A stretch of DNA of 64,000 nucleotides. It comes from Trichoplax sp. H2. Taxonomy: Eukaryota. Position 1 is the first letter of the stretch, and every line of letters begins with the position of its first letter. Below are positions 1 through 64,000 of the stretch, piece by piece. Position numbers and translations under genes: made by a program. The stretch lies in NCBI GenBank assembly GCA_003344405.1, contig NOWV01000104.1, positions 124,001-188,000 of the forward strand, in the 5' to 3' direction. Under the pieces are notes generated by a model. It did no database searches. It had not been told where the DNA came from and saw nothing but the letters and a program-made list of their open reading frames with translations.

Positions 1-1275
1 TATCAATGGGATTTGAGATATAATATTATGAAATTATCATTGACGATCTGTTAAGTCAATATAAATCAATTATTTCGAAATAATTTCTAGATTGTCCTAT
101 TCAATGCCATTACTGACGCAGGAAGTAAAATTAATGAAGATAAATATACAGTACCTTTCAATGTTTCTTCAACTACTTCAACTACGCGGTCAATTTGTTG
201 AACCTAATTTGGTTATGGTCAGTTACACGTATGTCAATGTAAAAATCTTTTAAGGTACTGCATACGTTATTAGTAAAAGGTATAATAGGTTTGCGTAGAA
301 ATTGTCGTATACAAATTCAAATAGTGCATGTTTACCCCTACTACACTTATACCATCCATTAAGGGGTGCCTTTTTTGACCTTGAGGAACACAACCGGCCA
401 AAACCAGATACTTTTTTAACTCCTTCGCCTTCCGAATATCATTATAAAAGCTGTCTTCAGCTGGATTTTTGACAGCGCAGCTATTCAACAACCATAAATC
501 AGCTTCTTCTGGTATTTCTGCGTACGAATATTTCAATAATACCATGCAAGTGCAAACGAAAGTGGTAAACATCAGACAACGTTAGCAAGGAGAAGATTAA
601 TATTTGGAAGATATCAATTACCCTCAGAATCAAGATTACAAGAAGTGATATTGTACGTACTGTACTTCTACAGTATTTAACGAGAATGAACTACTGTACG
701 TAGATGCAAGATGCTCCTTGGCACCTCGTTCATCACTATAAGATACAAAATTGACAGCAAACTTCCCTATCGATTTGGTACGTCAGTGAATTATACATGT
801 ACTATCTATTCAATGTGTAATATTTGCTAACTAAACAAGTAAACATTAGAATATGCACTTCGGAATACAGTATTAGTGCTATACATATGTTTATACGCGT
901 AGATTATAGTACGTACGCGTATTCTAGTTTATCGATATGACCTCAGCATGCATACAACTATCTCAATATCCTACCAGTGATTTTATATCCATAACTGCTC
1001 AATTGACCGGCCATATATTCACCATCAGATTTGTTATGTGAACATCCCCAAGTACGGATGTAGATACCTTGTGTTCCAGGGATGATACTGTCTCCAACAG
1101 CTTTTTCATCCACCTCGACATTGGAATCGCTCTTACCTTGTCGTTTAGATGGACGCGATCGTAATTTCACATTATTTCTTGATATTTTTGATCTTACATC
1201 AACAGAATACGATTCCTCTTTGGAGATTAAATCTTCGATATCTTCTACTGCGTTCCTTTGGCTATCTACGGACAT
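1..1275 (-). CDS. CDKAL1: Threonylcarbamoyladenosine tRNA methylthiotransferase (radical SAM); 5' part only, continues past the left edge
   Basis: Exons 1275-975, 517-336 and 203-155 join in frame with GT-AG boundaries. They give [54 protein letters not shown] and [18 protein letters not shown], the UPF0004 N-terminal domain of CDKAL1. Confidence 0.95.
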
Positions 1276-1454
1276 TTTAAGTGAAGTTTTACCCTAAGTA
1301 ATTTACATGTTATGCAGTCCACTTGTTCCAAAATGTGGAAAAGAATGCCGAAAGGAATTCGCTGCAGTAGTTTGCCTTGAGCTTCGGTGCAGCGGAAGAG
1401 ATTGTAACCGACAGTACAGAGAGCAAGCTGGTTGGCCAGATACCGCTACAATTG

Positions 1455-1985
1455 CTACAGTACAGTACATTCATTGTGCACAGTGGTCAAATGCTACAGT
1501 ACAGTTCAATGTGTTGTACTGTACATTGTACACTGTACTGTATGTCTGTACCCTCCATCTGTGCACTGCACAAATAGAATTTCCTATCCACTGTACGGTA
1601 TACAGTACTGTAAACCACTGCTACAGGGGCGTGGCAAGCCCTCTACAGTACAATGGTTGAAAGATGTTCAGCGTTGCCTTAAATATGTCTTTCAATTGTG
1701 AAGAAATGGACTTTAAATTTGGCTCGAATTCCATGTAGACAGATCTGTACAACCTTGAGCAATTGGCTTTTGATATTTTGATTACTTTTTATCGTACTAT
1801 TGAATAATTCTATTTCTTTCGAGCTTCTAATACAAACTATCAGTCGCTGTTACACGTACGGTCGCTCCAACCATTTTACAAGTCAAGTCGTAATGCCGGT
1901 CTACTGTACAGTACAGTATATAGACTCTACATTGTACTGTACAGTATACAGTACTATACTGTACTGTACAGTATGTACTGTTTTG
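1455..1985. repeat. (TACAG/CTGTA)n palindromic low-complexity arrays (about 1455-1655 and 1900-1985) between divergent CDKAL1 and sirtuin starts
   Basis: Read directly, e.g. ctactgtacagtacagtatatagactctacattgtactgtacagtatacagtactatactgtactgtacagtatgtactg at 1901-1980. Confidence 0.9.
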
Positions 1986-2040
1986 TTGATTAAGGTTAAT
2001 CAATTCTAACAAGCGATAAGAACAATTCTACCATAGTAGT

Positions 2041-3057
2041 ATGATGGCGAACCAGGAAAGCGTTGAGGATAGCTTAGGAAAATTATATTTATCCCAAGAA
2101 GGTGATGATAACTCAAAGTCGACGAAGGAGGACAATCTTGAATCTATTGCCCAATTGATTAAGTCGAAAGAATGTAAAAATATCATTGTTATGACTGGAG
2201 CTGGCTTATCAACTGCAGCTGGTATTCCCGATTTTCGATCACCTGATATTGGATTATTTACCAAAGTGATGCAAAAATATCAAGTGACAAGCCCGGAATT
2301 GGTGTTTAGTATCGATTATTTTCACGAAAATCCATCTGTATTTTATGAAATGTCTCGTGGAATGACTGAAACAGATTATAAACCTACCATAGCTCATTAT
2401 TTCTTAAAGTTATTAGCTGATAAGAATTTACTCTTGCGACATTATACACAAAATGTTGATGGATTAGATTTAGCAGCCGGTTTATCCGAAGATAAAGTGG
2501 TCACCGCTCATGGTACTATGTACACCGCACATTGTACAACTTCAGAATGCCATACCAAGTATACTTTGGAATGGTTGAAACAACAATTATTAAAAACTCC
2601 AGATATTACCGTACCACGTTGTGATAAATGTCAGGGCGTAATAAAGCCCGATGTTGTCCTTTATGGTGAACAGCTGCCAAATAAATTCTTTACTATGCGA
2701 TCTGCTGATTTCCCAAATTGTGACTTACTGATTATAATGGGAACTTCGTTGAAAGTCGAACCGTTTGCATCGTTAGTTGAACACGTTCCAGAGCATGCTC
2801 CACGCTTGTTGATCAATTTAGAAAAAACTGGCCAAGATCATGGTATGTTTAGTCGATCACCTAGTCAAATTGGTGGAATGGTTAAGCACCTTCTTGGATG
2901 GAATTCCAATCGGAAAGATATATTTTGGAAAGGAAGTTGTGATGATGGTTGCTTGAAACTTGCAGATTTACTTGGTTGGAAGCAGGAGTTGTTAAAGTTG
3001 AAAGAAGACCAACAAAAGAAACCAAGCCAAGATACTCTACCGAACGTTAAATTGTAA
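2041..3057 (+). CDS. SIRT2: NAD-dependent deacylase, class I sirtuin (SIRT2-like), single exon, 338 aa
   Basis: Contains GAGLSTAAGIPDFRS, YTQNVDGL, catalytic AHG, a Zn ribbon (CTTSEC...CDKC), GTSLKVEPFASL, PRLLINLEK and the SIRT2-type C-terminal CDDGCLKLADLLGW. Confidence 0.92.
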   Translation: MMANQESVEDSLGKLYLSQEGDDNSKSTKEDNLESIAQLIKSKECKNIIVMTGAGLSTAAGIPDFRSPDIGLFTKVMQKYQVTSPELVFSIDYFHENPSVFYEMSRGMTETDYKPTIAHYFLKLLADKNLLLRHYTQNVDGLDLAAGLSEDKVVTAHGTMYTAHCTTSECHTKYTLEWLKQQLLKTPDITVPRCDKCQGVIKPDVVLYGEQLPNKFFTMRSADFPNCDLLIIMGTSLKVEPFASLVEHVPEHAPRLLINLEKTGQDHGMFSRSPSQIGGMVKHLLGWNSNRKDIFWKGSCDDGCLKLADLLGWKQELLKLKEDQQKKPSQDTLPNVKL

Positions 3058-5520
3058 TCGTATTTCGTATATAATACAACATCGTACTTTCCTTGGTCGT
3101 GATTTATTTCACTGTATTGCTTTAATCTTATTATTGCATATACAGTAAATATGAGATTTAAATCATGCACGCACAGTGAGAACTAATGCCAGTTGCGTTA
3201 AATTGAAACAGTAGACTGAAATACTAGTAGGATTTTATTTTTAAGTTGATTGAATAGATTTTATTACCTATTGCATCATATAGAACTATACATTCAAGTT
3301 TGGGTTACATCAACCGCGTCTAAATAAGTTTTCCTAACGTCTGCAAAAGGAACTTGAATAAAATCTCAGATTAATTCATCAATGGCACCTCTAGATAGAA
3401 TATTCGTACATACTAATGAAAGAGAAATACTGCATTTAAATGCGGTATTGATTATAGGCGTATATTATTATTATTACTTTACAGGTGATTTTTATACTGA
3501 TTTCTTATATCTTAGAAATAGTAATTTTACCATCTGCTATTATATATCTAATACTGTGATACAGTCTAATGTATGAATAACGATATCGGCTACATGTATG
3601 ATATTTATATCAACTATAGATTTTATGTTTCCATTTGATTCATTACGTTATCAATTATAATAAATGTACCTGCTATAAATGTAACTAATACAGTACGTAT
3701 TTGTTACTGTATTTATAAAAGCTTAAAATGACACTTTTGCATTTGAATATCTACTATTGTAATGATGTCATCTTGCAAATATTAATAGACTAAAATGAGA
3801 TCAATAAATTCTTGAAAAATTTACAAACTTTTATATTCAAGTAAAAATTAGATGGTTTTAATCAATCACAACTGAACGGAATACATTTCGTGTAAACTTA
3901 GCACGCAAGCATTGAACAGTTACCGCAAACTATTCCAGTTGAAGTGTAAGCAATTATTCGCATATGTAATTCTTTAGTTAGATTGGCATGATTTTAAAGT
4001 GTAAAAATAACTTACTAAAAATTATTTGAGGAAGCAATCTGACTTAGTTAATCCTGTTTGTATAGACAGCCGATACTTTGGCCATACAAAAATTGAGGCA
4101 TACTTAGCTGTAGTCTCGCATCTAGTACCTACACATATGCAATTATAGTTAAGTAACATTCATTTCTAAGACGAGAATTATTTACAGTTTAGCGAAATGA
4201 ACCCCATTCACAATATTGCAAGACACCATAGCGACCGGTGTATAAAAAATTGTAACTTCTTAACATCAATTATTGAAATATGGTATAATTATGCCCGTAT
4301 CCTGCTAATTTTTAAGAATGAATGATAACATGTTTATATAGCGCTTTCCATCTTGTATGAATGTTGTAATTTAACAGATCATTGCACTATCGGAATTACC
4401 AAGTATCCTGAAGTATTAAATCATTGAAAATCACCTCCAATACAAAGTAGAATTACGCTTATAAAACATAACAATGTTTGCATTTAGGTCGACCACATGT
4501 TACAATCTGTGTGACAAATTATCACGATAAGCTTATTCGAAATGACAATAGTAAAAGATCTTGATTTTGTTTTAATTTATCATTTATGAAAAAGCATGCT
4601 TATAATATAGCCTTTCAGCGAATTTAGTGACAGGTGAATATATTTTCGTTACAATATAATGATAATACTTTGAATCTTTTTCTTCAGGTTCACAGCTGGT
4701 TATACTATCTAGCAAAGATTTACCGTTATGTTAGATATATGTATCTTTAAGACAGCTGTGCGTACACTGACTGGCGTTCAAGCTTTTCACATCAAAGCGT
4801 TACTTATAACCAATTAAGTTAGCTATGCTATTACAAGTACATTACTTGTGTCCTATCCTTAATAACAATCATAATCCAGAAAGACGTTTTACAGTAAAAA
4901 TGAAGCATATTAAATACTCAACATAGATCAGTTTTTCTTAAACTAGTAGTTGGCCACAGTACAATAACTCATATTTGTGTAAGCACAACGAGAGCTCAAT
5001 ATTGATTTACATATTTCTTATGTTGATAGTTGCTCCTTAAAGAAGACAAGCAATAAGATAGCAATCTATTCTTGTGTTTACAAAATCTTACACCGTTTTT
5101 TGGCACAATATTAGAAATTCATTCGATAAGTAGTGATGAATATACAGTACCGCAAAATAAAATCATCTTCTATATAGATTAAAAAGGATTGCATAAAAAT
5201 GAGCTCCTACTATTACAAGCTGACAAAATTTTAAGCGATTACGTTCAATTACGGGAAGTTGAGAATAATGAATATCTAGGTGTGGAATCAGTTTTAATTT
5301 TGATTTCATATAAGTGTAACGTAGTTATAAATCTCTGATCTTGAATCCACATTATATCTATTTTTTTTAAATATCAAGAGCACTAAGTTCTTGAAGTAGC
5401 TGCGTGAAAGATTTCTGCAATAACCACATCGCAGCTCCTAACAAGGGGCTAAATTTATTTAGTAAGCAAGAATACAATTAACGCTCGTTACAGTGACAGT
5501 AAAAATACTTTGCAAGACTG

Positions 5521-6315
5521 TTATTGGTCTTGATCTTTCTTTAATGTTTTTTCTCGTTTTACTTTTTCTAAAAGGGACACAGCCATTTTCTCTGCTTCAG
5601 CATCTTTACGAATAATTGCATCCTGACGATGTTGTTCTAAGAATAGTTGTAATTGTTTATGAGGCCCGTTTTTGCGTGCAGTGTCAGTAATCTCTTTATG
5701 CAATGCGACGATTCGATTATTGTTGTCTTCTTTTCTTTTCCTAATGATCTCTCCGCCTACAGTGGCTATGAAATAATGTATAATTACACCGACTAGAGAT
5801 ATTCCACATAGCCACAAAACTACAATGTAATTTTTCGTTTTGAATATTTTTGGAGGCTTAGCATAGGATTGTTGGCTATTATACCCTTGGAAATTGTTAC
5901 GCCAGTAATGGGGTGGATAAGAGGTGATGTAATGATCAGGCGTACTATGCAACTTAAAATCATAATCTTTACGAGTCGTTGGATCAAGCAGAGTGGTATA
6001 TGCTTCATTTAACTTTACGAAAGTATCATGTTTTACTTTATCACGTGGATGCCAATCCGGATGGCAATCCCTAGATTTCTTAAAATAAGCCGCTTTGATT
6101 TGTTCCTGATTGGCAAATTCAGAGATTCCTAATAGCTCGTAATGAGACTGCCGGTAAACCAAAGAAGAACGTAAATATCGAATGCAGACATACGAAATGG
6201 TATTACAGAGATGCCCTTTCAGTTGATATAAACTGGGCTGAAAGTATACGCCAAGTGTCCTTCGAGAGATACGTGTATTTACATTATTTATGAGATTTGG
6301 CAATCGAAGAAGCAT
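5521..6315 (-). CDS. DnaJ-domain protein with C-terminal transmembrane helix (DNAJC4-like), single-exon ORF, 264 aa
   Basis: J-domain HYELLGISEFANQEQIKAAYFKKSRDCHPD...FVKLNEAYTTLLDPTTRKDYD with HPD intact. Hydrophobic segment YIVVLWLCGISLVGVIIHYFIA; basic, presequence-like N-terminus. Confidence 0.85.
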   Translation of the reverse strand: MLLRLPNLINNVNTRISRRTLGVYFQPSLYQLKGHLCNTISYVCIRYLRSSLVYRQSHYELLGISEFANQEQIKAAYFKKSRDCHPDWHPRDKVKHDTFVKLNEAYTTLLDPTTRKDYDFKLHSTPDHYITSYPPHYWRNNFQGYNSQQSYAKPPKIFKTKNYIVVLWLCGISLVGVIIHYFIATVGGEIIRKRKEDNNNRIVALHKEITDTARKNGPHKQLQLFLEQHRQDAIIRKDAEAEKMAVSLLEKVKREKTLKKDQDQ

Positions 6316-7060
6316 ATTGATTGTTTCTGCCTATTAAATGTGTCATTGCACCTTATATTACATGGACAGTCGTAGTTATTGGTATGAATTATCGCCTAAT
6401 TGCCTATCTTTGTTGAAGGAAAGTGATTTGGAGAATTTACTCTATGAAATTGTAGAGTATCAGATTATGTTCTAATGCAAAGTATACCAAAGTTCAAAAT
6501 TCTTCATTGGCTGATCTTTCTCTATAGTATCGCATATCAATCTATCAATCATGAATAAGAATACATTTTCAATTCATTGACAGCAGGTATACTCGTATGA
6601 GAGTATTCTACAATCATACCATGCAAAATACGATTCTTCATTCCTACCTTAATATCCTAATATTTTAATCATGCTCTAGGTCATTGTTGGAAGTAATTCT
6701 AGGTAATACGGTCATTTCCTCGCAAGTATACGATTGCAATGATACTAGAGAGCAAAATTCTCCCAGGTCGTCTTGATCTTTCCACCAAATGCTTGGTGAT
6801 AACGTTGTCGGAAAGGACCGGCTTAGGCCGCCGTCAGGATGTTCATTTAACCTCAAGGAAGTGCTATGACTGACTAATGACTATGCAGTAGTATGTTGTC
6901 GCGAACACTCTGCACGTCATAATCCTATTACAAGAAATTAGTATTTAGCGAATGTTTCTATCTGTCAGGAGGCCTAAATCAGCACTTCAGCCACTACCCA
7001 CTGTCTACTGTATAGATGAACCGGTCCGAACCGGATCGTTCTCAGGTCTAGTCGTCTAGG

Positions 7061-7937
7061 TACAGTACTGTACAGTAAACCTCTATGGTCCACCGTACCG
7101 TCACAGTACCGTGGTGACAGTGACTGACTGTACTGTACTGTAGACTGTACTGTACAGTGCAGTACAGTACTGTACAGTCCAATAAAGTGTACTGTACAGT
7201 ACTGTATTTTACTGTACATTGTGCATGAGCGTACAGTTTACAGTACTTTACATTGTACATGAGCGTTACCCTGTGTACAGTACAGTGTACAGTACTTTAC
7301 ATTGTGCACAAGCGTACTGTACATTGTACAGTATACAGTACAGTACTGTACAGTACAGTACACATTTGTTACAAGCTGTTGTACTGTACAGTACAGTACT
7401 GTACAATACAACTTGGTCTGGTACTGGATCAAAGTGAGTGAGTACAGTACTGTACACTGTACAGTACTGTAGTTGTCAGCCAATCCCTACAAGAATTTTC
7501 TCTTTAAAAATAAAGTCACTGAGTAGCACAGTTAAACAGTTAGCATCTGGCTAGCAAATAATGATGAAATCCAAGCAGTGACATACTGCGCTGGTGATTG
7601 TTTGGTAAGGTCTGTACCAGAGATTTTCATTTATACCTACTGTATTTAGTATACTAAATCTAGTACAGCACCAGCAAGGACTACAAATATGACGGGAAGA
7701 AGTCCTGACACTGGCCATAGTCACCATACTGTACACTGTACAGTACACTGTACTGTACGTACTGTACTGTGGGCTGAAACATACTGTACTGTAGGCTGAA
7801 ACATACAGTACTGTACGTACTGCAGTACTGAAGCTACTGTACTGTACTGTGCAGTACTGTATACAGTACAAGAGCATAGTGAGGCTGAAGGATACAGTAC
7901 TGTACTGTACATAGCATATACACTCATTGTACAGTAA
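7061..7937. repeat. (TACAG/CTGTA)n palindromic arrays (about 7061-7475 and 7728-7937) between divergent DnaJ and VPS15 starts
   Basis: Dozens of tacagtac/gtactgta units in both orientations, with embedded higher-order repeats. Confidence 0.93.
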
Positions 7938-8109
7938 GGCTGAAGCGATTACTGTGGAATAATATTCTGCGCCTTACGTCACATTAAGTCAAGTCAAGCA
8001 TAGTGGTCATCCTGACATTTTGCTCAATTTTACCTTGGTCTTCAAGTCTCTTTTCCTATCTATGACACAAGGAATCCACCATAATTGATTATAGGACTTT
8101 CAAGCCGAC

Positions 8110-11100
8110 ATGGGCAATCAATTGTCTAGTTTGGCACCATCCCAGATACTTTCTGTCGATCACTATCTATCCGACCTACCGCAATATCATTATGAAAAAA
8201 GGTAACATTAGACAAATCGCAATGGTGGTCATTCTTGATGGCTATACAGTAATCTCGACTGACTAATAGTACAAGCTAGACAAACAGGGCTAAAATAGAT
8301 TACTTCTGTGAATAAATCGGATGCAATCAATAGCAAGTGCCAGTCAAGTGTTGCATTGATATAAATCTATAAAATAGAAGTTAGAAATTGTCTGATAGAG
8401 GTAATCTTCAGCTAGGTATTCTATCCGTCTACTCATTGATTTAGTCAAAAACAGATTCCGAAGCCACTTTGGTATCGTCTACTACGAGTATATCAATGTT
8501 ATATATATATATATATATATGTATATATACTGTAGTTATAAAAGACGAATAACACGATCTACTGTACAACTTGGTATCACATTCGTTCTGTATACTTAAA
8601 TACAATTGAACATAAAGCTTTAGTTTAATGTCCAGTAACGTCTTAATTTCAAGAAATACCCGTCTGAATACGTTGATGTAATTGAGACATTCGCTTTTAT
8701 CGACGTGGTATGTCTTAAAATCAGTAGGATTGGAAACTTGTATTTATCAATAGCTAAGAATTAGACAGTAAGAATAACTGATATTAACATTGGTGTGTTA
8801 TACCGTATCTAGTTTTGCTTGACTAATTCTACTGCTATTTTGATATACAATCAACTACAGTGTTAGAGTGTATCAGTGTTACTGTCTTTACTTTCGTTGT
8901 TGTGACTCAAGTCAAACTACAAATTGTACTATTTCTTCATAATCACTCGTATATTGACAGTAACCAATCTGAAATTGTACAAGTATGTAATGATCCTTGC
9001 TCTTAATTACGGCTTATCGCAATATCACGTGCAGCATTGCTGATTTGATTGCCGTACAATTCCGATACTCCTCTAATGAATGAATATAGTCGTAAAGCAT
9101 GGTATACCTACTGCATAATTATCGCTTACTAAAATACGCAACAGCAGAAGTGATTCTGTATCTGTTACATTGATCAGATATCCCTTATTAAAATAATATA
9201 TTAGAGAAGTACGATGCATTCATTTACAGATTATGTTGTATGTATTGGATACAGTATCTATGGCTGTAAAATAAACCCAAGTTTTATCGACATTTAAAAT
9301 AACTAAACTGTTGTATGTTTTTGGATTTACTTGACTTTTACTTATAGCTTGGGCAGCACTAGATTCTTCAAGGTGGCTAAAGCAAGATATAAGTAAGTGG
9401 GCTACATTCCTGCATCCCTCTTTAAACGGCTAACGTTATGACTGTATACACGTGTAGAATACTGCACATAGATAGCTTATTTGTATAGCTTGACTCAGAA
9501 GATGATCCATAGGATAATTTTAAACATAAACCATTAGTATATTTCGTTATTATAATATCGCTATGTGTAACGTTAAATATACATGTAATACCAAGTTCGA
9601 TTTTTTTAATTTGATTTCAATCTAGTTTTTGTCACTAACTATATTAGAGCTAGTATTACTTGAGTAGAGTATGATGTTATGCCAATGTAAGACTGTTTCC
9701 AAGATACCTAATTACTTAAGTTAGGCTTGTTATTCCATGTGGAAAGTTAATGATAATCTTTGACAATGAAGCTAATTCCCCGAAAGATAATTAGAGCTAT
9801 GTTAAATATTGATAAAATTTATTCGCCTCGATGACATATCGAGATATCTTGGAAATTAACTGATACTGAGCTAGGTATGTATGATTTTATTATTGCGACT
9901 ATATATCAGTAATAGCTCTTTTCATTTTATAAACAAAGGGGTGGCCTCACGGTAGTAAAAGTCTTTGCTTTACCGGATGCTCAACTACCCATGAAGTTTT
10001 TTCAAGATAAAGTGCACGGTATGAATGAGTAATATCACTTGATGTTATATTTCAAATTAGACCAGTCGTGAAGCAACTTTCTCATATCGTATGATAGAAT
10101 AAGTATTAAAACTGTTTTGTGATCTAATCTGACTGCTATTATGCAAGATGATAAATACATTTTGCATTAAGTAATAATATATTTACTATGGAAACTACCT
10201 TATAGAAACTCGAGGAAAATTAAATGGTTGTGCTAGTCTCTTGCCGTTCCAACGAACTATGGTAAATTGAAAAATTTGCTTACTTATAATCGTAGAATAT
10301 CTGTTTCAGATTTCGTATGATAATATTATGGTTCACATTAGACCTGGATTTTATTTATAATCTGTTTTTAGATATCAGACAGAGCTGCATTCCTGATCAG
10401 GCAATATATGAAATATACGCTTTACGATAGAATAAGGTATACCAAAATGCGAAATTTTAAATAGTAAAGTTTCTTAATTTACTTATTCGCACCCTTATCG
10501 TTATCTCAGTACCAGGCCATTCTTAAGCGATATTGAAAAGAAATGGATAGCTTTTCAACTATTAACAGCAGTTAAACAAATGCACAGCAGGAATGTAAGC
10601 CAATTTATGTTCAATTACCCTATAACTCATATTTTGTTAAATACAGTTTTAAATAGGTGTTGTTATCATCCATTCAGATAACTTTAATTTTAAAATCTTA
10701 CCACTCAGATTCAGCATGGTGACATCAAAACTGAAAATGTCATGGTTACTAGTTGGAATTGGTACTAACGCAAAATAAAACCTTCATTATTATTACTAGT
10801 TGTCTGCGAAGTAAGTACTTAGGTATACAAGCTTAACAATCTTGGTTTACTTGTTGTAGGGTTATGCTAACTGATTTTGCCTGTTATAAGCCAGTATATC
10901 TCCCCGAGGTAAGCTACTAGTAAATAGTAAATTTACTTTATATCCATTATTTATATCGACATTTTAAAGTCTTACACACTTTTTCTGCCTCTTAGGATAA
11001 TCCTGCAGACTTTTCATACTTTTTCGATACTTCAAGAAGAAGAAGTTGCTACATCGCATGTGAAAGATTTCTGGACAGCACTTTATTTGCTAGATTAGCA

Positions 11101-14100
11101 GAAAATTCACAATCTGCTGGTACGGAAGCTGCCAGCAAGGCAAACACAGTGACGGAGACCATGGATTATAATAAACTAACAGCTGCTATGGACATCTTTT
11201 CCGTTGGGTAAGTAAATTTATAATTCAACGGTTATAAAATTTTTTTAAAGAAATTTATACATCATATTTTATATATCATAACATTAACTCCAACAGAAGA
11301 AATTATAACTAATTGTATGGCAATTTCTTTCAATAGCTGTGTTTTAGCTGAATTGTTCACGGAAGGTCATCAGTTATTCGATCTATCTCAATTACTAGCA
11401 TACAGGCAGGGTGAATGTTTACCAGAAGATGTCTTATCCAAAATAGACGATAGATCGATTCAGGTATAATATTGTTACATAAAGACGGTTAGACACTGAT
11501 ACGCGTATACCACCTTTATATTTTATTGTTATGATGACGATATGTTGGTATACATAATGAGATAATATACTACATTTATAAATTAATATTTCAGGAACTG
11601 ATATTACATATGATCCAGAAAGATCCCATGAAGCGTCACTCTGCTGAGGAGTATCTAAATAAATGGAGAGGTCTATCATCAGTTCAATTATAATTATCAA
11701 TAAAACTGAGAAAATTTGCTATTGGAACAAGGTTTAACATGCTAAAAATGTTTTTTAGGTCATTCCTTTCCGGATGTATTTTATGATTTTCTGTATTATT
11801 ATATGGAATCCTATGGGCAAAGACCTTTCCTAACTTCCGACGAAAAAATTGCAAAGTATGTTCTCGCTTGTATGTATCATGTACTTGCAAACAATATGGT
11901 AAAAATATTATTATACGATGTTACCTATAGGCTTAAGGAGGATATGAATCGCATAATTAAAGAGCTAACTTCCACGGATAATTATATTAATGGTTTGTCC
12001 GATCGTTGCTATGACGTAACATAATTAATATATGTACTCTGATCCAGATCCAGTAACGATATTATGACATTTCATTCCCGACAGAATTTTTAGTACTCAT
12101 TCTTCCTCTACTAACATCCTGTATCCGAGATTTGCAGGTAATATACTGCTGCTAGAAGTATATTGTAAGGATTCGATTGAAAATCTAAATGCTACTATGA
12201 TTTATGACTCTCTGTTAGTATTTAAATTCAAAACTGAATGCTATCGAAATGATTCAACTCCTGGCCCAATATGTATCTGATGAAGTAGTACTGGATCGGC
12301 TAGTTCCATATCTGGTAGCGTAATTCATGCTGTAACATTAACCTTGAATTGTAGAATAAATAATAATTTTAAGTAACATAGAATATAATGATCTTTACTT
12401 TCAGGTGGAGTTGCTTACCGATTCACAGCCACGAGCTAAAGCCGCCGCTATTAGAACTCTTACTAAATGCTTAAGCAATGTTAAATATGTCCCTAAAAGG
12501 TAATTTTTAATAATTCGTTAGACTAAAGATTTATATTAATCTAAATTCAAATTCTATCTTTGATATTATTTTTAGTGATGTAAACATTTTCTTGGAATAT
12601 ATTTTACACAGCCTGGTAAGTGTTCCGATATTGATCTGTAAATCGTCTACCATACATGTATAAATGAAATTTACCTTGTAGGCTACGAACGACAAAGATG
12701 TATTTGTAAGAGTTGCTTACGCAGAAAATATCGCCAAATTAGCGGAAACTGCTCTCAGGTAGTGGTGACTGAATTGCCCAAAAGTTTATGGGGCACTCAC
12801 TAACTTTACATTGATTTTATTCTTCACTTCTAGATTCCTAGAAGTTTCTCATATGAAGCAGTATTCTGACGAAAGCATCTTTGTGAAAGACTCTACCTTA
12901 AACTTTCAGGTTGATATAGTTACAGCAGTAAATGCTTATGTGATAAAATTTCTTGCAAATACGCTATGTTGTAAGTAGGCTAAGTTGGATAAAATCTATT
13001 TGATTTTATTAGACAAGCTACGATATCGAGTTGCAAGCACTTCAGGACTTAATCCAAAAGAAAACGGTTCTGTTGTTAAGTGATACTGTAAGAGAAGCAT
13101 GCTTAGCTAGATGTCCATACGGTTCTATATATAGTTAAAATAATACGCAAGCGAATTAACGTTAGTTTCATCGGTTAATATTGTCTACGATAGGAAAATG
13201 TTGTCAAAAGAGCAATTCTCGAAAATGGCATTTCAAAATTGTGTTTATTTTTCGGAAGACAGAAAGGTCTATAAGCTCACTGTATTAAACGGCTGATTTC
13301 TGTATTAACCTAAATTGACTACATATAATTACTTGCTTTTCTCTTTATCAGCAAGCGATGTTTTATTGTCCCATATGATAACGTTTCTGAACGACAAGGT
13401 AATGTTCATTTGCAAAGCACCGTTGTATTTTTTAAATTAATCAATTATAATTTCCTATTAGTCGGATTGGCAGATGCGAGGAACATTTTACGATAGCATA
13501 ATTGGTGTCGCGGGGTATGTAGGCTGGCAAAGTCTTTCCATGCTAAGACCATTACTCCAACAGGTATTGTCATGATTGCTATCGATGTACTAACATATGG
13601 CTAAATGTAACGCTGCACTATATAACGGGGTTCCAATTGTAGGGGCTTAGTGATCCTGAGGAATTCGTGATATGCAAGGCACTTGAAGCATTGACAGATG
13701 TAGTCAATTTAAGTAGGGATTAACACATGATTTAAAAGATAAATTTTATTGTCGCTAGTTGTCTCATGCTATTTTGTTCATGATCGGTTACAGGGCTACT
13801 TGATGGTAATGTAGTAGATGATGTAACCAAAGAAGTAATTCCTTTTCTGTATCATCCTGTAAGTGTGAATGAAGATACCGAATTAATTAACTACATGCCG
13901 TTTTATCAACTGCACAATGCTTTTTATATAATTCATTGCTAAATCGTAACGAATTTCTTAATTAAACATTGTACATGTAGAATAATTGGATTCGCCACCG
14001 CGTGGTCGGTTATATTTTGGCACTAGCGAAAATTTATAGCTTATCTGACTTGCATTGTAAACTCATACCACTTTTGCAACCTTATCTTAAAAGCCCAATT

Positions 14101-17100
14101 ATTCAAATAGATGATGAGGCAAGCATTCTGGCAGAAACAGCTGTTATGCTTTTTCGGATGTAATATAAGCAAGCTCCTTTTGTGTGCCCTTATTAGGTCA
14201 TTTTGTTAAGTCTACTTAAAGCACCGCTGAATAGACCTGTTTATGATTATGTTATTAAATTGGCTACCATTAATTCTATTATTGAAAGGTATATATTATG
14301 ACAGCCATTAATGCTATACAATTACGATTCTTGTACGAATGGGGTGGTAATACTACTAAATGTGCCTTAACATTACAGTTTAGAAAAGCGGAAAGGAGAT
14401 CCTAATCGAATTGCAAATTATGATGGAGATACGATGCAATCTGTAAATTAATCATAAATGGAGTAGTTAATTATGCCAACGTTGTAAAAGATCTTTTATC
14501 TGTCTAATGCTTTAGATGTTTCGAAAGCTTGTATCTTTAGGCTTTAAGGTGGAAGATGAAGAAAAATTATTGGTAAGCCATTTTCTATTAGATTGTTGTT
14601 ATTAAGGGCGCTCCAATTTATGGATTACTCTTTGATTGTTTAACAGAACAAAAGTTAAATATTTTCCACTTTATTTTTAGTGTATGAAGGAAATCTTGCT
14701 ACGAATCCATCATGCAAAATCGAGGTAGGTATAGATATCTACCTCTAGTTATTTAAGTAAGATAACGTTCATATTTGCTGTTGAATAGCATGGATACCTC
14801 ACATACCAGTGAATATGGATCACCAGAACATCTAGAATTAATCGCTTTAACTAAAACGAAATCTCGCTCTTTAAATTTGTCACCGGCTGTGGAAATTTCG
14901 AATGAGGATTCAAAGTAATGATATACTTCTTTATCCCTATGTATATTATATGTTTATATTACGTCTTTAATATTTGTAATCTTTCGTACAAGGAAGAGCA
15001 GTCGTCGCAAGTCGTCAGCAGATGTTGGAAATTCTAATACTATGGTATAATTTCTATTAGTGATATCGCTATGAGCGTGTACGTATTCACACTGATGATG
15101 GTTAAAATAAAATTAATTATTACAGAATGCTGAATGGAAGCATATGTTTGGATCTACTCAGAAGATTGATCATCTACCTTCTAAAAAGAATTCCAGTAAA
15201 TCGCTATTGAGTAATTTACCAAGTGAACAGATTAAATCTTCCTCCGATAGAAAAGGCAGTATTAGTGAAAAGCAATCCCAACTGGTTAACAGCATAATTA
15301 TTGCTTTTTTACTTTATAAAGCTATAATTTAACTTCTAATCAGTTCTTCTTAATAAATTAGCGTTCTGCGAAGAATTCTACCTCGTCTTTAGCTGCGTAA
15401 GTCGATATTTAGAATATTTTCTTATACTGAGAGTAGCACTTGCCTCACTATTCTTTACTATGCAGCGACCGCGGATTGCAAAAGTATGGAACAAAAAAAG
15501 GTTATAATCTGTATAGCCCTAAAGTAGCATTAGATACTAGAGCAACTAGTTGTTTCGAAAATTGATTGTACGGAAACCTCTGATATGTTGTTAAATTACA
15601 TGGAAAAATTAGGTATAAATACTTGCAAAGCCGAAGTTTCTCAACTTTTTATGAAAAAAATTGAAAGACACGCTCTTGGTAGGAAATATTATGGCTTTAT
15701 TGGCGTTTTGAACCTCTTAGTAATGTTATATTGTCTATACTGTCATAGGACTAAAAGCTAAACAAGTTGGAATCGTAGATTGGGAGAAAGTACCAACTCC
15801 AGCGGGGTAACATTCTACTATGATATGTGGCTGCCCTATTTTGTACAATTTTTTACTGATACCGGTGGATCATTTATGCTTATTTGCTACGTCTTGTGTC
15901 TTGACTACAGATGGAAGCCAAAGGGAGAGTTGATAGCCCATATCCGAGAACATCGCGGAGCTATTACAAAGTATTATAGTTGATATTGTCTATTTTTATT
16001 TGGTTGTTATGTAAGCTAAAGTATTGATTTCATGTTGCAGAATTGCAACATCGGAAGATTCTAAATTGTTTGCGTCTGGTTCGAGCGACGGCACCGTAAA
16101 GCTATGGGAAGCAAAACGGATGGAGGGTCGGACTACTATGTTAAAAGCTAATGTAACGTATGCTTTTCAAGGTAAGAAGATATTGAAAGCCCTAAGCTGA
16201 ACTCTAACGCAATCGTATTGATGCTATTGTTAGTAAATAATCATTAACATGATTCATGCTCACAGGTTCGCGTGTTACTAGTGTGGAATTTTGCCAGCAA
16301 TCGTCAGCGCTGGCGTGTGCAACTGATAATGGAGTGCTTAGGATTGTTAGGTATTATTTTCTAGAGATAATCTTTGTAAGTCTAATGCCCACTTAAGTCT
16401 TCTAAAGATATTCTTCTACGATAGACTTGGAGAAGGCTCAACACAACCAACTGTAACGAATACCATTACACTGGATCCTAAAGAGGGTTCCATCATAGAC
16501 TTGCAATATTTCGATTCGGGTAATTGCAACGACTAGTAAATGCATCTAAAACATTCATCATAAATTAAGCACATATACCACCGTAATGGCATAGTATTAT
16601 TAGGCAAGAAGTACAGTAATATTAATAAATTTTGCCTTTATTTTAAAATTAAAATAGGTTCTCAAGCTGTCCTTTCCTACGTTACTACCCACGGCTGCAT
16701 TTGTGGTTGGGACTCGAGAATGCCTCATCGAATGGCATGGAAGCTACAGAATGATCTTAAAAATGGTGCCTATTTTCATGCTTAAGACGTTAAGAAAGCA
16801 TAAATAACTTACTTGATCCGTAATTTTTATCATTTCATTATGTTTATAATTAGGATTGTCGACCGCGTATACTATTGACAGGCTCCAATGCTGGCTAGCG
16901 GTTGGATCTAGTACTGGTGCTCATGTTTGTTGGGATTTAAGATTTCAAATACCCATCGCTACTATAAAGCACCCATCAGGCACGAAATTATTTTATGGCC
17001 TTTCAAAACTCGATAATTAATTTTAAATATTATAATATCATTCTTTGTGTTGCAGGTGCGTGTGTGAAATGTTTAACTCCGAATCCTAAGGAGCAGTCAT

Positions 17101-17799
17101 GGGTAGTATCTTCGATGCAGGGAAATAACGAAGTTTCCATGTGGGATGTCGAAACAGGTGCCAGAAGAAAGATGCTGTGGGCTAGTTCCGCTCCTCCGAT
17201 GTCAACTACGCAGGTATTATCTCAGATTCGGAAATATGTATGAGATATGCTATGATAGAAAGTATGTTTTCTAAATGGTTGAACACTTTGCAGAGTTCAC
17301 CTGAAAGCGTATTAGCTGTATACCCTGGACCTCCTGATGACCGCTTTATTTTAACCGCTGGTACTGATCGCCGAATTAGATATTGGGATACTGAAAGTTG
17401 TGGATCATCCTATGTTGTGGTTGGCTCAGCAACAGAAACAACTGATTCATCAGAGTTTCAATATCGGTTGGTAGTACCTTTCTAACATTACTATGTTGCT
17501 GTATACTTATATTATTATATGGACCGACTATATACTTGTAAATGCAAGCATAAAACTGCATCTGTAATTATTTATTATCTGTATTTATAAATAGAAGCCG
17601 TGCAATCGATGGTACTGAAGTAATTATCGAAAAGGAGATTAAGCGAAAAGAAAACACTCAAGAAGATGCGCCACGCCGCGGTCCGGAGGCCCCATTTATT
17701 GGGCATCACGATACTATCAATCAACTGACCGTAGTGAAAGGTCTTCAAGGACTAATGATTAGTGGGGCTCAAGATGGCGTAATCAAAGTTTGGGTGTAA
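8110..17799 (+). CDS. PIK3R4: Phosphoinositide 3-kinase regulatory subunit 4 / VPS15 (kinase-like domain, HEAT repeats, WD40); about 45 exons
   Basis: Exon 1 (8110-8201) reads [20 protein letters not shown] and exon 2 (from 9348) [13 protein letters not shown]. Later exons give [80 protein letters not shown] and a final [12 protein letters not shown] with TAA at 17797-17799. Confidence 0.96.
8500..8529. repeat. (TA)n microsatellite in VPS15 intron 1
   Basis: tatatatatatatatatatatgtatatata. Confidence 0.9.
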
Positions 17800-18600
17800 A
17801 ATATCTTGCTTATAAGTATTGATAATATTGTGAGAGCTAGTGGCAAAATTTATAACAAAGAAAGCTTTCCTTATATTAATAACCTCAAAGTAAAGTAATA
17901 ATAGTAAAAAAACCTAATGAAGAATTTTCCTATATTTCTTGTACAGTGTGCATGACCGTCGATCAGCTGTTATAAGTTATATAGTATTTCAGCACGATAG
18001 CATACTAAGCAGTAGAGTGCAGGAATTGGGTATTTCTGCTCAATTTTAATAAGATGGATTGGCCTTGGTCATGAACTGATTGTGATTGATATTGTCTTAA
18101 CATATTTTGGATTTGTAGCATAAAGTCTACTATTGTTTTATACTTCCCACATAAATTATGTCGAAATGATACTCCAATGCAGAAATCTTCCTTCAGCTGA
18201 GTTCAGCATGTGCTAGAATTAAATCAGTTAGTTATCGAATCTGCTATATCTTTCGGAAGCGAATTAGAAACAGTTTTATTATTTATATTGAAAAATACTA
18301 TAATTACAACTGTAACTGCTTGCTTTTAGCGTAACGATTTTTCATGATAAAACTTCAAGAATGAAAATAAAGGTTTATATGATTCTCTATCAGCACAATC
18401 GCATCATTTACGACGTGTGATTCGTAGTTTAATGTAATCAAGTCGAATTGAATCTATTTTATGTCAGAGAATGTTCAAATTTCGACTCCATTATATCTGT
18501 ATTTGACTTTTAGTACATGCATGAACATACTTTTTCGTAATTCAAGGTGGTAAATGCCATCAAAAGGAGTCGACTACTTTATAGACCAGCGATCATAGAA

Positions 18601-19824
18601 TCACTTTTTATCATGTAAGCAAGTTAGATCGAATTGATTCTGTTTTAGTAAATGAACTGTATTCGCTTGATCGTTAGTAAGATTACCCCTATCCGGAATT
18701 ATAGATGCGTTAAGGAAAATATTATCCTGGTTTCCTGTCGCATGGTCTTGCGTAACCCTTGGATTATATCTGGTAATAATTTGCAAAACGTTATCATATG
18801 AATCTCCGTCAAATTTCTGCAAGATAGATGATTGTAAACCATTACTTAGCAAACTGCTAGTGCTAGTTAAAAGTGAGTTAGGTGATAAAGATGCTTTCTA
18901 TACTCACTTCAGCAATATACTTCCGGTCTTTTACTTTAAATCTAAAATTGATAGCCCTCCCTCCACTTTTGGATAGATTGTGATATCTTTGCACAGACAA
19001 CACAATAGTTTGATTTTGAGATTCACTCAGCCTAAAAATAAAGGTTCCAGGAATATTTCTTTCCGTAAAGTAATTCAACGTGGTTTTCCTATAATTCCCA
19101 AAAATGGCTTCATTATGATAGGCAAATAATTATAACTGGAATAACTCTTATAAAATTTATACATATAAAGTACGGTTAGAAGGTTTGACTGATTAGAAAA
19201 ATATTGATATCAGCTGCAATGGCTATCTGAATTAGTGTCTTAGAACATTGTCACAACAATTTAAAGCAAATTGCTAAATGTTACTCTAAATCACAAGTAT
19301 GTAAAACTAACCACGACCAATTCGGTTGAACCCATGGCAATGTTAAATCAAACTTAAAAAATATCCTGAAAATAAATTGGCTTTAGTAATCGTAATTTGA
19401 TTTCATGAATCAAAATAATTTCTCATCCAATATGAGGTATCTTACGCGCTACTTGACGTATCAGTTTCGGCCAAGGAATCAACCGAAGGATTTAACAATC
19501 CTGCTACTGCTTTTACCTAAGTGGAGAAAACAGGATAATATCAAAATATAATCCTGCAGGTAGGAAAGCTACTTCACCATGATAAATTGACGTATGAGTA
19601 TCTACATAAAAATAATAAGTCCAACAGCCACACTCACAATTATGAGCATGTGAAGAGATTATCTAATCTATCATTCAACAACATACTGAATAAGAATGAT
19701 ACCTTGCTAGTTATTATTATTAAATTTTACCATGCTTACCGGTGGAGAGTATTTGTTTCGTGACATATTCAGCAGTTTGGGATGTAAATAATCTTCTTCC
19801 TTATCTAGTGAAGCATAATGTATC
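18601..19824 (-). CDS. SH2-domain protein (C-terminal SH2, adaptor-like); 5' exons probably extend to about 20.5-21 kb but are unresolved
   Basis: Exons 19824-19740, 19516-19446, 19365-19312, 19088-18908 and 18816-18601 join in frame. They give LPWVQPNWSWKTTLNYFTERNIPGTFIFRLSESQNQTIVLSV...NFRFKVKDRKYIAEKFDGDSYDNVLQIITRY, with the SH2 Trp and the FLVR-type Arg (GTFIFRLSES). Confidence 0.75.
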
Positions 19825-22800
19825 CTATAATCTCTTTCTTCCAACAGCGGTAACGATAAACACATCATAGGCTGTAATGGCTATGAAAAAAATCTATGCC
19901 TTAGCTAAATTACCAATTGCGTACATTATTATTGAAGAAGAACTTTACGTTTTGTCATTCGAATGAAATTTAATCAGACTTGGCAATATTAATCTATGAT
20001 TGAATTATAGTAACAAAGTAACTTTCTGCGATGTAATAACAAAAGTTAAGAACATCAGATCATATTTAATTCATAAATTCTATAATTTAAAGGTACTTGA
20101 TCTCATCACATGATAATGATTCATAAGACTTAATACATTTAATTCAAGATTTTATCATTGCTACGAAATTTCAATTCATTTTACCACGTTAAAAGATTGA
20201 GCCAGTGCTATCTGGAATAACAGTATCTAAAATTGAAGATATTAAAAAAATCGAAATATCAATATTACACTTCCTTATCAAAGTATGTATACGGTAATCA
20301 TATATCATTAGCTTGATACAAAGGTAATAAAAATAAAATTAAAAAGCGGTTTCATTGGAATAACATAGTTTCTTACATTTATACTTTTATCAGTATGGAC
20401 GGCTGCAATTTTGTGCGATTTAGTAGACTCATCAAAGAAACGGAGGTATATCGTATTGCAAACGACATAAGTGGTGAAGCGTTGGTTGGGAATTTGAAGC
20501 AATACCTCAATGCGTACCTAAACTCGTGTTATAAGCATGATTTGTTAGTTATGATATTAACAAAGTACCGCAGTATATAGCCCTAATAAAACGGAATATA
20601 GTATTATTCGCAGTTTTTCCGCCAAATGCTTACCAAATTGACAATTTTTAAGAAATTTAATGATACTATAATCAAAATCGGCAATAATTGAGTTCCCTTT
20701 GCAGGTAGAGCATCCTATCGAAAAGATATTATTCTATTTTAGAATTATCGGTTTCAACTATTAGAATATTGTTAAAAGCAATGTTAGTACTCATACAGCT
20801 AACCAGGTAGATTTGACGTAAATCTTGTTCATTAATGGAGAATCTTTCGCAGGATACCAAACAATCGGTTAACTAAGATGTTTACAGCAAAGAGTAAATA
20901 TAGTAAAGCATAATGAAACGATTATTAAAATACGTTGCAGAATCGAATCCCCTAGATTGGAGAAAGTACGGTACAAGCTTATAGAGCAGAAGAGAATGTT
21001 ACTGGGGAGAATGCTACCGGAATTGGCGATTATGAGATGGTACTCTTGAATTAAATAAAATCTGTTTTGACATCTTAAAGTAAAATATGCGCGCATGACA
21101 TGTAGCTGTAGCATACTACAACATGTAAGTTGGTATGTAGAACACTTAGATATGAATAAGACTGAAATATATGTGCATCATATCATCTCAACAATTTTTA
21201 TTCTTATTTATAATTACAGTATCTCGATGTATTTTAAGCTCCGTCATATCGTCTAATAATTTATAAAATCTGTTACTTGAAATGAAAGAGACAATATCGT
21301 CTTCGATATCATCGGATATAATTATCGGTCACAAGCTTTTTGTTGTTTCATTCCAAGTTTTATAATCCAGTTTCATAGCAGTGTTAGCAATGATTCACAT
21401 ATACTAGCTATTAGAATTTGTTAGAAGGAGCAAAACGAATCTCCGTAAATGCAATTTGAATATTTAGGACTGAAAATAGCGCAATCAAACAAAAAGTGGA
21501 TCTGAAAGGTGTTTATGGCAGTGTTTCCGAAGATCGACTTATTTCGTTTAAGTAAAGAATACTCGGAAACTTAACGAAAATTTTCATTTATGTTTTGATT
21601 TACAATTTCATTCATTGTAACTAAAAATTTGTTGGTGCCAAGATCTGCCTATATTTCTAAAAGAAATACTTACGTAAAATCCACCTATCGTATGTCTGTG
21701 GAGATCGATATCTTCTGACGCTTTTTCTCTTAATTCTGAATCCATTTTGTTACAGGTTTTGATCAGCTAATTTACTACTTTATTCCTCTATCTTTACGTG
21801 ATAAAAAATATTCTATGAGCTACTGATGTTTACATAATAGCGGGAATGTATTATTATGGTTAAAATTGCCAGAAAAAATTATTTGAATGAGCGTAAACAT
21901 GTTTATGTAAATCAAATCCAATTACGAAGGTGTCGAGGAGAGTTCTAGTAATACGGCACGACATATAAACGGATATAGCATAACTTTTACTAGCTCTCTC
22001 CGTAATTATAAGAGATATAAACCCAGGTATTATTCTGGATGAATAAGGATGTGTTTAAGGGTATGAACATGATCAACTTAATTTTTACTAGGTGTGTAGA
22101 CTTATATTCAATTCATTTTGTAACCCCAATATTTAAAAGTCAGAAATATATGACAAAAGCAATAAGAATATAGACCAACATTCGTATTCTTCAAACTAAA
22201 GACTTACGAAATTTGAAATTTTATTGAATTGCTGGAACGCAATAATGAAATTTCTTTTACTAGGAAGTAGCAATTTGTTTTATATTGTACTTTAATCTTT
22301 GTAGTAAAGGATAAATTGAATCAAAATTTATATCATAGAATAGATAAATAAAGAACTTAGTCTTAATCGATAAAGTCAATGCTGCCTTTCTTACAGATGT
22401 TTAGCACGGACTGATACATTACCAAGAAATGGAAACTAGCAAAATTATGCCAATTCTTTGATCTACTAACTATTGTATCGTATCCGAAGTTATTGGCAAA
22501 TGTTTAAATAGATTACAGAGATGAGTGCCGATTTTTAGTAATTGCTATTTTAATCGGCTGATTTCTTTACGCTAGTTTTACTGTAGTTTGAATGTATGAT
22601 CGCTTACAAGATGAGATACGGAAATCTTAAAACTTTATGGTCTTAATCTATCCGTTCTGTGCCATACTGTATCGCTTATTCTAGATCTCTATAAATATTT
22701 CCATATAAAATGAAATATGATAATATTAAGATTTCTGATCTTAATCAATTAATTTACTCTACATCATATTGGTCATGCTACTATCATGTAGTTATTCCTA

Positions 22801-24706
22801 CATTTTCATCAATAACAATCAATGAAATCATGTTTTAGCAGACATATGCTATAAGAAATTGAATAAATGTCTTTAAATGAACACATTTCTGATGATCTTG
22901 GACTCGTATACAAGCATGTATAAAATACATTTCAGGATATCATAGCTTTTACTCGCTAGACATTGATCTTGTTAGCTTCTTAATTATGTTATGATTTTTG
23001 AAGATTTGCTGTTAAAATCATAAATTCGATGCATTAAGATTGAAATAAAATTTAAACAAATAGTTAAGGGAATTACATCGTGCAAGCCTTATACTGTAAT
23101 ATAATTTATGTTAGCTTTCAAATTCTACAGATATTAAATTTTTTATCAGAAACGGCTATTTCGATATAGGCAATTGAAAACTTATCAGAACCAAAACAGG
23201 GCCATTTTTGACTTTAACGAACAACATAAATATGCCCTTGTAAAGTTTACTGCTAAAGAGTGATAACAAGAGTAATTATAAACAATAAACATTAGTTAGT
23301 AATAAATATTTTTGACCTACAGGAAATAACACTGAAATCCCCAGATTTGCATACTTACATTTGCTCTTAGTATAAGGTGCCACGAATGAAGAAATCACGG
23401 CTTTTTTTCTGGAAAGCCAAGAAGGAAGGATGATAATTCCTACTTTAAAGCCAGAGCTACCAATCTACAGGCAAATTTGTAGGATCTATGCGCAGTCTTT
23501 TCGGTAATCAGATACTCCATTAAAGTATCTGAAAGACTCTACTCCCTCCCCTGTAGATATACTGTAATACTAGGCTAATAGCTTAAGAAACCAATGAGTA
23601 AGGTCCGAAAAGATTTGTCTTTCAAATTGGATCGAGCTAAAATAGCTACAGATGCCTTTAAATCGTCTACGTGTAAATTGCGCAAATTTCAACGCCAATA
23701 TCTTCATGCCAATAAATTATCATCTAATATTTTAGTTGACGAAGTCTAGAAAGTGTACGGATAATAACAGATTTGTCAACTATCGCCAAGGTAGAAGTTC
23801 ATTCGCTGATTTGTGGAGCTCATCCATGACGCATGGGTTTAAATCTTTTTAAGCCCATTTTACAGCCTCTGATTTCCTTTATTGTGTTCTGTCTGTAGAA
23901 TCAAATACCCATAATTTTAGCAAACTTCGACGATAAATTTTGATTTCATTTTTAACTTGATCCTTATATACGTGTAAGTAACCTGTTACTGTCTATGGGA
24001 TTTATAAAGCGTAAATTTTTTATGTGTATGAACTTTAAATCGAATTCAAGTATCAACCACTGTTTTCAAATTGGAGTAACCCATCTATAACTAAAGTAAA
24101 AGTAATAACTTTCGGCCGACTTTGACGAATCTCAGACGTCATAGCGGAAAGTAGCTTTCTTGAGGAGCTCTTATTCCTCTAAAATGGTATTGAAAAGGAT
24201 CATTTGGATTAAAATGAGGTTTAAGTTAATTTGTGCGATGATGCCCAAAATATCAAGGTCCGCCTAAATTAGGGTGAAGATCCTTTTTCTCTTTGGACGA
24301 AAAACCTCAACTGGATTGAGTATTCAACTCATGCTTGTGTGTATCTTGCAATCTTGGCCAGAAGTTAATGAGCTGAACCTTGGTATGGATTAAAAAGACT
24401 TTCTTCATCAAAGTTTGATAGAGTTAAAAATTAAATTTTGTTCTACAATACTGCACCAAGCTCCTTATAAATTAAGTCTATAAATCATTGAGTAAAGATT
24501 TTAATTACTAATGTTTAGATTTTGAAGGCATACAAAATATTTAGATTAGTCTAAAACTTCATCAGTAATGGATTTGTTGAGGCTTTAGTCATCTATGTCG
24601 CCCTTTTCTATTATTAAAATAGGCTCCTATGACAATTATTTGTGCACAGTTTATTTAGTGTTCCATTCTGCGTTTAAGATTCTTCTACAGGTGAACCACA
24701 TTCATA

Positions 24707-24950
24707 TTATCCATCAAGAAATCGTCCAAAAAATAAAAACTTTATAGTTTAGGACTTTAATATTAAGCTGAGACACTACGTTTAATTAGTGTTTCATTCT
24801 ACGCTTAAGTACTGGTAATTAAGATTCACCTTCAGGGCTCTCCTAAAGACGAACTACCTTCTCGTTATCCATTAAGAAATTATCCTAAACATAAAATCAG
24901 TATAATCTAGGACTTTAATATTAAATTGCAACACTATATTTAAAATTACA
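24707..24950. repeat. Degenerate tandem duplication, period about 160 bp
   Basis: ttatccatcaagaaat...taggactttaatattaagctgagacactac recurs as ttatccattaagaaat...taggactttaatattaaattgcaacactat. Confidence 0.7.
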
Positions 24951-25470
24951 TAAAAGTCACTCGTTGTCATTTCTATCAAACGAAAATTTTATAACACGGC
25001 TATATTATGGAATTTACTTTTCGGAGTAATCATAAAATGCAGTATTGCAACCTCTCATCTAATTTAAAAACTGTTTTATTAGTCAGCAATCTAATGATAT
25101 TACAAATGCAAGGATATGTACATTAGATTACGAATTCATTGCTAAACAAGTCACCATCGAATTTAATCATTTAAGTATCAAAATAGCCTTATTTCGGTCA
25201 AGAAATAAGAGTAAAATATGAGTTATAGATGCAAAAGGCTTATAAAAACACTTCGAAATAGCTAAATTATTAAAGTACGCCATTTTTTTACTTGAAGAGA
25301 GTTAATATATATGACTACACTTATACCACAAGATAATTGACCTCGGAAATGACCCCTAGTAGTTCAAACGACTTATACTCTTATTGATCAGATAGTTCAA
25401 TTCTGAAGTCGTCTATTTCGTTATCAATCGGTAGCACCAAGATAGTAACACAGAAGTTTAGAGAAACATT

Positions 25471-26172
25471 TCAAGATTTGGTGTGGTGGCATCGTCTGCA
25501 ATCGCAAGATCTAATGTATTGCACTAATTTATCCACGTTATTTTTTAACGTTGGACATTTTAATTCGACTGTATTCCAAGTATGATCGACAACATGGCAG
25601 CATTCACAATGTTGCAGATTTTCTTGCCCGGCTTCTGGCGGATAGCTTTTAGGTATTCTGTAAGAATAGCACTGACCGACACAAATATGATTGGAAATTG
25701 TCTAAAAAGGAAATGAATTTAAAAGATCAAAAAATTGTAAAAGTAAAATGAGATGATCTTGAATGACGAATACGTATGATATTAATTTTACAAGCCGATT
25801 GCACAATTCTTGAAAATGTATTGCTATCGGTAATTTCTTACAAGAATAATATATATAATATACCCGTCCATAAATGAGTAGGAAACTTACTTTACTTATA
25901 CATCCTGGATGGCTCAAAACTTGCTCGATCTTAGCAAGTTTACACCAAGCTTTTTGATTTGGTGCTATCGGTAATTGCGAAATACCATAACTATGATGGC
26001 TGTTTATGCTATCTTCTACCGAATTGCTAGTCTGATGATCGTAAAGTTCAGCATTAGCAGTATTGGTACTATTTTTGTCTTGGCTGTTGACTTGAACGTT
26101 CTCAGTGCTTGCGGTTATGATGGTTATTGTAGCAAGAATGGTTAAGAGATGTAAAAGCCGATTATTCGTCAT
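25471..26172 (-). CDS. NBL1: Secreted cystine-knot BMP antagonist, DAN family (NBL1-like); 2 exons, about 170 aa
   Basis: Exon 1 (26172-25891) has a signal peptide MTNNRLLHLLTILATITIITAS and ends KAWCKLAKIEQVLSHPGCISK. Exon 2 (25701-25471) reads TISNHICVGQCYSYRIPKSYP...HCECC...WNTVELKCP...VDKLVQYIRSCDCRRC. Cys spacing and the AWC, CxGQC and VDKLV motifs match vertebrate NBL1. Confidence 0.92.
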
Positions 26173-26689
26173 ATTCCATCTACTAGCGAAAATATTAAAA
26201 CGACGAAAATTAAGTCTACTAAATGAGAAGAAACTAAAACTAATCGATAACAATATAACAGAAAACTTTTAGTTCTCGGACAGAAATAATTCTATAAATG
26301 GAGTAAAATGATGGAAGTAGGAGTTTCATCATCTACACAGGTGGAAATTACCGTTATATCAATGAAGGTAGAGATGAAATTTTTAAACAAATACTTTTTT
26401 TAAGTGTAGTTTACGAGCGCTGCTATGTGGATACTAAATATAAATATGTTTCGACAGTCTAAAAATATATGTATGCTAGTACAACAAAATTAAAATTAGA
26501 TTTTGTCGTTAAATCATTAGTTTATTTGCCATCCATTCAATTCTACAATTTCAAAGTTAGTCAATGATAAAATAGTAAAGGTATTGATTAATATTAATAA
26601 AATTTTTCCAACTGTTTAGAAAGAATAGAACTCGACGTAAGACATGATTGGTCTTGATTAGTAAGCCACTGATCTTCGATTATATTATC

Positions 26690-27263
26690 ATTAATCTACG
26701 TATCCATTTCTCAGTCGCAAAGTATTACTATCTACCTCATTTCTTTCTTATTCATAGTTTAAACAGATCCATTTTGTAAAATTTGGAGTCAGAAAAAATG
26801 GGTTGTTTCCTGATTGTACACTGTACACTATACAGTATAGATAACTTAAGTTCAATCTATGTTCATTAGATCTGTTAATCTAACTAATGAAAAAAGTTCA
26901 AATTGATTAAAAGGTTAAATTTTTATTGTAGTTTAAGTTGAAAATAACCTATCGCAACATATGCTAAATTAAACTGCTTTAATTAATGATTATTAATATA
27001 TTCATCCCTCCGTCGCAATACATTGCTATCCACCTCATTTGCCATTTGATCATAGTTGAAAATTAATCCATTTTTGCAAATTTTGGAGCCTCAAAAAATA
27101 TGTCTTCCTTATTGTATAGTATAGGTAATTTAAGTTCAATCAGTCTTTGTTAGATCTGCTAATCTAACTAATAAAAATATTAAAATAGATTAGAAGATAA
27201 AATTGTTACTATAATATAAGTCGAAAGTAATCTTTCACAATATACGTTAAATTAAACTACTTT
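26690..27263. repeat. Degenerate tandem duplication, two units of about 285 bp, upstream of NBL1
   Basis: The blocks gtcgcaa..tatc(t/c)acctcattt..catagtt..atccatttt..ttggag..ttaagttcaatc..ttagatctg(t/c)taatctaactaat..aaattaaact occur twice in the same order. Confidence 0.85.
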
Positions 27264-29195
27264 ACCACGCACTCGTTCAACTTTAAGATAATATTGTTCC
27301 TCTTGTGCATTATGCTAATCTAATCAGCTTTTGTCGAAATGATAGATAATTTGTTACAGTTGATTGTTACATTGCGCGGGCATCACTCTACACACGATAA
27401 AGAACTTAAAATTGTTTCGAGAGAAATTTAAGAGTGTTATATTGAGTCGATTATAACCTTATGTATTAGATACATGTGTGACTAAACTTCTTTACAACAC
27501 TATATTCCGACTTTAAATAGTTTGTTTCCTCATCACATCGTTTAAAACCAATCAACGTCTGTTAGAAAGATGACGAATTTGATCAAAGTAGCTCGATTAC
27601 AATATTATGGCTTCACTATCGTCTATCAATGTCATTGATGAAAAATATCAATAGAAGTAGAAGAAGAGTTTGCTAATATAGTTTATGTAATATTGAATTA
27701 ATCGTAAACTTAGACATACATAAGATTATAAATTTCAGATATGGGTCAAGGTCCAGTAATCAATCATCCATTCTACGATGGACGCGTAGAAGGCAGTTCA
27801 TGGCGATTGTGTGATCAATTTATTGATTAGGATAATTACTTCCATTCCACTACTGTTTACTCACTATTCCACCGCTATATCTTAAATGGGATAGCAAATC
27901 GATTAACGCGGTATTACAACAACATCAATCTGCTTTCTAAATCAATCTATTCTCCATATTGGATACAACTTACATGCTGATTAGGAGGAACTGTTGTAAA
28001 ATACTGATTCAATCAGTGAGTATAGAAAGGTTTCAATTTTTCAAATCTTCCAATTTTACAAGTAAACATGAAATCTTTCGTTCTTGAATGCTTTATACTG
28101 TTCATGCTCAATGTTTCTATAGGCATCCATTCTCTATTGACGTCGAAGCGATTGGACACCTACCGATCCGTCATTATTCTACGTATCCGTCGTCATGTCG
28201 ATCTATTGTGTTATAGCTAATTCCTGGTTATCCATGAGTCAATTATTGCTTATTTTCTTAGCATTAACTATGATGCAAGCAGGCTTTTGTCTAGGTTAAT
28301 TTAATAAAAATAATAAAATGCATAATCGTAATCGTCTGTTCTTTGCCGCTGTAATGGCATGATTGATTGTCATTTTTGCCTAAAAGATATGGTTGTGGAA
28401 AAGAGTATATTAATCCATTGAGTCAGTCATGCATTCCTGAATTTGAGGATTTCGTAGGCTTAGTCGCATTGACCCATGCAGTGTGCATTAGGGCATCGAT
28501 GTTATTATACACAGTTTGATCTCTTCATTTATTTTTAATCCATAGTAATGTTAAACATGGATGTAATTATCGAGCAAGAGCATTCTAAGCTCGCTAACAA
28601 AATGGTATACGATTCAAAATCTGTTGATGATCAGAAATAGGATACTATTTGATTGAGGATAACATGCTAAGAATCTGTGCATACTTGCGTCTTGTAGAAA
28701 ACTTTATTGAAGGGCTGGCTATTTGATTAACAGAACACCAGAATGGATCTCTGTTGAGTACGCGTGAATATTACTGGCAGCTTGTTTGAGGCATGTTTGC
28801 TATTCGACTTGTGATGAACCACATGATTATGTAGCATAACTGGTTAATAGGCTGGAAGATTAAGCATAGCTTTGTTACAGAATTCGACTAGTAATGAACC
28901 TCATATTGATATTGTATCTTTGTTAACTTGCTTGCATATTCTATAAAGCTTCGTTAAGGATTATAATATAATCACAATGTACTCCATGGTAATATTTAGT
29001 CCGCCTTCAATGACCATGCTAGTATATATTATACCATCGACTTCTTAACAACAATTTCCCTCTACAAGTCCCGCACCCCTAACTTAGGGTTATTCGTTTT
29101 TATAAAATTTTCCGGCCTACCTTTTTCCGCGATTTTTGGTTGTCATAGAAGGTAGCATACAGAGACAAAAAATTAAATAGTTATCTATGAGTAGA

Positions 29196-29535
29196 CCTGA
29201 TTTTCATTCTCTAAATATTATATCTAGACTGCTTGTATTAGAAGTCAGGCGAAAATCAAGGAGAAAGTGTATCTATGGTATTTCATAATGACTGGAACTA
29301 CCCTTGTCCTACTGGCTAAGTTATAGATTGTACGATGATAAAGATTTATTTCGGAACATTGTAGCCCTGATTTACATTCTCAAAAATTCGTATCTAGACT
29401 GCTTGTATTAAAAGTTAGCCGAAAATTACGGAGAAAAGAGTATCAGCAGCTTTTCATAATAGAAGGAACTACCTCAAGTCTCTACTGGCTAAGTAACAGA
29501 TCTTACCCTGATCGAGACTTCTTTCGGAGCATGCC
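29196..29535. repeat. Degenerate tandem duplication, two units of about 170 bp
   Basis: cctgattt..cattctc..tatctagactgcttgtatta..ttcataat..ggaactacc..ctactggctaagt..tttcgga is repeated. Confidence 0.88.
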
Positions 29536-31033
29536 ATTGGAGCAATAGCACGGCCTGCACTGAAACTCTACCAGTGTTAATGCTTGATTATCCTATTGAG
29601 TATTGCTGAAGAACTTCCTTTCGCCTAGCAAAATACGAGTATACAATTAATTTACTGTACATGTTTAGCCGCTGCAGGCATGCTTGTACTGGTACCTTGT
29701 ATATCTGTAGAGTTTTTTTAATGTTATCAAGAACTTTGCTGAAAAATATGCCGGAAGCGCGTGTAATAAAGTTCAAGCTTAATTTATAGAATTTGTTGAA
29801 GGATATATCCTTTCTGATGTGTGATCAATTTTTGTTCACTATCGGCTTCTTCTTTAACTTGTTCCTTCTATAACGAAAAAGCATCCTGAATTAATTAAGG
29901 AAGACCAATGCGATTGTTAGTATGCACTCTATTTGATATTTATACCTTCATAGTGATGCGGCTACATAATATCATTCGACTAGCAAAGCATACTTGTACT
30001 TCTCCGTTGTGAAATGTACGCTATTAATTTAAACTGTTAACGTATCACTTTTTCATAGATGTTCTCACCGATAGGCTCATATACTGTTATAGAATCTTGT
30101 AAAGGATTGATCATTCGGTTTACAAACGAGTACAACATATTGATATTTAATTTGTACTGATAAGTTCGAATAATATCTAGAACTTTGTTAAAAACGATAA
30201 TATATTATTTGACTGCTAATGGACTGCTAATTTATACCTCATGTATGATAAGCGTGGAAATTTTAGTAATGTATGAGATAGGGCTAGAAATGGCGTCGTT
30301 CGACTAAAAGTAGAAGCCATATTGAGGAATAGACCGAAGCTACCAAGCAAGACCTAATAATAATTAACCAATCAATTGATTGTTACTACATTCGCAGATT
30401 ATGTCGCGTTTGCAGAGAAATATACAATTTAGATTAAAAGTATATAACATATTGATCGTCAACCACAGCAACAATTTTTCGTAGAAGCTGCTATCATACA
30501 GCGCAACTAGTGTACAACATGTTGTTCTATAAGCTCTGTAAGCTCTAGAAATTAGCCTAGCAGGCTTGGTGAGAACTTGCTAATCGAACAGAAACGTAAT
30601 ATTTACTGATATTTAGTCGTCTACGAACATAATTATGGTCAAGTTAGAACACGTACTTATTACAGTAGCGATCTTACTGAGTTAATGTTTTAGGATTAAA
30701 TCGCCTAAAAGTAAAGTTGTAATGATTTACGTCAATTACACTGGCTATATTATCTTAGTTTATAGGCTGAAATACTAATATGGAGAAAACTATACATTAC
30801 TGTTTGAATTTTTTCTCATAGTTAAAATATTCCAAACAGGACCAAATGTGTAGCATTATGAACACTCCGAGTTGAATAGACGATATAGGCTAGTATAAAA
30901 ATTAAAAAGGGGCTAGCTAGTCAAAGTTTTCAGTTTTAGTTAGCTACGTAGAATAACGTATTAATGTACATTTCTCGGATATTTTCAACCGCAACTTTAT
31001 TAGTAAACATTGTATACTGTACATAAATAGCAT

Positions 31034-31440
31034 ATCACCGAACTTTTCGTATGAAAACTAAAATTTACATCAAAATTCAATAACAAGGCCTTACTACAGC
31101 AGTAGTTTTATGGTATCCCTAATTTCCCATATTGCATATGTAATACTCGTTCTAGGCTCTACTATAAAAATAAAAATTAAAAATAAAATTCAGAGGCATA
31201 ATACCGAACTTTTTGTATCAAAATCAAAAATTACTCCAAAATTTAATTAAAGTCCTTATTAATAGAGATTTGATGATATCCCGAATTTTCCATCGTGTAC
31301 TGTACGAATGTACAGTATATTAGCGTACAAGCAGTACTCGTTATAGAGTTTATTATAGTCTAAATTTCCGTAGCTAATCACCGAACATTTTACGTCAAAA
31401 CCAAAAATTACATCAAAATCAATTATATGTCCTTATTCAA
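31034..31440. repeat. Degenerate tandem triplication, period about 170 bp
   Basis: accgaac(t/a)ttt..aaaa..aaaa(t/a)ttac..caaaat..ccttat/ccttac near 31034, 31201 and 31377. Confidence 0.8.
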
Positions 31441-34387
31441 CGGCTAGTAGGGAGCTGTTAGAAATCCAGGTATGTGATTACCTTTAAAGTATAAAAGGCA
31501 TTCTAAAAGTATTGAAATTTGCCTAATAAAGTAGCACAATATAGCCTAGTCCATAGAAGATTAAACTTTATAGTTGCCAATTATAGTAATAGCGCAAACA
31601 CTGCCTAGTGTCGATAACAAATTTCAGCTTTCGCACCATCGAATTACAATTGAAGCATTTTTGGCTAACGAACTCAATTGATTTCGAGATCTCAAATTAA
31701 ACCAAATTTATACACCTAAATCCTATTTTAGCAAGTAAATTCTTCATAAATGAAATCAAAATAGTAACCTCCAGGGATTTTATAATCTTATCGACCTTAA
31801 ATGTATATGCTGTTTATGCTTGTAATTTTACTCCATGGTGATATTTAGGAACACTTATTATGTAGTCTTTAATTTCTTACTAAATAGACAAGGCGATTAG
31901 GTTGACTACTTTTAAGCGTGTTAGCCATATAATCCAAGACAGAATAATCGGCTAGGATTTAGCAGGAAGAAGAAAGAAGCTGTTGGACTAATCTAATCTA
32001 CAAAAATATATAGAGTAAAGTTCCAATTTGATAGAGCGACTATTTTGGGGGGTTTTTGCTTCAACACCATATTGATAGCGTGAACTTCATTTTGGCTGAT
32101 TAACAACGCCAACAAGCTCATGAAGATAAACTGTTGGTGATTTTACATGTCTTCTTCTGTTAATTAATTGGTGATTAAGATATTGGTGTCAAGATATTTA
32201 CTTCATCACTAAACGAATGGACATTTCAAAGTGTAAATTTACCTTCGATGTAGGATCATTTTTTATGTATTAGAAAATATTAAACATGCAAGACATAAAC
32301 GTTGACTATCTTTTAATTCTCTCAATTTAGGGTATACCTCTTTTTAAAATAGAACGGCGTAAAAGTTTCGATGTTGATTTCTTTGATACTGTCATCAGAG
32401 TAAGTAATTTCGGTTAATGACATATTTCCCTTTTACTGAGTATTCTGGCATTGTCATACAGTATATTGATGTTGAATTTTTACAGTTAAAAAAAAATTTA
32501 AAATCTGTTATATTAAGTTTAAAATTGAATAGTCGTCGAACGTTATGAATCTGAACGATGTACAACTTGACTATTTTAGGATTTAAGATCAAGCAAGAAA
32601 ACTCCCACAAGCAACGTTAAAATCATATTTCAAGAACCGTTTATGCAAGTTGCATTTAAGAATACAAATGAGGTTAGAATTTACAGTGGATCTATTCGAT
32701 GAAAAAATTGAAATGTTCTAGTGTTATTAACACGAAGGAGGAGTCTACGAATAAACGCAATTTCGAAATGCTTATATTTAGTCTCTGTTGCCTAAGGTTC
32801 TAAAGATTGAAAAAAAATTCATTGTGAAATCTTATCTTCGAAGGGATACTTTGTACCTTCGATTGCGAATCCAGGAAAATGATTTATTCGATGACATTTT
32901 GGCTATATTTACAAAGACTAGTTTAGACGTAAGTTTATCCACTTAAATAAATTGATCTCTGGATTTCAAATTATTGGCCTAAGCATTTGGTAATTATTTC
33001 CGTTTTTTTTCGATGGAATCTACCACCTCTAGCGTTGCGTGTTTGAGATAATGCTTTACAAATTCTTTCAATTGGTAACTATCATTTTTCATGAAGTTGT
33101 ATGAAAGTACACTACTTGGTCTATATGACTTTTTTCATCGATTTTCAATTTTTAGCCGGATAGAACATTTTCTCTAGTAAAACAAGCAGAAGAACTTGAT
33201 AGGAAATTATATTATAGCCAAAAGATGTTAGATTAATGAAATGGTAATTATTGTGTTATAAGAAAGCTCATAATATAAGTGTCCGTTGCGTAAAAATATC
33301 AGTTATTACTGTTCCTACAGAAAATTAGACTGGGTATCAGATAGTCGTTCGCTCAATGTGTATAATACTGTAGTATGTCAATACTCTATCAGTTAGAAAG
33401 TATAAGGATATCGTTTATTTTCTATTATTACCAAAAACTGATTGTAGCTTATCTCGATATTTTTGATTGGTATAGTGAGAATTTATCACACCACATACAT
33501 CGAAGGCAAAATCATGGCAATACGAGCATATATTGGTCTTCCATTACTATATAGAAACGTGCTTTAGTTGAAGTAATTACGGCTAAGATAAAATTGCATC
33601 GTAACAATTATATATTAAGCATAACTTCGTTTGCCCGTTGGATCAAGTTGAGCTTTTACAAATATCTAGATTTTATGATAGCATCCATAACCAAGGCTAT
33701 AACCCAGTTAAGTAAGTTTAAGCGTAGTACTTTTTATTTCATGATAATGTAACTAAAATACGCATTGGAGGTCATACGAAGGAAAATGTTGAACAAATAT
33801 CTTGGCGAAATCGAAAATGATTGATTAAATAGTTACTTCGAAATTTGTATCAACCATCTCTGATTACTCATAATTTTTATGGCGCTAATTTAGGCATATA
33901 TCAAAGAGTTCTCTAGGTTGAAACTATTACCATAACTAGTTGGCTGTCTTAAATTTCAGTTCGATATTACGACACTTACGATATGCTACAGGTTAAATCT
34001 CAGATAGCAAGGATATTGTAAATTGCAAATACTTGAATAAAATTTAGTCCTATAATCACATGTTTGTGTGAGGACAGCGTATCGTACAGAAGTTCAATAC
34101 CAATATAAAGATAAATTTTCGAAAAACTTTGCAATGTCAAGTGTCCTACACCAATGGTATGGTTAATACGGTTATTCATTAAGCAAGTTTGGCAACTAGT
34201 CTGCAAAACTGTATCTTAAGAACGTAGGAAGTTAAAGTGGTTAATACTTAAAAGCAATGATTAGTACAAAATCGTAAGGATTGAATACTAATAGTTGCAT
34301 CACTTGCAAATAAATCTAATCATCAATGACAGTTTGTTAATAAAGTCTAGGGCAGAAATCAGTTTCATAATTCTAACTCAAAATAGA

Positions 34388-37300
34388 TTAATCAAAAGAG
34401 ATTTTAGTTCCTCGAAATTCCTGAATAGATCCTTTTTTTGAAGCTGGAGGACCAGACCCTCTAGGCCTTGAGAATCCTGTTACAGTTAGAAATGTTGACT
34501 TACGTATATTGTATAAGATAATTTACCTTTTAAAAACGAAATATACATTTAAAAAAGTTTTTAAACGAACCTCGCTGTCCGCCTCCACCACGTTGCTGTC
34601 CAAAGGATCTATTAAATCCACGTCGTGGTCGACCACCTCCCCCACCTGGGGAAAAATTCGATCTTTGTCCGGCAAAATCTAGGAATATATTTCGTCCATC
34701 TATACTTTTGTTCTGCATATTTTTTAGAGCTTTCGAGGTGGCTTCGGAGTCATAAAAATCTATATGCGCAAAACTAGATCGGGTAGAAACAACAATTAAT
34801 TTTCAAAGCGTTTCTTTCATGTAAAATTAACAATATTATAAAATTCCTGATGACTACAAAACTCACCCACGTGGTTTACCAGTTTCTCTGTCTGTTGCTA
34901 TTCTAACATTTTTGCAATCTTTAAATAGCTTCTGTAGTGTTTCTTCGGTAGTATTATAAGATAAATTTTTTACAAATAGGCAGGTAGACGGTTCACTGTT
35001 GCCACCACCGCCTCCTCTACCTCCGCTCGATGGATTTGAGAAACTACGGCGTTGTTGAGATGGTGTAGTTGGCTTTGCGTTAGCATCATTTATTCTTAGA
35101 TTTCTTCCATCCAACTCAGATCCATCTAATTTGATAGCATTTTGAGCATCCGCTACAGTCTCAAAATCGGCATAGCCAAATCTATAAGTAACAGTGAATG
35201 TTATCAGTACCTGCCAAAATCATTTCCAATTGAAGGTGAACCTTTCATCCCAATTTAAAGGCATGAATCTATGATAAGATAAATAATAGTAATTGTAATT
35301 CATTTTTACCCTTTCGAATCCCCAGTATTTCTATCGGTAATAATTCTAACGGAAGCAGGCTCCAAACCGTTACTTGTAAAAAAATTAGTTAAACTGTCTG
35401 TATCGGTATCATAAGATATTTTACCAATGAATACAGTTTTTCCGCCTAAATACATATAAAGAAGGTATTAAACAGTTATCAAGTGCCGAATGAATACAAC
35501 AATATGATGGCAGGACTGCTCATGATATTGATGTTAGCGCGTGAAAATAACCTTCTTCTTCTTCTTCTTCTTTCGAACGCTTGAAGCTCGGAGTAGCATC
35601 ATTAAATTCTGATTTTCGCTTTTTGGAACCAGAATTATTACCCTTGTCAGCTACTTTTTTACCATTTTCTTTCTCGTTCGTTTGTTCGTTGGAATCTGAT
35701 TCTGAATCTTCACTATCACTAGAGTCATCGCTGGCGTCTGCTTGGATTTTAGCCTCTTTGCTCTTTACCTCTGCATCACTATCATCTGAATCATCGTCTG
35801 AACTGTCATCATTATTAGATTCATCAGAGTCTTCACTTTCACTGTCAGAATCATCGTCACTTTCTTTAGACTTTTCTACAGGGGTATCTTTCGTTGTTGA
35901 TTCCTCTTCGCTATCGTCTTCGGAATCATCACTGTCTTCTATGTTAGAAATAGTCATTAATAAATTAATAAATCAGTTACGACACCATGTAAGAATCTAT
36001 AACCAAATAGCTGACCTTCACTCTCGTCATCACTGCTGGCATCCTCACCAACAGGTTGAACATTTGAGTCTGATTCATCGCTACTGTCGTCATCATCATC
36101 GCTTGTGCTACTGCTTTTATCGGCTTTTACCTTCGTAGCTACCTTGCTTATTTCCTTGCTACTATCTTCACTCTCGCTATCTGAATCTTCGCTCGACGAT
36201 TCAGAATCTGTTTCGAAAAATATTAAATTCTGTTAGTTCTATCCCACTCAAGGCAAAGTTGAAGGGGTGTAACGTAAAGGATAATCCTATATATTATTGC
36301 GAGATAGTTACCGCTATCGACTTGCATTTTTTCAGCGGCCTCCTCTTCAGAAGAATCTAAGAGAATGGATACATAGTTTGATGATTAGTACCGTAAATAT
36401 GAGCATTAATTATGAAACAGGCATACAGTACTGTGCATGTTAAAACGATGTCAAATTAAGTAATGTCCAAGAATTTCTATTCGATGCAGGCCGAGGCACC
36501 TACCGGAGTTATCGCTGTCAGAAGTATCCGCTACAGGAGTCGGATCAGTAACTTCTTCGACGCTCGAGCTATCTTCTGAGGACTAAAATATTGCAAATAA
36601 TTACTTTAATCTTGCGTAGACGAAGAATTGGCATTAGCCACAAATAATGCATTAATTTTTAGAAAGTTTTCAGCAACAATGGGGTACATACATCATCGCT
36701 GTCGCTGTCCGAGGGAGTAGGAGGGGCCGTTACTTTTGAGCGTTTATTTGCCTTTTTGGGATTACTGGGAAGTGGTACGCAATCATTAATAGGTTGATAA
36801 AACTTACACTTTAATTATAAAGAATCTTGCCACTGTACCCATATACTTATGTACACTATACTGTAGTTTAATAACCCGTTACAATACTACTGGCTCCTGA
36901 CCATCATACACATAACAATTTTAATTCGTCGGATAAGCTAACCTTTTCTTTTCAGGTATTTTAGCAACCTAAAAGCAAATAAAGCGACACGAAAGAAAAT
37001 TTAGAATTTTTTAGAATTTATAAATCAATATACAGCGTGAATTTCTACAAAGAATTATTACCTTAGCTGGCTTGACGGCGGGATTAGAATGCTTCTCGGA
37101 TTCCTTTCTCTTAGTTTTCTTTACATCCGCTTGTTTCGTTTTCTCAGCAGCCTAAATTTACAAAATGTCAGCTCAAATTTTAGGCCAATAGCATACTTTG
37201 AACATGTATTTGAAATCGACTTGATGTAACTTCAATGTATGGTACAGTAATACTAATAAACGGCGCTCCAGCAGACCGTCAAAATACATTTACCGTGAGT

Positions 37301-37516
37301 TATCGAGTACTAATAGACTTATTATGTAAATCTTTTTTAACTGTGTAGTCTGTAGTACTTGCAGTAAATTGATTTTGTAGCTTTGAAAATCCCGTAATAT
37401 GCAACACAGTGTGAGCTAGGACAGCCTACAAGTATACTACTGTAATCGATTACCGCACATACCTTGCCTTTCTTGACGGCTGCCGTTTCACGTTTCTTCG
37501 TTTTGTCACTTCCCAT
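34388..37516 (-). CDS. NCL: Nucleolin/Nsr1/gar2-like nucleolar RNA-binding protein (acidic-serine N-terminus, 2 RRMs, G/R-rich tail); multi-exon
   Basis: Start MGSDKTKKRETAAVKKGK (37516-37463), then long D/E/S tracts. RRM1 TVFIGKISYDTD...KGFGYADF; RRM2 CLFVKNLSYNTTEETL...RGFAHIDF; RGG-like tail; C-terminus QEFRGTKISFD* (stop 34388-34390), typical of nucleolin and Nsr1. An in-frame ATG at 37555 is an alternative start. Confidence 0.88.
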
Positions 37517-38888
37517 ACTGTACAACTTTTTGCTCCAATTTTCAAATCTAGTCATTTTTACAGCAATAATAGCACGCTTAGAATGTAGCCATTACAAGAA
37601 CGGAAGCGATAAATACGATGCATAATACGCATTATACTGTAATTAGTTAACATCGGCAACATCATAGCTAAAGACACTTGTCCGTATTACAGTACAATAC
37701 ATTATATTATATTACAATCGTTGCAACAGTAGCATGCATGCCAACATTGGAAAATGAATCCAGTTGCAAAGTAGTTTGCATTGTGGGCATGCAATGGAGT
37801 AAGAATTGGAACGTTTGCAACACAAAATCTTGATCCAGTGAGTCGTATTACAGTAAATGACGAGAGTCAATAGAGTTGCCTGTAGAGTTTAGAGGAGGAT
37901 TGATTGATAGTTTCGTAGCGAGCGAGGTTTGTGCTAGAAAAGGTTCACCAGCGAGCTCAGTTACGCTCGTCTATTTAGTCATAGCTCAAGCCGGAATTAC
38001 CAGTCGACAACACATTGATGAAAAGTTTTTCAACTATCATGAATGTATCACTTCTAAGTAGTGCACAATCTATTCACAGTTTGCAGTAGACTAAATCATT
38101 ATCGTTTATACGGTCTGGTTATCAGTAGATCGCATGGAGATGCCAACGATAAAACCATAGTTACCCGCTAACAACCCACACTCATCGACCTACTCGAAGT
38201 AATTGTACTGCAAGTTACTCAATGCATTGCTAATTTCGAATGTACTAAGTAGCGTAAGCTGACATGGAAGGAATATCATTTTCATTTATTTGAATGACTG
38301 AAAATAAACCCATTGATCGCTGTCTTCTATGTCTATTGAATGCAGATAGATCTCTTCTAATTAGTACAGAGCACATGATAAGATTGAATTGATAGTAATG
38401 AACATGATCTATTAGAGCATGCTGTCTCAAGACGAGCAACTTGCTCCAACTCATGGCATCAGCGTGCGTTGTATGTCAGGTTGCAATTTCCACATAGAAT
38501 AAGCCAAAAATGGAATCAAATCTGTGCAATCAATTACTAACATCGTATAGCTTGATCATTACTATCCAATGCTATTGGCTCACGAGACAAATTAGCAGAA
38601 AGAAGTCATCAAAACACATGCACCTACCGTAGAATGGTTGTCCAAGCTGGCGGTGTCACCTGTAGCAACTTGTGGTGCAAGAAATGACAAGCTTTCCCTT
38701 TAGTTTAGAGCACAGTCTACAGTAGTGCTGACAGGCTAGTGCACCAAGCTCGAGACCTAGTCGATACACAAGCCAGCGTGGAGAATGTGAAAGCTCTGCC
38801 CTTGGATTTGATACCCCCAAATTTTGAAAAATTCTTCCAGCCACATGGATCTCGGAGGCTTGGACGTCATTTGTCGAATCTCCAGTAA

Positions 38889-40665
38889 AGTACACTACAA
38901 ATTACTGTAGTTTCCTCTACTGTATGAATCACTTGAGTGTACAGCACAGTACCCTGGATTACAGTACTCCATGCTGTACTGTAAAAGAAGTACTGTACAC
39001 GATACAGTACTTTACAGTACGGTACCCTGGATTACAGTACGTACAGTACTGTACAGTACAGTACGTACTGTACTGTACTCCATGCTGCATTGCGCAATGT
39101 ACATACTGTACAGTACAGTACAGCGTGAGCCATACTGTACACTGTGATGTACTGTAGTATTGAATCTGATGTTGATGATTGACGCAGTGATGACGTAGTC
39201 CTGTACTGTACTGTACTGTACTGTACAGTACGGCTTGACCATTTCATGCCTTGTACTGTACAGTGTACAGTACAAGGCACAGTATGACTCAGTGTACAGT
39301 ACAGTACAGAGCTGTACGGAGTTACCAGAAATCATTCGCGCAGCATGGCGTGAGGGTTTGGCCATGCCGTGGACTACGAGCAGCTTTTCTGCTGGCTTGG
39401 CCAAGTATCAATGCCGAATGCATCATTATCGAAAAACGCACATGATACCGGCAACGACTACAAAAGAGAAAGAGAGAGAGACAAGAAACGATCGCTCACT
39501 ATACTAATAATATGCAGTCTACCATTGGCATCCCAATTAGCTGCAAGCTTGCAATTATGCCGTTAAGTTGAGTGAAGTTTATGCGATACGGTTTCATCGA
39601 CACCGTAGATAGTACATTATAGTACAGTACTGTACTGGAGAAGGACCGGCAAAATGATACCACATTATTTTGTACTGAAAAGCGGCTTCCCGTCCCATCT
39701 CTCTTTTCGTTTTAGCAGCCGCTGATACCGGCAAGAGGCAAAAGCCAAAAATGATCAGTATGTGCATGTTCACGTGTAAAGCACTATTGGCACTTGATAA
39801 TGATGGCTAGAAATTGGTATATTCAGTTAGTGGACATTAAACATTTTGTACGAAAAAGTATAGTACTGCACAGTGTACAGTACACTAGTAACACTACATT
39901 TTAGAATTTGGGCGATAATACTCGGCTATTCGAGTTGTCTGTAGATATTTTGCGTGAATAGATTGACACGTTTTGTGTAGAATAGCTCAGCCCGGCTACG
40001 CTGGGTTTACACTGGCTGGTAGAATATAATATAATAATAATGATTTTATTATTAATCACGTGTATCGCGTCTCCATCAATTTAAATTGTGTACTGTAGTC
40101 TTATTCGATTGATGACAGACAACAATCACAGTGTACGCTGCTGTCTCTCATGGAATTACTCAGTACAGTACAGTATATATACCACAACACTGGTACATAC
40201 TGTACACGTCGTACTCATTGCATGATGGCTGCTTAAAGCGTTAAAGCGCAAACGGTGAAATTGCCAGCTTGAATCAGTACGAAAATAAAGTTTTAAATTT
40301 ACTCCTTTCTTATACGTAGACTGTACTGGGATCATATCGGATCTACGGCGCAAATACATTACCATATATGATCCCTATACTGTTCTATAGTGCTATTGTG
40401 GAAAATCTGAGATCTCTGCAATGGAGTTGCAATGGAGTTTAATTGCAACTGAATTTCAGTTACACGTTATACCATAGTTTCTCTTCTTCCTTGAGTAGTC
40501 CTGCTTCTGCAGCTTAATTCAATTTTCAATTCTGACTGAATAATTAATTTATAATGAATTAATTACCACTCATATACAGTACAAGGATATTAAGGTGATT
40601 AATAATTAATATTGATGTACAGTACTGTACAGTAGATGTGATGGTTAAAATATACAGTACTGTAG
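38889..40665. repeat. (TACAG/CTGTA)n palindromic arrays (main block 38889-39320; smaller patches near 39610, 40160 and 40615) between divergent nucleolin and PLEKHM2 starts
   Basis: ctgtactgtactgtactgtactgtacagtac at 39201; the unit taccctggattacagtac is duplicated near 38950 and 39023. Confidence 0.9.
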
Positions 40666-41135
40666 ATTACATAATCTAGAATTATTGCTCGAACATCGGA
40701 AAAAGAAAGTATAGTAGAGTAATTGGGATATGCGGTGCACTAGCAGAACTCAGAAGTAACAAAACAAGAGGATAGCGACTGCAGTACACTAGGCGAGTTA
40801 CAAGTCATTATTACCGTAGTGTTCTATGCACTCAGCGTTAAGTGTATACTAAATCCTTTTCGGGTCTCTGGTGGACATTATTTAGTACAACGTGCACTAA
40901 ACAGTAAACACCGATATAGGACAATCGTCCACTCTTATAAAACTCCATCCTACAGCCAGTTTTCCAACAAAAATAATTCGCTAAATCTATAGGAAAACCA
41001 TAATTGTACTACGTTGACTAAATTGATTCAACGTAAATGCTTGTAGACGGCTAAGAGGTCAATTGGATCCCATGTTTCTTGTTGATTTGTGACCGTGTGA
41101 TTGTGCCCTACGTGCGTGAATGTGAACAGGACGCC

Positions 41136-44100
41136 ATGGCTGAATATGATGATACCAAAGTGAAGGACAACATGGTAGTGGCGATCTCTGGCGCAATCAA
41201 GAGCGTAAGGGCAGCCCATTTTGACTTGATGCTCAACAGTGTATCATTAAATCAGCACATAATATAATATTGCTCTGTACTGAATAGTGCTGGCAGTAAC
41301 ATCAATATTTTCGATGAAGGCTATTTTCATGACGATGAGTTAATAACTTCGGTAACAAGAGTACAGTATTGTTATTTCGAATATATGTCGACACGTTGAG
41401 TTTCAAGTCTTTAATACGAGTATTGGTGAATCCACTTCACCGAATCTTTTAACTTACCATACAGCCACTGCTCATGGCTATGATAGTCTACTAGTTAAAT
41501 ATACAAGCATGATTTACTCTGAAGCAATAAAACAGTGTGTTTGGCCTGATTAATGAATTAACTACTAAACTGCTTTTACCCCAGTAAAGTAGGTGTTTGT
41601 TTTCATCTGTCGCACGGAATAATATGAATGCAAAGTTGTCATTAGCCATTTGTTATAGCACAAAATATTCGTTAATACTACTCTTCCAATATGTATTATA
41701 GCTGCAGCTGTATTCCATTTCATCCAAAGATCGCTCAAAAGATACACCAAAGGTTATTTCAAACAACAATTTGCAACTCCATGATCTCTGTATACAGTTG
41801 GATCGAGCTTTTTGTCATGGGTATGTTTTACTTGCACAACTCTTCACTGGACACCAATATTTGTATTGTAGATACTGTACTTGATTCAACATTCTGTCCG
41901 TAGAGATACGGTTAAAGTCAATTGAGCCATAGTGAATTTATTTTCTTGCCCGTCTTTGAACGATACGATACTGTTATCGATTCAGTTATTATCATCGAAC
42001 GATAAATAAATTTAGCAGGGATAATTGTAAATGGAATCGTTTAATTACAGTCTTTGATTAATTATTCTAATCGCAGTACGTAGAATTGAGCAGAGTTGTA
42101 CCGAGCAAAATAACCATTAATACCACCACTGCATTCTATTTTATCATTTAAAAGATTGTCTTGTCTTACCTCAGTTGTCGGGCATGTTCAAGTATAGTCG
42201 ACAGTCGACATAGGAGTAAATAGCAGTTTTCGCAAAAACTATAAAAAATCAATAAGAGTTCATTAATCGATAAGGATAAGGCAAACGATTCTTTATGCAA
42301 GTATAGCAAGTTGAGAAACTTTATTTAGCATTATATGCACTTCTAGATAACCTCATAATTTAGGAATACGTATCTTACATTGTCTTGCATTATAAGTTTA
42401 CGTGCTGGTAAAAACGGATTTTGGAAGTATCTTCACGGAGTTATTCCTAAGAAAACAGTGCAAGAAATTGAAGGATTAGCAAATGTTTCAAGTGACATCG
42501 GCAAGGGTAGGATGAAAATCAGTTGACCATGTTTAAAATTGCCTTTTACGCTATTATTATTCGATACGATACAATATTCAAATATCAATTATTCGTAAAG
42601 GTCGTGCGTGGCTCCACTTGATACTAGCAGAAAGCAGCCTAGAAAGTTATTTACGTTTGTTTGCCAAACAGAACGATATACACAAAAGAAAACATTATCA
42701 TAGGTAAGCTAACTGTTGTAGCAGCTCCAATGCAACACTAATATACATTTGTATCATACTTAGTAATACCTTAGGTTTCCAGAATTTCTAAATTAAGAAA
42801 TAAATCATCTGCTTATACACATCTCTGGATTTAATTTGAGAATATTACAGTTTTTAGAAACCAATTAAAACAAATTTTTTATCATTTACAGATATGCACT
42901 GTTATGTGACATTGAGGTATTATCAACGCTAGAAGTCTTACTGATAATGATTACACAATTTTATTGAAATTGCATTGTAACTGTAACTAGCCTTTAATAT
43001 ATATTGGTATTATTACATGGTTGCATGATAAATAATCCTTCTCACTAATTTGTTGTACAGAGAATGCAGCTACTAGAGACAGTAGCATCTGGTTTAGATG
43101 CTATCCAGTTTGTTCTCGATATGGTAGGTTACGCATTTTATTTCGTAAATTTATCTAAAGTAATCAAACAAGAGTATTTCATGTTTACCTGTAACCGGTC
43201 TATTTAGGAGATTACCTTGTTAAAATTGTAATATGCGAGCGGTTCTAGTAGGTAAAAGTTTATCTTGCATTGACAGTGGGCGGAATTTTTATTCTTTTAG
43301 GACGTCCCTTACTTGGATTCTGTTGATTATTCTACCCCTTTTGTATCGGGAAATGTTAATAACGACGATAAGCTTTCTAATACACCTGGTTTTGCAAAAA
43401 AGAAAGTATTAACCAGTATGGGCTACGTTGACTGCGTTGTCAAGTCAAGTGAAAGCAAGTCGGCTGGTAAATATGAATTGCTGTTGCATAGTACTGCGAA
43501 TTTGCTTTAAAGTAGCATAGTAGTGGACGATAGAATAACAGTAGGCAGTTGATTGCTTTTCGAAATACTTACTGAATATCTCAAAAGATAAGCAATGAAT
43601 AGCTTCAGCAAGGCATTTATTCATCATTAGCTTACAGTTATAAGATTTGATAAGAATCAGTAAGTCTTTCAATTGAGAGTGAGTGATTTGTTACGGATTT
43701 TGAATTTAATAAGCTTCATATATCAATGTGTTATGCGTAAAAGCACTGGTCGTTGTATAAATACACGTACTGGTATTCATTGCTTAGGTTTGTAATATTA
43801 ACGTTGACGATTAATTGAATGTACTGCATAATAGTAATGTCTCCAGCCAATGATAACATATCGCCTAATGCAGAAGTTAAAAAAGATAAAACCGCTCCAG
43901 AAAAGTTGCCCCAAAAAGAACATCCGCGGCTAAGTTCTGCTCCTATTCCTCCAATGCTGCAAGCGTCTATAACATCTTCTGAACATATGGCTGACACTGT
44001 TGTTAGTCGTAATCGAAAAAAGAAAAAAAATAAATCATCTAAAGGCACTAGCCAAAGTAGTCACGACAAGTCGGCTAAATCGCATGGTGATGTTATCACA

Positions 44101-47100
44101 GATGACAAAATTCCCACTGATGTGCTGGATGATAAATATCTTACCACTGAAGAAAATAAGAATGATTTCCACGCAAAGGAAGCACCTATGGATCCAGTAG
44201 ATAGTACATCTGTGACGTCGAAAGGCGAACTAATTACAAAGCCTTCGGAGCTACTCCAAACTGAGTAGGATGTTATAACTATAGGATTTATTTCTGATGT
44301 TTGTGATTGACTTAATGTATTTTTATTATTTTCGTACCTATTAAAAGGAGCGACTTGCAGATTGTAACAGATGATAATGAAATTAGATCTGCTGAAGAAA
44401 TAATCACTATCGGGTTTGACAACCATGAAGAGATATTAGCAGATACAGCTATGGAGTTACCAGATAATGAGTAAGTCTGTTGCAATTTATGTTTTTTTAT
44501 TTTTTGTGCGCGATGTTTTGATGTTAATTAGTGGTTTTTGTTGGTTAAATATCTAGAACACCCAAAATGACTAATCAAACTGTCGAAAATTGTCAATTTC
44601 TTAATGATAGTACAAATGCTGAAACATTGAAATCCAATGATACAATTGGGTTTCATGTTGAATCAGAAATGGACATGAAACGTAACGAACAGCTAACTGC
44701 AACCACGGATGCCTTAAATCCTATAGATAATAGTGAAACCCCTCCTAAGAATAATAAATTATCGGATTTGCTGCAATCTCAGGACGTTCTGGTGGAGACT
44801 TCATTGCAAAATAGACATTCCACGTTGCCCAACGATGAAGTTAATGAATTATCAGTCGTAGAAGACCATATTATTACTGAAACCGAAGCTAAGCCTGACA
44901 TAGAAAGTCCTAACAGTGACAAGGAAGTTGATAAGTATAGTACACATAATAATGACTTTGGTAATGCAGCAGCAACGAGCACTGATGGTAGTAACATTGA
45001 TAAGGATAATGAGAAAACCAGAAGTCATTCTTTATCAGCTAGTGAAAATATACCTGAAAACATCTTGGCTTTCGATTTCGAAATAAAGTGTGTAAATCGT
45101 ATCATTATCTGATTAGATTATTAATCCTGTAGTGCTGAATTGATTTGATCGATAGATAATTTTTTTATGTTTATTTTAGCATTACCCCTAGTATTGAACT
45201 AGAATTAACGTTAAATACGATCGATGACGAAATCGAAAGTCTCTGTAAGGTATGATTGGATGTGTTTCGCTGTATTGTGTGTTGTTTAATTCAATTAGTA
45301 ACGTTTTAACCGTATGTAGATGTACAAGGTACCGTATTTCGAAAATACCATGTTCGTAAATTTTCAGTACCTGTTGCTGACCGATGCAACAATTTACATG
45401 CTTTATCAAGGTATAATGCGATTTTTAAGACTAATAAGCTAAAGCTGTATTAATTTATATACTGTTATAAATTTAATGTAAGACAATTGATAAAATTTTT
45501 TATGTATCAATTAGTGAGTTATATTCCATTCTATTTATTACAGATTCAGGCAGTTATATGAAGAAGTTGTCCTTCGAACTTGATGCTATTGACCATTTTG
45601 TGGTAAAGATTAAATTAATGTTGTTTCCAACGTGATCTTTTTATCCATCATAAATTTATATGAATATTGAGAAAGTACGAATTGTAGTATGGCAGGATAG
45701 CTAAAAATTAATAATTATGAATATCTATTACTGGAAGATTGGAATCGATTGGCAACTTTTAGGAATAGCAATCAAATCAGCAAACTACAACAAACTAAAT
45801 ATCTATACACTCTGTGAATTGCATGGGAGGTAGATATTTTTTATTGCTGTTATGAATATTCGATTTTTGTAAGATAGTAGTAAACCTAGTCGTAAAAGTA
45901 TTGAACTTTGATATTGTAGCTAAAAGTTAAATTTTATATTCCAACTATTGGGCTTTAACTACAATTAAGAGCTATAATTGGTGAATTAAAGAAAATTTTA
46001 TCTTGCCGGGGTTTGGAACCTTTGATAATTTATGATAAAATAACAGAACTGGATAAGTGGATAGATACTATTGAAGAAAAAGTGGTAATATGTGATGCAT
46101 GTAATAATTACTAAATAAGCATATAAAATATTTTTCAAATGAGTAGACATTTTCTTGTTATTTTGCAGTATATACACTTACCGATATTGTTATTGATATT
46201 TTATATAACAGGTTAAAGATAACTCTGCGCTTAAATACATCCAGTTTTGCTGTGCTTCTAACGTCGCTTCACGAATGAAACCGCGAAAGTCAACAGTGAC
46301 ACATAGTTAGTGCTTACGTTAATGGATTTATTTGGATTTCGAATAGACACACACATACAGTAGCCTCAAACAATGTAGGGAATCATTAAATAAATTTTTA
46401 TTGATAACAAATTGTACATTTCACAACTTAGACGGGTGGCTTGAATATTATAAACCACAAGGTTACTTTGGAAGGGGCCAAAACTGGTTAAAACAGTATT
46501 TTTGCATTCAGTTAGTATTTATCGTAGATAGAAGCAGTAATATCGGCAAAGCTTATTCACTGTATATTACTGCGAAAAGTAGTATTTTTATATTCAATTA
46601 GTATTAATGTTATCCTGCTTTTATATCTTTGTATTTTTATTTAGAGATGGAAAATTATACCATTGGTTAGCAAAGGTATCAAACCTATCACTGTAGTAAA
46701 TTTTGACTGCCAAGTTGCCTATTTTTTTAAATTCATATATCGTTATCTTTAGGGTGATAGACATCCGAAAGCTATTCTTGATTTAAAGTTAGTGCAAGTC
46801 GTAATAGCTTCTTATAAATATAATCAATAAATCTAACAGGTGTATAATGTATAATTGTCTTCTGAATGAATTTGCACTATTATAATTTCATTGTGCAGGG
46901 AATGTGCAGAGTGCAATTTGATACCAGATAGCGAAAAGCCATTTGCTTTTAAGGTGTGTAAATTGATAATAAAATTTCTGAAATGCTGAGGACTTATGTA
47001 ATTTATATAGATGTTTCAATTTTTAACTGTAGCATTCTTATTTCTTACTATATCGCCGGCGTCTGATTATATTTTATTTATTACTAAAAGATTAAAATGA

Positions 47101-47981
47101 AAGATGGCAGCACTTCGTTCGCTCTTGCAGCTCAAGATGGAGAGTCTTTAAGAATATGGTTAACGTTGCTGTATGAAAATATTCCAACTCAAAATGTAAA
47201 TTAGTGATAGAGCAACTTTTTAGTACATTATCGCTATAGTGTATATATATAGAAGTACGGACTACCGATAATCTTTAAAATAATTATTTTTGTGATAGGT
47301 GTGGGATAGAAAGAATAATGCTGTATGTCCGGGTCCGGGATTTGTTCTTGGGTCTTTGATTATCACGAAGACAAATGTAATTATTACGTTAATTTCGACG
47401 CCTATGAAATATTTGGCGCTTATGAAATTGCAATTACAGAAATATAAATATCACTGCATGATTGTTCTTCTCTCAGGTATATATTTGTACGACTAATACA
47501 GAAAGTGAGATTCTAAAGATGATATCATCATGTCCGATTGAGAGTATAATTTCCGTGTCTAAAGATAAAGATGGGCGAATACCGTATTGTTGCAGTTTGG
47601 TTAGATCATTGAATTTTCCTTCAGTTGATAGTTAAGAGAATTTGTTGTACATTATTTTGCTCTGTTGAAAAGATGAATGTTTTTGCATTTGCAGGAGTAC
47701 ATTATCGTGGAAAGTGATGAAAGTCATAGTATTCCGTTGTGCTTTGCGACTAGTTTTGATTGTGAAAAATTTATAGCTAGTATTACAAAAGAATGGCGTA
47801 ATTTATTCAAGGTAAAAGACATATATGAAATATCGATTTCTGAATGATAACATATTCCCTCTATGAACCATTATTTACGGGTGCGTTGGTCTTATAGGTT
47901 GATTTATCAGTTGGAGAATGTGAGGAATATATTATCGACACTTTTAACGAATATGTGGAAATATTTGGTGAAAGCAAATAA
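41136..47981 (+). CDS. PLEKHM2: RUN- and PH-domain lysosome adaptor PLEKHM2/SKIP; multi-exon
   Basis: Exon 1 (41136-41204) MAEYDDTKVKDNMVVAISGAIKS; exon 2 (41702-41820) ends LHDLCIQLDRAFCHG. RUN domain GRAWLHLILAESSLESYLRLF, VASGLDAIQFVLDMDVPYLD; then YLLLTDATIYML; PH domain GWLEYYKPQGYFGRGQNWLKQYF...KPFAFK...FALAAQDGESLRIWL. Last exon 47898-47981 ends in TAA. Confidence 0.9.
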
Positions 47982-50900
47982 TTATTTAATTTTTGAAAGT
48001 GTACTCTGCACTCGCATAAAATGCCATAGTATCTTCCACAGTGCAGAATATCGCATATTTACAAGACGGACTGCATATTCAATTATTGCCTTAAAATGAC
48101 GCTATGAAACTCTTTTTTAGTTATCGTAGTGAATTATAATTTACAGATACATGCCTGCCTGTGTTTCTATAATATCATTAAGCATTAATGCCAATTACTG
48201 TATTTATGATTAGAGGATATCCGCGTCTATTGATCTATGATAATAATTTGAATCATGCTGTTAGATAGAAATTAACTTTAACGCTGATAAGCCAAATCTA
48301 ATGAAACTATACTTATTTAATTTGAGTAGGTTTACTGGTTCAGACCAAAAGTCTCTAAAAATTTATCTATCAGTAAATAATGTAATTAATGCTATCCATC
48401 CTCACAGCTTAACCGGATAATATATTTTTTCACCACGGATTATACTCGTATGTATTCACCAGTGGTCTTAATTCAATGACACTGTATATGTATTATGATG
48501 GATGTTATTGTGGAATTGTAGTGTAATAAATACTCGTAAATGAGATGTGTTGGAAACTCACCCCTGATTATACTTATTATTTTATTGTTGTTAGTTAGCA
48601 TGCTTGTATTGCACTGCGTTATCCATTCATGCACAACGTAACTTTATTAATGGGTGTTTTATTACGTAGGAAATTGGGGACTTGAGGTATACGAGTATGC
48701 AGTTACAGGAAAGAAGATCTTCGTATCATAAATTTATAATACTTCATTTACTATCGTGGTAAATGGTAAAGATTTAGTTGCTGTACTACAGTTAGTGAAA
48801 CCTTTATAAAGGAAATGTACGCTTTCATGGATGTAAATAGTGTTTACAGTTAACAGTGTCAATGATATCAAATCAATCGTGAATACGCTATCAATGCCTT
48901 AAATTACCAAATGCTCGATTCTCTGAGAATCGAGTAATTGTATGCTTGTTAACCTACTATATATGTACTATATTTACAGTGGGATTAAGTACTTTATCCT
49001 TTGCGATGGGAAATTTTTATAGACCTGCATTACGACGTGAGTTGTAAAATGGTTGTAGCGACTGATAGTTTGTATTAGAAACTTGAAAAAGAAATCGAAT
49101 TATTCAATACTGCAATATGAAGTGATCAAAGTATCATGAATCCATTGCTCATTGTCGTACCGATCTGTCTGCATGGCATTTGAGCCTAATTTAATGTCCA
49201 TTTCTTCAAAATTGAAAGACATAATTGAAGGCAACACTATAGCTGAACATTATTCAACCATTTTGGAGGGCTCTCGCCACGCCCCTATAATAGTGCATAC
49301 AGATGTCGTGATCAGCCCAGAATAACACAAATAAGGACCTGATGAATAAATAAAAAAATTATCTGAGAACAGTATAGAAATCTGAATTTGAAAGTAATGT
49401 GATCACTACTACTAGTAATGACCCATATACTGTAGTTAGGATTCCATAAAGTAGAAATTGGTCAATCCAGTCAATGGCATTCAATACTGAATGACCAACG
49501 AGTTCTACGTCCAATTTGCCAAAGGTGAACAACCCCCTCTTTCTATTGTGCAAAATGAGTTGTCACCCTTGATGTTATCGTCTTTGTCTGTATGAATTAG
49601 ATAACACTTACATCATGACTCCAATATGAAATTTAGGAGTGACACAACATAATCTTAGACTGGATATTTAATAGAGAATGGCATCAAATGCTCCTTCTAC
49701 AGCCATACGCCGATGCGAAATGACAGATTGGATACAATGTAATAAATCACTTTCGAGCTTCTGTTCAAAACAGTAGCCTTAGAATACATTGATCATATCT
49801 GTGACTGTTTTGATACAGTACCCTGCATCCTAGACAATACCGCATATTACCTATTCATTATATTAATATCCGTAGTGCCTACAGTATATACGTTTTAGGC
49901 GCTGACCAGCAGGGACAAAATTCAATTTCTGCTTTAACCAACGGCAAATCTTGGTTGTTTTTATATGCTTGTCGATGGAAAATGACTTGAAAATGGACGA
50001 TGAGAAGGTAGGCTGCACGTTGTAGAAGCTATTTTCAACGTTAAACATACGGGATAGCGTGTTGCTTGTTGGTAGAACAGAGGACTGTACTGTCGTGTAC
50101 ATGTAGAAGGCTTAAAAGTAGTTTACCTCACAAGAGTGGACGCGTCCATTCCTTTCGTGTATTCCTTATACTATACCAGTTGTTAAAGGCTTAAAGATGG
50201 AAAATGTGATGATTATAGCAAACTAGGCGGTAGGTTGACTAATCGATAGGTACATCTAGTCGGAACAGATTGAGTTAAGACATCTTTGATCATGGCGATG
50301 TGAATAGGAATAGATGGAATAAGCTTACATCGACGACAAAGGTCCCTAGGGCCTCGTCTTTTCGAACGCCCTCAAAGCAACTTGTCTAATTTTACTGGAC
50401 ATCATGGCTCAACATTTTCAACACTTTTTTTACCATGTTGAGTAATTATAGCATATTTCAAAAAGAGTTTTCAGTAGAACTGGTTGAAGGTGTACTGGTA
50501 TAGCTTGTGTTGGAAATAGTAAGGTAATACAGAATCATGATAATGTGACAAGGGATACTATGAGATTCTTATTGCATTGTATGATGATTTCAAATTTTCG
50601 ACACCCATTGATTAATCTACTGGCTGGAGATCCAATCATCAAAGATCAGCCATGTTAATAGTAAACCTTGGATGCAGCCGAGGAATAAGCGGTATTAGGA
50701 TCATCGATTAATTTCTTGTATCAATGGCGTGATCCTAAACATTGCACGCTCCATTTTTGCAAAATCAACAATGTCTACGTCACAAAAAAATGAACTCGAT
50801 GCAATGGTGGATTGCTATACTGTAAGCGGATTGCAACTTTGAGTAAACAAATACTTGCTTAATCTGCTTCTATTCTGTAGAAGTATATTGGTCTTTTGTA

Positions 50901-52138
50901 TGAAGGAGAAGATTTAAAATAAGATTGCTTTTTGACCTCCTTTTATTGCATTCTATTGCACTCAATGATTCATCCTTATCCAAAGGATCATTTATCTATT
51001 TTTAAATCGAATTCTATCATGTTAACTATGATCCTGTAAATACAACTTGAATATACGGTAATGTACAAGATCAAGATATTATTAAGGTTAAACCGACACT
51101 TAGTCATATTAGTCTTCTATGCCGGTTCCTACGGGGGGGGGGGGTAGCAATTTTGAAGTATTTCATTTTCTTTGCAATTTTCGATCCTTCTGTTTTCCAT
51201 TTAGTGCATATAGTCTGTGGTATAATAGTCCACAGATGAATTTTAGTAAGGCTACTGATTAATATTTTCAGATTGTAGAGTACTGTATAGTTCATGTCTA
51301 ACGTTTCTAAGCTGGATAGATAGTACTGTATTTTTAACGCAGACGACAGTGTCATTTTCTCCATCGCAAGTTTGTCCTTATGAGGGGGATAGAGCACACA
51401 TGGACGTGCAATCAGATAGTGATTTTCTTTTCAATAGTTTGACAAAGTTTAAAGTAAAAATATATCGCTCTCATCTGTTCGCAAAATATTGACTCTCAAT
51501 CAGTTATTTTCTTTCATCTTTTACAAATTATTAAAATATCACTAGTTTAACTACCATTGAATCTCTTTTACAAGAAAAATTGAATAAAGCAGGTATAGTT
51601 TATTGGCCGTTTAGAGATTATATTTCCTTATCAAGAATATTTAAATATACGAGACAGTATTGGTATATTCCATCGTGTAGATGGCCTTCATTTGTGGCGT
51701 ATTGGTTTAAGAAATTTCTACTATTTGCTTTTGACTACCAATGAAAACTATAACAAGTACTATATCATCGACGATTGTGCTATTACTAATATACAATAAA
51801 GAAAAACCACAATAAGAATGCTGCTAATATTAAGCTATTGATCCATTTCTCCCTGGTGTCGTCATTTGCCAACCTTCAACGTTGATAATATCGACTAGAC
51901 AGACTATTGATTATATTAAATTTCTGTTCATACATGCAACGTTTTCTCTTTCTACATTATCTATTATCTAAAGTACATTATAGATTAGATATCAGGTACT
52001 TCTTCTATTGGATGTATTTGTGTGATAGCTTTTTTTTCTTCTTGTAGAAAGATAAGATAAAATAGATAGCGTGAAGTCAGTAGATTTTCACTAAAATGAC
52101 GTTGGCGATGGTTCTGATGATAGTAATCGGCGCAGATT

Positions 52139-52200
52139 TACTGTACAGTGTACAGTATATAGATTGAATTATGTACAGTATGTCATATATATACAGTATA
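52139..52200. repeat. Small TACAG/CTGTA patch about 650 bp upstream of the ORP gene's first coding exon
   Basis: tactgtacagtgtacagtatatagattgaattatgtacagtatgtcatatatatacagtata. Confidence 0.6.
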
Positions 52201-52855
52201 TTGACTAGCAATCACCCATGATCTAATCAAATAGGACACTGCAGTCTTGCTATATTTTGATACTGTAAAATGTATACATTTTTTTTCTTTCTTTTACATC
52301 ATCGATCATCAATTTGACTAGAGCGGCAAGTGCTATGTCAACAATGTTATTTTATTGTTGTTGTGGAGCAAGCATTGAAAAATTTCTATAGATATCGCGA
52401 TGTCTATGCATTTTAACAATAACATTTTTCATGCTATAGTCTTGACTAGATATACTGTAATAGCATGCACAACTTCTGTTGGCAAAGGAAATCGCTTCCG
52501 TCGTTGTCAAAGTCAAGAATAATAATACTGTACAATTGTCGATCAGTGTTGTACCGTGTCTATGATCAGCTGATTGGATAGTTGTAATTCATTCATTGGA
52601 TTAAATTGTTGGTTATTTATTTGTCCTTTTGGATGATGAAAATAGGTTGTAATTTAAAGACCCTAGATAGGAAAGGTCTCTGTTTGTACCGTACTGTATG
52701 TCAGTTGAGGAATAGAATAGAGGGTATGGATTGTCAACCATTTCCATTTTGATGCATTCATTTTAAGTTAGCTAAAATAGGACCAATTATATCGTCAAGC
52801 AGTTGACTGATCAATTTTATTTTCAAAATGGCTACTGTAGGTGCGTGATGGAGAT

Positions 52856-55800
52856 ATGGATCACATATCTGATGATGTTGATGATTGGTATGAAGTAGAT
52901 GACGATGATTATGATGACGTAAATAACATTGATGAGTCTTTCGATGAAGATGATCTGAGGAATGGTATTCAAGGACTTGATGAGCTCACTGTCAATGGCC
53001 AAGCCGATGGAAAAACTGTAATTGAAGATCAAGAAGAAGAAAGTGAATTAAAATTGATACAAAAATCAGGTAAGCGCAAGTTACAAATACCTTGCTAGGA
53101 CTTGTAATACGATTGATGAGGATTTAACATGCCAATAACTTGAAAAGGGCATCGTCTTTTCGTCGAAAATACTGTCTGATTTTTCATCAATTTTTATTGT
53201 TAACTGGGATAACAATTAACTTCTATCATTCTGAGCATTACTGTGATAATGCTATAGGTTTAATGTTTTATAAAAATACATGAATAATCTGAAATACGCG
53301 TAGTATCACGAAATACATGCTTAGATGTGAAGTTCACGCCATAGAAATTTCTCAATTCTACAATTAAATCCTACTTTCACACCTGCGTTAGCCTTGATAG
53401 CAAGGGACATGGTAGGACCTTTTGCTGATGAACAAGCGTATATGTTCCTATTTCATAATTTTTTTCTTTATCTTGGCCTATATTCAATGTAGAAATGCAA
53501 AAATTGCTAATGGGTCTTCGTAAAATGAAAATTCGTAGTTTACTCAGTTGTCATGTCAGACAAAATGATTAATCCACCATATGATATATGAAGATGCTGA
53601 TAGCCAATTCTATTTTCCTATAAACTATTGAAAACCTTCGAAAACACCGTAAACCTCGTATAGCATACTGCATAACCTAATGTGATGATCACGATAGCTA
53701 GGAAATGTCCAATTCTTTAAGCTCTGTAGCCTGCACAACTTATAATTTCGCGTTAACTTTTGGATTTCTACTTGCAACAAGTCAAAATGGAATTAATTAT
53801 TCTCGGTGATTACCGTTTCTATCACTTCAATTGTACAGTATTACAACATGAATGAAAATCGAGGTTAACCCATGAATACTTGTAAGCTCGTAAGCTGTAG
53901 ATGGGCGTATCTAGTTTCAAATGAAAGTATTAGCTTTGTTATATCTTGTTGTGTTGCCATTATTTGTGTGTAAGACTCTCTTATAGTAGGGAATTAAATC
54001 TTAAAATTTGCTATAATTGTACAGTTCAAGAATCATGCATTGGTTGTGGTTACAAATAAGGGAGCATGTGGAGTAAATTTTTTACTTTCTTCAGCATTTT
54101 AACTGGATGCTAACCATTGCAATAAATCTCAAGATTGATATTCTAACCGCATAAGATACAAAAATCAGACACTGCATACAATTGAAATTAAGCGAGTAAG
54201 TTGAATAAAAATGTCTGACTCAGCTGTGATCTAGTTGCAGCTATTAAATCTCAAGATTGGGGATTCTATTCGTGTAGTACAAGAGCCAGGCATTGTAGTG
54301 ATTGAAATGACGCGCTATCTACGTTACTATATTTTACTATAGACGCTAGCGGTTTACGTAAGCATCACCATTCTGACCGTGCGGTGTAGCCATACAATGC
54401 ACGTAGTTATTACACCGCATGTAGTTGAAATTAGGCATGCATAATTTAATGAATAAATTTATGTACCATCATCTCCAGCATGTTCAACGCTTTATCATAC
54501 TGCAGTACGTACTGTACATCTAATTTGATCAACTTTGTTGCGTATTTTTGCACAATCCCCACTGTCAAATTAATTAATTACTCAATGATGAAAACTCAAT
54601 TTACGTATCTACGGTGATCGCTTATTGCGAGACTGAACTATTGCAAGTAAGAATTCTACAAGCATTGACTATGTGATTTACTAAATTGCAACTAATAAGC
54701 TTAATTGTAGCAAATTAAAAATTTTACTCCTACAATATACATATTGTGAGACCTTTTAGTCATACAGTGCTTAGAATCGATTTATTAATCGATAAAGTCT
54801 GCGCCGAATTTGTCCAGAACTTTTAGTATTTAATAGAACTATTAACCTTAATAGAGCAGGAGGTGTTAAAATATTGTAAGTTCTTCATTAAACACTGCAC
54901 CTTATATCGAGAGCTTGGGGTGCTTAGAAAAAACTATTACTTGTGTTAACCGTAGTAATCACCAAAAGAAGGCTGCACACGAGTGAGCCACCAAGCTTTG
55001 GATAGGATAAGATATAGTATATATTTATTATAGCCAGCTTCCTCGGCGTTTTCTTATCAAGCTTAAGCTTGTATTAATTAATCAGTACAGTATTAACCCT
55101 CAAGCAACTAACAACACTTATAGCTAAGAAAGTTTAACTAATCAGTGCACTTTACCGATTTCACTGAACTATATATAGTACAGTAATATATAACGTACGT
55201 ACGCAAAATATCTCCTGCCAGTTACACTTCTTTATCTCACTAATTATGTTTCGAAATAGCATTCGCTTAAATGTATGTAATAAAATCAATAAAAGTAAAT
55301 ATATAAATCCCGCTTCAGTTACTTTTACGTACATATAATGATCTATGGATATGAACACTGGCAATGCAGCGATTTGTAATTCCTTTCAGTAATACTGTAA
55401 TTATTAAATAGTATTATACGCATTAATTTGTGTCTATCTTAATTCTCAAGACAAACTATTATGAAATGATGAAATAGACGTTACAGAAATAACGAGATTA
55501 ACGAGGGTTACATTCAGTAATTAAAAGTTACCGGTAATATCTCCGTCATATGATTTTTATGCTTATGGTATATAGGATTCCTATCATGCTGATAGGTAAC
55601 ATTATGAAATGTTTGAATCAGAATAGAATAACAATATTGAACAGGGCTAACGTCAATTTAGCTGATATCAGTAAACTATATGTTGTATATACATCTACTT
55701 CATCAATTCATAGAAAGCAAATTGTACTTTAACAGTATACAATGAACTCTTTGGTCAAATGCAATGGTAACGGTTGTTATACTGCATAATTAGATATTGG

Positions 55801-58800
55801 GGCGTTGAAAGTTTAATTATTTCTTGATTTTGATTGAATTCAGTCGCTCACATATTTCCATATTCCTATAGCATGGTAATTTGAAATATGTTAACTGATT
55901 TGCTATGATTATGTAGTATTTTGTATTAAGTTGACTGATATAAAGCCTCATACATCAGGATGTTCAGACACGAGTATAGTCTGAAGTTCTCGGATTAGCT
56001 ATTACTCGATCTTTCTTGATTTTTCGTATAACTTACGCAGGTTATTCAGTAATGCAAATATAAAGATTAATAAAATGGGGTGGGTCTTTAACTATGAACT
56101 ATACAATACTAACATAATAAATAATTTCAATTGCAAGATCTTAGCAATGAAAATATCAAAATTAATAAAATAGGGTTTACGGACGTAATTGGATATAATT
56201 TTATTTTTAACATTACGACATATTTATATTAAGCAGCTCTTATGATAACGTATTTGCTCAAAGAAATCTCACACCTAGTATACTTTAATGGATAGTACAG
56301 ATAATTGCGGTTGTCAATAGTTGAATGATTACTAATTATTATAGTACATTAGTATTATAGTATTAATAGGTCAATAATAAATTTATTCAAAATCGTATGC
56401 GTACAGTAAAAGTTAGCATATCTACAATGCCTTATTTACGGTTTGTACTTTAAGCTAAGCTAGAGACGAACCTTTGTAGGCTCTCTTTGTAGATTATCTT
56501 GTGAGTAGTACTAATAAAATCTGATCACGCTCCATCTCATCGTATTTAACGATACTATTACCAGAATTTAGGTATGCTAAGTCACGCCAACGGATCCCTT
56601 CTGAAAAGATAGCAACATCCCTAGGCCAGTTTTTCAAGTAAGGTTTTCTGGCATCATTCTGTATCTGAATTACTGTAATAAATTATTGCAATATTCGTAT
56701 AATAATATTTGTTAATCAATTAAACAGTTGTAGAAGGAAAATGTAAAAGGCTGAGAAAGCCTTGTTAATTTTTACAAGGTCCAGATTACTGCTATTGTTT
56801 TTACAGTCGTATTTTAAAATGAAAACATTAAGATTGTTATCACATTTTAATCAATTTTCTTATCTATAAAGTTTGATTCGTTCAGCAATTGGTAAAGAAT
56901 TATGGCGTGTTACAATGCCAATTCACTTTAACGAGCCATTGTCTCTGATGCAGGTAAATTGTGTAGTCGAAATATTTATACTTCTATACTCATTTGATAT
57001 TACATCTAATGATGTAAAAGCTATCGGAAAAACTATAGATACTACGGATAGCAATCTAATTATTATGGTGTATACTATATAGTCGATTCATCTGCTATGA
57101 TAACACAAAATAATCTAGAGTCTTAATATCATTTCAGAGAATCTGTGAAGATTTAGAATACGCATACTTACTGAATCAAGCTGCTGGTAATAAGATTGCT
57201 ATTATTGATTCGATCTTATGCAAATGTATCGTATCATAGAGTAATTGATTATAACATTACTGACGAGTTTACGTTTATGTCTGGTATCTGTAATTTTATC
57301 AGAATTATTATAAAACAAATGTAGGACTAATAATTATAACTTATTTACTAAAAGAATGCAAAGACTCTATGAGGCGTCTAGCGTTGGTTACAGCTTTTGC
57401 CGTCTCGCCTTTCTCTACAACGATTGGAAGGTAAATGTGCTACCAATACAGTATTGTAAAATACTTACAATTATAGGATGTGATCTAGATCAACTGCTTT
57501 TTAATATTATCGTCATCATTGCACAATGCACACGTCACTATTATAAGGAAAAGAAAATTTTATCGAAATTTTTTATATTTCGTAGGTATAGTAAACCATT
57601 CAATCCGCTACTTGGTGAAACGTTTGAGCTTATCGATGATAACTTGGATTATTGTTGTTTCTGTGAACAGGTAATTTAACATTTACAAGGCTATTAATAG
57701 TAATGTATCTGCGTTTACTTTGGCAAATATTGTTATATTTTAGCTATTACATGAACCATAACAACAATTGCAAATTATTATCCATTGTAGGTTAGCCATC
57801 ATCCACCAATCTTAGCTATGTATTGTGAAGGAAGAACCTGGAAATTATGGCAAGAATATAAGTTTGATTCTAAATTTCGTGGACAAGTGCGTTGTTTTGA
57901 ATCATTTATTCAGATTATACTTGCTAGTTTTACAAAATAATACTCTTTATATTTTAATATCACGTAGTTTCTACGCTTATCGCCTACTGGAGATGTCCAT
58001 GTTAAATTCAAAGATAATCAACACCACTATTCGTGGAATAGACCAGATACTATTGTACATAACTTACTTATAGGATCTATGTGGGTTGATCAGGTACTCG
58101 TTATAGCGCTAAGATACATAACTACCTTTGAAAGGAATTCTTAGCATTCAGATGATATCATAATTTGATTAAAATAGGATGGAATTGCTAAAATTACTAA
58201 TCATCAAACGCAAGAAATCTCTCTTATGGTTTATGATTCATGGAATAAAGCCGGAAGAAGTTACAAGAATGTAAAATGTAGGAAAACTGTTACGACTTCC
58301 GAAATCGAATTTTATTATTTACTAAATCTAATTTTTTAAATTTGCATTAGGTAAAGTTAGAGATGCAAAAGATAAGATTAAATTTGAATTAAATGGAGCG
58401 TGGGATTCCTATTTAGATTGCACCTCGGTATCAGGTATATATTCACGTATACTGCGTTAATATTGTTTATTCAACCTTCAAGATTAGAATAAAATCTTGA
58501 ATTTGATAGATATGAAAACTGAACGTCTTTGGACTATAGGAGAGAGACCGGCGACATCTACCAGGTTGTATTTTGATCTCAGTATTGGAGGTATATGCGT
58601 ATGCTTTTAACATAATAAATGCTTAACATTATTGATACAGAATGTATGGATTCACACGTTTTGCGATGAAACTTAATCAATTGCAGGAAGGTTAGATATA
58701 CAACCCTTCTTGGTGGAATATAATTAAATTATGTCTTGAATATACACTTTGTTGTTACATATTAGTTTTGATAGCTTTATCGATTAATGATTTCCATCGT

Positions 58801-59269
58801 ACTTGTAGGTGTTTGCCCCACGGATAGTAGGTGCAGACCTGATCAAAGGCTAATGGAAGAGGGAAAGGTATCCGTAGAAGTGTTTAAGTTACCTAGAATA
58901 ACCTAGAAATTAATTCTAACAATTATTTTCTTTATTTTATCACGCTGTGCTGTTAAGATACTGGAAGCTTCTAAAGAGAAGCATAGACTTGAAGAAAAGC
59001 AGCGTGCTGTCCGTCGGTATCGTGCAAATGAAAAGATAGAGTACAAGCCCAGGTGACTGCCTAAAAAATTAATATTGCTCTGGAAACTCTTACTAAAGTT
59101 TTAGAGTTTTGTAATCCTAGAATTATGCTTACTTTGACTTTCTAACATTATCAGGTGGTTCGTTATGAAGAAAGATCCAGATACCAATGAATATTACCAC
59201 ATGTATGCTGGAGGATACTGGAAAGCCAGATTAGATGGAAACTTTATAGATATTCCGGAAATATTTTAA
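52856..59269 (+). CDS. Oxysterol-binding protein-related protein, short form (ORP1/ORP2-like; acidic N-terminus plus ORD); multi-exon
   Basis: Acidic exon 52856-53069 splices in phase to 56565. Then LIRSAIGKELWRVTMPIHFNEPLSLMQRICEDLEY, KPFNPLLGETFEL, the ORD signature EQVSHHPP, VHNLLIGSMWVDQ, PTDSRCRPDQRLME, EKHRLEEKQR and ...DIPEIF* (TAA 59267-59269). The start codon is uncertain because there is a splice acceptor at 52840. Confidence 0.9.
54121..54320. repeat. Degenerate duplication, period about 124 bp, in the long first intron of the ORP gene
   Basis: taaatctcaagattg..attcta..tacaa..cag(a/g)..ca(c/t)tg..attgaaat occurs near 54123 and 54245. Confidence 0.7.
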
Positions 59270-61029
59270 TTTAAATACAAAATTGGTTCATGATGTTTAT
59301 TGAATTTTCTTGCTTTCGCACGAAGCTCGATTTCTTTTGCTATTCAATTTATGTTTATTTACAATATCACATACTATAGTCACATTTTAATTAATCATCT
59401 GCGTACATACAAGTATACAACACCTATTTTATGCCATGCGAATTGATTTGTTTATAAAACTTACAATTTACTTAATTTTAAAATTTATTGCAATACACTA
59501 AAGCTGACGGATCGTAACACATGTCCATTGCACTTTAGAATATTGATCTCGCTACTAAACGAATGCGATAAACGTTTAACTGCTAATGTTACATTTTCTG
59601 TAACCAAAATGTACTGTAATAATAAGATTACATATCAATTTCTTTAATGACTTTTAACGATTTATGTAATGACTGTTGTTTAATACCAAAGATGAATACT
59701 GTGTACAAACTAAATTTAAATTTAAATTTCGTATATCGACACTATAATTGCATATTCTATGATTAATGCTGCTAGTACGAGACGGTTCATTCATGCTTAA
59801 GGCACATTTATGAATAAAGATCCTTAAAAAATTTACTGGAACCCATCACCAAAGTAATTACGAATTGTAATATAACATATAGCATTGCTGTAAACTGCTC
59901 ATTAGGTAATGACCGCATTACGCTTGGTTAACTAACTTAATCAGACTGCACAGATAATAAGCGATATAAAATGCTTCAAGTACGTAGTATCTGTTAATTA
60001 AATTAGTAGTTTTTACTGATAATAAAGGAGTGACTTAAGCAATATCCATTTTTCATAGCGCCCTTAGTTTTGTTTCTTCTAATTCCCTGGTAAATATACT
60101 TATCAAATCTCATTACAACAATTGTTTTGTCTCATTTTAGACAGACTTATACTTACGTGTTTAAATTTATCAATTAGATAATACTATTAACGTGTACAAA
60201 TCTTCTTTACTCGCTTATATTAGTCCAATGCTTTAGTTATAGCAAATACAGTACAGTACGTTGCTATTTTAATATTTAGATAACGAGCAGGTGCGTAATA
60301 ATTTATACTGTAATTTGCTTTACAAATATTCTTTTGAGAGTGCAAATGTGCGTATGTACATGTAATTATTGTCCAAAGAGAGATAGACTAAGAAATCATC
60401 TTGTGCGCAAGCTGTTAATTTTCGGAATAATGATTGATTGATTTACAGATTGCTACACTCAGAAATGTCGCATCATCGGTCGTTTGATAGCCAATATAAA
60501 ATAAGATTTACGTATATGTATTTTAGTAAAATTCAGCTGATAAATAATATCAACTTCTCTTGAGATTTACCATTCTATAGACTGAAAACGAGAGGCCAGA
60601 AAGATCAATCTCGCACTTCTATTTTACCTTATCATCTATCTTATAGGTGAATAGAGTGCAAATATAACGATCACAATTTTAACCCTTAAAAAAAAGTATC
60701 AGGTTTTCATAAGTTATTCTAATTATTTATTAAGTATGCCAACATAGTAGAGATGTCTAGCTACAACGCTACTAATCTCACATAAGTCGTAATTACCTTT
60801 CGCTATAAATAAACACACGATAAATTCAATATGGATATTGGTGCCATAAGCAAAGTTTTTATTTGCATGAATGTTAATCCTAAAAATTAGCGAATGATTC
60901 TTGTAATAACTGAAGTGTTTTAAATTCTAATCGGTAAGGCTTAAAATATCCTTTAACCTGAATTGTAACAAATTTTAAAGAAATTAAAAGATATTTAGAT
61001 TGCGACCATTGCTGTCATACAATTCACGA

Positions 61030-64000
61030 TTAAGGGTTTCTAAAGTTTGCTCCAGCAAAAACGGCATTATCACCAAGTTCTTCCTCAATCCTAAATTAAA
61101 ATCACTTCGTTAAATCAGGTGTACGATGGATAAATTTTCGAATAATAGTGATCGCTACTATACCTGAGCAATTGGTTATATTTGCAAAGTCTTTCCGACC
61201 TGCAGGGCGCACCAGTTTTGATCTGAATTAAGCAAATTAAAAATTTATAGCAGGTAGTATATCAGTGGCACTAAAAAGTTATTATTTTAAAGGTCTGAAA
61301 TCAAGGTGTGAAATTTCGTACCTGTCCAGTACGCAAGCCAACAACGAGGTCAGCTATAAAGGTGTCTTCAGTTTCTCCACTACGATGACTGACCATGACG
61401 CCCCAACCGTTTTGTTGTGCCAATTTACAGCTGTATGATAATTTCGTTGTACATCGTATATTAAAATTAAAATTAAAAATGACCAATGGAGTAAAGTATC
61501 ATATGATAAATATATAAATCTACATACGCGTCAATCGATTCAGTTACGGAGCCAATCTGATTTACTTTCAAAAGTAAACAGTTACATGCTTTGCGCTCAA
61601 TGGCCGTTTTAATGCTGAAAGATAGAACGTTCTAAACTGACATTTTGCGATTAAAGGATACACTTTGCTATAAATACGTTATTCGATAGTATTCCTACCG
61701 CTTCGGATTAGTTACTGTTAAATCGTCTCTAAAAAATTTTTAAAATTTCAGAAAAATTCTAATTAGCCATACATCTTCTACAGTAGCAAAGCATGTGACC
61801 AACGTATCCTACCCGACAATTTGAATGTCAACAGCAGCTGTAAGAGCGGACCAGCTCTCCCAGTCATCTTGGTCGAACCCATCTTCTATTGATACGACTA
61901 AGACCAAACGAAAACATAAATATTATTCTTATAGCAAAAGCGCAAATGCCTGAGTAAGTTTAGAATGTATACTTGGGTAATTGGAGACGTAAGACTGGTA
62001 TAGTTTGACTAATTCGGATCCAGCAAGCTACAATTATAAGATTAACGTAAGTAAATGATACAGTATAGCCTCTACGACTAGAAATTAGAAATATATAAAA
62101 TAGAATTAAAATTTTGACAATACTACGTATTACGAATTCTTGTTATACCAAGTTGTCTGAACTAGCATTTGATTTCTTGAAGTCCAAATTGTACTTGCCA
62201 TTCTCACAGAATTCTAGAAATAATAACAAAAAAATTAACATGAGTTACAGCCATCGTAAAGTCTAAAAATTATTTAAACCTATACCAGACGCAGCAACAT
62301 CCATAGCAATTGAAATTTTTCCAGTATAACCGGCTTTTTTAATAGCCTCCTGTAGCAGTTGTAAAGCTGAAAGCAGCAAATAATAGTATTACCAACGACT
62401 GTTTGAATATCATAATAAATGACGTGATAATTTTCTTACCTTCACCACCATCAGCAAAGTTTGGAGCGAAACCACCTTCATCACCGACATTGGTTGCTAT
62501 AAAATGAAGTATTGTTCCAGTTAACTGAAATTACTTAGCTAAAATCTGGTAGGAATCAATTTAACTATTAAACATTGAAGTTTTTTATAATTACCATCTT
62601 GTCCATATTTAGCTTTGATAATCGACTTTAGGTTATGGTAAACTTCACAACCCATTCTCATGGCTTCACTAAACCTGCTAGCTCCAGTTGGTAAAATCAT
62701 AAATTCTTGCATAGGCAATAGATTACCGGCATGTTTTCCTCCATTAATGACGTTGAATGCCTGCAAATCAAGTTATAATATTCCTATATTAATAGTATGA
62801 CATGATATATAAATCGATGTACAAATGTAATAAAAGTTAAGGTAGTTCGAGAATTAGTACAGAAAGGCCTTCAGTAATTTATATTCTGGGCATGGTAAAA
62901 CGATAAATGAACTATTTTTATTACACTTACAGGCACTGGCATGATGATTTTTTCATTACCAGCTAAGTCAGCAATGTGACGGTAAAGAGGAACACCCTAG
63001 ATTTAAAATAATTTTTCCTTATTGCAATCAAAATGATATAGTATGTATATTACTTATTTTGACTGGATTAAAAGCAACCACTACATAATTTTGGTTAAAT
63101 AGATTATCAACTAGCTATTACCACCAAAGCGGCATTTAAAACAAATTGAAGCATTCACATTACTTTGTGTGCAGCTCCGGCCTTACAAACAGCGAGCGAA
63201 ACACCAAGGATAGCGTTTGCGCCTAATTTGGCTATGAATAAATGGTATTTGAACATTTACTACGCCACAATATACAGTATCAATCAACATCAAAAATGAT
63301 CGTCATGAAGTGGAGATAACATACACTTATTCTCTGTTCCGTCTAACTGTAGCATTAATTGATCAAGTTCCTTTTGCTTTGTAACTGCTACACCCTAAAT
63401 TGTAAATCCATACAAGGTTCGATTTCAATATCCTTATTCTTAAGCATTTGTAGCTTAAGTTAGTCAAGACTTGGTCTAGTACTTGATAGCAATTTGTCAG
63501 ATTGTATAGTCAACTTACGGCCTTAATTAATGCTGGCCCAATGACATCATTGACATTACTAACAGCTTTGAGCACACCTTGCATATAATTAATACCAAGA
63601 TTGGAAGCAAATTAGTGGGTGAATATTCATGGAACAAGCTACTCGATTTTAAAACGAGCTATTCAGGATGTAATTTCTAATTTCTAATCGTCAATCTACT
63701 TTCACTCTAATCACTGCTAATTCATTCAATCATCCTCAGCAACTTAAGCTATAAATTAGTTCGACGCGCATAATGGTGTTTCGTCTAGTCCAACAGATCC
63801 GTAGTCATTTTATCAATTGTGAATTAGATTCATTCAACTTGAACGAGTTCTGCTAGAGTCTATTTACATTAATGACTAGTACTTTTCTGCAAGACATTTT
63901 GATTTAATTAGACCAATTGTATGCCTCTTGTATAACCTTATAATAGATAATAAAAGTCAATTTTTTTCCTTTACTGCAACGACAATACAGTACATAACCA
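61030..64000 (-). CDS. ENO: Enolase (2-phosphoglycerate dehydratase); N-terminal ~60 aa lie beyond the right edge
   Basis: Exons from 63577 down to 61030 give [128 protein letters not shown] and FAGANFRNP*. Confidence 0.97.

What the first reader, a model, noticed from the sequence alone, without database searches (positions are those of the whole stretch)
1455..1985. Self-complementary (TACAG/CTGTA)n arrays mark every housekeeping head-to-head promoter: candidate undescribed bidirectional promoter element
Seen: dense arrays of TACAG and its complement CTGTA, flipping orientation around the palindromes TACAGTACTGTA and TACTGTACAGTA. They occur at 1455-1985 (CDKAL1/sirtuin), 7061-7937 (DnaJ/VPS15), 38889-40665 (nucleolin/PLEKHM2) and more weakly at 52139-52200 (ORP gene). 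In the first two pairs the array is split into two blocks, each nearer one of the two genes. Convergent 3' regions, exons and the region upstream of NBL1 show only isolated copies. Inference: this is a strand-symmetric promoter mark for housekeeping genes. It could act as a multivalent site for one DNA-binding factor, a nucleosome-excluding or cruciform-forming element, or a CpG-island analogue. From memory, a CTACAGTA-like core occurs in MITE-derived nematode promoters; that parallel is unverified.
Basis: partly seen in the sequence, partly recalled or inferred. Interest (0 to 1): 0.8.

Follow-up and report, generated by a model that had tools for sequence, protein, structure and literature searches.

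The report
Known Trichoplax ACAGT promoter repeat arrays
These are the five-base ACAGT repeat clusters already described upstream of genes in the tiny animal Trichoplax, seen here in more detail as a palindromic GTAC core repeated every five bases at shared gene promoters.

Summary
TACAGTA (either strand) occurs 179 times in 64 kb against 14.9 expected. 116 of the 179 sites fall in four 5' intergenic regions that make up 7.9% of the window. The window is Trichoplax adhaerens: a sirtuin ORF is 100% identical to TRIADDRAFT_26603.

The element is not undescribed. Wang et al. 2010 (PMC2871265) reported (ACAGT)n, the same repeat in another register, as the dominant Trichoplax microsatellite, with 54% of copies within 1 kb upstream of genes, and proposed it as a transcription-factor site. 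The Chimaera paper (PMC12817080, 2026) found a repeating ACAGT motif linked to insulation in Trichoplax Micro-C maps.

The array is (GTACW)n, a palindromic GTAC core every 5 bp. The fifth base is A or T at random, so an orientation "flip" is a single A/T difference, and G or C is nearly excluded there (3 of 65). (ACAGT)n arrays from other organisms almost never flip (4%). Between strains the arrays differ by 5-bp steps.

Specificity for bidirectional promoters is not shown, because one tandem promoter also carries a weak array. My best guess at mechanism is an orientation-free, multivalent protein-binding or boundary platform at constitutive promoters. That is inferred, not shown.

The parts
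1456..1650 (.). Array block nearer the CDKAL1-like gene (minus strand): 8 TACWGTA sites in mixed orientation (+++--+-+)
   Evidence: A 5-bp deletion at 1456 is seen in DNA contigs of both organisms laid, and another 5-bp deletion at 1644 in one.
1616..1903 (.). MITE-like dispersed repeat lying between the two array blocks; not part of the array itself
   Evidence: A second copy lies at 49021-49295 on the minus strand, 75-77% identical. Both copies keep an inner 10-bp inverted repeat. 12-18 other contigs per DNA run cover 1736-1824.
1902..1981 (.). Array block nearer the SIRT2-like gene: 9 TACWGTA sites; it ends 60 bp before the first in-frame ATG at 2041
   Evidence: TRF finds period 5, 9.6 copies, at 1933-1981. 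Single-strand DNA fold z = -5.8.
7006..7471 (.). Array block nearer the DnaJ gene (minus strand); it contains one ACCGT x3 cluster at 7093-7112
7727..7936 (.). Array block nearer the WD40 (VPS15-like) gene (plus strand); it contains a 22-bp higher-order tandem unit at 7760-7815
38718..39306 (.). Largest dense array next to the RRM (nucleolin-like) gene: 29 sites, including a 28-bp perfect palindrome at 39051-39078
40091..40664 (.). Two small blocks (40091-40204 with 4 sites, 40575-40664 with 6 sites) nearer the RUN-domain gene (plus strand)
52139..52839 (.). Weak, loose array (9 sites) upstream of the oxysterol-binding-protein gene. This is a tandem promoter, not a head-to-head one.
658..872 (.). 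Small cluster (4 sites) in intron 1 of the CDKAL1-like gene; it carries indels between strains (5 bp at 866, 10 bp at 906)
   Evidence: the intron is defined by the RNA joint 517/975
37243..37855 (.). Loose cluster (6 sites) inside the 5' part of the RRM gene
60247..60312 (.). Three sites within 66 bp in the convergent region between the oxysterol-binding-protein and enolase genes
273..1388 (-). 5' part of the CDKAL1-like gene: UPF0004 exons at 273-581 and 961-1293, first Met at 1275, RNA contig reaching 1388
2041..3054 (+). SIRT2-like gene (SIR2 domain), 100% identical to TRIADDRAFT_26603

Best explanation
Identity (about 0.95): these are members of the promoter-proximal (ACAGT)n repeat family of Trichoplax adhaerens, already in print.

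Anatomy (shown here): each 'array' is a cluster of short (GTACW) runs of 2-6 units. A palindromic GTAC core recurs every 5 bp. The fifth base is A or T with no preference and almost never G or C. The array is therefore strand-symmetric, and an orientation flip is a single A/T difference. The runs are broken up by short unique spacers, local duplications and, at 1616-1903, a MITE-like insertion. Copy number changes in 5-bp steps between strains.

Mechanism (inferred, about 0.45): the clusters act as an orientation-free, multivalent landing platform for a sequence-specific, probably oligomeric, DNA-binding protein that reads GTAC or ACWGT units on alternating faces of the helix. Binding would keep constitutive promoters open and make them chromatin boundaries. 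Because the site is symmetric, one array can serve both genes of a head-to-head pair. Slippage would tune the number of sites.
For: - Organism: the sirtuin ORF is 100% identical over 100% of its length to TRIADDRAFT_26603 of T. adhaerens.
- Enrichment: 179 sites against 14.9 expected.
- Core and period: GTAC-to-GTAC spacing of 5 is the mode, with 65 pairs. The base between them is T 33, A 29, G 2, C 1. P(3 or fewer G/C of 65 | 33.6% GC) = 1.7e-8.
- Flanks: around 143 ACWGT units in the clusters the profile is G(-4) 98, T(-3) 128, A(+3) 120, C(+4) 91.
- Orientation is random: 19 same against 25 flipped. In 198 loci from other organisms that hold (ACAGT)n the figures are 2646 same against 112 flipped (Fisher P = 1.2e-22). 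This fits constraint on GTAC plus W rather than simple microsatellite descent.
- Position: 116 of 179 sites lie in 5,086 bp of 5' regions, and 7 of 10 clusters (P = 1.9e-6).
- No hidden shared element: with the arrays masked, the four 5' regions share no other sequence, so the arrays are not pieces of one transposon.
- Genome-wide repeat: 3,527 and 3,126 DNA contigs of two runs lay on these 10 kb, and depth rises from about 60 to as much as 17,156 over the arrays.
- Slippage: 5-bp deletions at 866, 1456 and 1644 in other strains' contigs.
- Print: Wang et al. 2010 report 54% of ACAGT repeats within 1 kb and 85% within 5 kb upstream of genes, with GO enrichment for translation and protein modification. 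The Chimaera CNN trained on T. adhaerens Micro-C recovers a repeating ACAGT motif in its search for insulation-linked motifs and reports confirming its motifs by in-silico mutagenesis. Kim et al. 2025 show that housekeeping (GP1) promoters are loop anchors and hubs in placozoans.
Against: - No binding protein is known and no footprint, ATAC or ChIP data were seen here.
- The Chimaera link is a model prediction, not an experiment.
- Transcription start sites were not resolved. Only assembled contigs were available, and contigs break at the repeat.
- According to the Chimaera text, the motif Kim et al. tie to loop anchors is a different one ('ACGG', from a Mutator terminal inverted repeat). I could not see their logo.
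- Three small clusters lie away from 5' intergenic DNA.
- Scattered single sites are also about 4-5 times above chance outside promoters.
- The A/T balance could come from template switching in a palindromic repeat rather than from selection.
- The sample is small: one window and 4 array-bearing 5' regions.
Confidence: 0.5

Rival explanations
1. Neutral by-product. The arrays are slippage-prone repeats, possibly seeded by transposon ends or footprints, that expand and survive preferentially in open, nucleosome-free promoter DNA. They have no function of their own.
For: - 5-bp indels between strains.
- Low-identity, interrupted arrays (58-70% matches for the long period-5 rows).
- Local higher-order duplications.
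- A MITE-like insertion inside one array region.
- Long (ACAGT)n arrays also arise in unrelated organisms.
- Kim et al. raise targeted transposon integration into active promoters as one reading of their own motif.
Against: - G and C are nearly absent at the fifth base (3 of 65), while A and T are balanced.
- The GTAC core is kept across many short separate runs.
- Plain (ACAGT)n arrays elsewhere flip in only 4% of neighbouring units, against 57% here.
- Array density differs 21-fold between 5' regions and the rest.
- The DAN-gene upstream region, also intergenic, has a single site.
Confidence: 0.2
2. DNA-intrinsic structure. The self-complementary 5-bp repeat excludes or phases nucleosomes, or extrudes hairpins or cruciforms under transcriptional supercoiling. 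This would keep divergent promoters open without a dedicated factor.
For: - Perfect palindromes of 12-28 bp are frequent in the arrays: 31 of the window's 77 palindromes of at least 12 bp lie in the array clusters.
- Three of 4 array blocks fold as single-stranded DNA far better than shuffles (z = -4.5 to -6.6).
- The flexible TA and CA/TG steps recur every half helical turn (read from the sequence; the structural meaning is inference).
Against: - Self-complementarity follows automatically from a GTAC-based unit, so it does not show selection for structure.
- Most palindromes are only 12-16 bp.
- One of 4 blocks is not distinguishable from shuffles (z = -1.5).
- Homogeneous (ACAGT)n elsewhere would lack this property, yet such arrays are common.
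- No nucleosome or supercoiling data were available.
Confidence: 0.15
3. Multi-initiator. The CAGT core of the unit resembles the CA(+1)GT core of the metazoan initiator (recalled, not tested). A strand-symmetric array would then offer many start sites in both directions, giving a broad bidirectional promoter.
For: - An RNA-type contig of the sirtuin gene begins at 1959, inside the array at 1902-1981.
- The CDKAL1-like RNA contig ends at 1388, 68 bp short of the array and 25 bp from a two-unit mini-array at 1413-1421.
- RNA contigs from other loci carry array sequence at depths above the local genes.
- Wang et al. found ACAGT to be the commonest pentanucleotide repeat in ESTs.
Against: - Contigs cannot show transcript starts, and they break at repeats (stated).
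- The contig that starts at 1959 runs unspliced across 4.6 kb and two genes, so it may be pre-mRNA or DNA carry-over.
- DnaJ RNA contigs stop about 190 bp before the array.
- Arrays of 0.5-0.9 kb are far larger than any start-site cluster needs to be.
Confidence: 0.12

Closest known systems
(ACAGT)n microsatellite of Trichoplax adhaerens (Wang, Zhang, Meyer, Bao 2010, Biol Direct 5:18, PMC2871265)
   Same: Same organism and same unit read in another register. Same upstream-of-gene location and the same proposal that it is a transcription-factor site.
   Different: That paper counted only perfect repeats longer than 12 bp. In the parts I read (abstract, Findings part 2, passages containing ACAGT) it does not mention the GTAC core, the random A/T fifth base, the interrupted cluster structure, the two-block layout or head-to-head promoters. 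Its additional file 5, the list of loci, was not opened.
Repeating ACAGT motif recovered by the Chimaera network from T. adhaerens Micro-C (NAR 2026, PMC12817080)
   Same: Same motif and organism. It ties the motif to chromatin insulation, which in that model sits at gene starts.
   Different: It is a prediction from a sequence-to-contact-map model, given in one sentence and one figure that I could not see. No locus-level anatomy is given.
Loop-anchor motif in Mutator terminal inverted repeats at housekeeping (GP1) promoters of placozoans (Kim et al. 2025, Nature, PMC12221973)
   Same: Same genome, same class of promoters (housekeeping, clustered), and the same idea of an unknown architectural protein reading a repeat-borne motif.
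   Different: According to the Chimaera text that motif is 'ACGG'-type, not ACAGT. The logo appears only in figures, and the readable supplements do not hold it. In this window I found only one short ACCGT x3 cluster inside an array and no classified Mutator element.
GAGA-factor (GA)n elements and BEAF-32 'dual-core' CGATA clusters of Drosophila (recalled from general knowledge; no call)
   Same: Works alike: short motifs in multivalent, microsatellite-like clusters at constitutive, often head-to-head promoters that double as boundaries. BEAF-32 dual cores are two motif clusters separated by a spacer, like the two blocks here.
   Different: Different motif and different lineage. No bound protein is known here. 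This is not a membership claim.
Heat-shock element: contiguous 5-bp nGAAn units in alternating orientation, bound by trimeric HSF (recalled; no call)
   Same: An array of 5-bp modules whose orientation alternates, each read by one DNA-binding domain of an oligomer.
   Different: Different sequence. Heat-shock elements have 3-6 units in strict alternation, whereas these arrays have tens of units in random orientation. Inducible rather than constitutive genes.

Membership tests
Trichoplax (ACAGT)n promoter-proximal repeat (Wang et al. 2010) | The organism is Trichoplax adhaerens | tested here: met
   The ORF at 2044-3054 is 100% identical over 100% of its length to TRIADDRAFT_26603 [Trichoplax adhaerens]. 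The exact-sequence look-up itself found nothing.
Trichoplax (ACAGT)n promoter-proximal repeat (Wang et al. 2010) | Tandem ACAGT units, with perfect stretches longer than 12 bp | tested here: met
   TRF: 7334-7362, period 5, 5.8 copies, 91% matches; 39201-39231, 6.2 copies, 96%. In-register GTAC runs at 7338-7361, 7381-7404, 39041-39064 and 39203-39231.
Trichoplax (ACAGT)n promoter-proximal repeat (Wang et al. 2010) | Lies within about 1 kb upstream of a gene | tested here: met
   7 of 10 clusters and 116 of 179 sites lie in four 5' regions. The array ends 60 bp before the sirtuin ATG and starts 181 bp before the CDKAL1-like ATG.
Mutator-TIR loop-anchor motif (Kim et al. 2025) | Motif sequence ('ACGG' repeats according to the Chimaera text) | tested here: inconclusive
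   One ACCGT x3 cluster at 7093-7112 lies inside an array, and 4 other ACGG/CCGT clusters lie outside the dense array blocks. I did not see the published logo.
Mutator-TIR loop-anchor motif (Kim et al. 2025) | Lies in the terminal inverted repeat of a Mutator element | tested here: inconclusive
   A MITE-like repeat lies at 1616-1903, but its superfamily is unknown. With arrays masked, no other shared element is found in the four 5' regions.
Mutator-TIR loop-anchor motif (Kim et al. 2025) | Micro-C loop anchor with ATAC and H3K4me3 peaks | not testable with these tools
Plain neutral microsatellite | Units in one orientation, with length changes in whole units | tested here: not met
   Whole-unit (5-bp) indels are met. 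Orientation is not: 25 of 44 neighbouring units flip, against 112 of 2,758 in (ACAGT)n arrays of other organisms.
Transposon-borne repeat (array as part of one mobile element) | Conserved non-array flanks shared between copies | tested here: not met
   With arrays masked, the four 5' regions share no sequence at E <= 1e-3. The only match is the MITE-like element with its copy at 49 kb, and that copy carries no array.
   3 of 3 placed head-to-head pairs carry arrays, but the tandem oxysterol-binding-protein promoter also has 9 sites. The sample is too small to settle a preference.

The most novel reading that the evidence does not exclude
The ACAGT arrays and the 'ACGG' motif of Mutator inverted repeats may be two spellings of one code, (GTACN)n. 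A single placozoan-specific architectural protein would read both and gather housekeeping promoters into the 3D promoter hubs seen by Micro-C. Under this reading the system was born from a slippage-prone repeat, is strand-symmetric by construction, and so suits head-to-head gene pairs.

What fits: ACGGT differs from ACWGT only at the fifth-base position. One ACCGT x3 run sits inside an array. Contigs from other loci run straight from array sequence into ACGGT repeats.

What does not fit: G or C at that position is rare in these arrays (3 of 65), and I have not seen the published motif.
Probability: 0.15. Interest if true: 0.7.

Novelty: already known. Interest (0 to 1): 0.3.

Why it matters
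Placozoans lack CTCF, yet their housekeeping promoters form loops and hubs (Kim et al. 2025). What reads the DNA there is unknown. The ACAGT repeat is the most abundant simple repeat of the genome, sits at promoters, and is picked out by a contact-map model. It is therefore a leading candidate for a lineage-specific promoter or boundary code.

The refinement made here is a palindromic GTAC core at 5-bp spacing with a free A/T base and G/C excluded. It gives a concrete probe design for pull-down or DAP-seq, with a matched negative control. It also explains the apparent strand flipping without invoking inversions. The existence of the element and its promoter association are not new.

Tried and rejected
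- Whole genome: none is held for this window, so no genome-wide density against gene starts could be computed.
- Earlier notes of this scan: nothing for this genome, these words or this sequence.
- Kim et al. motif letters: not in the text and not in the 3 readable spreadsheets. Three PDF supplements, and Supplementary Data 1 with the inverted-repeat sequences, could not be read. They may bear on whether that motif overlaps ACAGT.
- Origin of ACAGT from ACGGT by CpG deamination: rejected. CpG observed/expected is 0.93 for the window, so there is no sign of methylation-driven CpG decay.
- Hidden RNA genes in the arrays or spacers: Rfam at gathering threshold gave 0 matches and ARAGORN 0 genes.
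- Transcript starts from public runs: only assembled contigs were available. They break at the repeat and cannot show ends, so array position relative to the start site stays open. Stretches without RNA cover are not used as evidence.
- Orientation of units against gene direction: the strings are mixed in every block, with no bias to report.
These are homogeneous (ACAGT)n and are not comparable arrays. None was used as a placozoan relative.
Not tested.
- Nematode MITE parallel: one search returned 80 papers; the 20 listed looked unrelated by title and abstract start.
- Further print record: searches found no other paper on this motif in placozoans, and none on bidirectional promoters in Trichoplax.
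- Codon-bias gene finding was too weak to place genes at 19-25 kb, 26.5-34 kb and 46-52 kb, so promoters there, if any, are not counted.

Full report
**What is there**

TACAGTA, counted on both strands, occurs 179 times in the 64-kb window. Dinucleotide-preserving shuffles give 14.85 +/- 3.8, and none of 100 reaches 179. The five rotations of ACAGT are the five most over-represented pentamers of the window, at 2.1-2.6 times expectation.

Grouping TACWGTA sites (gaps of at most 200 bp, at least 3 sites) gives ten clusters:

| Cluster | Sites |
|---|---|
| 658-872 | 4 |
| 1456-1650 | 8 |
| 1902-1973 | 9 |
| 7006-7936 | 48 |
| 37243-37855 | 6 |
| 38718-39306 | 29 |
| 40091-40204 | 4 |
| 40575-40664 | 6 |
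| 52139-52839 | 9 |
| 60247-60312 | 3 |

126 of the 179 sites are in clusters. Three small clusters were missed.

**Genes and organism**

I scanned 387 stop-to-stop ORFs of at least 45 aa against Pfam. The hits place these genes:

| Pfam family | Likely gene | Strand | Position |
|---|---|---|---|
| UPF0004 | CDKAL1-like | minus | 273-1293 |
| SIR2 | sirtuin | plus | 2020-3054 |
| DnaJ | DnaJ | minus | 5524-6330 |
| WD40 exons | VPS15-like | plus | 16.0-17.5 kb |
| DAN | NBL1-like | minus | 25474-25701 |
| RRM_1 exons | nucleolin-like | minus | 34866-35467 |
| RUN (weak, below the curated cut-off) | PLEKHM2-like | plus | 42537-42704 |
| Oxysterol_BP exons | ORP | plus | 56.9-59.1 kb |
| Enolase_C exons | enolase | minus | 61.1-62.8 kb |

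The sirtuin ORF is 100% identical over its full length to TRIADDRAFT_26603 of Trichoplax adhaerens, so the window is from that species or a near-identical strain.

RNA-type contigs laid on 1-10000 confirm several structures:
- introns of the CDKAL1-like gene (201/334 and 517/975, minus strand);
- a 5' exon of that gene reaching at least 1388;
- DnaJ exons at 5668-6541 and from 6648 to at least 6814;
- introns 8199/9346 and 9392/9939 of the plus-strand gene after the second array.

**Association with 5' ends**

Four 5' regions (1294-2040, 6815-8065, 38700-40743, 51800-52843) total 5,086 bp, or 7.9% of the window. They hold 116 of the 179 sites, which is 22.8 per kb against 1.07 per kb elsewhere. 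They also hold 7 of the 10 clusters (binomial P = 1.9e-6).

All three head-to-head pairs that I could place carry arrays. The DAN gene has one site upstream.
- The oxysterol-binding-protein gene lies in tandem, not head-to-head, and still has a weak array that ends just before its first strongly coding exon (first Met at 52856).
- Clusters also lie in intron 1 of the CDKAL1-like gene, inside the RRM gene and in a convergent 3' region.
- Scattered single sites outside promoters are still several times above chance.
- The enolase promoter lies at the window edge and cannot be judged.
- Any genes at 19-25, 26.5-34 and 46-52 kb could not be placed.

**Grammar**

The most frequent distance between successive GTAC words is 5 bp (65 pairs). 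The base between them is T 33, A 29, G 2, C 1. The array is therefore (GTACW)n: a true 4-bp palindrome every half helical turn, plus one A/T base.

TACAG and CTGTA differ only in that one base, so an orientation flip is a single A/T difference and needs no inversion.

Around 143 ACWGT units in the clusters the flanks are G(-4) in 98, T(-3) in 128, A(+3) in 120 and C(+4) in 91. Neighbouring units are as often flipped as not: among 44 12-mers the pairs are AT 14, TA 11, AA 10, TT 9. G or C at the fifth base is far rarer than base composition predicts (P = 1.7e-8).

For comparison I scanned public contig collections for five in-register GTACW units. Their arrays are homogeneous: 2,646 same-orientation neighbours against 112 flips, compared with 19 against 25 in the window (Fisher P = 1.2e-22). 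The Trichoplax arrays are thus not ordinary microsatellites. They are clusters of short runs (2-6 units) with random A/T, broken by short unique spacers and by higher-order duplications of 10-31 bp.

**Dynamics and spread**

Two DNA runs from two coded organisms each laid more than 3,000 contigs on these 10 kb (3,527 and 3,126). Summed depth rose from about 60 to as much as 17,156 over the arrays, and the unique contigs break inside the arrays. The repeat is therefore present at very many loci.

Both organisms carry arrays at the same places. They differ from the window by deletions of exactly 5 bp at 866, 1456 and 1644 and by a 10-bp insertion at 906. That is what replication slippage would produce.

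With the array words masked, the four 5' regions share no other sequence. The arrays are therefore not fragments of one mobile element.

The split of the first array into two blocks has a specific cause. A MITE-like dispersed repeat lies at 1616-1903. It has a second copy at 49021-49295 (75-77% identical, carrying no array), an inner inverted repeat kept in both copies, and many further copies in the DNA runs. In the second pair the spacer at 7472-7726 is unique sequence.

**What is already in print**

- Wang, Zhang, Meyer and Bao 2010 (PMC2871265; abstract, Findings part 2 and all passages containing ACAGT read). ACAGT accounts for 78% of 7,233 pentanucleotide microsatellites and is the major simple repeat of the genome. 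54% of copies lie within 1 kb and 85% within 5 kb upstream of the nearest gene. Nearby genes are enriched for translation and protein modification. The authors propose a transcription-factor site.
- The Chimaera paper (PMC12817080; passages read). [quoted passage not shown] The first belongs to a transposable element already tied to insulation by Kim et al., and the authors report confirming their motifs by in-silico mutagenesis.
- Kim et al. 2025 (PMC12221973; section 8, methods passages and figure legends read). About a third of placozoan genes, housekeeping ones, form promoter hubs. The loop-anchor motif lies in Mutator terminal inverted repeats, and the reading protein is unknown. The motif letters appear only in figures, and the readable supplements do not hold them.
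- Eight text searches found no further record of the motif in placozoans, and none of a link to bidirectional promoters.

**Mechanism**

Shown:
- a strand-symmetric GTAC-based array;
- constraint, or a biased process, that keeps A/T at the fifth base;
- concentration at 5' regions;
- slippage in whole units;
- genome-wide spread.

Inferred as most likely (about 0.45): an orientation-free, multivalent platform for a sequence-specific, probably oligomeric protein that keeps constitutive promoters open and makes them boundaries. One symmetric array could serve both genes of a divergent pair.

Rivals:
- A neutral repeat that thrives in open chromatin (0.2).
- An intrinsic structural effect (0.15). 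Palindromes reach 28 bp, and 3 of 4 blocks fold well beyond shuffles, but self-complementarity follows automatically from the unit.
- An array of initiator-like CAGT cores (0.12). RNA contigs touch or approach the arrays, but contigs cannot show transcript starts.

I rejected one idea of my own. ACAGT did not arise from ACGGT by CpG decay, because CpG observed/expected is 0.93.

**Comparison and verdict**

This is a member of the published Trichoplax (ACAGT)n family; organism, unit and upstream location were all tested and met. In the way it works it most resembles GAGA-factor (GA)n elements and BEAF-32 dual-core CGATA clusters of Drosophila. In module architecture it resembles heat-shock elements. 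All three comparisons are recalled from general knowledge and are not membership claims.

Novelty: already known.

The boldest reading still open is that ACAGT arrays and the ACGG-type transposon motif are one (GTACN)n code read by a single architectural protein. I put it at about 0.15.

Noticed in passing
1616-1903 and 49021-49295 (minus strand): A MITE-like dispersed repeat of about 280 bp. The two window copies are 75-77% identical and both keep an inner 10-bp inverted repeat. 12-18 other contigs per DNA run cover part of it. The superfamily is unknown. Only the copy lying between the arrays has array sequence beside it.
   Followed up: partly
7093-7112: A short ACCGT x3 run inside the DnaJ/WD40-gene array. 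It may be an instance of the 'ACGG' transposon-borne loop-anchor motif named in the literature. I could not see the published logo.
   Followed up: partly
7760-7815: A 22-bp higher-order tandem unit (2.5 copies, 94% matches) inside the array. A GGCTGAA word recurs four times between 7783 and 7945. The arrays therefore also grow by local duplication, not only by 5-bp slippage.
   Followed up: no
8500-8529: A (TA)15 microsatellite in the first intron of the plus-strand gene after the second array. RNA and DNA contigs break there.
   Followed up: no
39320-40570: About 1.25 kb of mostly non-array sequence lies between the large array and the small blocks near the RUN-domain gene. No Pfam hit was found and no Rfam match. 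I could not tell whether it holds a separate transcription unit.
   Followed up: no
L115-L198 (for example L132/L133, L166, L173): Several contigs binned into 'bacterial' metagenome-assembled genomes carry many long homogeneous (ACAGT)n arrays. This looks more like eukaryotic host DNA placed in the wrong bin than like bacterial sequence.
   Followed up: no
P0003, P0004: Two unnamed sirtuins 72-73% identical to the window's protein sit on short contigs (1.4 and 2.3 kb). They are plausibly orthologues from distant placozoans. Their upstream DNA would test conservation of the array but could not be fetched.
   Followed up: no
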